From contig CM082578.2 in assembly GCA_040954595.2 (NCBI GenBank), positions 1,966,831 to 2,030,830 on the forward strand: 64,000 nucleotides of DNA. The letters are read 5' to 3'. This DNA is from Balanoglossus misakiensis. Its lineage: Eukaryota > Animalia > Hemichordata. A model generated the notes under the pieces. It saw only the letters and a program-made list of their open reading frames with translations, had not been told where the DNA came from and made no database searches. This document shows positions 1 through 64,000 of the stretch, in pieces. Numbering within the stretch: the stretch's first letter is position 1; the number at the start of each line of letters is the position of its first letter. Both the position numbers and the translations under genes were made by a program.

Positions 1-178
1 CCTCTCAATGTCAAGGTCTATTCGGTGTCTGGTAAAATTAACTACAGGGTTAGAGAGTTTCAGTTTGGTGAGATTATTGACACCTCCAAGCAATTTCGAC
101 ATTGTGAGGATGATGAGCTTGAAGTTACTACACTTCCAGACTTTGGAATAGTTACAACAATCGAGAGTACGCTTGAAG
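1..178 (+). CDS. 3' part of exon encoding the CBM63-like C-terminal half of an upstream expansin-like repeat (partial)
   Basis: PLNVKVYSVSGKINYRVREFQFGEIIDTSKQFRHC..., paralogous to 3048-3225. Donor G|gtaaga at 178/179. Confidence 0.8.
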
Positions 179-273
179 GTAAGATTGTGTTTCAGTTTCA
201 TAGTTTAGGTCCAATTTGGTATATACCAGTATACATATATACTACACCATGGGACCTTATGGGATCAAGGTAG

Positions 274-615
274 TCTGTCTGTCTGTATGTCTGTATGCCT
301 GTCTGTCTATCTGTATGTATGTACTGTTAAACGGGTCATTTTCGTGACGAAATTGTTCATGATATCAATGGAGGCAAATGTCTCGCTAGGATTAATTTTC
401 ATGATCTCTTATTTTTACTGGATAGTTATTTCTGAAAAATATTTTATGTGACTTATTATTTTCATGTATTTTGGCTATCGCATATTTCACGAAAAATTTA
501 ATGCTCGCGAAAATAACCCGTTTTACAGTATGTTTGTATGTATGGATGGATGGATGGATGCATGCATGTATGAATGTATGTATGAATGTAGGTATGAATG
601 TAGGTATGAATGTAT
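274..615. repeat. Simple repeats (TCTG/TATG/GATG and 12-bp TGTAGGTATGAA) flanking a MITE
   Basis: Read directly from the sequence. Confidence 0.8.
322..530. mobile_element. MITE family 1 (TA-flanked, TIR CTGTAAAACGGG, ~210 bp; Tc1/mariner-pogo type)
   Basis: tactgttaaacggg...cccgttttacagta. Related copies at 2579-2790, 15517-15724, 17552-17746, 29203-29398, 34676-34844, 34886-35085, 37841-38052, 46043-46254, 54529-54722, 59181-59391. Confidence 0.8.
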
Positions 616-697
616 ATTAAATGCAAGTAGTGGACATTCTATGGTTTGTGAGAAATCAGAAGCGCTTATTCTTCATGTATCCTTCCTGCCAAAACAG

Positions 698-1309
698 ACG
701 AGATGCAATCTACTCAGGAGGGTCCAACAACATTGCCTGGGTACATTACAACCCGGGGGCCTGAGACTGATTCCTTCACCAGTCGGTCTACAAGAACTGA
801 AGTGACAAGTGGAACAACAGTTTCATCTGAAGAGATCACAACTGGTCTCCACTCGACCACCCATGTTATAGTCACAGATCAGGATGAAGTCAGCTCAGCA
901 ATATCCGAGACTGTCACAACTGCAACTCTGTCAACAACAAGCGTCAATCCTACGATACTTTCAACGATGGAAGATGAAGAAGACACCACAGAAACAGCAA
1001 CAAGAACTGATATAGGCCCAACTGCAACAGATGTAACAAGTGCTCAAAGAGCAACTACTGATATCAAGCCTAACCCAACAACAGCTGAGCCAGTCACACA
1101 AAAGTCTTTGACAACAGAATATGAAATCAGGTCAACAGAATCCAAAACAAGAATAGTAACAGATGTAGATACAAGTACATCCCTGCCTACAACTAGTGTC
1201 CAAGAACTGACCACCGAACGCACTGAATTTCAATCGAAATCTTCGGAACCACTTTCAACTAAAATATCAACAACAAAACCAGTGACACCTTCTCATGATG
1301 TAACAACAG
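698..1309 (+). CDS. Thr/Ser-rich mucin-like stalk exon
   Basis: acag|AC GAG ATG... to ACA G|gtaatt. Phase 1-1, very Thr-rich, no Cys. Confidence 0.8.
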
Positions 1310-1688
1310 GTAATTATACTACGTATAAAGACTACGCATGTAAACTCGTCTTGGGCAGCTAATGGTTGCCACTCAGAATAAAAATAGCTAAAAGATACAA
1401 AAATGGACCTTTCAGACATTATGAAAAAAAGTCTTGTACATTGTTTGCAATTGCCAGCAACTGTCCAAATGCACACTATTTGGCTGAAATTCAGCAGAAG
1501 TGTACAAGTCATGGAGCCTTGGAAGCAAAGAAAAATACGCCTGTTTTTCAAAAATCAGTATCGTTTATGACATATAACATTACACCCTCAATTTTTGTGC
1601 ATAAATTATTTTTTATAGTTGTGTGATTCTGATTGAAACCAAGATTACATATTGATTGAATATATGTTAACATATGTTGTTGTTGCAG

Positions 1689-3225
1689 TCAGTAGAGATT
1701 GTGGTACCTTTGAGACTTTTGTAAATGCAACTTGTGAGAAGTACAGTGAGACACCAACTGATGGTACCTGTTCATTTGGAACATTCTACACAAGTATGGT
1801 TGCTGGTATGGCCAATTTTCAAGATTCACATGTAAGTATAGATAACGTTAGTTCTTGAAAGACTATGTACATGATTGGCTGTGATGTCAATACTGACCGG
1901 ATGGTCTGTCATTTCGAGTCATTGTGATTTGTAACAATTTTTGTTATGAATAATTTTATTTCATCTTGTTCGTTTTTGTGTGTTGCGCTGTTTTTTTTAA
2001 TTTTCTCAGCTAAGATTGATATAATCGCTTTGTATTTGAAGAAACCCTGCTGGCTTTAGTACTTCCAGTGTTGTCTAAAGAAGGAGATTTTGGTTTCTGT
2101 GATTGCAGGTTTGTCGGCAATGCCTGAACGTGATTGGTTCAAATGATGTATCTGTAGTTGTCCGGGTAACAGACATGTGCATGTACCCATACTGCATGAT
2201 TGATGAAGATGGTCTGGTTCTAAGTGAGGATGCTTACAACATCTTGTCAGATGGTGAAAGTCCTTCATCTCTTCTTGTATCCTACTCTGTTATTGCCTGT
2301 CCTGAAGATGTCTCCATCAAGTTCAAGGTTTGTGAAACAAAACAATTATTAACTAATTTATATACCCTTGTCTTTAATTGTCACATCTTGGCAAACTTGT
2401 TTGAAACCTCCCTAGCCATTTTTTTAAGTATTTGTAAGATTGAAGTTGAAATTGTCAAGAGTATTCATCTGTTTCTTTACTGGAAGTTTAGATCTCCTGG
2501 AAATCAAACCAGTCTCAACTGATTTGGACAAGGGAAATTCCAGTGGGGACTAGGTCATTGACAATGATTTGTTGCAAATACTGTAAAACGGGAAATTTTC
2601 ACGCCAGGAAATTTTCGCAATATCAAAAGAGGCAACTGTTACGCGAGGATTAATTTTGGCGTTCTTGTATTTCACTAACTGCATCGTTAAATCTGAAAAA
2701 CATTTCACACGACATTTATTTTCACGTCTCTTTTAGATCTTGCGTATTTTGCGAAAATTTATGCTCGCGAAAATAACCCATTTTACAGTAAGTCTTGCTC
2801 TAAATTTCAAAGTATTAGGACCAACCAGGGACTGTGTTGTTCATCTTTTTAGTGTACTGCATATTGATTGATTGATTTGTTTATTTAGTTTGCAGAGAGC
2901 ATTTCTGCATCATTCAGCTTATTAATATTGGATCATCGTTACCCTGTCACCACTGTGGAAGTCCACACAACTGGTCCCTGGATTACTCTAGACAGACTCA
3001 GTGATAACTTATTTGAACCACCCATTGGTTCTGGTGATATACAAGCCCCTCTAAATGTCAAGGTCTATTCGGTGTCTGGTAAAATTAACTACAGGGTTAC
3101 AGACTTTGAGTTTGATGAGATTATTGACACCTCCAAGCAATTTCGACATTGTGAGGATGATGAGCTTGAAGTTACTACACTTCCAGACTTTGGAATAGTT
3201 ACAACAATTGAGAGTACGCTTGAAG
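1689..3225 (+). CDS. Expansin-like (EXLX-type DPBB + CBM63) module, exons 1689-1831, 2109-2327, 2889-3225
   Basis: Spliced translation contains GTCSFG, CRQCLNVIG, VVVRVTDMC, GLVLSEDAY, VSYSVIACP, DHRYPVTTVEV, WITLDR..NLF, PLNVKV..VSG, TSKQF. These align motif by motif with bacterial/fungal expansins (recalled EXLX1: VYVTDL, ALDLSPNAF, NHKYPV, WINME..NHF, VQF). Confidence 0.85.
2579..2790. mobile_element. MITE family 1 copy inside expansin intron
   Basis: tactgtaaaacgggaaatttt...aaaataacccattttacagta. Confidence 0.8.
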
Positions 3226-3772
3226 GTAAGATGGTTTCATTTTATACAATATGTAATTATTTTACTGTATAACATAGGTCAATGTTGCTGATGATTTCAA
3301 TGGAGTGTAGCTGAATTTGTTACATTAGTTGTGATATCTGATATTGTGTTTTGCACACCAATATCTGGTACACTCTTATGCAAAATTTTCGCAAGAGGAA
3401 ATGTTCATGATATCAAATGTGGCAACTGTTACGTGGCGATTAATTTTCACGTTCTGGTATTTCACTGCATCGTTATCTCTGAAAACCATAAGCGACTTTT
3501 TTTTTCACCAGTAAATTTATCGTTCGTGAAAATTTCCTATTTTACTGTATTTTGAATAAGAAATCTCAACACCCTCATAAACAATTGCATTAAAGAAAGC
3601 AATAGAATAATAACACAATATCATTTGAATCACACACCGGGATGAGAATACCTTGAAATTGTCTCCTGCCAGGAACATTGATTCAATACTGTTCATGTTA
3701 GTGGAGAACAATATAACATTAGATTTCCTTGTTCTAGATTATTCAAATTGTAATGTTCATTTTTATCAACAG

Positions 3773-4989
3773 ATGAAACAACGCTGGAATATTTAACTAG
3801 TCCCTACACCGAAGGCACAGAAAAAAGCATCTCAACTGATGGACATGCCATAACTTCGCCCAGAATGACAACTGTGTTGGACACAGACAATATACCGGCT
3901 GTGACAACTGGAAAAAGCAAGTCAACCACAACAGTTACTATGGTTACAGTAACCATGCCTGTTGTCGTGACAACAGTAGAGGCAAGTTCTGAAAAGCCTG
4001 ATCAGCAGTCAAGCACAGAAGGTGAGGGTACATACAAGACAACATCTGCTCCGATCTCAAAAACAGAAATGATGTCAACAGCAGAATCTGTGGATATTAC
4101 TCCTGCAGACCAGACTTCAGAGTATGACGATGCAAGTGATGTGATGCCAACAGAGTCATGGACCACACCAGAGAAATTGTTGACAACAAACAAAATGGAC
4201 GCCACCACACCAGAGACACTTTTGACAACAAATAAAATGGACGGCACCACAGAATATTGGCAAACGGTAGAAGGCACCACAGAATGGCAAACACAAATGA
4301 TAACTGATGATACTGCCAATTCCCAAAGAAGAACAACAAGAAAACATACAACTGAGGCACCGACAGATCTGTTAACATCAAAAGGTGAATGTATACGAAT
4401 TTCTACACTTTTCAGCATTATGAGCTCCAAAGTAAGGATGGATCTTGTTTACTTAGTTGACACGACTCTAGCTCCTGGATGACACCATTATTTTTAGGGG
4501 GTGAGGGGTGGAAGAAAGGAGAAAACATATTCACTCCTCACTTTTTTTTCAAAGAAATGTAGGTTTACTTCCTATTATGATAAAGTAAACTATGAATAAT
4601 AAAACATTGAAAATTTGGCTTTATTGATAGAAACTTCATGTACGGGTACAGTGAAAATTTCAATTGAAAAAAAAAAATTCATAATACCTGCAATGTAAAC
4701 AGTCATACATTGTTAGTTACCATCATCATCGTTGTTTGAATCAGACTCTATGTCACAAATGAGGCAATAACAATGCTCAGTGCAATTGATCTGTATACAG
4801 TTGGTCAAATAACTCTTCCACTCTTATCATATAGACACCCATGTCCAGTGTGTAATATAAAGTATTCATTCAATTTCATTTATACAGTATAACATGATGT
4901 CAGTACTAAACCAACTACGAAACCAGCAACAACTCTGAAAGCCACAACAGGTGGTCTTACGACCCTACCAACTCCAACTCAACTACCAG
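3773..4989 (+). CDS. Mucin-like stalk exons 3773-4384 and 4888-4989 (second has premature TAA in copy A)
   Basis: Thr-rich ORF with internal repeat TTPE(K/T)LLTTNKMD. Phase-1 junctions. TA TAA CAT here versus TA TAT CAT in copy B. Confidence 0.8.
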
Positions 4990-5412
4990 GTAAGAGATAT
5001 TACCCTTAGTTTGGTTGATAACGTGTTGTATTTGAGTGATGTCTCAAAGTGTTAAAACAAAACATCCAGAAAACTTGTTTTTGGAAGTTAATTTAAATTG
5101 CTTGTCACATAATAGTTGTGTAAACAATGGTCACACCAAAATGTTCTCCTATATTTACTTTCAGAAAATATATACTTTTAGGGGATTCTCGATAATTAAC
5201 AGAACTTGATAATTAACAGAGAAATGTTTATTTCAAAAAGTGATTTTTTTTCTTGTATCTTTCATACACACCATGAAGTAATAATACAGTTAAATTTAAA
5301 ATCAGAATAAACCACAAAGAGTTGAACCCATTTATGCTTTGAACAAATTGACCTGAAGAGAATAGGAGTTGTATGGGTCTGTATTTACAATTAATTGATA
5401 ATTACTTTGCAG

Positions 5413-6415
5413 ACCGTGACGTTCCTGACTACTGTGCACAGCTTAGTGTGTCATATAATGGTAGTGGGCAGATTACAGACCAGCAATCCTGTGGCAACTA
5501 CTATGGTACAGAAATAACAACACAACTTGTTAATGGTTTAACTCAACTCCTGTCTCAAGATCCATCAGGAGCATGTGTTCCTCTTGCTGGTCTGGTTACA
5601 ATCAATATCGCATTATCCATAAGTCTCACCTCGCTATCGGATAATTCGGTGGGTACTCTAACTGTCTCTTTCAGTCTTGCAGAAAATCTTGTAGACTCTT
5701 TCTGGAGTCTAGAATATTACACTCAACAAATTGTTCACTTCATAGCATTTTATCTCACATGCTCTTCAGATTGCATATCCAAAGAAAAAATGCATATTGG
5801 GAGAATATTTTCATGCAAATGTGACAACCATGCGATGTTTAATTTTGTCGATACAATCGATCGTAAACTGCTAAGCTGAAACAGTGAGCAGTCATCTTTC
5901 TTTTTTGTTTACGTTCGTTGGAGTGGGGATGTCTTGAAACCGTCCGCATAACAGTACATACCTGTACACGGTGAGTTGGGGCGCCTTGAAACTTAAGGCG
6001 TATTTAACACGCGTTCCGTACGTACCGTTCCGTATGGCTTTTTAGTACACGCTAAATTCTATTGTTCTTGGTGCCAGATGCATAATAATAAAGCATATTA
6101 AACATAACATCTTTTAAAACAAATGCTTATGACTGTATTTTCATTACCTGCAGCTTTTAATGGATGTGGGGCTGAACTTACTGATTGAACCCATAGACCC
6201 ATTGAGCCCTGGATACGACAATGCAGAATTGTTGGGATGTGGTCTTCAACTAATCTTTTATCTGACCAACCATCCAAGTGTATTTCCAGTTTTGGTTGCC
6301 ATTGACAGTTCAGACAATTGTCCAGAACTGTCATCTTCTGCAAACCCAATTCAAGAAGATGATGCAACATTCTGTTGTCCTGAAGGATATGAGCTCTTCC
6401 AGAATGTCAGATGCA
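5413..6415 (+). CDS. Cys-containing SEA-like module 1, exons 5413-5648 and 6154-6415
   Basis: DRDVPDYC...CGNYY...CPELSS...FCCPEGYEL..RC is paralogous to the module at 8844-10165. The SEA fold is an inference. Confidence 0.65.
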
Positions 6416-6884
6416 GTATGTATAAAATCATTATTTTTATTCACACTAAAGTGGCGCTTATATCTCTTCTTTTCTTTTAAGGATGTATGCGCAGAACATA
6501 AACCGGAAAACTGCACGCACCCGTCTTTTTCCCATAGGATTACATTGATAATTGCTAGAAAACAAACTTCTTCTATTGTCATTGTCACAAAATTTTCTAC
6601 ATAGCTCAGTCCAGTAAATATAAATTCATTGGTCACTTAAAATATAAGGGTCACCTTGCTCTATTTTGAGATAAATTGCATTAAAAAAAAATTTGCCCAT
6701 AGACAAACCATTGGTGAAAAATGCTGAATCAGCAGTTTTCTGCTATTATCGACTAAATTCGTGACTCTGTAATGTGTATTTCATAAACAGGCACGGTCAT
6801 CAGGTAAATGCATGCTATGAGCGGTGTGTTACAAGCATGAATTAAGTATTACTTACAGAAAAAAAATTCTTCTTATTTCAACAG

Positions 6885-6983
6885 CAGCCGCAGTGGAAGT
6901 TGTGAGGAAAAGAAGGGATGCATCTGAACAGTCATCATTTCTCACTAATGCTAAATGGAATGGCACTGCACCTGTTTGTATTG
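6885..6983 (+). CDS. Furin-site exon and C-terminal strand of split Sushi domain
   Basis: TAAVEVVRKRRDASEQSSFLTNAKWNGTAPVCI has the W-x6-C Sushi terminus preceded by RKRR. Confidence 0.75.
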
Positions 6984-7662
6984 GTATGTTCATTAGGTCA
7001 AAATAAAAAAATATGTGCTGTTACCAATTACCCGACCTACCCTAATTATAACCCGCTGACCCTAAACATTTTAGAGCTTCCTAAACCGGAAGTATAAAAA
7101 ACAATGTCAAATATACAAAATTTATGAAAATTGCAAGAATCACGTAAGAATTATGGCGTTATTCTTATACACTACGGCGGCCAGAGTAATAAAAAAATGC
7201 AACATAAAAAAACATTCCCTACCTACCTACCCTATTTTTGAAAACCATGTAATCAGAACAGCACAATTTAGCAATTTATCCGCCAGATTGAGTTCTTGAA
7301 TGAAATCACCAATGTTGGAATTGGATTTTAATGTTTGTTTGTGTTTCATTCTAATTTGATTCTGATTGTGTTTCATTCTGATTTGATTTGATTTGATTTC
7401 ATGCATTGTCTGCCTGCTTTCATTTGTGGAAATCACAAAGCTTATAAATGGTCCATCATTGGAGTGGTTGTCAACATCACTGGGAAAAAGGACGATGTTC
7501 AACTGGTTTAGCAATTGGGGTTGTCATGGAGCCACCTACAGAACAGTTCTTCTCCCAGCTGAATTCAAGATTACTATGTCGCTTTAATGGCTGGCAAGTA
7601 TTGTGGTTACAAACTTGGCAGATTACAGTCTCATATCTTATGAAATATTTTTTGGCTTGCAG

Positions 7663-8377
7663 ATACCATGCCACCAACTTTAGACTGTCCAGACACGTAC
7701 GTAATTCTTGTTGATGAAGTGGAACACAATGTGTCATATCCAGCAGTCTCTGTTGTAGACAACCACGGAATCAGTGACGTCATATATGAACCACCAAATG
7801 GAACTGCAGTTGAAACCAGGAACTACCGGTACATCACAGTGACTGTTACTGCAACCGATTACAGTGGCAACCAGGCTCAGTGTCAATTTGATGTTTCTGT
7901 TCAACGTAAGTGTTCAGCTAAACTAGCCCACTAGTCGCTTGGTGAATTTTGAATCTCAATACTTTTGTGTGTTTGTGGTGATTTTTTGTCTTTATAATAC
8001 TTTTTGTGTGCATGCTGCTTTGAGCGTTTTTCTGGTACTGAGTTGAGTTTCGAAAATAATGCAAGAAGTGGTGGCAGAGACTTTAAACATTTAGAAGTTA
8101 ATATGGCATTGTTTTGAGACATTAGACATTTCACCTTTTAACATCTCATTTTGTTATTCAGCTGATACATGTCCAGAGTGGTCACTACCTACACCAGAAG
8201 GTGGACAGAAGACTTGCACCCGTGTCATGGGAGGACCACTGGGTTCAGGATTCTCATGTGCATTGTCCTGTCAAGCTGGTTATGATTTCATTCAAGAAAT
8301 TGATTCACCTGGAGGAATGTACACCTGCATAATTGGTGGAACATGGCTACCCCATAATTACGTACCTGATTGTGTTG
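7663..8377 (+). CDS. HYR domain (7663-7905) and Sushi-like domain (8162-8377)
   Basis: DTMPPTLDCP...VVDNHG...VTVTATDYSGNQAQCQFDVSV (HYR); CPEW...CQAGYDF...YTCIIGGTW...PDC. Confidence 0.85.
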
Positions 8378-8614
8378 GTGTGTATGGGCTTCTACTGATC
8401 TATTTTTGCGTAATTGAAATTCAACTGATATCATATCAATATTCATTAGGCCCCCAAAATAATATGTGAATGCTGATGCAGATAATAAACTTGAAGAACC
8501 AAAATAACCAACTAATTCAGTGTTACTGTTGGTTCAAATTTTCTCTGTATATTGTTGATATGTGAGGGAATTTGTGTTTTCAGTTTGCTATGTGTGCCCT
8601 TATATAAACTGATC

Positions 8615-8691
8615 ATTTTATAATCAGTCAATACCTACATTTTTATAATCAGTCAATACCTACATTTTTATAATCCGTCAATACCTACATT
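8615..8691. repeat. 25-bp x3 tandem repeat (copy at ~51995-52071)
   Basis: ttttataatc(a/c)gtcaatacctacat repeated three times. Confidence 0.85.
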
Positions 8692-8843
8692 ACCGCATGG
8701 AAGATGGCACTAGTCCAGATTTGAGTTGATTAGCAAAAATGGGATTTTTTCACCAGCTTAGTAAAGCGAAAACTGGATTGACGATTGACAATTCAAATAG
8801 TTGGCCTGAAGTTAAATTCTCTTCCATATTGATCTTTCCACAG

Positions 8844-10165
8844 AGAAGGAAGTTCCAGATTATTGCCTGACTGTGGGAGGTGTATACAACTCTGTGATAA
8901 CCATTCCAAGTGATACCAACCAATGTATCTCATATTACGAGTCGAGTCTGCTTGGAATTGTGCAGTCTGTTGAACCACTGTTGTCGGTCCTGTGTAACTC
9001 GATTGAAGACAGTGTTGAAGTTCAAAGTGACTATTCAACAATGGCCATAGTAGACTCCAATCAGGTATTATTATATGTCCTGCTGGAAAATTTTACAGTT
9101 TTATGATGAAGAAGAAGGTTGATGTAATCCTTTATTTGATTTCTGTCGTTACATTATTGTACAATGTGTTACCCTAAGGTTGGGTTCTCCAAGGTGTGTC
9201 ATTTTTAAGAAGCATTATCTTGTTATTGGAGGGACAAAGTCTCTCGCTCGCTGCCGTTTTCCCATTAATTATGTTTGGTACAAGACACAGTTTATGTTAT
9301 TCTACATGTGGATATATAGTGAATCATCATTTGACCACACACAACTTCCATCTTGTTTGTAGGATATGAGAGTAAAAACTCGCCCAAAATGAATGAATGG
9401 TATTCATTTTTCGCGTGTTTTTTCACTGTCGCGTCTACAAGAGGATAGAAGTTGTGTGTGGTCAAACATTGATTCTCTATATATCCACATGTAGAATAAC
9501 ATAAACAGTGTCTTGTAATTGTATCAAACATAATCCCTTTAAATGCTCCATAATAGCTTTATCTTTTTGCTACGTTTTCAGTGTGTTTGTTTTGTGTATC
9601 TACTGCAGTTTCTTGTTCAAATACCTGAAGAATCATAAAATGTTGAGCATTTGGCTTAATATCAACACAACATATATGTGAATGGTCAGCATTGTTATTG
9701 TGCAAAATTTAATTTCAGACTAGAATTCATTTGTCAACAATAACAATGGCTGTTACACGCATACATGATAAGTACTGGGTATAGTAACATGCTGTTTGGA
9801 GTAGAACAAGAAATAGCGTTTGATACACGGAAGAAAATACTGAAAAAAAGCCAAAAGTTACAGCTACTGTGTCCTTTTAATCCATTAAACCAAACTTTCT
9901 ATTTGGTGTTTTTCATACCGGTAGGTGAATGCAACAGTTGCCATGAAATTACTTGCAAAGACAGACAATGCAACAAGTTTAGATCTCCAAACCTGCGGTG
10001 ATAGTATAATGAGTGCAATTACAACTCAGTTCAGTCAATTCAACAGTCTCATCAAAATCGAGGCAAATGGTGCTTGTCCAGAATTGAATCTGTCAGGAGC
10101 CCCAACTAATGAGTTCTCAGGATGTTGCTGTCCATCTGGAAAGATTCTCAGTGACTGTTATTGTT
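8844..10165 (+). CDS. Cys-containing SEA-like module 2, exons 8844-9064 and 9925-10165
   Basis: EKEVPDYC...CISYY...CPELNL...CCCPSGKIL..YC. Phase 1-0-1 exon pair. Confidence 0.7.
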
Positions 10166-10421
10166 GTAAGTATCATCAATCCAATATACCTTGAACCAAG
10201 AGTCTAAGTTTATGGTGTCAATTACTTGTCAACTTATAAATATTTTCATCCCAACCCACTAGTGACTTATACTGGTGTACCATATGCTTCGACATATCTC
10301 CAAGGCTTACATGCATATACACCTTACACAACAGCTTATAAACAGCATCATTATCATCACAATTTATCCTGATATAATTGTTCATAGACAGTTGCTCCGA
10401 AAAAATGCATAATTTAATTAG

Positions 10422-10610
10422 TACAGTAAAACCTGTCTAAACTGAACCCTGTCGAATCTGGAAACCTGTCTAAACCAAACACATTGTCCTGTCTCTTCGA
10501 CATACATGTAGAACACCATGTTAAAAGAACGTCTATAAAACCAAACACCTCTGCAAACTGAACAGTTTCTTCAGTCCATTTGGTGTTCAGTTAAGACAAT
10601 TTTTACTGTA
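10422..10610. mobile_element. MITE family 2 (TA-flanked, TIR CAGTAAAACCTGTCTAAAC)
   Basis: tacagtaaaacctgtctaaact...agttaagacaatttttactgta. Relatives at 25337-25513, 27938-28119 and 29845 (partial). Confidence 0.75.
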
Positions 10611-10643
10611 CTGGTATATGTGTCACTTCTGTGCCTTGATGAG

Positions 10644-10889
10644 TTAAAGGGAAGAGGTTGTCCCACCGCGTGGGTGTCCTCCTTGATGAGAATATGTCCT
10701 CCAATACAAGCACAAACCCCACTGCAGTCATCAAGACGTACTAGGATCTTCAGTTTCTGTCATGCCCAGTCTATGCTGCGGTTGGCTGCTTTGTTATTCA
10801 TCCTAAGAATTATCTATTTTCAGAGATTTGTGGATGCATTATAATGTTTATAAACAAACAAATGCGTCGCGATGACCCCTTCACTTTAA
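10644..10889. mobile_element. MITE family 4 (TTAA target); reverse copy at 24091-24316, partial at ~35396-35485
   Basis: ttaa|agggaagagg...gaccccttcact|ttaa. Confidence 0.7.
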
Positions 10890-10922
10890 ACATCTTTGTC
10901 TTTTTAATCTGTTACATCGTAG

Positions 10923-12177
10923 TGACGTGTACAGCTGGAACTTATGATACAGGAGATGAATGTGCTAGCTGTCCTGTTGGATCTTATCAAAATTCCGCTG
11001 GTCAAACATCATGCATTACCTGTCCATCAGGTTATAGTACACACGATAAACACAGCAAGAGTCAAGATGACTGTATTGGTAAGAGAAATAGTCTATAACG
11101 AATACCACATCATCTCTGATGAGCTAGCACTGTGACTGACAGACTCGTTTATTTTATTCCACATACGGTTTTGGTAACACGTACAAACGAGATTTTAAAA
11201 AAAGCCATTACATGAATACTTTGAATTTTACAGATCGCACATCATGCAAACAAGGTGCTTCTGTTGGATGTAATTGTAAAAAACTGTGTTGCTATTGACT
11301 TCTCTAGATTTCAATCTTTTTATGACGTGATGATTCAAAACTAAATAGTACATGCAGTTTATGAATATATAGTGTTTAAGGTCAAATTGTGATCTTTTTT
11401 TAACTTTTAGAGTTGTGCAAACCTGGCTATTACTCAGATGATGGTAAAGCTCCATGTACACAATGTGTGCAAGGATCTTATCAACCAGATTATGGTTCTA
11501 CTGATTGTCATCTGTGCCCAAATGACACGTCAACACACGGGGTAGCAGTTGTAGTAGAGAGTTGCAAAGGTAGATTGCAAAGATTATTTTACAATGCCAA
11601 GTTTTTATTGGGCCAAAAAAATAGTATATGCTGTTCTGATTACATGGTTTTCAGAAATAGGGTAGGTAGGTAGGTAAGGATTTTTTTTTATTTTGCGATT
11701 TTTTTTAGCTCTCAATGTGCATTTCACATCAGAAAAAACTATAGTGTAGAAGAATGACATCATAGTCCTGCGTGATGTGCGCGATTTCGTCATAGTTCTC
11801 GCATGATTTGCGCAATTTTCATAAATTTTGTATGTTTGACAACAATGTTTTTTTTTACTTCTGGGTTTACGAAGCTCTAAAAAGTTTAGGGTCAGCAGGT
11901 TATAATTAGGGTAGGTCGGGTAATCGGAACAGCACATATTTTTTATTTTGGCCTCATTTCATCTTTTCCAGGATACAACATCATATTAAAATTTCAATTT
12001 GTATTTAACTTCCAGAAAAATGCACAGTTGGCTCATATTCCAACACTGGTCTTGAGCCATGTGTACTTTGTCCCCGTCACTATTACCAGAATGAGAGTGG
12101 TTCCAGAGAATGCAACCCATGTCCAACAGGACTGCGTACAACGCATGAAGGTGCCAATAGTTTGGATGACTGTATAG
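10923..12177 (+). CDS. Three GCC2/GCC3 (ephrin-receptor-like Cys-rich) repeats, exons 10923-11078, 11411-11569, 12016-12177
   Basis: CxxGxY...CxxCPxGxYQ...CxxCP...C pattern in each phase-1 exon. Confidence 0.88.
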
Positions 12178-12321
12178 GTAGGTACATTTGGCATAAAAAT
12201 TGAAGGGTTTACTTATATATTGATTACATATTCTTTTCCTATTTCTTGAGTTTCTTGCAAAAAAAAAACATATTGACCAAATTTGATCATTATGGTTTTA
12301 TGTTTACATCGTTTATTTCAG

Positions 12322-15300
12322 TTATTGATATATGCGAGTACATGTCGCCTTGTTTGAATGGTGGTACCTGTACCAACACTGCAGATGGTTATAGCTGTCA
12401 ATGCTCAGCACATTATATTGGGTAAGCAGTCGAATATGTTCTCTTGTTATGTTAAAGTGTTTTATCATACATGCAACACCTGTATTTAACACTTTCTATT
12501 GTTCTCGCCCCGAAGATATTATACGGTATTTCACAATGTGAAAATATCGCGTCCGCGTCTCGGCGCGACAGTTCGCTGCGCGCGCGAGCGACGCACGAGC
12601 CATAGGACTCTAGTGGAGAGGGGTGTTGTAAAATTCGGTTATTAGAAGCTGTAATAAAGTTTTCAAAGCTGGCGGTTTTGTCATGTTTAGTTCTCCGAAA
12701 TTCTCAATGCAAAATAATTGTTAACATGATATTTTGAAAGAGAACGTAGACAATTTTATTTAGAATGCGGATGTGCCCATCGTAATGAAAGCTGCCAACC
12801 CCCTTAAAATGATACTACGGCCCACACATCATACGTCACAACATGGCTACTGCCGTGATCCCAGCGCCCGGTTCAAATTTGAAATTGTTTTTCTCGGCGC
12901 ATTTTCGCAAATCGTACTGTTTTATAGGTAGGCATGTATGATAAAGGGGTTATTACACGAATTTTGGTCGATAACGCGACGCATTCTCGTGATGTCCGTA
13001 TTTTGACTCGTTGCGCAGCGAATCTCGTCAAAATACGGACAATCACTCGAATACGACAGATATACCTAATATATATGCACCAGTATCGGCGCATTTTCGC
13101 AAATCGTACTGTTTTATAGGTAGGCATGTATGATAAAGGGGTTATTACACGAATTTTGGTCGATAACGCGACGCATTCTCGTGATGTCCATATTTTGACT
13201 CGTTGCGCAGCGCAACTCGTCAAAATACGGACAATCACCCGAATACGACGCGTTATCGACCAAAATTCGTGTAATAAACCCTAATTATTTGCGCAAGTGT
13301 GCACATACATTGTACAGATATACCTAATATATATGCACCAGTATTTATTTAAGCAATAAAACACCCCCAGCCATGGTATACCACGAGATTTTGACCAGTT
13401 CACGACATATACGCACGAGCGATAGCGAGTGCGTATATGGAGTTGAACTGGTCAAAATCGAGTGGTATAACATGGCTGGGGGTGTTTTATTGCTATTATA
13501 TTATGCCAGTATATTGAAACTTTGCATAAAACATTTTAAAAAGGCATTTTCTTTGACTATGATATATGACTGTGGTATATGGCTAATATATCACGGTCAC
13601 ATGTCGTGACTCGACCAATCAAATAGCTTGATTTACACCATCAATATACTGGTATAATATAATTCCTTATAACAAACCTGAAAGATCCATAAAGGTTTGT
13701 AATGTTCAGCTTATGAGGAGTATGCTCAAAATCAGAGGAATTGAAAACATATATCCCAAATTGAACAGACATATAGTCATTTGCCAGTGGCATCACAGAG
13801 ATGCATCTGATCATAACTTAGTGAAATTAGATGCCATTGTCTCATAATTATACATTTGTATTACTACCTTCATGACTACATGTTTACGAAAACACATGGA
13901 AAGGTGTAGTACCTTTGTTCTAAGGACCACTTTCATTAAGTCATTACTGGTAATTGTACATACAAATCTCCTGAAGAACACTATCCATGGTAACATCTAT
14001 GTGTTGATTAAGAATCAATTTAAGTGAAGTTAAAACACATTGGGCTGTTCTAAAACTTCAGATTTCTTCCATTATGCAGGAGTAAGACTTGCAAGTTGCA
14101 GTGTTGTATAAAAACAATTAATCTGTAGTTCTGAAATAGTGAAGGCAGGTATTTTGGAATTGTTTTACTTTGTGCATATTTTATGGAAACTCTTTGTTTT
14201 CTTATAGAAATCAATGTGAAATCCCTGCACTGTGCAGCAGTGAGCCATGTCAGAATGGTGGCTTGTGTGAAGAATTCAACACAACAGACATACAGTATGC
14301 AACCTACAGCTGTCTGTGTCTAGATGGATACTCAGGTGATCTTTGCCAGATTGATGTGGATGAGTGTGCTTCTGATCCGTGCCAAAATGGAGCCACCTGT
14401 ATTGACCTCATTGCTGATTATAACTGTACATGTGCACCTGGATATGAAGGGGGAGACTGCTCATTGGATGTCAATGAATGTGCAGATGACCCTTGTGACT
14501 TGGTTGGAACCATGCAATGTCAGAATTTGATCAACGACTTTGCTTGCCAGTGTAAAGCCGGATATACAGGAGAGCTGTGTGAAGAAAATATAGGTAATTC
14601 TTCGCAAACTTTTGTTTGAATCAAGTGTTGATCTAGGAAATTCTTGAAAGTCCCAGACTTTGGAAAATGGGAATGTTAAATACGCTGGAATAGAAAATCT
14701 TTTAGTCTTCTCCAAAATGTCATGTACGTAATTTTATCTGACAAATAGAACTTAGTACAGTACAGTATAAACAACTGGTATTATATCCACCTTATTCTTA
14801 AATCTTTCTTCATAATCTCATAAAATCTAAAATTTTAATTTTTATCACAGATGACTGTCAACCAAATCCTTGTCACAATGGTGCAACGTGTCTAGATCGT
14901 GTGAACTCCTGGAGATGTGAATGTGTGGAAGGATTCCGAGGATCGATGTGTCAACATAACATAGATGATTGCCAGGACGTTCTCTGCCAAAATGGTGGAA
15001 CGTGCCAAGATGAGGTCAATGGATTCACATGTGCATGTGTTTATGGCTGGACTGGTGAGTCTGTTGAATGTTTGTTGTCGTACGTACGAAAGTACATGTT
15101 TCAATTTAAAGGGACATTACCTATAACTTTTGGCTTTATTTCCAGTATTTTTGTTCTGTGTACCAAATGTTATGTAATTTTGTACACTGAACAAAACAGC
15201 ATGCTATATATGCCCAGTACTCTACTTGTCACCATAGTATGTATGTGCATAACAGTCACTGTTTATTGTTGACAAATGAATGCTGGTCGGGACTTAAATT

Positions 15301-17498
15301 CAAATTTTGCATAGTAATAATGGTGACTTATATACACATATATGTTTTGGTGATAAACTAGATGCTAGGCATTTCCTTATGTGTTAAGTATTCAAACAAA
15401 AACCTGCAGTAAATACACAAAACAAAAATATTGAAAACATACCAAAAAGTTACAGCTAATGGAGCTTTAAAATTAATAGAAAGTGATGTGCAATTTGTAT
15501 TGGCAGAACATTTATATACTGTAAAACGGGTTATTTTCGCGAGCAATACATTTTTCGCAAAATATGCAAGAGCCGAAAAAACGTGAAAATAAAAAGTTGC
15601 GTAATTGTTTTTTTTTCGGAGATAACGATGAAGTGAAATACTAGACCATGAAAAGTAATCCTCACAGTTGCTTCTTTTGATATCGCGAAAATTTCCTGTC
15701 ATGAAAATAACCCATTTTACAGTATTTAGATTCATATATTTTAAATCCCTGCATGATAATTACTTGATCACAATTCTCTTACACGGTAAGGTTTTTCAAT
15801 AGTAATGTCATCTGGCATTTTATGTCCTGAATGTAACATACCGCTAAAACAAAATTTAATTTCTTGCGTTATTATTTTTGTAGGCTACCTTTGTCAAAAC
15901 CAGACAGAACCGTGCATGCCAAACCCATGTCATAATGAAGGCGTGTGTGAAGTCCTTGTTGAAACTGAAGCATACATGTGTCATTGTTTGCCAGGATATA
16001 CTGGGCAAAACTGTCAGGTTGGTCTTTTAACTTAACATATTCACATGTTGTGATTAAGCAATTACTCCAATTATTATGGAAAAGTGAATTTTCCTTTGCA
16101 GACCAGACCCAGAGATGCTTAACTGCAACTTCTAAATTGCAACAAACCCAGTAGTTTTCTCGTACATTTAAGAGCTGTGGGGTACTATCCATTACCATGA
16201 CAACACTGTGATACAAAATACTAGTAAACTTTAAAATGGTCATAACCTTGTTAGTTTTGTGGATAGTGTTTGAATGAAATTAAGTGTTATCTGCTGTGGA
16301 AAAAATTCTAAAACCTGATCAGTAGTAAACATAAAGATATCTGCCCATTAAAATTTTATAAATTTATACTATAACATGTCTAATAAATTCATGTATTTTC
16401 AGGATGAAATCAACGAATGCGAGTCCAATCCTTGTGTCAATGGTGGTACTTGTAATGATTTAGTGAATGCATATGAATGCAGTTGTGTTGACGGTTTTAC
16501 CGGTCTTCGCTGCGAGCAAAACATCAATGAATGTGCTCCTGATCCATGTCAGAATAGTGGCAACTGCACTGACCTCATCAATGATTACATTTGCGAGTGA
16601 GTATACATTTTTTTTTAAATCGGTACATATTGATTTCATTCATTAGTTTTGAAAACTTGTTTTGCCAGATGTGTAGTTGGGTATGGTGGTAAGAACTGTG
16701 ATGAGGATATTGATGACTGCATTGGTGACCCGTGCCAGAATGAAGCCGAATGTATTGATGGACTGAACACGTACACTTGTAATTGTCAACCAGGTAACTA
16801 ACAGATTTGGAAGATTAAATTTGAAGATTACTGATGTACCATACAAACAGACCCTTCCGGGAATTGTATTTTTTGTCCAATACCGAAGTCATAAACCCCC
16901 AAAAGTGTGCATTTTCTTAAAAACAAGATATAGTGGAACCTGATCGGATAGCACACTACAATCATTTATGCTGTGTAATGCTCAAAAATTGGCAGCTGTA
17001 GAGGTATAAATTTAGAATGGATCCAGGAAGTGTTGTGTCAACCAAAGGCTGTATGTCGTATGTTGTATGTCTATCATAAGAACCAGGAGAGGGCTGAGAA
17101 TATTAATTTTGTGGTGGATGCTTTTATATCATAATCATTCTATTTAGATTGCATCACGAATCAAGCCCAGAAATGTTTGCTGCTGTTTCCCTTTTTCATA
17201 AATTTGTTTGGCATAATCCTTTGTTTCTTCACATTAACAGGGTTTGAAGGAGACTTCTGTGAACATAATATCAATGAATGTGACGAGTACCCCTGTGAGA
17301 ATAATTCAACATGTTACGACACTTTAGGCAGTTATTATTGTTTGTGTGCTAATGGATTTGAAGGCAGCCACTGTGGGACCAACATTGATGATTGCCATGG
17401 TAACATGACATGTCAAAATGGTGCCACTTGTCACGATGGAATAATGGAATTCACATGTGAATGCCCTCCGAGGTTCGAAGGGACACTTTGTGATAGAG
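12322..17498 (+). CDS. Array of 12 Notch-type (mostly Ca-binding) EGF repeats; exons 12322-12421, 14208-14593, 14851-15054, 15884-16017, 16403-16596, 16669-16793, 17241-17498
   Basis: Repeated D/N-I-D/N-E/D-C..PCxNGxTC...YxCxC..GF/YxGxxC. All junction phases are compatible. Confidence 0.9.
12894..13500. repeat. Cluster of CpG-rich hairpin (palindromic) non-autonomous elements, with a ~190-bp tandem duplication
   Basis: 12894-13085 is repeated from 13086. Near-perfect palindromes are centred on gcgcagcg and gagcgatagcgag. Confidence 0.7.
15517..15724. mobile_element. MITE family 1 copy (reverse orientation)
   Basis: tactgtaaaacgggttatttt...aaaataacccattttacagta. Confidence 0.8.
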
Positions 17499-18424
17499 GT
17501 AACTGTGTGCTGACCATTTGTGATCCTATTCTTGGTTTCTTTAGTAATGTTTACTGTAAAATGGGAAATTTTTGCCGCAAACTACGCGAGAGCCAAAATA
17601 ACATGCAAATAAAACGTTGCGTAAAAAAAATTTCGGAGATAACAATGCAGTGAAATACACGAACACGAAACTTAATCGTTGTGTAACAGTTGCCCCTTTT
17701 GATATCGCGAAAATTCCCTGTCGCGAAAATTTCCCATTTTCCAGTATTTATTTCCATGCTGTACCATGCATATTACTTTTTACAGCCTGAATTTCATTTA
17801 CCTGTATTCTTCTTTCTCAGAAATCTGTCGATCAATTTACCAATCATTGAATGTATTATATAAATAAGCAAGCAGGCTTGCTGCACAATCAGATGTATAG
17901 AGGCTTGGATCTTTCATTACATTTGCTGGTTCTTTGCTGTTCTGTTCTCGGATGTGCGCCTCACTACATGTACATCTGAATCTACTCCATTGAAAATGTT
18001 GAATGTGTTTTTTCAAAAGTAACCAATCTAAAAGCAGCTAACTTAACGCTTTTTGCTATGTGTTCTGACAGGTGCATTATGTCTTCTGTAACGAGTGCTT
18101 AGATTGGCTTGAGAAAGCACATGATTTTCTATGTGCATATGAGGAGAATATTTGAGAATAGGAAAGCAAAGAACTAGCGAATGTAAATATCAATCAAACA
18201 CTACACCAGTTAGCCAGCAAGCCATCCAGGAAACAAACTCATATGTTAGTATTTTCATTTTAGCTTGAAGTACAGTTTTATAGAACTGATAATATTCTAT
18301 AGATGAAAGTACATAGTACAGTAACATACCATTCCAGTACAAACAAGTAATAATAAGCTGCACATGTTTTGGTTGTAAAGCTTAGTCTAATGTTCTGTTA
18401 TGTTTGCTTTTATATTTCTAACAG

Positions 18425-19957
18425 AAAAGTCATCCAATTATGATCTCTTCTTCAATGGAGCTGACTCAATGGTTGTCTCACCAACATTTAATTGCAGTCA
18501 AGACTTCAGTGTATCACTGTGGGTCAGATATAGCACCACTGATAAATCAACACCAGGTGTCTATCTTACCATAGCATTGCAAGGATCAAGGTACTCTTTA
18601 TGTTATTCTTTCTAGTCTGCAACCAATCTGATTAAAATCAGAAGCCCCCGTTCAACCTCCCGTTGTGGCCAGGCCAATCAGTACAGTTGAAAGTTCCTGC
18701 ACTAAAAAAATAAATATTACAATGAAATGAAATATAATGTCTCGGGAGTTCATTTACTTCCATGTGTTCTAGTGGATGAGATAATGCTTTGTTTAGGAAT
18801 TTCAAAGTGGGAAATGCAACGTTTTCTCATTGTATTTTGCATTTTCTCACAGTGGTGACCATATTCCTTTGCGGCGAAGATTTATTATTTGTCTGGTTTA
18901 AACTTGCATATGCACTTATACTTAGGGTTCATACTACTTGTGCATAGTTCAGTGCATACTTCTGTATGGGCTAAAGGTGGTGCAGTTTGAAAAAAGTGTG
19001 ATAATTTCCCAAAAGTAACAGCTGATGCACCGATTTATGTCTAATCTCTGTTTTGAATTTCTTGGCAGCTTAACCCAAGTTGATAGTACCCTTCCTTGTC
19101 CTGGACAGAAGTCTATCTGTCAGTACAAATGGTGTAACCGTATCAGTTGATGACAACTCGTGGCATAATGTTGTCATGGTAATTGAAGAAGGCATTGTGG
19201 CAGTTTACTTGAATGGTGTTGCAGTAACATCACCCCTTCCATCCTGGACAGGTATCGCTGACTCAGAAAAGTAAGTTGCTCGTGGAACTCCGAACATTTT
19301 TAACTCCTACAAAGCCATAGAAAATTGTCATCATCACATGTTAAAATTCTATATTTTCCTATACTGTCAAGTTTTCCCAAGCCTCAAGAGAAGTGAACCA
19401 TTTATTTGTGAAGCAGTTATCTTGTTTATAACTTATCTGCTAGGTAGCTTGTCTTACTCCTACATGACAATACAATATCATCATAACATGTTGCGACTTA
19501 CAACAAAACTGGCCAAAAAAATCAAGGGAGCAAACTATGGACATCAGCAAAGCTATCTTCGTGGCACTTTCAAATTCAAACTTATGCGGAACGATACTGA
19601 TTTTCACAGTTTATTTTTGACAACTTCTTACCAGCACTTTTAATGAATTCATTATTCTCTTGTTTTTCAACAGCTGTATGGTAATTCTTGGTCAAAGCTA
19701 TGACGAAAATGGACTCCTTGACAACTATTTTAGCTTCCATGGTGATGTTACACAGATGAATGTATACGATTATGTATTGACTCCTGTTGAAATCCAGAGT
19801 CTGGCTTTGAACTGTTCACAAAGTCCACTTGGCAATCATGTCATGTGGGTTGAAATGGATCAAGAGTTATTGGGTAGTGTGGTCAAAATCCAGCCATCAG
19901 CTTGTGGAAGTACCAGGTGCCCAATTGGTTACTCTGGTTCACCATGCACACCTGTTG
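18425..19957 (+). CDS. Pentraxin/LamG-like domain, exons 18425-18590, ~19069-19270, 19674-19957
   Basis: FSVSLWVR, DNSWHNVVM...VYLNG, VILGQ...SFHGDVTQMNVYDYVLT..EIQSLALNC. The frame at the 19069 acceptor does not join cleanly (possible frameshift). Confidence 0.8.
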
Positions 19958-20296
19958 GTAAATAGCCTTATTCATTACTATCAAACAATTTTATGCATAA
20001 TCTGACGAGGAGAAATTGGGTCATATTCACAGAAATGATTAATCCTAAATCCTTACTTTAACACAGCTCTCCTTGTAATGTTGTGTCTGTCCAGGGAAAA
20101 CTGTGTGAAATTTTGAGTAGTTTTTCCTGTGTACATTCACCAGCCCCTAGCTGCTGTGTGTTGTACTCCAATCACACAGCCTGCAATCTCCCTACTTTAG
20201 GAAGTATAGGGAATCATCATCTGCCCATGCCTGTATCGCTCACTCTTTTTGTTTCTACCGTACATGTATTTAACACTGAATGTAATGATACTATTC

Positions 20297-20395
20297 ACAA
20301 CCACCACCACCACCATCATCATCATAATCATCATCACCACCACCACCACCACCATCATCATCATCATCGTCATCATCATCACCATCATCATCATC
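20297..20395. repeat. (CAC/CAT)n trinucleotide microsatellite (copy at 53088-53192)
   Basis: Intronic; lengths differ between copies. Confidence 0.9.
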
Positions 20396-20695
20396 AGTTT
20401 CTGCTGTTCCAAGAACTAGGCTTATCATGAGTGTAATTGATCATATCATTTATTATGCCTATGGATACCATCTCATGACTCCTGTCCTATCTTGTAGTGT
20501 TTCTTGACAGTGATCTAGTCTATTCACATGTATCAGAAAACAAGCACTTAACAATATCTGGATTTCTCATGAATATGTGACAGATATTAACATCTAGTAG
20601 TGCATTTACCTAAATGTACCAGTTTATGCATAGGGGGTGTGGACCAGTTGTTTAATTTACAAACATTTGTTATTCTTTCACTTTTTTTTCTTCAG

Positions 20696-21635
20696 ATAAA
20701 CACGCTCCTGAAGTCATTTACTGTCCCAATACGACCCGTATAATTAGTCCTAATAGCTTGACAACAGGAGTATGGCAGGAGCCTATATTTACAGATGATG
20801 TCGCCATTGCCAATGTGACACAAACCTACACAATGGGTAAGTTTCCTATAAAATATCATTTCTGATTATAGATAATATATAACATTCACACTAACTAAGT
20901 TTTTTTTATCGGGGTGGGGTGGGGAGTTGATCTAAACAGAAACCAACAAGCTGAGACAACTTTCCTAAGATTATGGTCAGTATGAAGCATACTGGTACAG
21001 TTTATTCTTGTGGCCGTTACTCATATATGGCTAGCACATCCTATGTGCGACAGATGATCTTGCTTCCAAGTATTAAAGCCTCAATTGCTGATACTATTAC
21101 CATATGTTTATAGGCCCTTTCCTCGATCCCAGGGCAGTACAATGAAGTTAAAACTCGAAAGCATTTGTGTTTGCACGTAATTGTTTATTGGAAACAAAAG
21201 ATTTGACCAACTGTTGAGCAAGGCCTTTAATCAGTAAAGTACTTAATATTCTCCACTACTACTGGGGATACCCATACCACAAATGTTGTGTTCTCTTACA
21301 ATGGGCAGTTGAATAAACGTGTGCGGCACCATATCTGTTTAGTATACATATCTTGTTCATGTTTATATGTACAGTCACAATCAGGAGTTGATAATATGCC
21401 TGTGTATACCCACCAGATAGCTCACTTAAATGGACCATTCTAAGTTTGAAAAGAAAATCATGAAAAACATTCAAGAAACGGAAGCTATTTTGGCTTTAGC
21501 ACCCATGCCTGTAATGATGTGCATAATTTTGTTCTTACAGGTGACACCTTTTCCTGGGGAACCTACCAGATCGCTATGTTGCTTCAGATACAGCTGGCAA
21601 CAATGCACAGTGCAACTTTTTACTCTATGTACTGC
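20696..21635 (+). CDS. HYR domain 2, exons 20696-20836 and 21541-21635 (frameshifted in copy A)
   Basis: DKHAPEVIYCP...WQEPIFTDD...GDTFSWGTYQI-SYVASDTAGNNAQCNF. One A is missing relative to copy B (54370). Confidence 0.85.
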
Positions 21636-24588
21636 GTGAGTGAATTTTTTTATCATTCATACATAAACTTTACAAATTAATTAATATCTTGACAAATTGT
21701 CATCTCTACCCCTTGTTATGTCTTGTCACATACTGTAAAACGGGACATTTTCGTGACAGAAAATATTTTGCAATATATCAAAAGAGGCAACTGTGACACG
21801 AGAATTAAATTTCCGCATTCTAGTATTTTACTAACTACTCTGGTATCTCTGAAAAACATTTTATGCGACTTTATTTTCTTCTTCTTTTTTGCATCATTAT
21901 CACTTTTGTCCCTATGTAACTATCAAAAATTATAACAACATCATTCAGAACATACAAGGACACTCAAACCCGTCTAAAACAAACCCTGTCTAATCGGGAA
22001 ACCTCTCTTCAACCAACAGCTTTTCCTAGTCCCTTTTACATAGAAACATGTTAATGTGTTGGTGTTCTGTTTACAAGATTTGACTGTGTAATAAATATGG
22101 GTGTCACACATACACCATTAAGACAGTTCTGAAGCATCTCAGAATTGATACTGTCTTAAAAAAACATGTGTGGACGGTGTAAGTGGTCCTGAAACGTCTC
22201 AGATTTGAGACGGCTCTGCCAGCCAGACCTGAGCCGGTGTAAGGATTAACACCTCTCCGCAACCCATTGTCTATGGGGCCGAGCCTCAGCGCCTATACAT
22301 AAACTTTGATTGGATGACATTTTGCATTCCTTAGTTGACACACACAAAATGTTATCCAATGACGTGAAGTGTATTACACGGCAGAGACTACAATGTGCCA
22401 GAAGACAGTTCCAGAGTCATTTATTCAATGTTTTTTAACGAATTTGGCTAATTTGTGGCCGTGTGAAAAATATAATCTCACACACCAAAGACCTGGGATC
22501 ATATTTCTCACGCTCATCAGGGATATTTTGTCCCACACTCGCCTGCGGCTTGTGTGGGACACTAAATCCCCAACTCATGTGTGAAATATGATCCCAGGTC
22601 CTTGGGGAATGGGAGATTCTAGTAATCCCACACTCTGGCAGATTTGAAAGCATTATATGTGCAATACATGGACAGAAACTTCAATGTGCCAGCAATCTAA
22701 TTAGTATCAGATGTAGAGTTAGGCGCTTTTGATAGGTTTGGCTATTCTGTTCTCTTAGCTTTGGCTGTTCTGTTCTCTGTCTTGGCTGTTCTGTTCTCTG
22801 TCTTGGCTGTTCTCGGGTGCACGCATCTCTTTCATACAGAACAGCCAAGAATCAGCGAAAGTAAAGAAGGCGCCTAATTCTACATCTGATTTTAATCAGA
22901 TTGATGTGCCAAGTGACAGTTACACGAGAAGTAGAATCTCAAACACCGAGGAACCTGAAATAAGATTTCTGACACTCAAACTAAAATATTGCATCTCACA
23001 CTCACCTTTGCCCATGAGAAGAAATCTAACACCATATCCTTTGGGATGTATTAGATTCGGTTAATCTCCTACATGGGACGCAAGACCTGTAATTCATTTT
23101 CCATAGCCAACAATGGGAGCTTTGAGCTAAATATTCCTATTTTATAACATTCAGCGAGCCAAATTCCATTGCATGGTTTTATCTTTGATGTTATATTCTG
23201 CCATTATATTTTCCAAGAAATAAAAATGACTCAGGTGAAGTATTTGAGCCCCAGTAACTCTAACATTTGACTGTTTTTTCAGTATTTTTCTCCTGTGTCA
23301 TTTTCTTCTTTTACTCGTTATAGCTTTTCAACAAAGTCTGTATATAAGCAACGGCCATTGTTATTGTAGAAAATGAATTCGAGTCTCGACTTCATTCAAT
23401 TTTCATCAATAACAATGCAGATTACTACAAAAGGGCTGTTTTGAAATAATATCTTAGTATAATTTCTGGCACTCGACGTAGTCAAGGGGTTTAACCCTAA
23501 TGCTACTGGGTGTCATATCTGTTCAGCGTGTCATGTCCCTTAAAAACCTATATGCCATTTTTCTTCTAAAATATATTTTGACTGTCTTGACATGGCTCTC
23601 ATACGTACTTAGACACACTTGGCAGTCTGAACCCCCTGTAAAATGTACCAAATCGCACTGGTTTGCACTGTATTGGTTTGAGGGTCTTGTATAGGCCCAA
23701 CTGATTAACACACACTTGGCAGCCTAACATGCCTGGGAGCCAGGATTCTAGGCACCCTGGAAATTAGTCTGGTCCCCTGCCCCAATCCCACCGCTGGCTG
23801 CGCTACGCTAAAGGGAAAGGGGTCAGGTACGGCCCGATTTCACACCCAGAAACCTGGGAAGACCATGTGATCATAAACAAGATGGATGCCTCCAATGTCC
23901 GTACGTGTTGGTCAACACTCATTCGCTGTCATGGAAGGGGATCATGACAAAGAAAGAAAAGAAAAATTACACAGTAGAACTTCAAATGAACAGCTCTTTG
24001 TTGTAGTACAACAGAGAAGGTAACGCCACAACCTATCAAATGTCACAGAATTCATCAAAGTATGAGCCCAGGAAAAAAATTCCAGACAATTTAAAGTGAA
24101 AGGATCGTCGCGCTGCGTTTGTTTGTTTATAAACATTACAAGTCATCCACAAATCCCTGAAATTAGATCATTCTTAGAATGAACGGAGCAGCCAACTGTA
24201 GCGTAGACTGGGCATGAAAGCAACTGAAGATCTTAGTAGGTCGTGGTGACTACAGTGGGGTTTGTGCTGGTATGGGAGGACATATTCTCATCAAGGGGGA
24301 CAGCCCTTCCCTTTAAACTCGACATACAGCCTATCAGTTAACTTTTCGTATCAATCAAAATTGACTAGGAAAGATCAAAATGTCTGGCTTTTTTCATTAA
24401 GGTTAGTGAATTTAATAACTGGAAGTTGTGAAAAAAAGTACCATTTACTCTCCCACAAATCAAGAGTCTCATATTTTTGAGGAATGATTCTCAGAAAATC
24501 TTGTTCAGTTGCTTTGCAGGGTCTTTATGGCCGTCCTTGTTATAATGTTTCTCATTTTCTGACTCTTTCTGTTGTTTGTTTTATGCAG

Positions 24589-27500
24589 ATACAACCGCTG
24601 GCTGCAGAGATCTCGGCAGACTGATCTGACTGAAATTGCAACACTGCATTGTCTCTATCAGTCTGGAGTGGATTATTTTGGTCGACCTGTCATTTTCTTT
24701 GTTGGCAGAAATTTCCCAGCAGCTTCCATTGACCTTGACAAGGTAATTAAAGCTCCATTAGCTTTATCTTTTCGCTACGTTTTCAGTATTTTTGTTTTGT
24801 TTATTTACTGCAGTTCTTTTTTTTCAAATTCCTGAAGCATGATGAAATGCCCAGCAATTTGCTTATTGAGTTATGACAACCAGTAATTGATCCCATTTCA
24901 GTGAGCAGAACAATACAAATAATATTTCACAAGAAAATTTAAATAACTAAAATAATGTCAAAAATGAGTGACTTTGTCCCTTTAACCAATTTTTTCACAT
25001 CTGAAGTGTTTTTTTGTCCACAGTTAGCTATTTTCTCTATCAGTGTTTTATCAGATCTCTGATTTTTTTTTCAGGCTGTGCTTTATCTGATTCAGCAGTT
25101 GGATCCCATTGTGAACAAGGATTACATTGTTGTGTACTTCCATACACTCAGTTCTCCGGCTAACCATCCAGACATCTCCTGGATTAAACAGGTCTACAAC
25201 TTGTTAGATTTTCGATGGAAGAGGAACCTCAAAGCATTTTACATCATTCACCCAACACTGTGGTCAAAGGTCAGTTGCTAAGGTTACTTCTGTTTCTAAC
25301 ATACAGAAGCCTAGATTTTCATCTCTGAATGTAAAATACAGTAAAATCTATCTAAACTGGGCACCATAGGGACTGAAAAAAATTGTTCAGTTTGCTGAGG
25401 TGTCCAGTTTGTAGAGGTATCCTGTGGTTCTATGTTAAAGGGCTTGTGAAAGATGTTTGGTATAGACAGGTTTCCAGATTAGAGAGAGTTCAGTTTAGAT
25501 AGATTTTGCTGTAGTATGGGGTTATGTGTAAAAAAAATGCCATATGTGGATGAAAGCCTTGTTTGTGGCATATTAGACGACCAATGACAGAGTCCAATAG
25601 TTCACATAGGGAGCCAAAGTTCATATGTGGTCATGTTTTGTGTATGATTCATTGTTTAACACTTTCATTAGTTAATTAATTGATTAAGGGGGTATTGCAT
25701 GAAACCGTCAAGACTTTTTCAGAGGCCTATTTCTCATCAAACACTACGTTAAAACCCCCTATAAACCATACATATTCTGGAAGCTAAGTCTTTGAACTTT
25801 TGTTTGAGATGCATGTTTTATTGACCCCCGGAAATGGTGGCCAATCAACGCAAAGCAAAGCTACTTAGATCTAAAGTTGTTAAAAGTGGCAGAAATGCAG
25901 ACCAAGAAAAACGGCAATGTGCATTGTTGACACTTATTTCTTCAACTGCGGACTCATTCAGAAAAGTGCTATTTTGGGTGATTATGTACCATTTCTGCCA
26001 AGATGCATTTGTCAGAATGTGGGTCAGTATTAGACCTACCGATTATGTAAAAAAGAAAAAAATTGGTAAAAATCATAACTTTTCATGTAAGGTAAATATT
26101 TAAAAACAAGGGAGGAACACAATGCCTTCATTACAAGTTGTCACACACAGTAGAAACACTTGTCAATTTGTTTTGGGATTCCAAACCACTCCAAATTTGT
26201 GTAACTTTCCAAGGTTATGCAAATTTCAAGCTTCACTCTGTTCAAGGGTGAGAGCCAATGTGTTTTGTTCTAATATCAACTTCAACCCCTTGTGTTGTCT
26301 TTGTGGGTGTTGGTGGTGTCACTGACTCCTTGGTGGCTGGTGTCAAACTGGGGAGGCTAAACCCCCATTGAAATCAGTCTGTTGGGAATAAGTGCAAATG
26401 TACATAACTGTGGAAGGAATTTGTTCTGCTATGCTCACTTTAGTTGAGAGAATGAACCTGATTAGAAATGTTTTAAGTTCATTTTAGTTCATATGACCTA
26501 CATGCTGAGTGTGCATGTTCTGTGACATCTTTTGCCTTTTTGAAGTGATCAACGCATCTGAACCAGAGTTTTCTTTAGCTGTTGGTGAAATAAGAAATAT
26601 GTACTACCTAAATATTAAATAATAATTAAGACAAAGCATACCTATCCTTGTGAGGTCAAAATGGGCATCATAGATTATCAGAGATGGTGGTGGTGGTGGT
26701 GGTGCATAGTATGTTTTAAAAATGATGAAATTACTGTTTAGAAATCCTTTTTTAAACTCCCTGGCTAAAGAGAAAAAAGGGTGTTTATTAACTGAAAATG
26801 TCATTAGACATCAAACTTTGGTGTTTGTTTATGATTACCAGTCACTTTTATAATCTTAACATTGTTTTATTGGAGAACCGTTTTGATATGTGGTGACAAC
26901 ATGGTTTCATGAAATTCTTTTTAATGAGTGAAAAGAATTGAAAGCACACTAATTATATTTCAGATAAAGAAAGGAGATGGTTGAAGTACCTTACTTTATC
27001 TAACAGACTTACGAGTTTTGTATGATATGTTCATGCTTATGTAGTTTATCTGTTCCATTTCAGGTTTTGACGTGGTTCTTCACAACATTCACAGCATCGA
27101 GTCTCAAAACGCGTGTTCACACTCATTCAGGAGTCAAGAACCTGTATAATCTCATCCCTCCAGAACACCTGGATATTCCACCTTTTGTTTTGGACCATGA
27201 CATGAAAGTGAGTATCATTTTGATGCTTATAGGATGATTTTCTTACAATTACTTTGTGCAAATAGGGTGTTCTTACACTGCTGGCATGCTGATAGTGTGG
27301 GATCAGAGTGTGTGAACAAATCGATCCCACATTCTCACTGAATGGGAAACTGTATATAATGCGAGCGCTGATTGGATGACAAAGCATTCTTTTATTACCA
27401 GGCGCTAAATGTTATCCATTGGCGCAAAGTGTAATACATGGACAAAAACTACAACGTACGAGACGACATTTACAGTCAATTATTCAATGTTTCTAATGCG

Positions 27501-27883
27501 AATTATAATTTGGCTTTTTTTTGTCGTGAGAGAAATAGAATCTCACACACCAAGGACCTAGGATCATATTTCTCACACTCGTCGGGGATATTTTGTCCCA
27601 CACTCGCCTGCGGCTCGTCTGGGACAGAAAATCCCCCACTTGTGTGAGAAATATGATCCCAGGTCCTTGGGGAATGTGAGATTCTATTAATCTCAATTCT
27701 ATGTTTTGGTAAAATGTGGATGTCAAAACTTTTCATTTTCTACAAAAATGGTCTACAGTGAAATGGTTTGGTTGTATAATATGTAAACTAATCTCTTGGC
27801 ATTTTCTTAATTTTTTTGCAACTTGGGTCAATGGTCCAGACTACTACATTTCAGCCAGTGATGACAGTAAAGATGGCCTGTAA
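24589..27883 (+). pseudogene. GDAP2: GDAP2 3' fragment (CRAL-TRIO/Sec14 domain), exons 24589-24742, 25075-25269, 27064-27207, 27827-27883; Macro-domain exons absent
   Basis: YNRWL...LYQSGVD..GRPV..VGRNFP...DLDK / VYFHTL...KRNLKAFYIIHPT..SK / VLTWFFTTF...DIPPFVLDHD / VNGPDYY..stop matches the recalled GDAP2 C-terminus. Last-exon acceptor reads tgg instead of tag (27824-27826). Confidence 0.88.
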
Positions 27884-27937
27884 AATGAGATGCAGTTGAC
27901 AACAAACCAGAGTGGTAGTTAAAAACAGATTTCATGG

Positions 27938-28119
27938 TACAGTAGAACCTTCTAAACCGAACACCAAAGGGACTGAAGGAATTGTTTCAGTTTGCAGAGG
28001 TGTCTGGTTTATACAGGTTCTTTTAATATGTGGTTCTATGTCAAAGGGACAGGAAAATGTGTTCAGTATAGACAGGTTTCAAGATTAGACAGGGTTTGGT
28101 TTAGACAGGTTTTACTGTA
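27938..28119. mobile_element. MITE family 2 copy just 3' of GDAP2 stop
   Basis: tacagtagaaccttctaaacc...ggtttagacaggttttactgta. Confidence 0.75.
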
Positions 28120-28246
28120 TTTGTAATATCTTTCAGTGGTGTTTGACATCACACACATGTGGACAAATGTTACACATGTGCTAACCATTGACTTGGTACC
28201 AAAATGCTTTCTTTCTTATTTTGTCAACATTTTGAATGCTGCAATA

Positions 28247-28446
28247 TTGAACACCTATTGCCTGGCCATGAGGGCCATAGCAGCCGTTTATTACACCCGA
28301 GGGGCTGTGAGTTACCAGAATCACATGGTATTTCCCGAGGCCGCAGGCCGAGGGAAATAGCATATGATTCTGGTAACTCACAGTCACGAGGGGGTAAAAA
28401 CGGCTGCTATGGCCCGAATATAGGCCAGGCTATAGGTGTTTTATAA
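28247..28446. repeat. Long hairpin element (centre cgaggccgcaggccgagg); similar architecture at 22475-22620, 27536-27686, 35483-35616, 44700-44935, 55315-55460
   Basis: aacacctat.gcctggcc...ggccaggctataggtgtt inverted arms. Confidence 0.65.
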
Positions 28447-28819
28447 TAAACCTCATGCTAACAGCTGGGAAAATCTTGCAATTTTCTCTTGGGGTTGGCA
28501 GACGACATCTTCCGCGGTGGCCATTGTGTCAGACGAAGCGACGCTGATTGACGTGACCGAGTCTGCGCACTCACGCTGGTCACGTGACCGGTTTATATTT
28601 TTTCTGCTATTTCCCTAGCGGTTCATAGTCAATTCTATTTTCATATCACGTGACGGATTCTGGCGAATCACGGCACAGTATTAGCATGAGGTATATTATA
28701 ACTAAGCATATGTCTCTGATTCTAGAAAATTAATAAGATATATCAGTATTATGACAAAAGTTAAAAAAATATCCATCAATGTAAATGTTTTCTTTATTTT
28801 TTAAATAATTTTTGTTCAG

Positions 28820-28924
28820 GTGACTTTCGTTGCTCCAATGGTAATTGTATAAATCCTGACTGGGTTTGTGATGGTACAGTGGACTGTGGTGATGGTGATT
28901 TCTCTGATGAGATTGGATGTGCAG
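28820..28924 (+). CDS. LDL-receptor class A repeat exon (first Cys missing)
   Basis: [34 protein letters not shown]; ttcag| and G|gtatgt. Not in the ORF track. Confidence 0.9.
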
Positions 28925-29709
28925 GTATGTTTTTGGCAAGTGGTCTGAAACAATCATCTCTACGCTCTCCTCAACATCATTGCAAAGTGGGCCCAGGTGA
29001 TGAGACCAAGTTTCCTAAATGTGTGGTATAGTGTACTTTTGGCTTGAAGTCATCATGCAAATGAATCTTGTAAATATGCGTGACAACTCTTATGTGCCAA
29101 CCTCAAACTACTAGACCGTAATTTATTTGTATGATCATCTCCTTTGCAACTACAGACTACTTTTGAACTGTCAGCAGAAAGTCTGATCCTCAAAGAATTT
29201 CGTACTGTAAAACAGGAAATTTTCGCGAGCGATAAATATTTCGCGAACTATGCGAGAGCCATAAAACACGAAAATAAAAAAGTTGTGTAAAAATGTTTTT
29301 CGAAGATAACAATGCCGTGAAATATGAGAATGCGAAAATCAATCATCGCATAAAAGTTATCACTTTTGATATCACGAAAAATTTCCTGTTTTACAGTATG
29401 TCATAATTATAAATCAGAAACAAAACTGGGTCAAGTATTTTAAGAATCTGGCATCTGTCACGCTGATAGAGTGAGCTTAGAGAATAATAATATGCTGTTC
29501 TTGGAATTTTCGGGTGTGATAAATGTCGTTTCAAAATTTTTACATTTGATTTATACTAATATAAAATTGGTTTTATACATGTACAATGGATACTCACTGT
29601 TGGTGAAGTAATTTTATCATCAATGAAATTTCTTCAACTTGAAGAGCAGAAGCTTTATGACCATTCATCACACAAATAAACCCTTTCTTTTTATTTTGAT
29701 GATGTTCAG

Positions 29710-32700
29710 GAACATGTGGTGGTTTGGAAACTGGTGTCTCAGGGACCTTTCACAGCACTGGATACCCAGATGATAATTATTACATTCTACAAGAATGTAT
29801 TTGGACAATCCAGGGACCTGCAACATCCAGAATAAAAATTGAGGTACAGTAAAACTTGTCCAATCTGGAAACCTGCCTATACAGAACACCTTTTCCCATC
29901 CATTCGTCGTACAAACACAATTTTAAAGGAACCTCTATAAAATAAACTGGACACCTGTATTAAAAAGTTTCTTCCTTATAACAAACTATCTATAACTTCA
30001 GGCTAGTTTATCAGTATTTTTGTTTTGTGTATAAAACACATTTCCTGTCCTTATGAGTAACCCATCACACCCCTGCAGCTCTCTGCTTGTCAACAAGTCA
30101 TGTGTATGTACTGACCATTGTTATTATTTACAAATGTTTTCAAACAACAACAATGCCAATTGTGCACTCATAGATTTCAATGAGAAGATTAAGACTATGG
30201 ATTTAACTCTGCCCTGGGGAGCTGAACAAGAAACTATGGTTGATACACAGAATAGAAATACTGAAAATTGCAACAAGTTACAACTAATGGGGCTTAAGTC
30301 ATGAATCTGTGTTTATTTTCATGTATATTGGCTTGAGACAGCTCACTATGTATGATGTGTGTTGTAACATTTTGTTTTTATTCTTTTCAGTTTCCGTATT
30401 TTGACACTGAACTTTATCATGATACTGTTGTCATTGTCGATGGGTCTGTGTTTGACCAATCCAAAGTTCTTGCAACATATAGTGGACCGGACCAGCCTGA
30501 TGAAGTTATTAGCAGTGGTAATGCAATGTTGGTGAAATTTCTCTCAGATAGTTCGCATACTGCTACTGGCTTTGAAGCATCTTAGCAAGCAGGTAATACT
30601 AAGTTTTGTACATGTACATACTTTAAAACGAGAAATTAATGCTCTGTGTTTACCTTAGGCAAATATTGTCTCTGAAACGTTTCGAATTTTACCCTGTGTG
30701 AACCAGGTATAACATTATAGATTGCACGTGTAGGCAATATTGGCCCTACCTTGACTGTGATCTTGCTGATGTTCTGTTTGTGAGGTGTGTATGTTAAGAT
30801 GACTTTTTCTTTCTTCCAGTGTATTCTTTGTGTGGTGGGAATTTCATAGCACAGTCATATAAACAGAATCTCAGCAGTACAGAATATTTTGAAGGCAAGA
30901 ATTATCTCAACAATGAAGATTGTAACTGGCAGCTGGCATCATTCACAACAGAATTTGTTGTCACTTTACAGGTAAATAGAAGACTACATGTAGATGAATT
31001 CATATTTTTACTCTTTTTAACCATTCATTTCATGTTATTAGTGGATTCAGATGCAATTAATCGTGTGAGTTGTTTGACAGCATGACAAAAATTAGTAATT
31101 GTATTTTTAAAAAAACATTTTATTTTTGTCATTTCTGGTCAATTCTCAGTAGCCACTTTTCTGATTTCTTAAAATTTGGTTTACAAGGACCAAGTATTTT
31201 TATTATGGTGTACATAAACATGTGTCAAATATCAATACTGGGGAGGAGGGGGGTGGGTAGTTTTAGACATTTTTGGTCCAAAAGTCCACTCATGTCAGAA
31301 ACGGCTCTTCCAGTTGTTTTGGATTTTGGTTTATTGGGATGTGAAAATATTCTTCATCAGATTTATTCTTATATTACCTCATCAATGCTAAAGGTGCCCT
31401 TATAGGGACAAAGTCTCTCTCTCTCGCTACCCTTTTCCCAGTTATTATGTTTGATACAAGACACCGTTTATGTTGTTCTACATGAGGATATATAGTGAAT
31501 CAACATTCAACCATTTTTAGGATATGAGAGTAAAAATCTCGCCCAAAATGAAGCGGGATGGAATGTTGATTCACTATATATCCACATGTAGAATAACATA
31601 AACGATAATCAAACGATAATTAATGGAAAAGGGGCAGCGAGAGAGAGACTTTGCCCCTTAATGGTTTTGTGTAGGAAATTGTGATCACTATGATTGTACG
31701 GTATGTCACATTTAAATGTACATATCAAATGGGAGCACAGTGTCTTTGATGCTATTTTTTATATCTTTTCAGTTTATCTCCTTTGCAACAGAAGATGGGG
31801 CTGATCAAGTGTCTGTATACGATGGCGCTGAACTGAATCCCGTCCTCCGACTTGCTTTATTTTCTGGGATGGAGTTACCCAATGTCATCATATCTTCCAA
31901 AAGTGTGATGAGAGTTGACTTTAAGAGTGATGATGCAGTTACAATGAGAGGTTTTCATGCACATTACTGGGCAGGTAGGTAACGCATTCAAATTGATCAA
32001 GATGTTGTTTGAATGAAGAGGCAATCAAGGATTCATGATACAAGAGAATAATGTTTTATAGGGACAAAGTCTCTCTCTCTCTACCCTTTTTCCAGGAATT
32101 ATGATGATACAATACAGCATTTATGTTATTCTACATGTGGATATATAGTGAATGAACATTCAACCACACACAACTTCCATCCCACTTGTAGACATAAGAG
32201 TGAAAAAACTCGCCAAAATGAAAAATCGGTCTCTACCGTTTATTCATTTTGGCAAGATTTTTACTCTCATATCCTACAAACGGGATGGAAGTTGTGCGTG
32301 GTTGAATGTTCATTCACTATATATCCACATGTAGAATTACATAAACAGTGTCTTGTATCAAACATAGTTATAGTGCAGGAGCTAAACCCAAAATTTGGGC
32401 ATAATTGTGCACTTTGGGTTAAAAGCATGAAACTTGGTACACTTATGCATTGACCCATGGCGGCCATTTTCTGATATGGATCCAAAACGACAGCGCCCTC
32501 TAGCGGCCAGAAACAGACATTTATACTTTAAAATTGTACACTTCGGGTTAAAAGCATGAAATTTGGTACAATTATTCATTGACCCATGGCGGACATTTTC
32601 CAATATGGATCCAAAAAGACAGCGCCCTCTAGTGGCTAGAAACTGACATTTACACTTTTCCCCCCATTAATGACACTTTTTGGGCAAGTTTAACACTCAG

Positions 32701-35306
32701 AGACAGAAATGTGGGTTGTAAAACATGCTTGCTGCCATACATTCCTTTTAATATTATCCTAATCCTGATGTACATGTATCAGATCAATCTTGTATGTTAC
32801 TAATTGAACGATTTGTTCTTCGAAATAACAGACCAGTTTTATTCACAAAGTCATGCAAAGGGGTAAGACAGCACCTCTTCTCCAGAAAGTCAAGGGTTCT
32901 CGAGAATACAGGCAGCTCCTAAAGAACATGTGCTGTGAGAAACCTAGCAAAGCTATATCAAACCAACAGAATCCCAGTGGAAATCAAGTTAGACAACTCT
33001 TAGTCAAGCCCAAGAAAAGAGTCAACCACAGGAAATCAGTTGCAAAAAGTCATACACATGTTTCTGTAGGTGCTTTAGATCTAGTCTTGCAGCAGTGGTC
33101 ATTGTTACTGTGAAGGAAGATGTCATCAAGATTGATCTGATACATGCATATCAGGATTAGGATAATATACACATGAATGTATGATACCAACCATGTTTTA
33201 CAACCCATATTCCTGTTTCTGAGTGTTACAAATTACCAAAAAGTGCCATTAATGGGGAAAGTGTGAATGTTAGTTTATGGTCACAAGAGGGCGCTGTCAT
33301 TTTGGATCCATATCAGAAAATGGCCGCCATGGGTCAATGCATACGTGTACCAAGTTTCAGGCTTTAAACCCGAAGTGCACGGTTTTTAAGTATGAATGTA
33401 TGTTTCTGGCCACTAGAGGGCGCTGTCATTTTGGATCCATATCAGAAAATGGCTGCCATGGGTCAATGCATAAGTGTACCAAGTTTCATGCTTTTAACCC
33501 AAAGTGCACGATTTTTTGGTTAACTGCCCCACTATAATGGAAAAAGGGCAGCGAGAGAGAGAAACTTTGTCCCTTTAAATCACTTAAAATCCTTCCCAAA
33601 GAATTTCAACCCAGTAAGAATTGTAAGGATCACAAATATATCTTCCTTTGCCATTTTTTCTGGAGGTTTATAAGCTCATCTGATACTGGGTCATTATGGA
33701 ACTTTTAACAGAAAAAATAACAAAATGTGAAAAAAAGTTAAATGAGTTTAATTTGCTTACTACATGTATAACGACAGAAATGTTTGACCTAAGGAAGTCA
33801 TAAAATACAGTTAACAGTCATTTCTTCTATCGCTTACGACTTTTTATCCAGAAGGCAATTATTATGTGATTTGATCCCCTAGCACGAAATAAAAGGCAGC
33901 CAGGATTACACCAAACCTGTGGATTGAATTAATTATTTCTTGTTTGGTATTTTTTCTTCAAAGGTTGCCAGGGAATTGAAATTCTGCGTAGTTTTGGTAC
34001 GATTCAGTCACCAGGCTTTGATGTTAGCACTTACCCTGATGATGTTATGTGTAGCTGGGTAATCAAGGAACCAACTGGAAGACCATTAACTCTTATCTTT
34101 GATGACAACTTTGGATTAGAGAGGAACACAGATGTTGATTACATCATTGTAAGTATCAGATATGATCAGGAGTCAGCTATGTTAAAGGGACAAAGTCTCT
34201 CTCCCGCTGCCCTTTTTCCATTAATTATGTTGATACAAGACACCGTTTGTGTTATTCTACATGTGGATATGTAGTGAATGAACGTTCAACCACATACAAC
34301 TTCCATCCCACTTGTAGACACAAGAGTGAAAAACTCGCCAAAATGAATAATCGGTGATTACTGTTTATTCATTTTGGGCGAGTTTTTACTCTCATACCCT
34401 ACAAATGGGATGGAAGTTGTTTGTGGTCGAAGGTTTATTACAAATGTATCTATATATCCACAGGTAGAATAACATAAACAGTGTCTTGTATCAAACATAA
34501 TTAATGGAAAAAGGGCAGAGAGAGAGAGAGAGAGAGAGAGAGACTTTGTCCCTTTAATGCTGACAAAATTTTGTCATATTATTTTGCAGTGATTTTAGTT
34601 TGACAATTTTGGCAGACATTACTTCAAACTATACAACTTTGGAACACAATTTTAAAATTCAATTAAACACATATATACTGTAAAACGGTAAACTTTTGCA
34701 ACATGAAATTTTCGCGTTCTTGTATTTCACTGCATCATTATCCCTGAAAAACATTTTTATGCGACTTTTTATTTTTTACCCTTTGATGGCTCTCGCATAG
34801 TTCACGAAAATTTATCATTTGCGAAAATTTCCCGTTTTACAGTATTTGAGTAGCTGTTACAGTAGGAAATGCAACAAGGATTGAATACTGTAAAACGGGA
34901 CATGATAATTTTTCGCAAACTACGTGAGAGCCAAAAAACATGAAAATAAAGAGTCGCATAAAATGTTTTTTTCGGAGATAACTATGCAGTAAAATATGAC
35001 AATGTGAAAATTAATTGTCGCGTAACAGTAGCCACCTTTGATATCGCGAAAATTTCCTGTTGTGAAGATTTCCCGTTTTACGGTATCTACAATGCATGCT
35101 TTATTTGTCTTTGTTTCTGAAGGTATACAATGGTACTGAGAGTGATGATGATGTCATTATTGGTCCATGGAGTGGCAATTCTGATGAAGTCATTGATGGC
35201 ACATTGCCACCACCCGATTGCCGTACAGACATTGGACACTTTTCGGTTGTGTTCAGGAGTAGTAGAACACGACCAGCTAAAGGATTCAGGGCGTCATTTT
35301 CACCAG
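29710..35306 (+). CDS. Three CUB domains, exons 29710-29843, 30391-30592, 30820-30971, 31773-31974, 33964-34148, 35123-35306
   Basis: CGG...S.GYP..Y...CxWxI / F.TE...D.V.V.DG...SG...VISS.N.M.V.F.SD....GF motifs. Premature TAG in CUB1. Confidence 0.9.
32371..33534. mobile_element. Foldback element (TAGTG...CACTA, ~420-bp inverted arms with subterminal tandem repeats) nested in a family 3 MITE
   Basis: Arms 32371-~32790 and ~33127-33534 are reverse complements. Removing the element plus one TA restores the host MITE sequence. Confidence 0.8.
34182..34557. mobile_element. MITE family 3 (TTAA target, AGGGACAAAGTCTCTC long TIRs; Kolobok-like)
   Basis: ttaa|agggacaaagtctctc...gagactttgtccct|ttaa, nearly fully palindromic. 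Copies at 9229-9542, 31400-31661, 32056-33578, 37144-37478, 41660-41788, 52609-52922, 59938-60095, 62267-62410. Confidence 0.8.
34676..35085. mobile_element. Two adjacent MITE family 1 copies in opposite orientation
   Basis: TIR pairs at 34676-34844 and 34886-35085. Confidence 0.75.
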
Positions 35307-36338
35307 GTATACATAACTTACTAACATTTCAGAAAAGGATGTTACAGAATTCTTAGAAACACGCACTCCCTTTATTCCTTATGATTTAGAGTCATTAAGT
35401 GAAAGGTGGAAAGATTTTTGAATATGCTTCGTTCATTCTAAGAATGATCTAATTTCAGGGACTTGTGGATGAATTGTAATGTTTATAATCTTTACGGCCC
35501 TGATACGGGTTTTGTGGCCCGAGGTCGTACGGCGGAAGCGCCCGACCGCAGGGAGGGCGGGAATCGACGTACGACCGATGGCCGCAAAACCCGTATCAGG
35601 GCCGTAAAGGTTTTATCATATGCCTTATTGAACGATAATCTACAAGAAACTAATAAAATACACATTCTGTAATATTTTGGAATGTAAATATTATGTGTTT
35701 ATTATGTAAATATTATCTATCGTTTTGGAATGATCTATCCCGTAGCATAGAGGCGCATTCCTCCAGTTCTTGCGGATTGATATGCACGATGTCATTTGTT
35801 TATATTCTATTGCACGTGAGATATAGACGCGCTCGAACTCACAGAGCCGAGCGCGAGCAAAACATTATTTTTTCTTTGCGACGATCGACGCCGACAGTCA
35901 CACATTAATCAAATCAAATCATCAATTTGACTATTCATATTTCCAAATAATGCTCTACAACATGCAGCGATTACGGAAGATGATGGGATTCGGTAGCGGC
36001 ATAGGACATACACACACTGCAAGTGCACTAGTCACTGACACCGCACCAGAAAAATTTAATTCCGAACGTAGCAATGACAACTTTCGAATCTCGCGCAATA
36101 AACACAAAACTAGATCCGGATATTGAACGCGTCTTCCAAATATGGTCACCGGGCCGGGGCGTGATAAGCAAAAAAACTGCAGGGATGTGAGGGCGCTTTT
36201 CCCCATAGACTTTACGTGGGCACGTGAATATAGGCATATGATAATAAACATACAAATGCGGCACGACGACCCCTCACATTTATGAGTCAAAGTATTTGTC
36301 TGCATGCATTCTTATCATTGTGATCCTTGTTCTGACAG

Positions 36339-38857
36339 ACTGTCCCGAAATTGTGATTGGTGAGGGCGTGGTGACCAGTACAGATGATAGAAGCTATGAT
36401 GTCACTGTCTCATTCCAATGCTTGGATGGTTATCAGAAAGTGTCTGGTACTGTCTCTTCTCTCACTTGTCTCTTTGGTGGAAACTGGAATGAAGAGGATC
36501 CTCTCAAGTTACCAGCATGTCAAAGTAAGGCAATAGTGCACTATTCTTCGATATCAAATAACGTCAGACGCAGTTCCGTTGGCATTCAAATTTCCAGATG
36601 ACGGGCAACATCAACAACTTGGTGCAGACAAAGACAGTGCAGATGAAACGCCATGAGGCTGATGAGGCACCATACCTGATACATGTTACGTGTCTGGTAG
36701 TTCTAAAGTAAAAACATACTCGGAAAAACTTTTACTGGATGCCGAAATATTGTTTGCCCGTCATCTGGAAATGACAACACCGTGGGTCACATGGCCAGAT
36801 CACGTGATTGATAGTAAAGAATTGGTAGGACCGAATCCAGTAGAAGGGGTCCAGCTAATTTCTACATAATTTGGTAGCTTTGAGGTCACTCTTTCAGAAG
36901 AAAAAAAAAACATTATTAGAAACCCATTGCCTGTTGATTTCCAGTGCGTAAACAAGCCTACATTTCCTGTTCCACAGTTCAGTCAAGTTTAGGAGAAAAC
37001 TAAAGTCGTCTCAATGTGAACTGTAACTCATGTAGGAATTAATGACTTCTCGTACAGGTGTCATGTTGTTTGTAGCTATAAAATTTCTGTGATGGGAATT
37101 AATGTGAAGATATGATTCAATCTAACTTATATTTTATGAACATTTAAAGGGACAAAGTCTCACTCACTGCCCTTTTCCATGAATTATGTTTGATACAAGA
37201 CACCGTTTATGTTATTCTACATATGGGTATACATGTATAGTGAATCAACGTTCGACCACACACAACTTCCATACTGTTGAGTAATGAGAGTAAAAATCTC
37301 GCCAAAATGAGTAAATGGTAGAGACCGATTATTCATTTTGGCGAGTTTTTCACTCTTGTGTCTATAAATGGGATGGAATTTGTGTGTGGTTGAATGTTGT
37401 TTCACTATACCATGGTGTCTTGTATCAAAGATAATTAATGAAAAAGGGGCAGCGAGATAGACTTAATTTGTCCCTTGAATCTATTGTTAGTAACAACTTG
37501 AATGACACTAATTTGTTGTTTATTTTTTAGGAATAACATGTGGTGGACCCCCTGAGTGCAGCAATGGAATTCTTACCAATGTTACCAGTACAGTGTATGG
37601 TGGAATTGCTTATTATCAATGCATTGAGGGCCATCAGTTTATAAATAATGTGACTTCATTGGAATGCCAAGCAGATGGTGTCTGGGGTCCGCTTGTGCCC
37701 CAATGCGAGCGTAAGTTGATATTTTTGAAAACAATTAAACTGTCATTGTAGTGCACACGTAGGAGACGGATTTTACAGGGTATATTGGCCTACTGTTTGG
37801 AGTAGAACAAAACATTGCATTTGGTACAGAGAACAAAAAATACTCTAAAACAGGTTATTTTCGCAACAGGAAATTTTCGCAATATCGAAAGAGGCAACTG
37901 TTATGCGAGGATTAATTTTCGCGTTTTCATATATCACTAACTGCATTGTTATCTCTGAAAAACATTTTACGCGACTTTTTATTTTCATGTTCTTTGGCTC
38001 TCGCGTATTTCGCTGAAATGTTTTGCTCGCGAAAATAGCCCATTTTGCAGTACTTAAAATAAAGCCAATTACAAGTTACTGTAGCTACATGTAATGTCCC
38101 TTTAAACTTTTTTCCTAGTAGTAACACGCTTGTGATGTTATCTGTTCATCTTACCCAAACAGCTCGTGAGTGTCCACCACCGAATGTAGACAACTACTTA
38201 TCTTATGAAATTGTTAATGGTGATTCATTGGTTTTTGGAACAACCATTGCCTACTCATGTCCATCTGGCTACAGTCTGACTGGCTACACTGTCTCTACAT
38301 GTGGTGAAGATGGATCTTGGATTGGAGATCCAGGATACTGTCAACGTAAGTCATTTAAGGACATGTACGTTCACTAAAATTGAAAGTATGGTCATTTCTT
38401 TTAATTGTTAATTTTTGGATTCGCCTTTGTATGTATAATGAAAATCAGTAATGAAATATACGGGTCACCGTGCTTGTTTTTGAAATACAGAGCCATGAAT
38501 TCAGTCGATAATAGAAGAAAAGGAGTCTATGGTATCTGGACTTTTATAGTGGGAACTTGGGGTGAAAAGGTTAAAGTTGTTTCACAATACAGGTACCTGA
38601 TACATACCGGTATACCACAACCAAGTCTGAATCCACATAATCCATTAAGATGTTTTATTTTTTTTTACTTGCAGGATTAAACTGCAGTGACATACTCATA
38701 ACAGACCAACATTTACAAGCTGTCCCAGATAGTGGACCATATTATATGGGCAGCAACATCACATTCTATTGCGATGCTGGCTGTGAATTAAATGGTGCTG
38801 ATTATCTGACATGTCAATCAGATTTACAGTGGAATGATGCAATACCATCATGCATTG
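36339..38857 (+). CDS. Four Sushi/CCP domains, exons 36339-36524, 37531-37710, 38163-38345, 38675-38857
   Basis: C...F/YxCxxGY...C..xGxW....PxC in each phase-1 exon. Confidence 0.9.
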
Positions 38858-38900
38858 GTAAGTTCACATCATGATTGGTCTTCATGTGGTTGTCTGCTTA

Positions 38901-39215
38901 TTAGGCCAAAAAAAAGGAAATGTTTCTGGTCAGACCCTTCTTTAAAAACTGGTGGGGGGACGCAAATTTAAAAAATAAAAATTTCTCTCAAGGGAAGAAG
39001 GACGGTCAGTTTTATAGTTTTTATCAATATAGTCACATGTACACTGTTCATGCAGTCATTGATTACACGCCCCAAAATGTCCAGTGATTTATATCTAGTT
39101 GAAGCAGTTTGAGTTTGCCGTGGCCGCCACCACAAACCAGGAAAAAAATGGGGGTGACACGCTGTTATTCAAGTGACCCACGCGCTGACCAGAAACATTT
39201 CATTTTTTGGCCTGA
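38901..39215. mobile_element. PIF/Harbinger-like MITE (GGCCAAAA TIR, TNA target); relatives at ~6994-7270, 11608-11954, ~50444-50720
   Basis: tta|ggccaaaaaaaaggaaatgtttctggtcag...ctgaccagaaacatttcattttttggcc|tga. Confidence 0.65.
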
Positions 39216-39673
39216 GTTATTGTAATCACTCCAGTAATTCGACTGCTCCATTAGTTTGACCACCCACTAATCTTTGGATAATTAATTATTCTAAAACCTC
39301 CAATTGTTCGACCAGTGCGTGACTGCATAATTCCCCCACCCCTCACCCCCACCCCCGGAGTTTTAATATCCTCATATAAGTGCCCTTTATCGCTACAGGA
39401 AATTTTTGCGACCGGAAATTTTCGCGATATAAAAAGCAGAAACTGTTACGAGACGATTAAGTTTCATGTTCTCGTATTTCACTGCATTGTCATCACTGAA
39501 AAACATTTTTAAGCGAATTTTTATTTTCACTACGTCTTTTTTGGCTCTCTAGCGTAAAAATTTACTGTTTGCGAAAATTTCCCGTTGGTCTAATACCCAG
39601 CTAAACTTGTTGGTCCGAATTTTCCCCTTGGACCTCTGGGATTTTGATCATATCTTGATGAATAACATTTCAG

Positions 39674-40446
39674 ATATCAATGAATGTAGTACATTGGTGG
39701 CACCATGTGGAATCAATCAAGTCTGTGAAAATAGAGATGGTGACTATCAGTGTGCATGTCTGGTGGGATTTGAACCGGATGTGAATGGAACAGCATGCAA
39801 AGGTGAGACATAACCAGTCACATACAACGTAACTTCAAGTCACTATTCACATTTAACACATTCCAAACTATCTGGATAAATTTTCAGAATTTCCTTGTAA
39901 TTTTAAATTTTCTTCAACAGACATATTAAAGTGTTGCCATCACCTTGACACAACTTTATCATAATTTATCTTTTAAGTTCATTCACAACCTAAAAACAGT
40001 CATTTCCTGGAAATGTTCATCTGTTTTCTCTAAAATATCAGCTGAACTGTTTTGTAGAAGGAAATGTTCAACTAATTATTTCACAGATTTTTTTTCTCCC
40101 AAAAATTGCTGAATTTTTCACTGATTTCCCCCCCCCCCTAAATTCAGCTGAATTTTACACTGATCAGACACTTTTGGAAAGGTGTGGCACAAATTACTGA
40201 ACGTACATCCTTAATGCAATTTTTTAATCCAACCCATGTTCCTTCTTTACTACATTGTAGATATAAATGAATGTGCTTCACATTCTTTTGATCAACTTTG
40301 TGAAAACACTGCAGGTGGTTTTCAATGTTCCTGTGAAGAAGGCTATCTCTTATATGCAAATAACGGCACAGGTGGATTCTATCTACCACCTGGAGAAACT
40401 GGTCTCTCAATGTATGATGTCTACACTTTTAACCAATCATGTGTTC
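39674..40446 (+). CDS. Two Ca-binding EGF domains, exons 39674-39802 and 40261-40446
   Basis: DINEC motifs. The second has the long Uif-like loop and appears to have lost Cys2 (SHSFDQLC). Confidence 0.88.
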
Positions 40447-40471
40447 GTAAGTATCATGTTAAACTATAGAG

Positions 40472-40666
40472 TTAAAGGTATATGATCACCCATGGAAAAT
40501 TAGCTATAATAGTAACCATGGAAAATTGAAATCTAGCCAATCACAGACTTTCAGTGGGAGGTACACGTGAAAAAAGAGTGCCACGATATGTTCTTTAGAA
40601 GGCTCTAATATGCCATTTCAGCCATATATGGGCATATATAAATTGGAGGTGACTGTATACCTTTAA
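40472..40666. mobile_element. MITE family 5 (TTAA|AGGTATA...TATACCT|TTAA); reverse copy at 61798-61988
   Basis: TIRs and TTAA duplications are visible in both copies. Confidence 0.75.
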
Positions 40667-41364
40667 CCAATATTTGTCATATTATTGACCTTTATACCGC
40701 AATGAATTTGCAGCGACAAAAATTGGACAAATGGCTGAATTTCATAATTGGATTTCATAATTTTGCCGTAATTCAGTTATGAAATGTGGAGAAACTCAGC
40801 AGACCAACTTTGCACCGTCATTATTCATTTTGGATTTGTTTCTCTCCTGCTAACAAAAGTGTGCTCTCACCTTATGGCATGAACATGCATTGAATTCTGA
40901 GGAAAAGGGGATTAATACTTGAGTGTATTTACAAAGACAAACAAGCTCACTGGTAGCATTTAAAGGGGAAGTCCGGTTCAGCTACATAGTTGGGTAGCTT
41001 TGAGGTTATTCTTTCAGAAAAAAACATTGTGTAGAAATTATGCATAAATCAGCTGGACTGGACTTCCCTTTTAATATTTCCAAGCAAGGCAATTGGTTTA
41101 CTGCAACAATTATTACTTTGAAAACACAGTGTAAAACAACAATCATGATATGAATGTTACTTTAATAGATAGTCATACTTATATAAGCATGACTGTCTAT
41201 GTTGGTCTGTAAGTTGTATTTGAAAGAAAAGTTTCATGTACGAATAGTACGAAGATTGACATTTAGTGTTCTATGTAATGGCTATAGTTTGTCATTCTAT
41301 AAAAACATATATTAATTTGTGTGTACTTCACCAATATTCTCTTCTTATTCCTAATCTTGTACAG

Positions 41365-43199
41365 CCGTGACGTGTATTGTACCCAACATTTCCAACCCAA
41401 TCCCTATTCCAAATCCACGTGAAGGATCCCTAGTCTGGAACATAGAGGAAACTGGTGATATTCTGGTGGAGTTCAATAGCACCATTACATTCTATTGTTT
41501 GGAGGGTTTTCAACTGAATGGACAGTCCACTCTGTTGTGTACAGTGGAAGGCCAGTATGATGCGAACTTTCCAACTTGCACACGTAAGTCAATATTTTTT
41601 TTTTTAATCAGAAAACCTTGATATTATTATACATCTGGCATCGAGAACAATAGAATTTGGCGTATGGAAGTTGTGTGTGGTTGAACGTTGATTCACTACA
41701 TATCCACATGTAGAATAACACAAACGGTGTCTTGTATTAAATATAATTAATGGAAAAAGGGCAGCGAGAGAGAGACTTTGTCCCTTAAAAAGTGATTACA
41801 GATTTATCCCAGGCTCTTCCTTCAACTCAACTCTACGTGTATTTTCTACAGCTGCTGTCTGCAGTGAACCAGAGAGTATTGATCATGGCAGCTACGAGGT
41901 CAATGACCGCAACTACAACTATCAGAGTGAAGTGACCTATAGTTGTGACATTGGATACAACTTATATGGTAGCCATGTCAGAGTGTGTACCTACAGCAGT
42001 CAAGATGGTGATTACCGATGGAATTCCTCTCCTCCTGTCTGTCAACGTAAGTAACAGGAATGAATAATGCTATACCTTATATTCCTTAGAATTCTTTTGC
42101 ATTCTATAGATTGCAATACGCATTAAAGTTATGTAGCACTCTTTGATCAACAGTTGAAACTACAGCATGAGCTTTCGGGAACATGTAGTCCCCTTCTTCA
42201 GATGCACTCGTGGAAGATTCCAAGCTCGTGCTGTAATTTCAACTGTTGATCAAAGAGTGCTACATAACTTTAATGCATATTGTACCGAAGATCACCACGG
42301 CAAAACTCTGAATTGTCATTCTATAGATTCTATCATTTCTATAGAATTCAATAGAAACAGGCTTCAATACTTCAAAGAAAATATGTGCGCTATATAAGAA
42401 CTCACTATTATTATTTCTAGGTGTTGACTGTGGTTTGTTGACTGCGATTGAAGATGGCTCATGGGAATATAGTGATGGCACTTGGTATGATAGTGTTGCT
42501 ACACTCCAGTGTAACATGGCATATGAAGCACTTGGTAACACCAGGAGATATTGCACTGAAGATGGAACATGGAATGGCACCAGACCAAGATGTGTTGCTC
42601 AGGGTAACGTAGAAAAGAATATTTCTTTCAGAGAAGCAATCACTTCTGTTTGATAATAGTTATACTCTGATGAAATTCATGACATTCACACACAATGTGT
42701 TGTTTGAATACAGTGTAAAATGGGGAATTTTTGGGCCAGAAATTTTCGCAATATCAAAAAAGGCGACTGTTACACTGCGACTACTACTTTTTCACTTTCT
42801 TGTATTTCACTGCATCGTTATTTCCGAAAAACATTTTAAGCAACTTCGAAAAGTACATACAAATATATAGATGTCCATAGAAATTATTTAAACTTATATA
42901 GAAATTCAAAAGGCTAATGAATTCTGTAGAATGATGTATATAGAATGTTTTTGTAAGGAATGACTTCTGTCTGAGTTGATGATTTAATATTGATAAGATA
43001 CTTTGCTTCTTGACCTCAGGAGAATGTCAAGATCCTGGTACACCAGTCAACGGTCAGAGACATGGCAATGATTTCGACATTGGTTCTATAGTGTCATTCA
43101 GTTGTGACTATGGATTCACACCAAGCCATCAAAACCCTTTGATGTGTGAAGGAGATGTTGTGACTGTGTTGCCAACAACACCTTCTACTACAACTACTG
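41365..43199 (+). CDS. Three Sushi domains (41365-41583, 41852-42046, 42421-42603) and N-terminal three-Cys part of a split Sushi (43020-43199)
   Basis: The last exon, GECQDPGTPVNG...FSCDYGF...LMCEG, runs into Thr-rich sequence without the W..C terminus. Confidence 0.85.
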
Positions 43200-43408
43200 G
43201 TGTGTATATACTGTTGTTATAAACATCGTGGTGTGCTGAAACAGTACCGTGATAACTTCTATGTTCATGTAGTGTGATATATGGAGAAATGGTTCAGAAT
43301 GCCCGCTTCCAAAACAACAGAGAGGCTTTAAAAGCTATTTGAATGTTGAAGTGAAACTTGATAAACAGAATTCAATCAGCATAACCTCTATTGCCTCCAT
43401 TGTCATAG

Positions 43409-44468
43409 AAACAGAAACGGTCACAGACATGTCAACTGCAGAGCTTGGGACGACAGAAATGGATGGAACTGATAGAGCGGCAACAGAAGAGGAAGAAGTG
43501 ACCACATTGTGGATGAAAATCTCCACAGCAGCTGCAGACACAGATGTTATGAGAACCACCAAGAGAGCACAGACAGATGGCATGGTAACCACAACGGCAA
43601 AAGTACACACAGATGATGTGGCAACCACGGCGACAAAAGTACACACAGATGATTTGGTAACCACGACGGCAAGAGTACACACTGATGCTCAAACAAGAGA
43701 TGCAACAGGTACGTCAAGTACAAACATCCACTGAATATCTGAAAACAATATGACAAGTTTACTTTACAGATGTCCTCTCAGTGGAAGTGAAAGTATCTCA
43801 TTTCTTTTAATTGTGGATTTTTGGTTTCTCATTTGTTAGCATAATGAAAAGCTGTATAATACAGGGGTCACCATGCTTGAATTTAGTCATGGCCTTGTGT
43901 AGTTGAAAAACAAACAAACAGCTGAGTCAGCATTTCTTCACCCAAAAACATTTAACGATATTTATCTCTGAATAGACTGTGGTGACCATACAATTTTATT
44001 TGACCAATGAATTTATTTTCATTTAACTGAGCTAAATTGTCATGAAAATGACAATAGTAGTGAGTTTATATCAATCTAATCCCATGCGAAGAGACAAATG
44101 TGCACGAATTTGCACAGTTTACAAGTTTACGTTCTGTGTGTACATCAGTAATAGGTTGTGTAGCAAAATGTAGCAATAACATCCAAATTCCATTCCAGTC
44201 AAGTTATTTATCATATAGTTATATTAAATAATTGATATTAAATAATCATTAGTGAGATCTATGGAATCTCACATATTTTAATGCAGAATGACTTGATTTC
44301 CATATGCAGGTTATGAGGCGCCATCAACGCAGGCAATCACTGTGACTGAAAGAAAACCAACGACAGATTCAGATAAAGAATTTACAACATCTGAAACTAC
44401 TAGTGCACCACTTTCAACTAAAATATCAACAACAAAACCAGTGACACCTTCTCATGATGTATCAACAG
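43409..44468 (+). CDS. Mucin-like stalk exons 43409-43708 and 44310-44468
   Basis: Thr-rich, with a 13-aa repeat (V.TTA.KVHTDD). The 3' end PLSTKISTTKPVTPSHDV is shared with exon 698-1309. Confidence 0.78.
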
Positions 44469-45162
44469 GTAATTATACTGTGTATTCGTATAATTCGTAT
44501 TCATATCAGTATTTGTCCTTTTTTGCCACAATTTAAGAAAGGAATATATTTTGTGGCAGAGAAATGGTAAATACTTAATACCGTATACCAGTATATCTAA
44601 TTTTTTACATTGGCAATATGGAGCAAGAAACATAGCATGCGCTAGTCAAGTCTTGCCCCATTGTCACATATATAGTAATATACATTGCAATTACTGAACA
44701 ATATTATGGCTTCTGCTGAATGTGTGTGTGTACCGATAAACTGTGCATATTGACTGGCAGTGAGGGCAACAGCATACATTTGTTTCCCTAAGGGACTGTG
44801 AGTCAACCCAGAACAGTCTGTTTCTAGAGGCTGAAGGCCGATGGAAACAGATTGTTTTGGGGGTAATTTGCATTCCCGAGGGGACACAAACGTATGCTGT
44901 TATCCGAACATGGCTAGTCGATATGTGTTTCATTATCAGAAAGCAGCACAAATCAGGAAATTTCTCTGCTGTACATCATCAATTGGTCTTCATTGTAGAT
45001 GATATATCACCACTGTACAAGGTCCCATACCTGTAAATAAATGATAAAAGCTTACACACAAACACATTTCACCAGATTAGAAAATGTACCACACAAACCC
45101 ATTTTAGGATATTAACTCTTCTTGCAGCAAAGAATATCTTGCTTGTGTTGTTGATTTTACAG

Positions 45163-46689
45163 TCAGTAGAGATTGTGGAACCTTTGAGACTTTTGTAAAC
45201 ACATCTTGTGAGAAGTACATTGAGACACCAACTGATGGTACCTGTTCATTTGGAACATTCTACACAAGTATGGTTGCTGGTATGGCCAATTTTCAAGATT
45301 CACATGTAAGTATAAAGTTAGTTCTTGAAAGTCTATGTACCGGTAAATGTTTTGCTCCAGTGTCAATACTGACCAGATTGTCTCCAATTTCTCATTGTGA
45401 TTTGTAACATTGTTATGAATTATTTTATTTTGTCTTGTTTTGTGTGTTGCACTGTATTTTTTTAAATTTCTCACCCAAGATTGATATAATCACTAAATGT
45501 ACTTGAAAAAAACTGCATACTGTAGTATTTCCAGTGTTGTCTAAAGGAGTTTTTTGGTTTGTGTAATTGCAGGTTTGCGGGCAATGCCTGAATGTGATTG
45601 GTTCAAATGATGCATCTGTAGTTGTCCGGGTAACAGACATGTGCATGTACCTGTACTGCATGAGTGATGAAGATGGTCTGGTTCTAAGTCAGGATGCTTA
45701 CAACATCTTGTCAGATGGTGAAAGTCCTTCATCTCTTCTTGTATCCTACTCAGTTGTTGCCTGTACTGAGGATGTCTCTATCAAGTTCAAGGTTTGTGAA
45801 ACAACACAATTATTAACTAATTTATATACCCTTGTCTTTAATTGTCACATCTTGGCAAACTTGTTTGAAACCTCCCTAGCCATTTTTTTAAGTATTTGTA
45901 AGATTGAAGTTTAAATTGTCAAGAGTATTCATCTGTTTCTTTACTGGAAGTTTAGATCTCCTGGAAATCAAACCAGTCTCAACTGATTTGGACAAGGGAA
46001 GATCCAGTGGGGACTAGGTCATTGACAATGATTTGTTGCAAATACTGTAAAACGGGAAATTTTCACGCCAGGAAATTTTCGCAATATCAAAAGAGGCAAC
46101 TGTTACGTGAGGATTAATTTTGGCGTTCTTGTATTTCACTAACTGCATCGTTAAATCTGAAAAACATTTCACACGACATTTATTTTCACGTCTCTTTTAG
46201 ATCTTGCGTATTTTGCGAAAATTTATGCTCGCGAAAATAACCCATTTTACAGTAAGTCTTGCTCTAAATTTCAAAGTATTAGGACCAACCAGGGACTGTG
46301 TTGTTCATCTTTTTAGTGTACTGCATATTGATTGATTGATTTGTTTATTTAGTTTGCAGAGAGCATTTCTGCATCATTCAGCTTATTAATATTGGATCAT
46401 CGTTACCCTGTCACCACTGTGGAAGTCCACACAACTGGTCCCTGGATTACTCTAGACAGACTCAGTGATAACTTATTTGAACCACCCATTGGTTCTGGTG
46501 ATATACAAGCCCCTCTAAATGTCAAGGTCTATTCGGTGTCTGGTAAAATTAACTACAGGGTTACAGACTTTGAGTTTGATGAGATTATTGACACCTCCAA
46601 GCAATTTCGACATTGTGAGGATGATGAGCTTGAAGTTACTACACTTCCAGACTTTGGAATAGTTACAACAATTGAGAGTACGCTTGAAG
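45163..46689 (+). CDS. Expansin-like (DPBB + CBM63) module of copy B, exons 45163-45305, 45573-45791, 46353-46689
   Basis: Same motifs as 1689-3225 (GTCSFG, CGQCLNV, VRVTDMC, GLVLSQDAY, DHRYPV, KQF). Confidence 0.85.
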
Positions 46690-47236
46690 GTAAGATGGTT
46701 TCATTTTATACAATATGTAATTAGTTTACTGTATAACATAGGTCAATGTTGCTGATGATTTCAATGGAGTGTAGCTGAATTTGTTACATTAGTTGTGATA
46801 TCTGATATTGTGTTTTGCACACCAATATCTGGTACACTCTTATGCAAAATTTTCGCAAGAGGAAATGTTCATGATATCAAATGTGGCAACTGTTACGTGG
46901 CGATTAATTTTCACGTTCTGGTATTTCACTGCATCGTTATCTCTGAAAACCATAAGCGACTTTTTTTTTCACCAGTAAATTTATCGTTCGTGAAAATTTC
47001 CTATTTTACTGTATTTTGAATAAGAAATCTCAACACCCTCATAAACAATTGCATTAAAGAAAGCAATAGAATAATAACACAATATCATTTGAATCACACA
47101 CCGGGATGAGAATACCTTGAAATTGTCTCCTGCCAGGAACATTGATTCAATACTGTTCATGTTAGTGGAGAACAATATAACATTAGATTTCCTTGTTCTA
47201 GATTATTCAAATTGTAATGTTCATTTTTATCAACAG

Positions 47237-50200
47237 ATGAAACAACGCTGGAATATTTAACTAGTCCCTACACCGAAGGCACAGAAAAAAGCATCTCAAC
47301 TGATGGATATGCCATAACTTTGCCCAGAATGACAACTGTGTTGGACACAGACAATATACCGGCTGTGACAACTGGAAAATGCAAGTCAACCACAACAGTT
47401 ACTATGGTTACAGTAACCATGCCTGTTGTCGTGACAACAGTAGAGGCAAGTTCTGAAAAGCCTGATCAGCAGTCAAGCACAGAAGGTGAGGGTACATACA
47501 AGACAACATCTGCTCCGATCTCAAAAACAGAAATGATGTCAACAGCAGAATCTGTGGATATTACTCCTGCAGACCAGACTTCAGAGTATGACGATGCAAG
47601 TGATGTGATGCCAACAGAGTCATGGACCACACCAGAGAAATTGTTGACAACAAACAAAATGGACGCCACCACACCAGAGACACTTTTGACAACAAATAAA
47701 ATGGACGGCACCACAGAATATTGGCAAACGGTAGAAGGCACCACAGAATGGCATACACAAATGATAACTGATGAAACTGCCACTTCCCAAAGAAGAACAA
47801 CAAGAAAACATACAACTGAGGCACCGACAGATCTGTTAACATCAAAAGGTGAATGTATACGAATTTCTACACTTTTCAGCATTATGAGCTCCAAAGTAAG
47901 GATGGATCTTGTTTACTTAGTTGACACGACTCTAGCTCCTGGATGACACCATTATTTTTAGGGGGTGAGGGGTGGAAGAAATGAGAAAACATATTCACTC
48001 CTCACTTTTTTTTCAAAGAAATGTAGGTTTACTTCCTATTATGATAAAGTAAACTATGAATAATAAAACATTGAAAATTTGGCTTTATTGGTAGAAACTT
48101 CATGTACGGGTACAGTGAAAATTTCAATTGAAAAAAAAAAATTCATAATACCTGCAATGTAAACAGTTAAACAGTTATACATTGTTAGTTACCATCATCA
48201 TCGTTGTTTGAATCAGACTCTATGTCACAAATGAGGCAATAACAATGCTCAGTGCAATTGATCTGTATACAGTTGGTCAAATAACTCTTCCACTCTTATC
48301 ATATAGACACCCATGTCCAGTGTGTAATATAAAGTATTCATTCAATTTCATTTATACAGTATATCATGATGTCAGTACTAAACCAACTACGAAACCAGCA
48401 ACAACTCTGAAAGCCACAACAGGTGGTCTTACGACCCTACCAACTCCAACTCAACTACCAGGTAAGAGATATTACCCTTAGTTTGGTTGATAACGTGTTG
48501 TATTTGAGTGATGTCTCAAAGTGTTAAAACAAAACATCCAGAAAACTTGTTTTTGGAAGTTAATTTAAATTGCTTGTCACATGATAGTTGTGTAAACAAT
48601 GGTCACACCAAAATGTTCTCCTATATTTACTTTCAGAAAATATATACTTTTAGGGGATTCTCGATAATTAACAGAACTTGATAATTAACAGAGAAATGTT
48701 TATTTCAAAAAGTTATTTTTTTTTTCTTGTATCTTTCATACACACCATGAAGTAATAATACAGTTAAATTTAAAATCAGAATAAACCACAAAGAGTTGAA
48801 CCCATTTATGCTTTGAACAAATTGACCTGAAGAGAATAGGAGTTGTATGGGTCTGTATTTACAATTAATTGATAATTACTTTGCAGACCGTGACGTTCCT
48901 GACTACTGTGCACAGCTTAGTGTGTCATATAATGGTAGTGGGCAGATTACAGACCAGCAATCCTGTGGCAACTACTATGGTACAGAAATAACAACACAAC
49001 TTGTTAATGGTTTAACTCAACTCCTGTCTCAAGATCCATCAGGAGCATGTGTTCCTCTTGCTGGTCTGGTTACAATCAATATTGCATTATCCACCACCAG
49101 TCTCACCTCGCTATCGGATAATTCGGTGGGTACTCTAACTGTCTCTTTCAGTCTTGCAGAAAATCTTGTAGACTCTTTCTGGAGTCTAGAATATTACACT
49201 CAACAAATTGTTCACTTCATAGCATTTTATCTCACATGCTCTTCAGATTGCATATCCAAAGAAAAAATGCATATTGGGAGAATATTTTCATGCAAATGTG
49301 ACAACCATGCGATGTTTAATTTTGTCGATACAATCGATCGTAAACTGCTCAGCTGAAACAGTGAGCAGTCATCTTTCTTTTTTGTTTACGTGCGTTGGAG
49401 TGGGGATGTCTTGAAACCATCCGCATAACAGTACATACCTGTACACGGTGAGTTGGGGCGCCTTGAAACTTAAGGCGTATTTAACACGCGTTCTGTACGT
49501 ACCGTTCCGTATGGCTTTTTAGTACACGCTAAATTCTATTGTTCTTGGTGCCAGATGCATAATAATAAAGCATATTAAACATAACATCTTTTAAAACAAA
49601 TGCTTATGACTGTATTTTCATTACCTGCAGCTTTTAATGGATGTGGGGCTGAACTTACTGATTGAACCCATAGACCCATTGAGCCCTGGATACGACAATG
49701 CAGAATTGTCGGGATGTGGTCTTCAACTAATCTTTTATCCGACCAACCATCCAAGTGTATTTCCAATTTTGGTTGCCATTGACAGTTCAGACAATTGTCC
49801 AGAACTATCATCTTCTGCAAACCCAATTCAAGAAGATGATGCAACATTCTGTTGTCCTGAAGGATATGAGCTCTTCCAGAATGTCAGATGCAGTATGTAT
49901 AAAATCATTATTTTTATTCACACTAAAGTGGCGCTTATATCTCTTCTTTTCTTTTAAGGATGTACGCGCAGAACATAAACCGGAAAACTGCACGCACCCG
50001 TCTTTTTCCCTTAGGATTACATTGATAATTGCTAGAAAACAAACTTCTTCTATTGTCATTGTCACAAAATTTTCTACATAGCTCAGTCCAGTAAATATAA
50101 ATTCATTGGTCACTTAAAATATAAGGGTCACCTTGCTCTATTTTGAGATAAATTGCATTAAAAAAAAATTTGCCCATAGACAAACCATTGGTGAAAAATG

Positions 50201-52444
50201 CTGAATCAGCAGTTTTCTGCTATTATCGACTAAATTCGTGACTCTGTAATGTGTATTTCATAAACAGGCACGGTCATCAGGTAAATGCATGCTATGAGCG
50301 GTGTGTTACAAGCATGAATTAAGTATTACTAACAGCAGCTGCAGTGGAAGTTGTGAGGAAAATAAGGGATGCATCTGAACAGTCATCATTTCTCACTAAT
50401 GCTAAATGGAATGGCACTGCACCTGTTTGTATTGGTATGTTCATTAGGTCAAAATAAAAAAATATGTGCTGTTCCAATTACCCGACCTACCCTAATTATA
50501 ACCCGCTGACCCTAAACATTTTAGAGCTTCCTAAACCGGAAGTATAAAAAACAATGTCAAATATACAAAATTTATGAAAATTGCAAGAATCACGTAAGAA
50601 TTATGACGTTATTCTTATACACTACGGCGGCCAGAGTAATAAAAAAAATGCAACATAAAAAAAACATTCCCTACCTACCTACCCTATTTTTGAAAACCAT
50701 GTAATCAGAACAGCACAATTTAGCAATTTATCCGCCAGATTGAGTTCTTGAATGAAATCACCAATGTTGGAATTGGATTTTAATGTTTGTTTGTGTTTCA
50801 TTCTAATTTGATTCTGATTGTGTTTCATTCTGATTTGATTTGATTTGATTTCATGCATTGTCTGCCTGCTTTCATTTGTGGAAATCACAAAGCTTATAAA
50901 TGGTCCATCATTGGAGTGGTTGTCAACATCACTGGGAAAAAGGACGATGTTCAACTGGTTTAGCAATTGGGGTTGTCATGGAGCCACCTACAGAACAGTT
51001 CTTCTCCCAGCTGAATTCAAGATTACTATGTCGCTTTAATGGCTGGCAAGTATTGTGGTTACAAACTTGGCAGATTACAGTCTCATATCTTATGAAATAT
51101 TTTTTGGCTTGCAGATACCATGCCACCAACTTTAGACTGTCCAGACACGTACGTAATTCTTGTTGATGAAGTGGAACACAATGTGTCATATCCAGCAGTC
51201 TCTGTTGTAGACAACCACGGAATCAGTGACGTCATATATGAACCACCAAATGGAACTGCAGTTGAAACCAGGAACTACATCACAGTGACTGTTACTGCAA
51301 CCGATTACAGTGGCAACCAGGCTCAGTGTCAATTTGATGTTTCTGTTCAGCTAAACTAGCCCACTAGTCGCTTGGTGAATTTTGAATCTCAATACTTTTG
51401 TGTGTTTGTGGTGATTTTTTGTCTTTATAATACTTTTTGTGTGCATGCTGCTTTGAGCGTTTTTCTGGTACTGAGTTGAGTTTCGAAAATAATGCAAAAA
51501 GTGGTGGCAGAGACTTTAAACATTTAGAAGTTAATATGGCATTGTTTTGAGACATTAGACATTTCACCTTTTAACATCTCATTTTGTTATTCAGCTGATA
51601 CATGTCCAGAGTGGTCACTACCTACACCAGAAGGTGGACAGAAGACTTGCACCTGTGTCATTGGAGGACCACTGGGTTCAGGATTCTCATGTGCATTGTC
51701 CTGTCAAGCTGGTTATGATTTCATTCAAGAAATTGATTCACCTGGAGGAATGTACACCTGCATAATTGGTGGAACATGGCTACCCCATAATTACGTACCT
51801 GATTGTGTTGGTGTGTATGGGCTTCTACTGATCTATTTTTGCGTAATTGAAATTCAACTGATATCATATCAATATTCATTAGGCCCCCAAAATAATATGT
51901 GAATGCTGATGCAGATAATAAACTTGAAGAACCAAAATAACCAACTAATTCAGTGTTACTGTTGGTTCAAATTTTCTCTGTATATAAACTGATCATTTTA
52001 TAATCAGTCAATACCTACATTTTTATAATCAGTCAATACCTACATTTTTATAATCCGTCAATACCTACATTACCGCATGGAAGATGGCACTAGTCCAGAT
52101 TTGAGTGGATTAGCAAAAATGGGATTTTTTCACCAGCTTAGTAAAGCGAAAACTGGATTGACGATTGACAATTCAACTAGTTGGCCTGAAGTTAAATTCT
52201 CTTCCATATTGATCTTTCCACAGAGAAGGAAGTTCCAGATTATTGCCTGACTGTGGGAGGTGTATACAACTCTGTGATAACCATTCCAAGTGATACCAAC
52301 CAATGTATCTCATATTACGAGTCGAGTCTGCTTGGAATTGTGCAGTCTGTTGAACCACTGTTGTCGGTCCTGTGTAACTCGATTGAAGACAGTGTTGAAG
52401 TTCAAAGTGACTATTCAACAATGGCCATAGTAGACTCCAATCAG
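47237..52444 (+). CDS. Copy B mucin (47237-47848, 48360-48461), SEA-like (48887-49125, 49631-49892), Sushi C-strand (50336-50434), HYR (51115-~51350), Sushi (51595-51810), SEA-like first exon (52224-52444)
   Basis: Near-identical to copy A exons 3773-9064. RKRR->RKIR, pyrimidine tract deleted before 50336, HYR donor deleted. Confidence 0.8.
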
Positions 52445-53492
52445 GTATTATTATCTGTCCTGCTGGAAAATTTTACAGTTTTACGCTGAAGAAGAAGGTT
52501 GATGTAATCCTTTATTTGATTTCTGTCGTTACATTATTGTACAATGTGTTACCCTAAGGTTGGGTTCTCCAAGGTGTGTCATTTTTAAGAAGCATTATCT
52601 TGTTATTGGAGGGACAAAGTCTCTCGCTCGCTGCCGTTTTCCCATTAATTATGTTTGGTACAAGACACAGTTTATGTTATTCTACATGTGGATATATAGT
52701 GAATCATCATTTGACCACACACAACTTCCATCTTGTTTGTAGGATATGAGGGTAAAAACTCGCCCAAAATGAATGAATGGTATTCATTTTTCGCGTGTTT
52801 TTTCACTGTCGCGTCTACAAGAGGATGGAAGTTGTGTGTGGTCAAACATTGATTCTCTATATATCCACATGTAGAATAACATAAACAGTGTCTTGTAATT
52901 GTATCAAACATAATCCCTTTAAATACTCCATAATAGCTTTATCTTTTTGCTACTTTTTCAGTGTGTTTGTTTTGTGTATCTACTGCAGTTTCTTGTATAG
53001 GGAATCATCATCTGCCCATGCCTGTATCGCTCACTCTTTTTGTTTCTACCGTACATGTATTTAACACTGAATGTAATGATACTATTCACAACCACCATCA
53101 CCATCATCATCATCATAATCATCATCACCACCACCACCACCACCACCACCATCATCATCATCATCGTCATCATCATCACCATCATCATCATCAGTTTCTG
53201 CTGTTCCAAGAACTAGGCTTATCATGAGTGTAATTGATCATATCAGTTATTATGCCTATGGATACCATCTCATGACTCCTGTCCTATCTTGTAGTGTTTC
53301 TTGACAGTGATCTAGTCTATTCACATGTATCAGAAAACAAGCACTTAACAATATCTGGATTTCTCATGAATATGTGACAGATATTAACATCTAGAAGTGC
53401 ATTTACCTAAATGTACCAGTGTATGCATAGGGGGTGTGGACCAGTTGTTTAATTTACAAACATTTGTTATTCTTTCACTTTTTTTTCTTCAG

Positions 53493-56400
53493 ATAATCAC
53501 GCTCCTGAAGTCATTTACTGTCCCAATACGACCCGTATAATTAGTCCTAATAGCTTGACAACAGGAGTATGGCAGGAGCCTATATTTACAGATGATGTCG
53601 CCATTGCCAATGTGACACAAACCTACACAATGGGTAAGTTTCCTATAAAATATCATTTCTGATTATAGATAATATATAACATTCACACTAACTAAGTTTT
53701 TTTTATCGGGGTGGGGTGGGGAGTTGATCTAAACAGAAACCAACAAGCTGAGACAACTTTCCTAAGATTATGGTCAGTATGAAGCATACTGGTACAGTTT
53801 ATTCTTGTGGCCGTTACTCATATATGGCTAGCACATCCTATGTGCGACAGATGATCTTGCTTCCAAGTATTAAAGCCTCAATTGCTGATACTATTACCAT
53901 ATGTTTATAGGCCCTTTCCTCGATCCCAGGGCAGTACAATGAAGTTAAAACTCGAAAGCATTTGTGTTTGCACGTAATTGTTTATTGGAAACAAAAGATT
54001 TGACCAACTGTTGAGCAAGGCCTTTAATCAGTAAAGTACTTAATATTCTCAACTACTACTGGGGATACCCATACCACAAATGTTGTGTTCTCTTACAATG
54101 GGCAGTTGAATAAACGTGTGCGGCACCATATCTGTTTAGTATACATATCTTGTTCATGTTTATATGTACAGTCACAATCAGGAGTTGATAATATGCCTGT
54201 GTATACCCACCAGATAGCTCACTTAAATGGACCATTCTAAGTTTGAAAAGAAAATCATGAAAAACATTCAAGAAACGGAAGCTATTTTGGCTTTAGCACC
54301 CATGCCTGTAATGATGTGCATAATTTTTTTCTTACAGGTGACACCTTTTCCTGGGGAACCTACCAGATCAGCTATGTTGCTTCAGATACAGCTGGCAACA
54401 ATGCACAGTGCAACTTTTTACTCTATGTACTGCGTGAGTGAATTTTTTTATCATTCATACATAAACTTTACAAATTAATTAATATCTTGACAAATTGTCA
54501 TCTCTACCCCTTGTTATGTCTTGTCACATACTGTAAAACAGGACATTTTCGTGACAGAAAATATTTTGCAATATATCAAAAGAGGCAACTGTGACACGAG
54601 AATTAAATTTCCGCATTCTAGTATTTTACTAACTACTCTGGTATCTCTGAAAAACATTTTATGCGACTTTATTTTCTTCTTCTTTTTTGCCGAAGTTTGG
54701 GAAAATTTGCCGTTTTACAGTAATATGATTGCATCATTATCACTTTTGTCCCTATGTAACTATCAAAAATTATAACAACATCATTCAGAACATACAAGGA
54801 CACTCAAACCCGTCTAAAACAAACCCTGTCTAATCGGGAAACCTCTCTTCAACCAACAGCTTTTCCTAGTCCCTTTTACATAGAAACATGTTAATGTGTT
54901 GGTGTTCTGTTTACAAGATTTGACTGTGTAATAAATATGGGTGTCACACATACACCATTAAGACAGTTCTGAAGCATCTCAGAATTGATACTGTCTTAAA
55001 AAAACATGTGTGGACGGTGTAAGTGGTCCTGAAACGTCTCAGATTTGAGACGGCTCTGCCAGCCAGACCTGAGCCGGTGTAAGGATTAACACCTCTCCGC
55101 AACCCATTGTCTATGGGGCCGAGCCTCAGCGCCCATACATAAACTTTGATTGGATGACATTTTGCATTCCTTAGTTGACACACACAAAATGTTATCCAAT
55201 GACGTGAAGTGTATTACACGGCAGAGACTACAATGTGCCAGAAGACAGTTCCAGAGTCATTTATTCAATGTTTTTTAACGAATTTGGCTAATTTGTGGCC
55301 GTGTGAAAAATATAATCTCACACACCAAAGACCTGGGATCATATTTCTCACGCTCATCAGGGATATTTTGTCCCACACTCGCCTGCGGCTTGAGTGGGAC
55401 AATAAATCCCCAACTCATGTGTGAAATATGATCCCAGGTCCTTGGGGAATGGGAGATTCTAGTAATCCCACACTCTGGCAGATTTGAAAGCATTATATGT
55501 GCAATACATGGACAGAAACTTCAATGTGCCAGCAATCTAATTAGTATCAGATGTAGAGTTAGGCGCTTTTGATAGGTTTGGCTATTCTGTTCTCTTAGCT
55601 TTGGCTGTTCTGTTCTCTGTCTTGGCTGTTCTGTTCTCTGTCTTGGCTGTTCTCGGGTGCACGCATCTCTTTCAAACAGAACAGCCAAGAATCAGCGAAA
55701 GTAAAGAAGGCGCCTAATTCTACATCTGATTTTAATCAGATTGATGTGCCAAGTGACAGTTACACGAGAAGTAGAATCTCAAACACCGAGGAACCTGAAA
55801 TAAGATTTCTGACACTCAAACTAAAATATTGCATCTCACACTCACCTTTGCCCATGAGAAGAAATCTAACACCATATCCTTTGGGATGTATTAGATTCGG
55901 TTAATCTCCTACATGGGACGCAAGACCTGTAATTCATTTTCCATAGCCAACAATGGGAGCTTTGAGCTAAATATTCCTATTTTATAACATTCAGCGAGCC
56001 AAATTCCATTGCATGGTTTTATCTTTGATGTTATATTCTGCCATTATATTTTCCAAGAAATAAAAATGAGGAACAGTGGGCTGTCAGCAGATTACCAATT
56101 GATGTTGGCAACGAAACTGGGGAACCCATCATTGAAGAGAGACAAATTCGAATCATGACAAATCCAGCAAAACCTTTTGACTCAGGTGAAGTATTTGAGC
56201 CCCAGTAACTCTAACATTTGACTGTTTTTTCAGTATTTTTCTCCTGTGTCATTTTCTTCTTTTACTCTTTATAGCTTTTCAACAAAGTCTGTATATAAGC
56301 AACGGCCATTGTTATTGTAGAAAATGAATTCGAGTCTCGACTTCATTCAATTTTCATCAATAACAATGCAGATTACTACAAAAGGGCTGTTTTGAAATAA

Positions 56401-57169
56401 TATCCTAGTCCCTTTTACATAGAAACATGTTAATGTGTTGGTGTTCTGTTTAAAAGATTTGACTGTGTAATAAATATGGGTGTCACACATACACCATTAA
56501 GACAGTTCTGAAGCATCTCAGAATTGATACTGTCTTAAAAAAAACATGTGTGGACGGTGTAAGTGGTCCTGAAACGTCTCAGATTTGAGACGGCTCTGCC
56601 AGCCAGACCTGAGCCTGTGTAAGGATTAACACCTCTCCGCAACCCATTGTCTATGGGGCCGAGCCTCAGCGCCCATACATAAACTTTGTGTGTGTGGACA
56701 CAACATGACTCAAAGGATTAATGCTCTGTGGTTAGCACTGGCAAATAGTGTCTCAAATTTTACCCTGTGTGAACCTGGTAAAAGAGGCATTGTGCCCTAG
56801 TGGCTAGGGTTGTGGGTTCGTTACCTAGACCTGGACATTTGGGTAGTATTTGCCTCTTGGATGATATATGAGACACAGACATTTGGGTAGTATTTGCCTG
56901 TTGGATGATAGATGAAATAAAATTAAAAATATATAGACAAATAAACTGTGTTCTCCTTTCTTTTACAGCATTTGATTGTGAAAAGCCAGCACCACCAGTT
57001 AAAGGTATTTCCATCTGTAATGAGTTTGAGTCGGGTGTGTTCTGTCAGATGGATTGTTTACCAGGATACAAGTTTGCAAGCCTGCCAGCACCTTACTATC
57101 TCTGCCATAGTGAAGGATCTTTTAATCCTGAGAATCCAGACGAGGAATTCACCTTCCCTGGATGTTCAG
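53493..57169 (+). CDS. HYR domain (53493-53633, 54338-54433) and Sushi-like domain (56969-57169)
   Basis: Intact HYR frame; PFDCEKPAPPVKG...CLPGYKF...YLC...FPGC. Confidence 0.85.
56404..56687. repeat. Local direct duplication of ~54865-55147
   Basis: cctagtcccttttacatagaaacatg...gcccatacataaactttg occurs twice in the copy B intron. Confidence 0.9.
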
Positions 57170-57209
57170 GTGAGAAAAAATGATTTGGTATCAGTAAAGA
57201 AATACTGTA

Positions 57210-58264
57210 TACCGTTTTATTTTTGCGAGCGATTTATTTTTGCGACATTCGCGTGTACAACAAAACGCGAACTTTTTCCTTCGCAAACATATATACATTT
57301 CAGCTTACACACTGTACTTCTCACCTGACCTATACACACACACACGCACACAACAACAAGACGATACACCCGGTTCTTAATCAATACTATGTACATTTAT
57401 TTTTAATTCAATGTTGGAAAAAATATAAAAGGAACAAAAATAAATAAAGAGAAAATGATCATCTCATAAAGTGTGCTCCACATGAAACACGTAGCCTACG
57501 ATTGCACAACTTTCACAACCGGCCGGGGCCAGGAGGGTTAACCGTACGACTCGGGCGGAAAATGGCGTTCACTTGGCTGGTTCAAGAAAGCAAGTGGCAG
57601 ACAAAATAACAGTATTACCAAAAGTAAAATCATCAAAACAGTACAAACGAAAAAAATATTATGATATATTTACAATGATTACAAAATTAAAAATATTCAC
57701 GGGGCCTTGATCGATACAAAATGGCGGCTATTCCTTACGAAAATTTACAAAGGCCAGAAGGTCAAAGTCCACCTCCCCCTCTCAAAGTTCTCGTAGTTAA
57801 ATCTGTATTCCGCTAATAGCAGAAATTATAGATGACTTTTCAAAGCCTTCAATGATGGCACCACGATCATTTCATAGTTTATCAAATGCTGATAAAAGCC
57901 AGTTCGAATGAAGCGGTTTCAGTGTCGACAAACGGAGATCCACTGCTACTGCACTTACATCAACGCCGTTGTCAAGGGCCTCTGCTACTTTGCGCGCATA
58001 CCAGTTGTGGAATTCGTGTCCCAATGCTTCCTTGAACTTTGCGTTGAAGGACAGGTCCAGAGGCTGCAATTCTGAAGTACAGTTCGCAGGGACAAACACA
58101 GCATTGATTCCCGAGTCACGGAGTTTCGCGAGACGTAGACGCTTAGCCTTATCACCGTTTTAACGCAATCTGATCGATTTCCTGTAAACGCAAACTTAAA
58201 ACGCCGTAGAGTGCTACCTTGTTGCAAAATCGCAAAAATTTGTGATCGCAAAAATAAAACGGTA
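57210..58264 (-). mobile_element. Internally deleted pogo/Tigger-type (DDE_1) DNA transposon
   Basis: TA + CCGTTTTATTTTTGCGA ... TCGCAAAAATAAAACGG + TA. Minus-strand relic VFVPANCTSELQPLDLSFNAKFK...PLHSNWLLSAF (57872-58102) has the QPLD motif and an in-frame stop. Confidence 0.85.
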
Positions 58265-58638
58265 TACAGTATAATCAGGTTGCACATGCACATTCAGAAA
58301 ATTCTCCAAAGAGAGAGAGTTGTGAGAGGGGGTATTCCAGCATTGAGACAATTTTCTTTTAGTTATAAATGAAAAGAGAAATATGAGTAATGCAAATTCT
58401 TGCTTTACAGTATGTCAAGGTTGTGATTACAGGTAGATAATTTGTTAACATCATATCTGCTTACCCCAATATAAAGCTCCAGTACATTTGAGCTATTTTC
58501 TTAATATTTTGTTCTGGGTAAGCAGCTGTAACTTTCCTGATTGGCTAAGCGGTTTCGCAGTCTAAGTCAATACATCGTTCGCTAGATTGAAAATTGCATC
58601 TTTAACAAAATTTGTTTGTTTGTATTGTTCTACTGCAG

Positions 58639-59608
58639 CTCCTGGGAAGACTCAACGTGGAGTGAATTGTGGCGTGTCATACAATTCACAGGCTGGTACA
58701 TGTAACAATGGTGTCATCCAGCAATTGAGGATCAGTTTTATGAACACTATCAACTATCTGAATGATTTGTTTGGTATTTGTGGCGGTGAATGCAACTTTG
58801 TTGACCTTGAAATAACCTGCGGCGCCTCAAACCGAAGAAAGAGACAGGCTGATACTCAGCTTGTGGTTCAGTTCAGTTTCACAACCAATGCGTGAGTAGT
58901 AATTGTTATTTTTCGAGTATTTTATTCCCCTTCTGTTCTATTGAAATGACTTTGGTGACATGTCTAGGGTACTGATCCCAGGCTGTGTGAGGACCAGCTC
59001 TGTATTCCCTATACAGCTGGTGTTTGCATTATTGCAAAATATTCCATTCATGCAAGTGAAAACAAATTATTTTGTGTCTTAACACTCAAACATTTTCAGT
59101 TTTTGGCAACCCCATCATTTCTGCCCACCTTCCTTCATGTTGCGGCATCCTGTATTCTAAAGATTCATGCATTCGAAATATACTGCAAAACATGTTATTT
59201 TCGCGAGCAGTAAATTTCTGCAAAACATGCGCTGGTCAAAAAAACGTTAAAATAAAAAGTTGTGTAAAATGTTTTTGGAGATAATGATGCAGTTAGTGAA
59301 ATACGAGAACTCGAAAATTCGTCCTCACGTAACAGTCGCCTCTTTTAATATCGCGAAAATTTCCTGTCGTGAAAACAACCCAGTTTACAGTACACACTTC
59401 TGGTTGGTATTGTAATGTGGCATATGTAAGAATTTTTTGCCTGTTGTTTTATCCATTAGCTCTGCTGATGCTGCAGCTGTAGTTATTGAAGATGCAGTCA
59501 AGAATGGTACTTTTGATACAGCTGAATATTCAGTCGACGCTGAGACATTACAAGTTGAAAGTACAATATTCTGTTCCAATGGTAGTGTTCTTGTTGGAGA
59601 AGAATGTG
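58639..59608 (+). CDS. Membrane-proximal SEA-like module with furin site RRKR, exons 58639-58891 and 59460-59608
   Basis: ...ITCGASNRRKRQADTQLVVQFSF... then ...FCSNGSVLVGEEC. Phases 1-2-1. Confidence 0.78.
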
Positions 59609-60200
59609 GTGAGTGCCTATTCTCCTCAGTTATTATGTACTTTAACCCTTTCACTCCCAGTTTCCTCTATAGAGGTCAAACCTTACCATAGAAAACAATT
59701 GGTTTGGACTGAACCATGGTGGTGAAAGGATTAAAACTGTGTCCAAAATTAATATTATAAAAAGGTGTAGATGTTAATATGTTTATATCGCCTGATATGA
59801 CCTGTTAGGTGGGCCGTATTGCTGCGAGTGTGGTTGTGAGTCGCAGTGTACAAATCAAAGACAAGTGTGAGTGGTAAATACAACCCAACCAAGAGGTGAT
59901 ATAAGGAAATAATTGATTTGATATGCTCATACCAAGGAGGGACAAAGTCTCTTTTGCTGCCCTTTTTCCATTAATTATGTTTGATAGAAGACACAGTTAA
60001 TGTTATTCTACATGTGGATATATAGTGAATCAACATTCAACCACACACAACTGCCATCCCACTTGTAGACACAAGAGTGAAAAACTGGCCAAAATGAATG
60101 CTGTGTGTTACAATTGTAGTTGTGTTTTAAACCATTAATGCATAATGATCAGTACATGAACAATGTATACATCTGCCTTCAACATTTTGTATTTCCACAG

Positions 60201-61496
60201 TATTGTGTCCTGAAGGGTCGTACCATGACACTGAGCTGAGTCAGTGCCATCCTTGTGCAATTGGATATTATCAACCCCTTGAAGGACAAACAGCATGCAA
60301 TGCCTGTCCAAATAATGGAGTCACCAGGGGAAAGAGATCATTATCCATCTTGCAGTGTTTTGGTATGTATAACAGAAGGCAATATCTCCTCCTCGTCCAC
60401 AGCCATAGCCTAGTATCTAGCCGTATTTTGTCCGCTTTGCTTCCAAAACTAGCGTCTAGCCTCACTCATGCCACTGGCCCGATAAAACCCCATACCCCTT
60501 GCCGGGAATTGTGACGTATATATCAAATTATTGTGGTGTGATCCAATATGGAAAGAATGACAATTGGAATGTTCATCTCTTTGGTTGAAAAAATAATTTT
60601 TCAACAATGATGTCTATTGCAGAGAGGTGCGATGTTGGTCACTACTTTGACAACGGGACTTCTCAGTGCCAAAGCTGCCCTATTGGATTCTGGCAATCAG
60701 AAGAAGGAAAGTTTGTGTGTAATACTTGCCCAAAGGGAATGCTTACATTAGTTGAAGGAGCTACTGATGAGTCACAATGTCAGGGTAGGTACTTGTGTTA
60801 TTTGCTATTCTTGACTATCAATCACATGATCTGGCCATGTGACGTACCCATGGCGTTATCATTTGTAAGTGACAGGCAAGCAATATTTCGGCATCCAGTA
60901 AACTTTTTTCCGAGTAGGTTTTTACTTTAGAACCGCCAGATATGTAACATATTCAACAGTTTAACAAATTCACGTGAGTGAAAAGCAGATAATCGTGAAT
61001 ATCAAAAAAATTAATCTTCTCAATTACAGAGGTATGTAAATCAGTGGGAGTCCAACTTAGTGTCAATGGGTCTTGTGAGTCGTGTCCCATGGGAACCTAT
61101 CGATCAAATGCTGAACTTCAGCCATCTTGTATGCCGTGCCCATTTGGCTTCACCACAAGAACAGTCGGTTCAACCTTAAGTGAAGATTGTAATGTTCGTA
61201 AGTATTATGTATACAACTTTTCATGTTGTATCTCAACTGTACTGAACTGAAGGTTGTATTATTGTGCCTCAGTTGTTCAGAATAATGATAGTCCTCCAAT
61301 TTTATTCTATGCTATTTTTCCATTCCATCAACAGCTTACTGCAATGTTGGTTGGTACTTGAATCAGGAGTCCTATAGATGTGAGAAATGCCCTGTTGGAA
61401 CATATAACTTTGAATTCAACCAGGATGCTTGTCAACCATGCCCAACTGGCTACACTACAGGCAGAGAGGGTGCCCTATATGAAACAGAATGTGTTG
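60201..61496 (+). CDS. Four GCC2/GCC3 repeats, exons 60201-60362, 60623-60784, 61030-61197, 61335-61496
   Basis: CPEGSY..CHPCAIGYYQ..CNACP and similar; phase-1 exons. Confidence 0.88.
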
Positions 61497-62064
61497 GTAG
61501 GAATAATTTTTCATAATCATAGAACTGATAACATGCATGAAGTGCTTGTGGAGATCAACCTTAACTGTTCAATCTGACACAAACACTTCATTATAAGAAA
61601 TTTTCTTCTTTATTTAGAGTATCATTTGATATGTTGTGTGATCCAATATTTTTATATAATTTAATAATGCTCCTATTTTAACACCTTTTCTGAAAATTTC
61701 ACGGAAATAACAATATCGTAATACTGTTTTCTCAGAATTCTACATGTTAGGCTATGGAATGTGATAACCATGCACTGCATCTGGGTAGTCATCTAACTTA
61801 AAGGTATACAGTCACCTCCAATTTACAAACGCCCATATATGGCTGAAATGGAGTATATGAGAGTTCTAAAGAACATATGGTGGCGCTCTTTTTTGCATGT
61901 GCCACCCACTGAAAATCTGTGATTGGCTAGATCTCCTTTTGCCATGGTAACTATAGCTAATTTTCCATAGGTGACCGTATACCTTTAACTGGTGATATGT
62001 ATGAAGATCCCATAGTTTTATTTGGTGGTCAGTTAAAGACATTGCAAGAATTTTTGTTTTCTAG

Positions 62065-62628
62065 ATGCACATGAATGTCGTCTTGGTCTGGATGACTGTC
62101 ACCCAAATGCCACTTGCAGGAATCTTGTACCAGGATATGAATGCACTTGCAAAACTGGTTTCACTGGTGATGGAATAACTTGTACAGGTATGTAACTATC
62201 TACAACTGAAATGTCAACAGAAATATGTACAGCTAAAACGTAGACACTACTGTTGATTTTATGCTCTTAAAGGGACAAAGTATCTCTCTTGCTGCCCTTT
62301 TTCCATTAATTATGTTTGATACAAGACACTGTTTATGTTATTCACCCGGTACATGTGGATATATAGTGAATCAACGTTCGACAGCACACAACTTCCATTC
62401 CGTTTGTAAGAAATGAATCTACAAGTGGGTTTAGTTCTTGTCTAATACAAATGGTTCGTCAGGTAGAATAATGTGATGTGATTTTATTCTTGTGTCTAGA
62501 CAAATGTGAAGGGTTCTGCTCAAACAATGCTGTTTGCATCAAGGACAGTGATGGCAATCCTGTTTGTGAATGTACTGATGAATATCAAGGTGAAACTTGC
62601 CGCCAGAGAATACCAATGCAAGTTAAAG
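62065..62628 (+). CDS. Two EGF domains, exons 62065-62187 and 62500-62628
   Basis: DAHECRLGLDDCHPNATCRNLVPGYECTCKTGFTGDGITC; CEGFCSNNAVC...CECTDEYQGETC. Confidence 0.88.
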
Positions 62629-62895
62629 GTGTGTATACATTTCTTTGTCTTTTAATAACTCAAGATTAAAAAACAATATTCACTAAAGTTTACACATTTG
62701 TTTGATCTACATGATTACAGTTTACGTTGTCTTGAAAATATTTGTGAAAATGGTGAAACTGCAACATCTGCAGTATAACTAGATTTTTGGTCAACTAACC
62801 ATTTTACAATAGTTAAGCATCATAATGAATGGTTTTCTTGCTTTTATCATAGCATATCGCCCCCGTGACAAATAGAAATATTTAAACTCTTACAG

Positions 62896-63600
62896 ATTCC
62901 TCCGTTGACACAGCTGTCATCATTGGTGGTGTTGCGGGAGGTTTAGCGGCTGTGTTAGTGCTTGGTGTAATAATGTTACTCATGTACCAACGGTAAGTTA
63001 TTTAGTATTACCAGAGTAGAATCGAGACAGCTGTAGAAATGTTGCCCATCAGAAAACTGGGAATTTACCTGTATCTTTCCATACATGCATGAGGCAACGT
63101 GAAAAATAATCTCATCTGTATCGTGGAAGCAAATTTATTCAAAGAGTTCATGCATAGACCTATTCGCGTATAGGGTAACTGCAGTGCATCATGGTATAAT
63201 TTGCGTTCAACATGCATGGCGGCTAACAAGGCAAAGTCACGCGACCAGACCGCAAAGTGTCCAACAACCACCTGCGTTATTCTACAGTAGTAACCACATC
63301 ACAACAAATCCCACATTGATGATGTTCAACTATTTGACATTCAGGTGTGCTCTTGGAGGAAAGAAACATCCGGGCTGGGAAGAACAAGAGGCAACTATGG
63401 ATATCCATTTGTTTGATGATACAGATGATGTTGATAGCAAGGCAGGGAAAAGTGTGGAAGATGAGGAAGCCTTCAGAGAAATCTATCACTACAATCCCAT
63501 GTATAGTGGCGACAGTGGTAGTGCCAGTGGAAGTGAGGAATGGAGACCAAGGCCTCTTAAGAGTAGAAATGAACTATTTCATGAGAGTCACGGAGACTGA
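62896..63600 (+). CDS. Transmembrane exon (62896-62992) and terminal cytoplasmic-tail exon (63345-63600)
   Basis: AVIIGGVAGGLAAVLVLGVIMLLMY hydrophobic helix; tail with YHYNPMY; TGA at 63598-63600. Confidence 0.85.
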
Positions 63601-64000
63601 TACTTTTAATGTGCCATCTCTGTGTGTACATGTATGGTATAATTCAAATGATAACTAGAATGGTTTTCATTTTGTGAGTTGACACAGTACTGTGATAAGC
63701 TTGGTATAATCCCATAAATGATAACAATAATAGTTATGCTTTGTCAGACGACAGTACTGTGATAAGCGCACATTAAATTGGTTGGAGTGAAACAGATCTT
63801 TATTATTACACTCTTAGCAACATCTGAATGAAATGATCATAAATAATCATCTTTAAAGTATGTTGGTTATAAGGCTATATATTTTACATATTTTAAAGAA
63901 TTTTCCTTAAAAATTTGTTATGACTTATTATAAGGTATAGTGTAATGAGAAAGATATGATAATACGAGAATTCCTAAACAACAACATATTTGTGTTGAAT

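What the first reader, a model, noticed from the sequence alone, without database searches (positions are those of the whole stretch)
1689..3225. Microbial-type expansin (DPBB+CBM63) domain built into an animal Uif-like membrane receptor
Seen: three canonical GT-AG exons splice into a ~210-aa unit with the ordered motifs GTCSFG / CxxCLNV.G / VVVRVTDMC / GLVLSxxAY / VSYSVxAC / DHRYPVxxVEV / WxxLxR..NxF / PLNVKV..SG / TxxQF. It is in frame with mucin, Sushi, HYR, EGF and TM exons. Established: this is the two-domain layout of EXLX expansins (B. subtilis EXLX1/YoaJ, fungal and amoebozoan homologues), normally small secreted polysaccharide-loosening proteins. Inference: an intronised, probably anciently acquired expansin was exon-shuffled into a giant surface glycoprotein and displayed on O-glycosylated stalks. 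It could act as a glycan sensor or tether for microbial or algal walls or the animal's own matrix. Free expansin-like genes are annotated in some invertebrates, but I know of no description of this fusion.
Basis: partly seen in the sequence, partly recalled or inferred. Interest (0 to 1): 0.92.

Follow-up and report, generated by a model that had tools for sequence, protein, structure and literature searches.

The report
Microbial expansins inside acorn-worm surface receptor
Acorn worms carry copies of a bacterial-type wall-loosening protein (expansin) built into the mucin stalk of a giant cell-surface protein; the copies are predicted to keep the expansin fold but lack the residues that grip and loosen cellulose, so they likely serve as repurposed binding modules in the animal's surface coat.

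Summary
Real and conserved; not found in print. Three AG/GT exons (1689-1831, 2109-2327, 2889-3225) form a phase-1/phase-1 cassette encoding a two-domain EXLX expansin. Exons 2 and 3 match NCBIfam expansin_EXLX1 collinearly.

The fusion is intact in RefSeq models of Saccoglossus kowalevskii (XP_077862127.1, three modules) and Ptychodera flava (XP_070567428.1, two modules; 62% identical to the window's). The Ptychodera module is predicted to fold like bacterial expansins (TM 0.79, Z 20). The modules sit on mucin stalks inside a split Sushi domain, ahead of a furin-type site; arthropod Uif-type proteins hold an F5/8C domain at that point.

1. All 7 embedded modules lack D82 and the W125/W126/Y157 cellulose triad (43, 43, 43 and 40 of 43 microbial rows keep them), so cellulose loosening or binding is unlikely.
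2. The window holds two lesioned gene copies; neither reads openly from expansin to membrane anchor.

Free hemichordate expansins are already named in databases. RNA joints and a transfer donor were not shown.

The parts
1..178 (+). 3' end of exon 3 of an upstream expansin repeat in gene copy 1 (the rest lies outside the window)
   Evidence: 95% identical to 3048-3246; 4 amino-acid-changing and 2 silent codon differences in 59 codons
698..1309 (+). mucin-like exon before the module, phase 1-1
   Evidence: 41% Ser+Thr; open, AG/GT
1689..1831 (+). expansin exon 1: start of the DPBB domain (D1)
   Evidence: 61% identical to P. flava XP_070567428.1 residues 1613-1664; no family hit on its own
2109..2327 (+). 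expansin exon 2: rest of D1 and the linker; keeps the D71-equivalent Asp, has Val at D82
   Evidence: NF041144 positions 40-109, E 4.6e-5; DPBB_1 E 0.0025, below the gathering score; residues
2889..3225 (+). expansin exon 3: D2 (CBM63-like fold) without the aromatic triad, then the start of a Thr-rich stalk
   Evidence: NF041144 positions 119-193, E 5.6e-6; YoaJ E 0.009; Atlas Expansin_C 0.87, a lead only; model hits Phl p 2 and expansins at E 0.01-0.02
3773..4384 (+). mucin-like exon after the module, phase 1-1
   Evidence: 35% Ser+Thr; open
4888..4989 (+). small mucin exon with an in-frame TAA at 4890-4892 (copy 2 has TAT); symmetrical, so skippable
5413..6415 (+). two exons (5413-5648, 6154-6415) of an unnamed Cys-bounded domain; 'SEA-like' is my recalled label
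   Evidence: no Pfam hit; 66% identical to P. flava
6885..6983 (+). exon with a furin-type RKRR site and the W-x-x-T-x-P-x-C end of the split Sushi domain
7663..21635 (+). rest of copy 1: HYR, Sushi-like, unnamed domain, 3 Ephrin_rec_like, EGF array, pentraxin/LamG, EGF, HYR; frameshifts near 19090 and near 21572
   Evidence: Pfam; collinear with Saccoglossus residues 2999-4201; lesions
28820..43199 (+). 5' part of gene copy 2: LDLa, 3 CUB, 4 Sushi, 2 EGF, 3 Sushi and the first part of the split Sushi (43020-43199); in-frame TAG at 30583-30585 in CUB1
45163..46689 (+). expansin module of copy 2 (exons 45163-45305, 45573-45791, 46353-46689), open, 95% identical in protein to copy 1
   Evidence: NF041144 E 2.8e-7 for exon 2; 130.6 bits spliced
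47237..56409 (+). middle of copy 2: mucin to HYR; splice donor lost at 51351; 10.6-kb deletion at about 52996 removing the Ephrin/EGF/LamG exons and leaving a phase mismatch
56969..63600 (+). single-copy 3' exons: Sushi-like, unnamed domain, 4 Ephrin_rec_like, 2 EGF, transmembrane exon 62896-62992, cytoplasmic tail with NPMY
   Evidence: open reading frame to the stop; collinear with Saccoglossus residues 4197-4790

Best explanation
Acorn worms carry two to three microbial-type EXLX expansin modules inside the mucin stalk of a giant Uif-family membrane protein, and because these modules lack the cellulose-loosening and cellulose-binding residues while staying conserved, they likely act as repurposed, non-catalytic binding modules that would hold the receptor to a non-cellulose ligand in the animal's own mucus or apical coat.

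Shown: the exon cassette; the EXLX profile matches; the same fusion in Saccoglossus and Ptychodera gene models; the loss of T12, D82, W125, W126 and Y157 equivalents; the position between the third cysteine and the terminal W..P.C of a Sushi domain, ending at a dibasic site.

Predicted: the two-domain expansin fold (AlphaFold model of the Ptychodera module).

Inferred: a free hemichordate expansin gene was shuffled in as a phase-1 cassette before the Saccoglossus and Ptychodera lines split, and was duplicated separately in each line. The stalks are O-glycosylated. Furin cuts after the cassette, and the Sushi C2-C4 disulfide keeps the N-terminal half attached, so the modules hang as a side arm. 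The ligand itself is unknown.

Odds: fusion real about 0.95; not a canonical cellulose binder or loosener about 0.85; self-coat ligand rather than microbial ligand or pure spacer about 0.5.
For: Orthologues. Searching 1.84 billion representatives with exon 3 gave 5 hits. The best (E 2e-67, three stretches) is S. kowalevskii XP_077862127.1, 4825 aa; three more are other hemichordate expansin proteins; one is a Flavobacterium repeat protein with no EXLX match. It scores 221.7 bits on NF041144, cut-off 100. P. flava XP_070567427-9.1 has two modules and scores 131.3 bits. The window's exons are collinear with the Saccoglossus protein from LDLa to the tail.

Fold. Model pLDDT 81.6, pTM 0.80. The top 12 Foldseek hits are all expansin-family structures (best E 6e-13, TM 0.79). 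VIA Z 20.2, rmsd 3.0 over 194 residues, to the Clavibacter expansin.

Constraint. The module is 61% identical to Ptychodera, against 66-76% for neighbouring folded domains and 28-30% for the mucin exons.

Residue loss (embedded / free hemichordate / microbial): D82 0 of 7, 2 of 8, 43 of 43. Aromatic at W125 0/7, 5/8, 43/43; at W126 0/7, 5/8, 43/43; at Y157 0/7, 4/8, 40/43. T12 0/7, 7/8, 43/43. The roles of these residues are from PMC5072189 passages. The replacements are themselves conserved: Glu at T12 in 5 of 6, Val at D82 in 5 of 6.

Origin. The 7 embedded modules form one group (98/92) among hemichordate expansins.

Split Sushi. Joining the two ends raises the local Sushi-profile score in 5 of 6 cases (window 18.1 to 27.6 bits); three gastropod relatives have this Sushi uninterrupted. 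Complex prediction of the two Ptychodera halves gave weak support: score 0.45, best control 0.00, runs agree in at least 86% of contacts, partner pLDDT 76. The mark was reached by 51 of 78 solved and 2 of 108 mismatched pairs, but at 0.60 or under by only 5 of 78 solved pairs and by all 4 passing mismatches; halves of a known domain can pass by likeness.
Against: No ligand, expression site or activity was tested; the 'own coat' ligand rests on analogy to Uif and on the mucin context.

No RNA reads were examined, so splicing of the cassette into the mRNA rests on splice phases and on RefSeq models. An older model of the same Saccoglossus locus (3097 aa) skips residues 1270-2965, including all three modules. 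That is either a short isoform or an incomplete model.

Both copies in this window are lesioned. Outside the expansin exons they differ by 14 amino-acid-changing and 2 silent codons, which is compatible with no selection (p 0.20 against neutral). This organism's gene may be decaying, or the assembly may be wrong.

The D71-equivalent Asp is kept in 7 of 7, and a natural expansin with Leu at position 82 is noted in PMC5072189, so a residual groove function is not excluded. The alignment at T12 is less sure.

The Sushi C-ends were chosen by their W..P.C pattern, so part of the score gain is by construction; the arthropod case gained nothing (11.4 to 11.7 bits).

The AlphaFold alignment was mostly bacterial expansins, which favours that fold. 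The model of the window's own exon 3 gave no hit at E 0.001 or better.
Confidence: 0.5

Rival explanations
1. The modules are pattern-recognition or feeding tethers that bind a microbial or algal wall polymer other than crystalline cellulose (peptidoglycan, chitin, beta-glucan) through a remodelled D1 groove.
For: BsEXLX1 binds peptidoglycan avidly (PMC5072189 passage). The D71-equivalent Asp and the disulfide frame are kept. The slot holds a putative carbohydrate-binding F5/8C domain in an arthropod Uif-type protein (PMC3340373 passage). Acorn worms are muco-ciliary feeders (PMC4729200 passages).
Against: No aromatic platform is left in D2. The modules hold only 1-3 Trp and are net acidic (D+E 23-29, K+R 8-14). 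Free paralogues that keep the canonical residues exist for that job (for example Glandiceps domain 2).
Confidence: 0.25
2. The modules bind nothing; they are compact disulfide-locked spacers that stiffen or punctuate a very long mucin stalk.
For: All known functional residues are lost. The invariant residues are mostly cysteines and core positions. Copy number turns over by lineage (2, 3, at least 2). Related proteins fill the slot with unrelated repeats.
Against: Identity to Ptychodera (61%) is close to that of CUB and Sushi domains. The replacements on the former binding face are conserved across lineages.
Confidence: 0.17
3. The modules are still polysaccharide looseners that use an alternative acidic residue, displayed on the epidermis or gut to open food walls or remodel the animal's matrix.
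For: The full two-domain fold is predicted. D71 is kept, and Glu stands at the T12 position in 6 of 7. An expansin with Leu at position 82 is mentioned in PMC5072189.
Against: D82A and D82N mutants of BsEXLX1 are inactive. D2 lacks W125, W126 and Y157 in 7 of 7.
Confidence: 0.05
4. The fusion is an annotation or assembly artefact: a nested free expansin gene, or contamination, merged into a Uif-like model.
For: The window's locus is duplicated and lesioned. An older Saccoglossus model lacks the cassette. No reads were seen.
Against: Spliceosomal introns at host GC content. The window's cassette has no signal-peptide exon or stop and is bounded by phase-1 introns. The same position is used in three genomes, and three Ptychodera isoforms all have full length.
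Confidence: 0.03

Closest known systems
Microbial two-domain expansins, EXLX (B. subtilis EXLX1/YoaJ 2bh0 and 3d30; Clavibacter 4jcw; Talaromyces 7wvr; NCBIfam NF041144)
   Same: DPBB plus CBM63-like domains in canonical order; the full profile is matched above cut-off in the two orthologues; predicted fold TM 0.70-0.79.
   Different: Split by introns and embedded in a 4500-4800 aa animal membrane protein; lacks T12, D82, W125, W126 and Y157. The fusions surveyed in 10.1101/637728 are to GH5, CBM1, CBM2 and CBM32; that text has no occurrence of EGF, mucin or transmembrane.
Drosophila Uninflatable (Uif) and Uif-type proteins
   Same: C-type lectin, LDLa, 3 CUB, Sushi, EGF, HYR, Ephrin_rec_like, LamG, transmembrane order.
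   Different: No F5/8C domains. The second F5/8C position holds mucin, expansin and an unnamed domain. The hemichordate proteins group with insert-bearing mollusc and crinoid proteins (SH-aLRT 96), apart from the arthropod clade, so one-to-one orthology is not shown.
Free hemichordate expansins (APU50764.1 'expansin-yoaj protein-like protein 170', XP_006812919.2, XP_070533744.1, XP_077978908.1, XP_006812521.1)
   Same: The nearest relatives in the tree, with shared extra cysteines. XP_006812521.1 is also a degenerate double expansin on a Thr-rich stalk with a hydrophobic anchor and is the sister group (97/89, long branches).
   Different: 430-670 aa tandem doubles; several keep D82 or the aromatic triad; 24-31% identical to the window's module.
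Other animal expansin-like listings: Exaiptasia 'Expansin-YoaJ' with a chitin-binding domain (PMC6626399, table row); Spongilla yoaJ (PMC10176882, section 10); bivalves and Oikopleura (10.1101/637728, section 5)
   Same: EXLX-like genes in marine or aquatic invertebrates; the Exaiptasia entry already pairs an expansin with an animal-type domain.
   Different: None is described as part of a membrane receptor. The survey calls the metazoan cases unconfirmed against contamination. I did not obtain these sequences.

Membership tests
EXLX microbial-type expansin | N-terminal DPBB (D1) followed directly by CBM63-like D2 | tested here: met
   Collinear NF041144 matches of exons 2 and 3; model covers both domains, Z 20.2 over 194 residues
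EXLX microbial-type expansin | Score above the curated NF041144 cut-off (100 bits) | tested here: inconclusive
   Whole orthologous proteins pass by summing 2-3 modules (221.7 and 131.3 bits). The window's single exons score 22.8-30 bits, and the spliced module could not be sent to this library
EXLX microbial-type expansin | D82 (with T12) needed for wall loosening | tested here: not met
   Val or Ala in 7 of 7 embedded modules, Asp in 43 of 43 microbial rows; Clavibacter D78 aligns to Val
CBM63 cellulose-binding module | Aromatic triad W125/W126/Y157 | tested here: not met
   No aromatic at any of the three positions in 7 of 7; YoaJ numbering from the alignment
EXLX microbial-type expansin | Non-lytic loosening of, and binding to, cellulose | not testable with these tools
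   Needs recombinant protein
Uif-type receptor | CTL-LDLa-3xCUB-Sushi...HYR-EGF-LamG...TM architecture | tested here: met
   No CTL or signal-peptide exon was detected in the window (best non-overlapping matches start at Saccoglossus residue 192); both are in the orthologues
Uif-type receptor | Two F5/8C (FA58C) domains, as in Drosophila Uif | tested here: not met
   PF00754 absent from P0004 and P0013, present twice in the arthropod-type P0061
Uif-type receptor | One-to-one orthology to Drosophila Uif | tested here: inconclusive
   Quick tree of 23 of 24 proteins: hemichordate and arthropod groups are separate under an unresolved node; Drosophila Uif itself was not among the sequences
Horizontally acquired gene | Nesting of the animal sequences inside a microbial clade | tested here: inconclusive
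   15 hemichordate domains are separated from 43 microbial ones (100/92) but not nested; the tree is unrooted, has no fungal, amoebozoan, algal or other-animal rows, and carries long-branch warnings

The most novel reading that the evidence does not exclude
An animal lineage has domesticated the plant and microbial expansin fold as a receptor ligand-binding domain. Acorn worms swapped it into a hot-swappable slot of Uif-family receptors (a loop of a split Sushi domain, freed as a side arm by furin) and rebuilt its binding face for a new, non-cellulose ligand. This would be the first expansin-fold module shown to work in animal cell-surface recognition.
Probability: 0.4. Interest if true: 0.85.

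Novelty: new variant of a known kind. Interest (0 to 1): 0.7.

Why it matters
A survey of expansins states that the few metazoan expansin genes remain unconfirmed against contamination (10.1101/637728, section 5). Intron-split modules fixed at one position inside a host receptor in three acorn-worm genomes are strong evidence that these hemichordate expansins are genuine animal genes. Two of the three lineages separated at least 370 million years ago (PMC4729200).

The fusion partners in that survey are carbohydrate-active microbial domains; here the partner is an animal adhesion-type receptor.

The embedded and free paralogues form a natural pair, without and with D82 and the aromatic triad. 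That makes it directly testable what an expansin fold does once its cellulose chemistry is gone.

The work also exposes a variable-cassette slot inside a split Sushi domain of Uif-family proteins.

Tried and rejected
Sequence searches that found nothing useful:
- Exon 3 against 197-2000 aa proteins: 0 of 406 candidates.
- Exon 2 against PDB sequences: no hit.
- Exon 3 against plasmids: 6 chance ABC-transporter hits at E about 9.
- Metagenome contigs: 0 relatives of exon 3 among 598 stretches; 1 locus at 38% identity with the free-expansin alignment (not used).
- The profile search for other animal expansins returned 14 proteins: 4 hemichordate and 10 microbial or metagenomic. Sponge, cnidarian and mollusc expansins were not recovered, which reflects the word-index limit and not absence.

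Other giant proteins. No expansin module in 117 other proteins of 2650-8400 aa, including arthropod and mollusc Uif-types; only the best 120 of 228 hits were listed. NCBIfam gave no EXLX match in the 10 controls (9 other giant proteins and the older Saccoglossus model). No full-length echinoderm, amphioxus or Glandiceps orthologue was retrieved, so their state is open.

Not available: no genome is held for the window and no RNA runs were obtained, so the upstream part of copy 1 and all splice joints stay unverified.

Rejected:
- Contamination (introns, host GC, orthologues).
- A canonical cellulose-binding or loosening role (residue loss).
- The claim of one open frame to the membrane anchor in this window.
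- Reversed-order nematode-type expansins (the order here is D1-D2).

Literature. Ten searches found no description of the fusion. expansin+uninflatable gave 0 papers. expansin+sushi+EGF+mucin+invertebrate gave 0. expansin+Saccoglossus and expansin+hemichordat gave only papers whose expansin passages are unrelated.
Full report
OBSERVATION. The three exons are as described: 1689-1831, 2109-2327 and 2889-3225, with AG/GT ends, phases 1-0, 0-0 and 0-1, and 232 open codons, between two Ser/Thr-rich exons. Exons 2 and 3 hit NCBIfam expansin_EXLX1 at profile positions 40-109 and 119-193 and nothing else; exon 1 alone hits nothing. Pfam gives DPBB_1 for exon 2 below its gathering score and nothing for exon 3. 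The three best of 5 PDB sequence hits for exon 3 are bacterial expansins. The Atlas places exon 3 with Expansin_C at 0.87, which it rates a lead only. Spliced in a script, the module scores 125.8 bits on a profile built only from six free hemichordate expansin domains; the best of 1000 shuffles scores 10.0.

THE LOCUS IN THIS WINDOW. The gene is present twice: 1675-9616 matches 45149-52996 (97-99%) and 20204-23458 matches 52995-56409. Copy 1 begins outside the window, has at least two expansin repeats (bases 1-178 are the end of another exon 3), and stops at about 23458. CRAL-TRIO exons of a neighbouring gene follow (the name GDAP2 is recalled). Its lesions are a TAA at 4890 in a symmetrical 102-nt exon, a frameshift near 19090 in the LamG exon (avoidable through an acceptor at 19109) and a one-base deletion near 21572. 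Copy 2 runs from LDLa at 28820 to the tail at 63600. It has a TAG at 30583-30585, a lost donor at 51351 and a 10.6-kb deletion that leaves a phase mismatch. Among equal-length exons the copies differ by 9 silent and 24 amino-acid-changing codons (one of them the stop), and by 2 and 14 outside the expansin exons; neither split departs from neutral. Intron 1 of the module is 86% identical between copies over aligned bases, while introns 2 and 3 are over 99%. I infer that copy 2's single module is a recombinant of two repeats. Whether this is a decaying tandem duplicate or an assembly artefact cannot be told without reads.

INTACT ORTHOLOGUES. HMMER over 1.84 billion representatives with exon 3 returned 5 proteins. 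The best is Saccoglossus kowalevskii XP_077862127.1, 4825 aa: signal peptide, C-type lectin, LDLa, 3 CUB, Sushi, EGF, Sushi, three mucin-flanked expansin modules, HYR, Ephrin_rec_like, EGF, LamG, transmembrane segment and an NPMY tail. It scores 221.7 bits on NF041144. The window's exons match it in order. Searching with its C-terminal half found Ptychodera flava XP_070567427-9.1, with two modules. The first is 62% identical to the window's module. Over all matches the window is 64.5% identical to Ptychodera and 52.4% to Saccoglossus, so the source is inferred to be an acorn worm. Of the 119 long proteins scanned, one is the Ptychodera orthologue, one is an older model of the Saccoglossus locus that skips residues 1270-2965, and the other 117 have no module; 108 further hits were not listed. 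PMC4729200 (passages) dates the split of the two lineages at 370 million years or more.

FOLD. AlphaFold on the Ptychodera module (24-row alignment, mostly bacterial) gave pLDDT 81.6 and pTM 0.80. Foldseek ranks 12 expansin-family structures first (best E 6.2e-13, TM 0.79). VIA gives Z 18.4-20.2 for five expansins, then 11.8. The window's own exon 3 model (pLDDT 73.4) hits Phl p 2 and expansins only at E 0.01-0.02.

FUNCTIONAL RESIDUES. PMC5072189 (passages) gives D82, hydrogen-bonded to T12, as needed for creep, and W125, W126 and Y157 as the cellulose contacts. I aligned 7 embedded modules (two of them the window's near-copies), 8 free hemichordate domains and 43 microbial domains. The microbial rows are 33 of 35 loci tried (two with internal stops dropped; L006 and L009 left out beforehand) plus 10 proteins, mostly metagenomic. 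D82 is kept in 0, 2 and 43; aromatics at W125 in 0, 5 and 43, at W126 in 0, 5 and 43, at Y157 in 0, 4 and 40; T12 in 0, 7 and 43; the D71-equivalent Asp (numbering recalled) in 7, 7 and 42. Yet the module is 61% identical to Ptychodera, beside 66-76% for CUB, Sushi, HYR and Ephrin domains and 28-30% for the mucins, and several replacements are shared by 5 or 6 of 6 modules. It is under constraint for something other than the known cellulose chemistry.

ORIGIN. In the 58-row tree the embedded modules are one group (98/92), sister to a degenerate, stalked, probably membrane-anchored Saccoglossus double expansin (97/89, long branches). All hemichordate domains are separated from the microbial ones (100/92). 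Copy number arose by lineage: Saccoglossus modules 2 and 3 are a pair, and the window's repeats all resemble Ptychodera module 1. The tree has no root and no fungal, amoebozoan or other-animal rows, so transfer and donor are not shown. The direct source is inferred to be a resident hemichordate expansin gene.

THE SLOT. The cassette starts after the third cysteine of a Sushi domain and ends 1500-1800 residues later at a dibasic site followed by W-x-x-T-x-P-x-C and the first HYR. Rejoining the ends raises a local Sushi-profile score in the window, both orthologues and two gastropod proteins, but not in the arthropod one; the ends were chosen by pattern. Three gastropod relatives have the domain uninterrupted. 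At the same point an arthropod Uif-type protein has its second F5/8C domain, and Gigantopelta and Aplysia have mucin plus unnamed domains. The insert-bearing proteins form one group (SH-aLRT 96, quick tree, 23 of 24 rows). A complex prediction of the two Ptychodera halves gave weak support: 0.45 against a best control of 0.00, at least 86% agreement between runs, partner pLDDT 76. A pass at 0.60 or under was given by 5 of 78 solved pairs and by all 4 passing mismatches, and halves of a known domain can pass by likeness. Furin cleavage and disulfide tethering are inferred from recalled consensus motifs and Sushi connectivity.

MECHANISM. Most likely (0.5) the modules are non-catalytic binding units, held out on O-glycosylated stalks from a furin-processed receptor, that engage a non-cellulose ligand of the animal's own mucus or apical coat. 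Rivals are a microbial-wall ligand (0.25), a ligand-free spacer (0.17), alternative-residue loosening (0.05) and artefact (0.03).

LITERATURE SEEN. 10.1101/637728: section 5 whole and passages; it calls metazoan expansins unconfirmed and lists only carbohydrate-active fusions; its supplements, including the table of animals, were not seen. PMC10176882: section 10. PMC6626399: one table row. PMC3340373: passages on Uif domains. PMC12867482, 10.1101/229468 and PMC6878697: passages, nothing relevant. PMC5072189: passages. PMC4729200: passages and 2 spreadsheets, with no 'expansin'; its Supplementary Information PDF and one spreadsheet could not be read. These may mention the free hemichordate expansin, which is deposited by name as APU50764.1. 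Ten searches found no description of the fusion; most subscription papers are not covered. The scan's own notes hold nothing like it.

VERDICT. A real, conserved and apparently undescribed architecture that joins two known kinds. It works unlike a canonical expansin on present evidence and fails the functional membership tests, while keeping the fold. Interest 0.7.

Noticed in passing
window 23459-56409: A tandem duplication of about 33 kb, or a falsely duplicated haplotype, with one breakpoint inside the neighbouring CRAL-TRIO gene and one in a HYR intron; both receptor copies carry different lesions.
   Followed up: partly
window 24590-27210: 3' exons of a CRAL_TRIO_2 gene (GDAP2-like, name recalled) lying between the two receptor copies, apparently without its 5' part.
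   Followed up: partly
window 57184-58400: DDE_1 transposase fragment (E 0.0014, below the gathering score) on the minus strand inside an intron of the single-copy 3' part.
   Followed up: no
window 5413-6415, 8844-10165, 58639-59608: Three copies of a Cys-bounded domain of about 150-165 aa with no Pfam match in the five exons scanned, present in both orthologues and apparently repeated in mollusc relatives; two lie next to dibasic sites. 'SEA-like' is my recalled label, not a tested one.
   Followed up: partly
P0007 (XP_006812521.1, Saccoglossus): Double degenerate expansin on a Thr-rich stalk with a hydrophobic segment near residue 612; a second membrane-tethered expansin type and a possible relative of the donor gene.
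   Followed up: partly
P0009 and P0137 C-termini: The free double expansins of Saccoglossus and Glandiceps end in a hydrophobic tail, possibly a GPI-anchor signal; untested.
   Followed up: no
P0033 (Ptychodera XP_070544274.1) residues 370-1340; P0021 (Anneissia XP_033113942.1) residues 200-790: Related receptors hold unrelated repeats before the same Sushi-end motif: long repeats of no identified family in Ptychodera and short acidic repeats in the crinoid.
   Followed up: no
window 12894-13494, and about 9230-9540 with many copies: Tandem 192-bp repeat and several families of palindromic, MITE-like intronic repeats.
   Followed up: no

Follow-up and report, generated by a model that had tools for sequence, protein, structure and literature searches.

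Sushi (CCP) domains are usually encoded by single compact exons, and their established disulfide pairing is Cys1-Cys3 and Cys2-Cys4. In SEA-domain mucins and in the heterodimerisation domain of Notch, a cleaved ectodomain is held by a domain with strands from both subunits. Insect Uif (e.g. XP_077268738.1) consists of a CTLD, LDLa, three CUB domains, Sushi, EGF, HYR, TKE, an EGF array, LamG and a transmembrane segment (TM), and in the Sushi domain ahead of HYR its Cys3 and Cys4 are separated by an insertion. In the available part of its description, insect-type Uif carries two FA58C domains, called putative carbohydrate-binding domains (PMC3340373), and the available part of another report mentions, as to processing in the family, just a "presumed cleavage site" (PMC12867482).

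The window analysed here, 64,000 nucleotides of DNA from the acorn worm Balanoglossus misakiensis, encodes a protein of this family in two tandem copies, one of which (copy 2) carries the split Sushi described below at 43-50 kb. Pfam and collinear tblastn gave the domain order LDLa-CUBx3-Sushi-EGF-HYR-TKE-EGF array-LamG-HYR-TKE-TM, which is complete just with both copies combined. No exon for a C-type lectin N-terminus lies in the window, upstream of which copy 1 begins, and the orthologues have a lectin-like N-terminus. In contrast to insect Uif, Pfam detected no F5/8C (FA58C) domain in the scanned window exons or in the orthologues, one HYR follows the slot between Cys3 and Trp instead of two, and the insert is longer (833-1820 residues against 163) and made up of mucin, expansin-like and SEA-like modules; it contains a polybasic site, and the canonical Trp is kept. 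The features of the window are as follows.

1-23458, + strand: copy 1, beginning upstream of the window and ending at 23458
1-179, about 698-1309 and 1689-3225, + strand: copy 1, end of an earlier expansin unit, mucin exon and expansin unit
about 6885-6983, + strand: copy 1, intact exon with RKRR and W..P.C
after the RKRR exon, + strand: copy 1, HYR, Sushi, SEA-like, TKE, EGF array, LamG and two HYR
28810-42603, + strand: copy 2, 5' part with LDLa, three CUB, four Sushi, two EGF and three Sushi
43020-43199, + strand: exon with the N-terminal Sushi half (Cys1-Cys3) and the start of the Thr-rich arm, phase 1-1 (Pfam, exon chain and Sushi profile)
43409-43708, + strand: mucin-like exon, phase 1-1, 31% Ser and Thr
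44310-44468, + strand: mucin-like exon, phase 1-1, 42% Ser and Thr
45163-46689, + strand: expansin-like unit of three exons (45163-45305, 45573-45791, 46353-46689), phase 1-1 as a set
47237-48461, + strand: two mucin-like exons (47237-47848, 48360-48461), each phase 1-1
48887-49892, + strand: two-exon "SEA-like" module (48887-49125, 49631-49892), phase 1-1 as a set, assigned by paralogy
50336-50434, + strand: polybasic site and C-terminal Sushi strand W..P.C, with RKIR here and RKRR in copy 1
51115-51356, + strand: HYR exon of copy 2, its donor lost to a 13-nt deletion so that reading continues into a stop
51597-56409, + strand: rest of copy 2 with Sushi, the first SEA-like exon and two HYR
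56953-63606, + strand: 3' exons present once, with Sushi, a second SEA-like module with RRKR, four TKE, two EGF, transmembrane segment and cytoplasmic tail

The Sushi domain is divided between two exons 7.1 kb apart, as the earlier note had read: Cys1-Cys3 lie in exon 43020-43199 and the end strand in exon 50336-50434, and the distance, put there at about 830 codons, was 833 residues from Cys3 to Trp in a chain of 11 predicted in-frame exons. The chain (43020-50434) comprised 883 stop-free codons with AG/GT ends throughout and compatible phases. Contigs from two low-depth runs of one sample, the kind of which was not recorded, contained no splice junctions at the exon boundaries, and two word-based protein searches with single window exons gave no match, which is weak evidence. 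Exon 43020-43199 matched positions 1-46 of the 56 of Pfam Sushi (E 1.1e-5). Against a profile built from 204 intact Sushi domains of non-Uif proteins, the N-terminal half alone scored 32.0 bits, and together with the tail of exon 50336 it scored 44.4 bits over all 58 positions. None of 3537 decoy tails taken from the intervening DNA reached this score, the best of them at 43.6 bits leaving a thin margin of less than 1 bit. The gain from the C-terminal tail was 8-12 bits, both for the window and for each of the six arm- or loop-bearing homologues scored. The two exons together supply the four cysteines and the conserved Gly and Trp of a Sushi/CCP domain, and the cysteines were invariant in 12 aligned rows. 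A scan of all + frames between 43200 and 50335 gave no further W-x(3,6)-P-x-C, and neither a hidden alternative C-terminal exon nor, in 49893-50335, a second N-terminal half was found.

Structural prediction agreed with the expectation of the earlier note that the halves would model as one CCP fold. In the AlphaFold (AF2) model of the corresponding stretch of the Saccoglossus orthologue, which has a 122-residue gap and not the 833-residue arm, both halves closed into one CCP fold; the input alignment contained relatives in which the Sushi is intact, and AF2 is biased towards known CCP folds. The pLDDT was 93-98 in the N-terminal half, 79-96 around the C-terminal strand and mostly below 50 in the linker. 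Residues 1-175 of the model superimposed on the single CCP domains of CD55 (8b8r; Z 9.7, rmsd 1.4 Å, 62 residues aligned) and CD46 (8qk3; Z 9.1, rmsd 1.2, 62 aligned), and Ig-like/HYR folds dominated among the matches listed by Foldseek. The low-confidence model of insect Uif (mean pLDDT 58.5) recovered the discoidin fold at residues 46-200, with the tail below 50 at 198-212. In insect Uif the F5/8C domain occupies the corresponding site, after Cys3 and ahead of the Cys that precedes HYR, in line with the earlier note.

The content given there for the arm was right as to mucin and the expansin-like unit, which matched EXLX1 and DPBB_1. The "SEA-like" label found no Pfam SEA match in scans of window exons and homologues, and these exons are paralogous to the module that follows HYR-Sushi in the gene itself (E 3e-5, 3e-8). 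A phase-1 intron sits in the Cys3-Trp loop, and all inserted modules have phase 1-1, whether they consist of one exon or of a set. In the older Saccoglossus model a mucin exon is joined directly to the RKRR exon, as phase symmetry permits. Following exon-shuffling rules (PMC3927616), the loop intron would take in, duplicate and lose such cassettes, which would explain why insert length ranges from 36 to 2134 residues in relatives. The expansin-like unit at 45163-46689 is itself a hybrid of two tandem units with a crossover near 45770-45900.

Two orthologues, both annotated "uncharacterized", have the split Sushi, the arm and the furin-type site as well: Saccoglossus LOC100378937 (XP_077862127.1) and Ptychodera XP_070567428.1, most globular-domain exons of which are about 45-80% identical to those of the window. 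They share the strand WNGTAP.C with the window and contain three and two expansin-like units, respectively, whereas copy 2 has one hybrid unit and copy 1 at least two. Arm-bearing Uif-like proteins of molluscs (Patella, Gigantopelta, Mytilus, Nucella and scallops) likewise show the split in models that cover the Sushi, along with mucin, SEA-like copies and a polybasic site 15-30 residues before Trp; unlike the window, their arms have several SEA-like copies and no expansin-like unit. No lectin domain was recognised in these arms.

Surveyed across phyla, the loop was found to vary in content, in keeping with the earlier note. Among 13 spanning rows, counted apart from four N-truncated models and leaving out Solemya (C-truncated), Thelazia (slot not parsed) and Asterias P0110 (SVEP1-like), the loop was short and intact in three spiralian ones (Owenia, Batillaria and Sinanodonta). 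These intact rows grouped with insects (93/96; 98 in a separate tree), and long branches may draw the insects towards them. A clade of insects plus arm-bearing members was weakly rejected (p-AU 0.037), and monophyly of the arm-bearing members was unsupported (62/34; no resolution in the separate tree). Because the three spiralian relatives with an intact loop group with insects, the fillings look independent, and the window's protein may belong to a paralogous branch. These comparisons of protein sequences point to independent insertions into the loop and not to the exchange of one domain for another, and FA58C of insects probably entered this tolerant loop separately.

The trait common to the arm-bearing members is a putative furin-type site before Trp. 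Furin recognises R-x-K/R-R in an exposed loop, and this motif was present 10-30 residues before Trp in 8/8 of the spanning rows that carry an arm or a long loop, in none of the three intact and two insect spanning rows, and in three of the four N-truncated models. RKRR of copy 1 and the orthologues conforms to it and, in the Saccoglossus model, lies in the low-pLDDT linker; the site is 17 residues before Trp in both XP_077862127.1 and XP_070567428.1. A crinoid model had no polybasic site within 600 residues of Trp, RVRR was found inside the slot in 1/18 insect rows, and a Glandiceps paralogue has furin-type sites in a loop of just 36 residues.

Microbial expansins (EXLX; B. subtilis EXLX1/YoaJ, PDB 7wvr and 4jcw) consist of a DPBB domain followed by a beta-sandwich and share CG.C, HRYP and the Asp71 equivalent with the window unit. 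Exon 46353 matched B. subtilis EXLX1 (E 0.0048) and Expansin_C clusters (0.89-0.90), and exon 45573 gave a below-cut-off match to DPBB_1 (E 0.0019). The Ptychodera unit matched solved EXLX1 across both domains (E 6.5e-11); a DPBB domain precedes a CBM63-like domain, as in EXLX, with a further DPBB_1 match at E 3e-7. C(G/R)QC, the Asp71 equivalent and HRYP are kept in all seven expansin-like units, which indicates that the units are under constraint. In contrast to microbial expansins, the Asp82 equivalent is Val in six units and Ala in one, and none of the seven is aromatic at any position equivalent to W125, W126 or Y157 (numbering of PMC5072189), so ordinary glycan binding appears doubtful. 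A natural expansin with Leu at the Asp82 position exists (PMC5072189). It has been suggested that the few expansin genes of animals may be contamination (10.1101/637728), an explanation that is hard to apply to a unit that, unlike the microbial ones, has two introns, lies in frame inside an animal transmembrane protein and is kept in three acorn worms. A literature search that covered few subscription papers found no work on an acorn-worm expansin or a nested Sushi in Uif; the supplementary table of 10.1101/637728 could list these genes.

We consider it probable, with room for doubt, that the pre-HYR Sushi of this membrane protein, cut after Cys3 by an arm of more than 800 residues, refolds as a CCP disulfide clasp across a furin cut. 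The C-terminal strand would return to complete the fold, as modelled on the Saccoglossus orthologue, with Cys2-Cys4 bridging the halves; furin would cut at the motif before Trp and open the loop; the glycosylated arm would then hang free from the N-terminal subunit, which the clasp would retain on the membrane-anchored subunit. Compared with SEA-domain mucins and Notch, the holder would be a disulfide-bearing Sushi, and the cut would lie where a very long inserted loop ends. The arm may serve mainly as a glycocalyx or mucus-contact spacer, and the degenerate expansin-like units may bind non-canonically, if at all. A broader proposal is offered tentatively, as possible but less probable: that an expansin fold of plant/microbe type, probably acquired by horizontal transfer, was domesticated in acorn worms, where its tandem copies have a rewired binding face and are displayed on a mucin tether opened by furin and anchored by the split-Sushi clasp, the loop having been filled independently in insects, molluscs and ambulacrarians. 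If true, the clasp would be an undescribed way to build two-chain apical receptors. The clasp reading itself gives Uif-family proteins a processing model that can be tested. The loop, with inserts from 36 to more than 2000 residues, seems to have been filled repeatedly during animal evolution, and the natural series of intact, short furin-bearing, FA58C, mucin plus SEA-like and mucin plus expansin-like loops suits the study of domain insertion and strand re-association.

Two other readings of the slot were weighed against the clasp. The N-terminal half could be a three-cysteine remnant, with the arm in line with the chain and furin shedding the N-terminal part. A loop of 800-2100 mostly glycosylated residues would be kinetically demanding to close, and in insects, where another residue replaces Trp (YDYG.SPC), the Sushi score does not rise with the tail (21.7 vs 22.3 bits), which is modelled poorly; however, the invariant cysteines, the gain of 8-12 bits from the tail and the closed Saccoglossus model make this reading quite unlikely. 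The "swappable ligand-binding slot" of the earlier note, in which glycan-binding FA58C was exchanged for glycan-binding expansin, draws on the shared insertion point of the two folds, the carbohydrate-binding role suggested for FA58C in the part of PMC3340373 at hand and the constraint on the expansin-like units. It was not supported in that form and was judged improbable, since three loops are intact and group with insects, mollusc arms have no recognised lectin fold and the canonical binding residues are kept in none of the seven units.

A further alternative concerns the two copies, which could be an assembly mis-join of two haplotypes and not a true duplication. Over 45900-52800 the divergence between the copies is 0-1.3% per 300-bp bin, within the acorn-worm heterozygosity of 0.5% and 1.3% given in the available part of PMC4729200, and the 3' exons are present once. 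Copy 2, on the other hand, has several independent disabling changes: a Cys to Phe change in an EGF at 40288, an acceptor of exon 50336 lacking 26 nt of its pyrimidine tract, the lost HYR donor, RKRR changed to RKIR, and a 10.6-kb deletion at about 52995 that removed the TKE repeats, EGF array and LamG. No signal-peptide or C-type lectin exon of copy 2 was found in the window, and a CRAL-TRIO gene fragment lies at the junction of the copies. Because of these changes, the missing exons and the fragment, a decaying duplicate fits better than an allele; the mis-join is rather doubtful, and the split Sushi is unaffected by this question since the orthologues confirm it. The 43-50 kb copy probably represents a damaged, non-functional tandem duplicate, and copy 1, with a 1-nt deletion at 21572 (HYR3), carries intact alleles of the slot. 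The furin-type site, the second tandem copy and the decay of the 43-50 kb copy were absent from the earlier note. The coverage of the low-depth runs does not extend to the lesions at 50330 and 51343; one of their contigs carries the Cys codon at position 40288 and, in the expansin exons, letters like those of copy 1.

The Sushi domain just before HYR in copy 2 of the Uif-like (Uninflatable-like) gene is encoded in two halves, Cys1-3 in exon 43020-43199 and the W..P.C strand in exon 50336-50434, and this split, together with its varied filling, is real and conserved. The eleven exons of the stretch, read in order, had AG/GT ends and fitting phases and gave 883 codons free of stops, with 833 residues from Cys3 to Trp; this spacing is 5-8 residues in the 204 intact Sushi domains from non-Uif proteins on which our Sushi profile was built. 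In the Pfam scan exon 43020-43199 covered Sushi positions 1-46 of 56, and exon 50336-50434 encodes TNAKWNGTAPVC; six intact Sushi exons elsewhere in the gene end in sequence that could be aligned to it. Joined to this tail, the N-half scored 44.4 bits over all 58 profile positions (32.0 alone), a score reached by none of 3537 decoy tails, the best giving 43.6. The exon chain, the joined score and the conservation of the split in relatives bear out the earlier note's claim of one Sushi divided between two distant exons. The literature searched, with partial coverage, yielded no description of a split Sushi in Uif or of an acorn-worm expansin.

Pfam scans of 49 window stretches recovered the Uif domain order. 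The closest proteins found were uncharacterised models from Ptychodera flava (XP_070567428.1; 69% identity over 1058 tree columns) and Saccoglossus kowalevskii (XP_077862127.1), both collinear with the window at the level of single exons, which makes an acorn worm its most likely source. For fly Uif, two papers list the domains, place the protein apically and mention a 'presumed cleavage site' (PMC3340373, PMC12867482). The EGF at window 40260-40445 carried a long insert between its last cysteines, also present in insect, mollusc, annelid and acorn-worm relatives, and is a second nested insertion in the Uif family.

Twenty candidates were chosen by architecture from two homologue hit lists (81 and 112 hits), and 13 of them spanned both Sushi halves.

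Cys3-Trp distance in Uif-family homologues
Owenia, Batillaria, Sinanodonta (intact loop): 11 residues
Insects (two rows): 163 residues, F5/8C
Glandiceps paralogue: 36 residues
Patella: 887 residues
Gigantopelta: 1162 residues
Mytilus (two rows): 1586 and 2134 residues
Ptychodera: 1507 residues
Saccoglossus gene, two models: 1820 and 122 residues

In the insect stretch, Pfam placed F5/8C at 68-192, with Cys3 at 44 and the final Cys at 214 on either side, so that insect Uif carries FA58C at the equivalent slot, in agreement with the earlier note; a single eight-cysteine layout was common to 18 of 19 insect rows, the remaining one being a fragment. The Sushi before HYR was intact in the outgroup SVEP1. 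The first FA58C of insect Uif (P0089, P0091; about 820-970) is flanked by two EGF domains; in the window and the scanned non-insect relatives no FA58C separates this pair, and both insect FA58C look like arthropod-side additions. The arm cassettes of the congeneric Mytilus rows P0092 and P0093 differed in order and length, which suggests alternative splicing or fast turnover; one Mytilus arm ended in a Cys-rich module before furin sites.

The AlphaFold2 input was a natural Saccoglossus stretch with a 122-residue gap. Both halves and HYR were predicted with high confidence and the linker with low, with strands at 41-49 and 159-165. Model residues 1-175 matched single CCP domains over 62-63 residues (rmsd 1.2-1.6 Å, Z up to 9.7; VIA, 48161 chains); with no more than about 50 confident residues ahead of the linker, a match of this length requires both halves. 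The expectation that the halves model as one CCP fold thus held in prediction for the Saccoglossus orthologue, a result made easier by intact relatives in the alignment and by AlphaFold2's familiarity with CCP folds. In the insect model the discoidin fold was recovered, but Sushi closure stayed doubtful; the insect tail, in which Tyr replaces Trp, did not raise the Sushi profile score.

Every arm module was a phase 1-1 exon or exon set, the type described as inserting into existing phase-1 introns (PMC3927616). The SEA-like module of the arm duplicates one that the gene also encodes further downstream, and mollusc arms also had SEA-like copies, scoring weaker (E 3e-6, 4e-5). The furin motif R-x-K/R-R occurred 10-30 residues upstream of Trp in 8/8 arm or long-loop rows and 0/5 intact or insect rows; it preceded Trp at that distance in three of four N-truncated models, the crinoid being the exception, and lay within the slot in 1/18 insect rows. 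Sushi domains pair Cys2 with Cys4. The Sushi would refold around the arm, Cys2-Cys4 would join the two halves, and furin would cut just ahead of the last Sushi strand, leaving a two-chain protein whose glycosylated arm has a free end. The second SEA-like module (window 58623-58889) holds a further furin-type site, RRKR, shared with Saccoglossus, so the protein may, judging from sequence, be cut at two sites.

Expansin-like units were confined to the acorn-worm rows, two in Ptychodera and three in Saccoglossus. The Ptychodera unit matched solved EXLX1 across both domains (E 6.5e-11) and four more expansin chains. In EXLX1, Asp82 is assigned to loosening and W125, W126 and Y157 to cellulose binding (PMC5072189). 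All seven expansin-like units kept the Asp71 equivalent and HRYP; none kept Asp82 (Val in six, Ala in one) or had an aromatic residue at any equivalent of W125, W126 or Y157. The fold is preserved, the known binding face is not. The few animal expansin genes are regarded as unconfirmed and possibly contamination (10.1101/637728); the units here are intron-split, inside an animal gene and in three species, which bears on that view.

A tree from the 1059 columns that follow the slot clustered insects with the intact-loop rows (support 93/96; SH-aLRT 98 under the mixture model with three rows omitted). The grouping of insects with the arm-bearing rows, that of the earlier note, was weakly rejected (p-AU 0.037) in a test run after the tree was in view, and the arm-bearing rows did not form a supported clade (62/34). 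With long branches present, the tree favours, and does not prove, independent insertions. Varied filling at one conserved position therefore stands from the proposal of a swappable ligand-binding slot; exchange of glycan-binding folds is the weaker part, as insects cluster with intact rows and the binding face appears lost. The better reading is a loop that tolerates insertions, combined with a cleavage clasp.

Copy 2 matched copy 1 at 96.9% over 45149-52996 (1675-9616), and 52995-56409 matched 20204-23458. Relative to copy 1, it lacked 26 nt at the acceptor of the W..P.C exon, the HYR donor and 10.6 kb with TKE, EGF and LamG exons, and had RKIR in place of RKRR; one EGF Cys was replaced by Phe, and no signal or lectin exon was found upstream of it in the window. 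Near 45800 the divergence between the copies dropped from 15-24% to about 1%, with one additional expansin exon and mucin exon upstream in copy 1, so the single expansin unit of copy 2 is likely a hybrid made by unequal crossing-over. Against our reading of copy 2 as a probable non-functional duplicate count a 1-nt deletion in copy 1 itself and the 11 amino-acid differences in eight exons, of which, by comparison with Ptychodera, five favour copy 1, three copy 2 and three neither. That the tandem copies reflect haplotype mis-assembly we consider rather unlikely.

Other features of the two copies and their surroundings were as follows.
24590-27210 (+): three CRAL-TRIO exons between the copies (Pfam CRAL_TRIO_2, E 4.9e-18), 5' part absent, resembling the 3' end of GDAP2
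54864-55148 and 56403-56688: 286-bp direct repeat, about 99% identical, flanking 1.25 kb, also at 22024-22308; copy 1 ends (23458) at the expected start of its second repeat, and the pair is possibly a small LTR-type element at the breakpoint
9230-9534, 31400-31660, 32055-32370, 34182-34530, 37140-37480, 41664-41790, 52610-52914, 59936-60100, 62260-62416: palindromic MITE-like intronic repeats
2576-2790, 15511-15727, 17551-17750, 37838-38052, 46040-46254, 59181-59392: second repeat family
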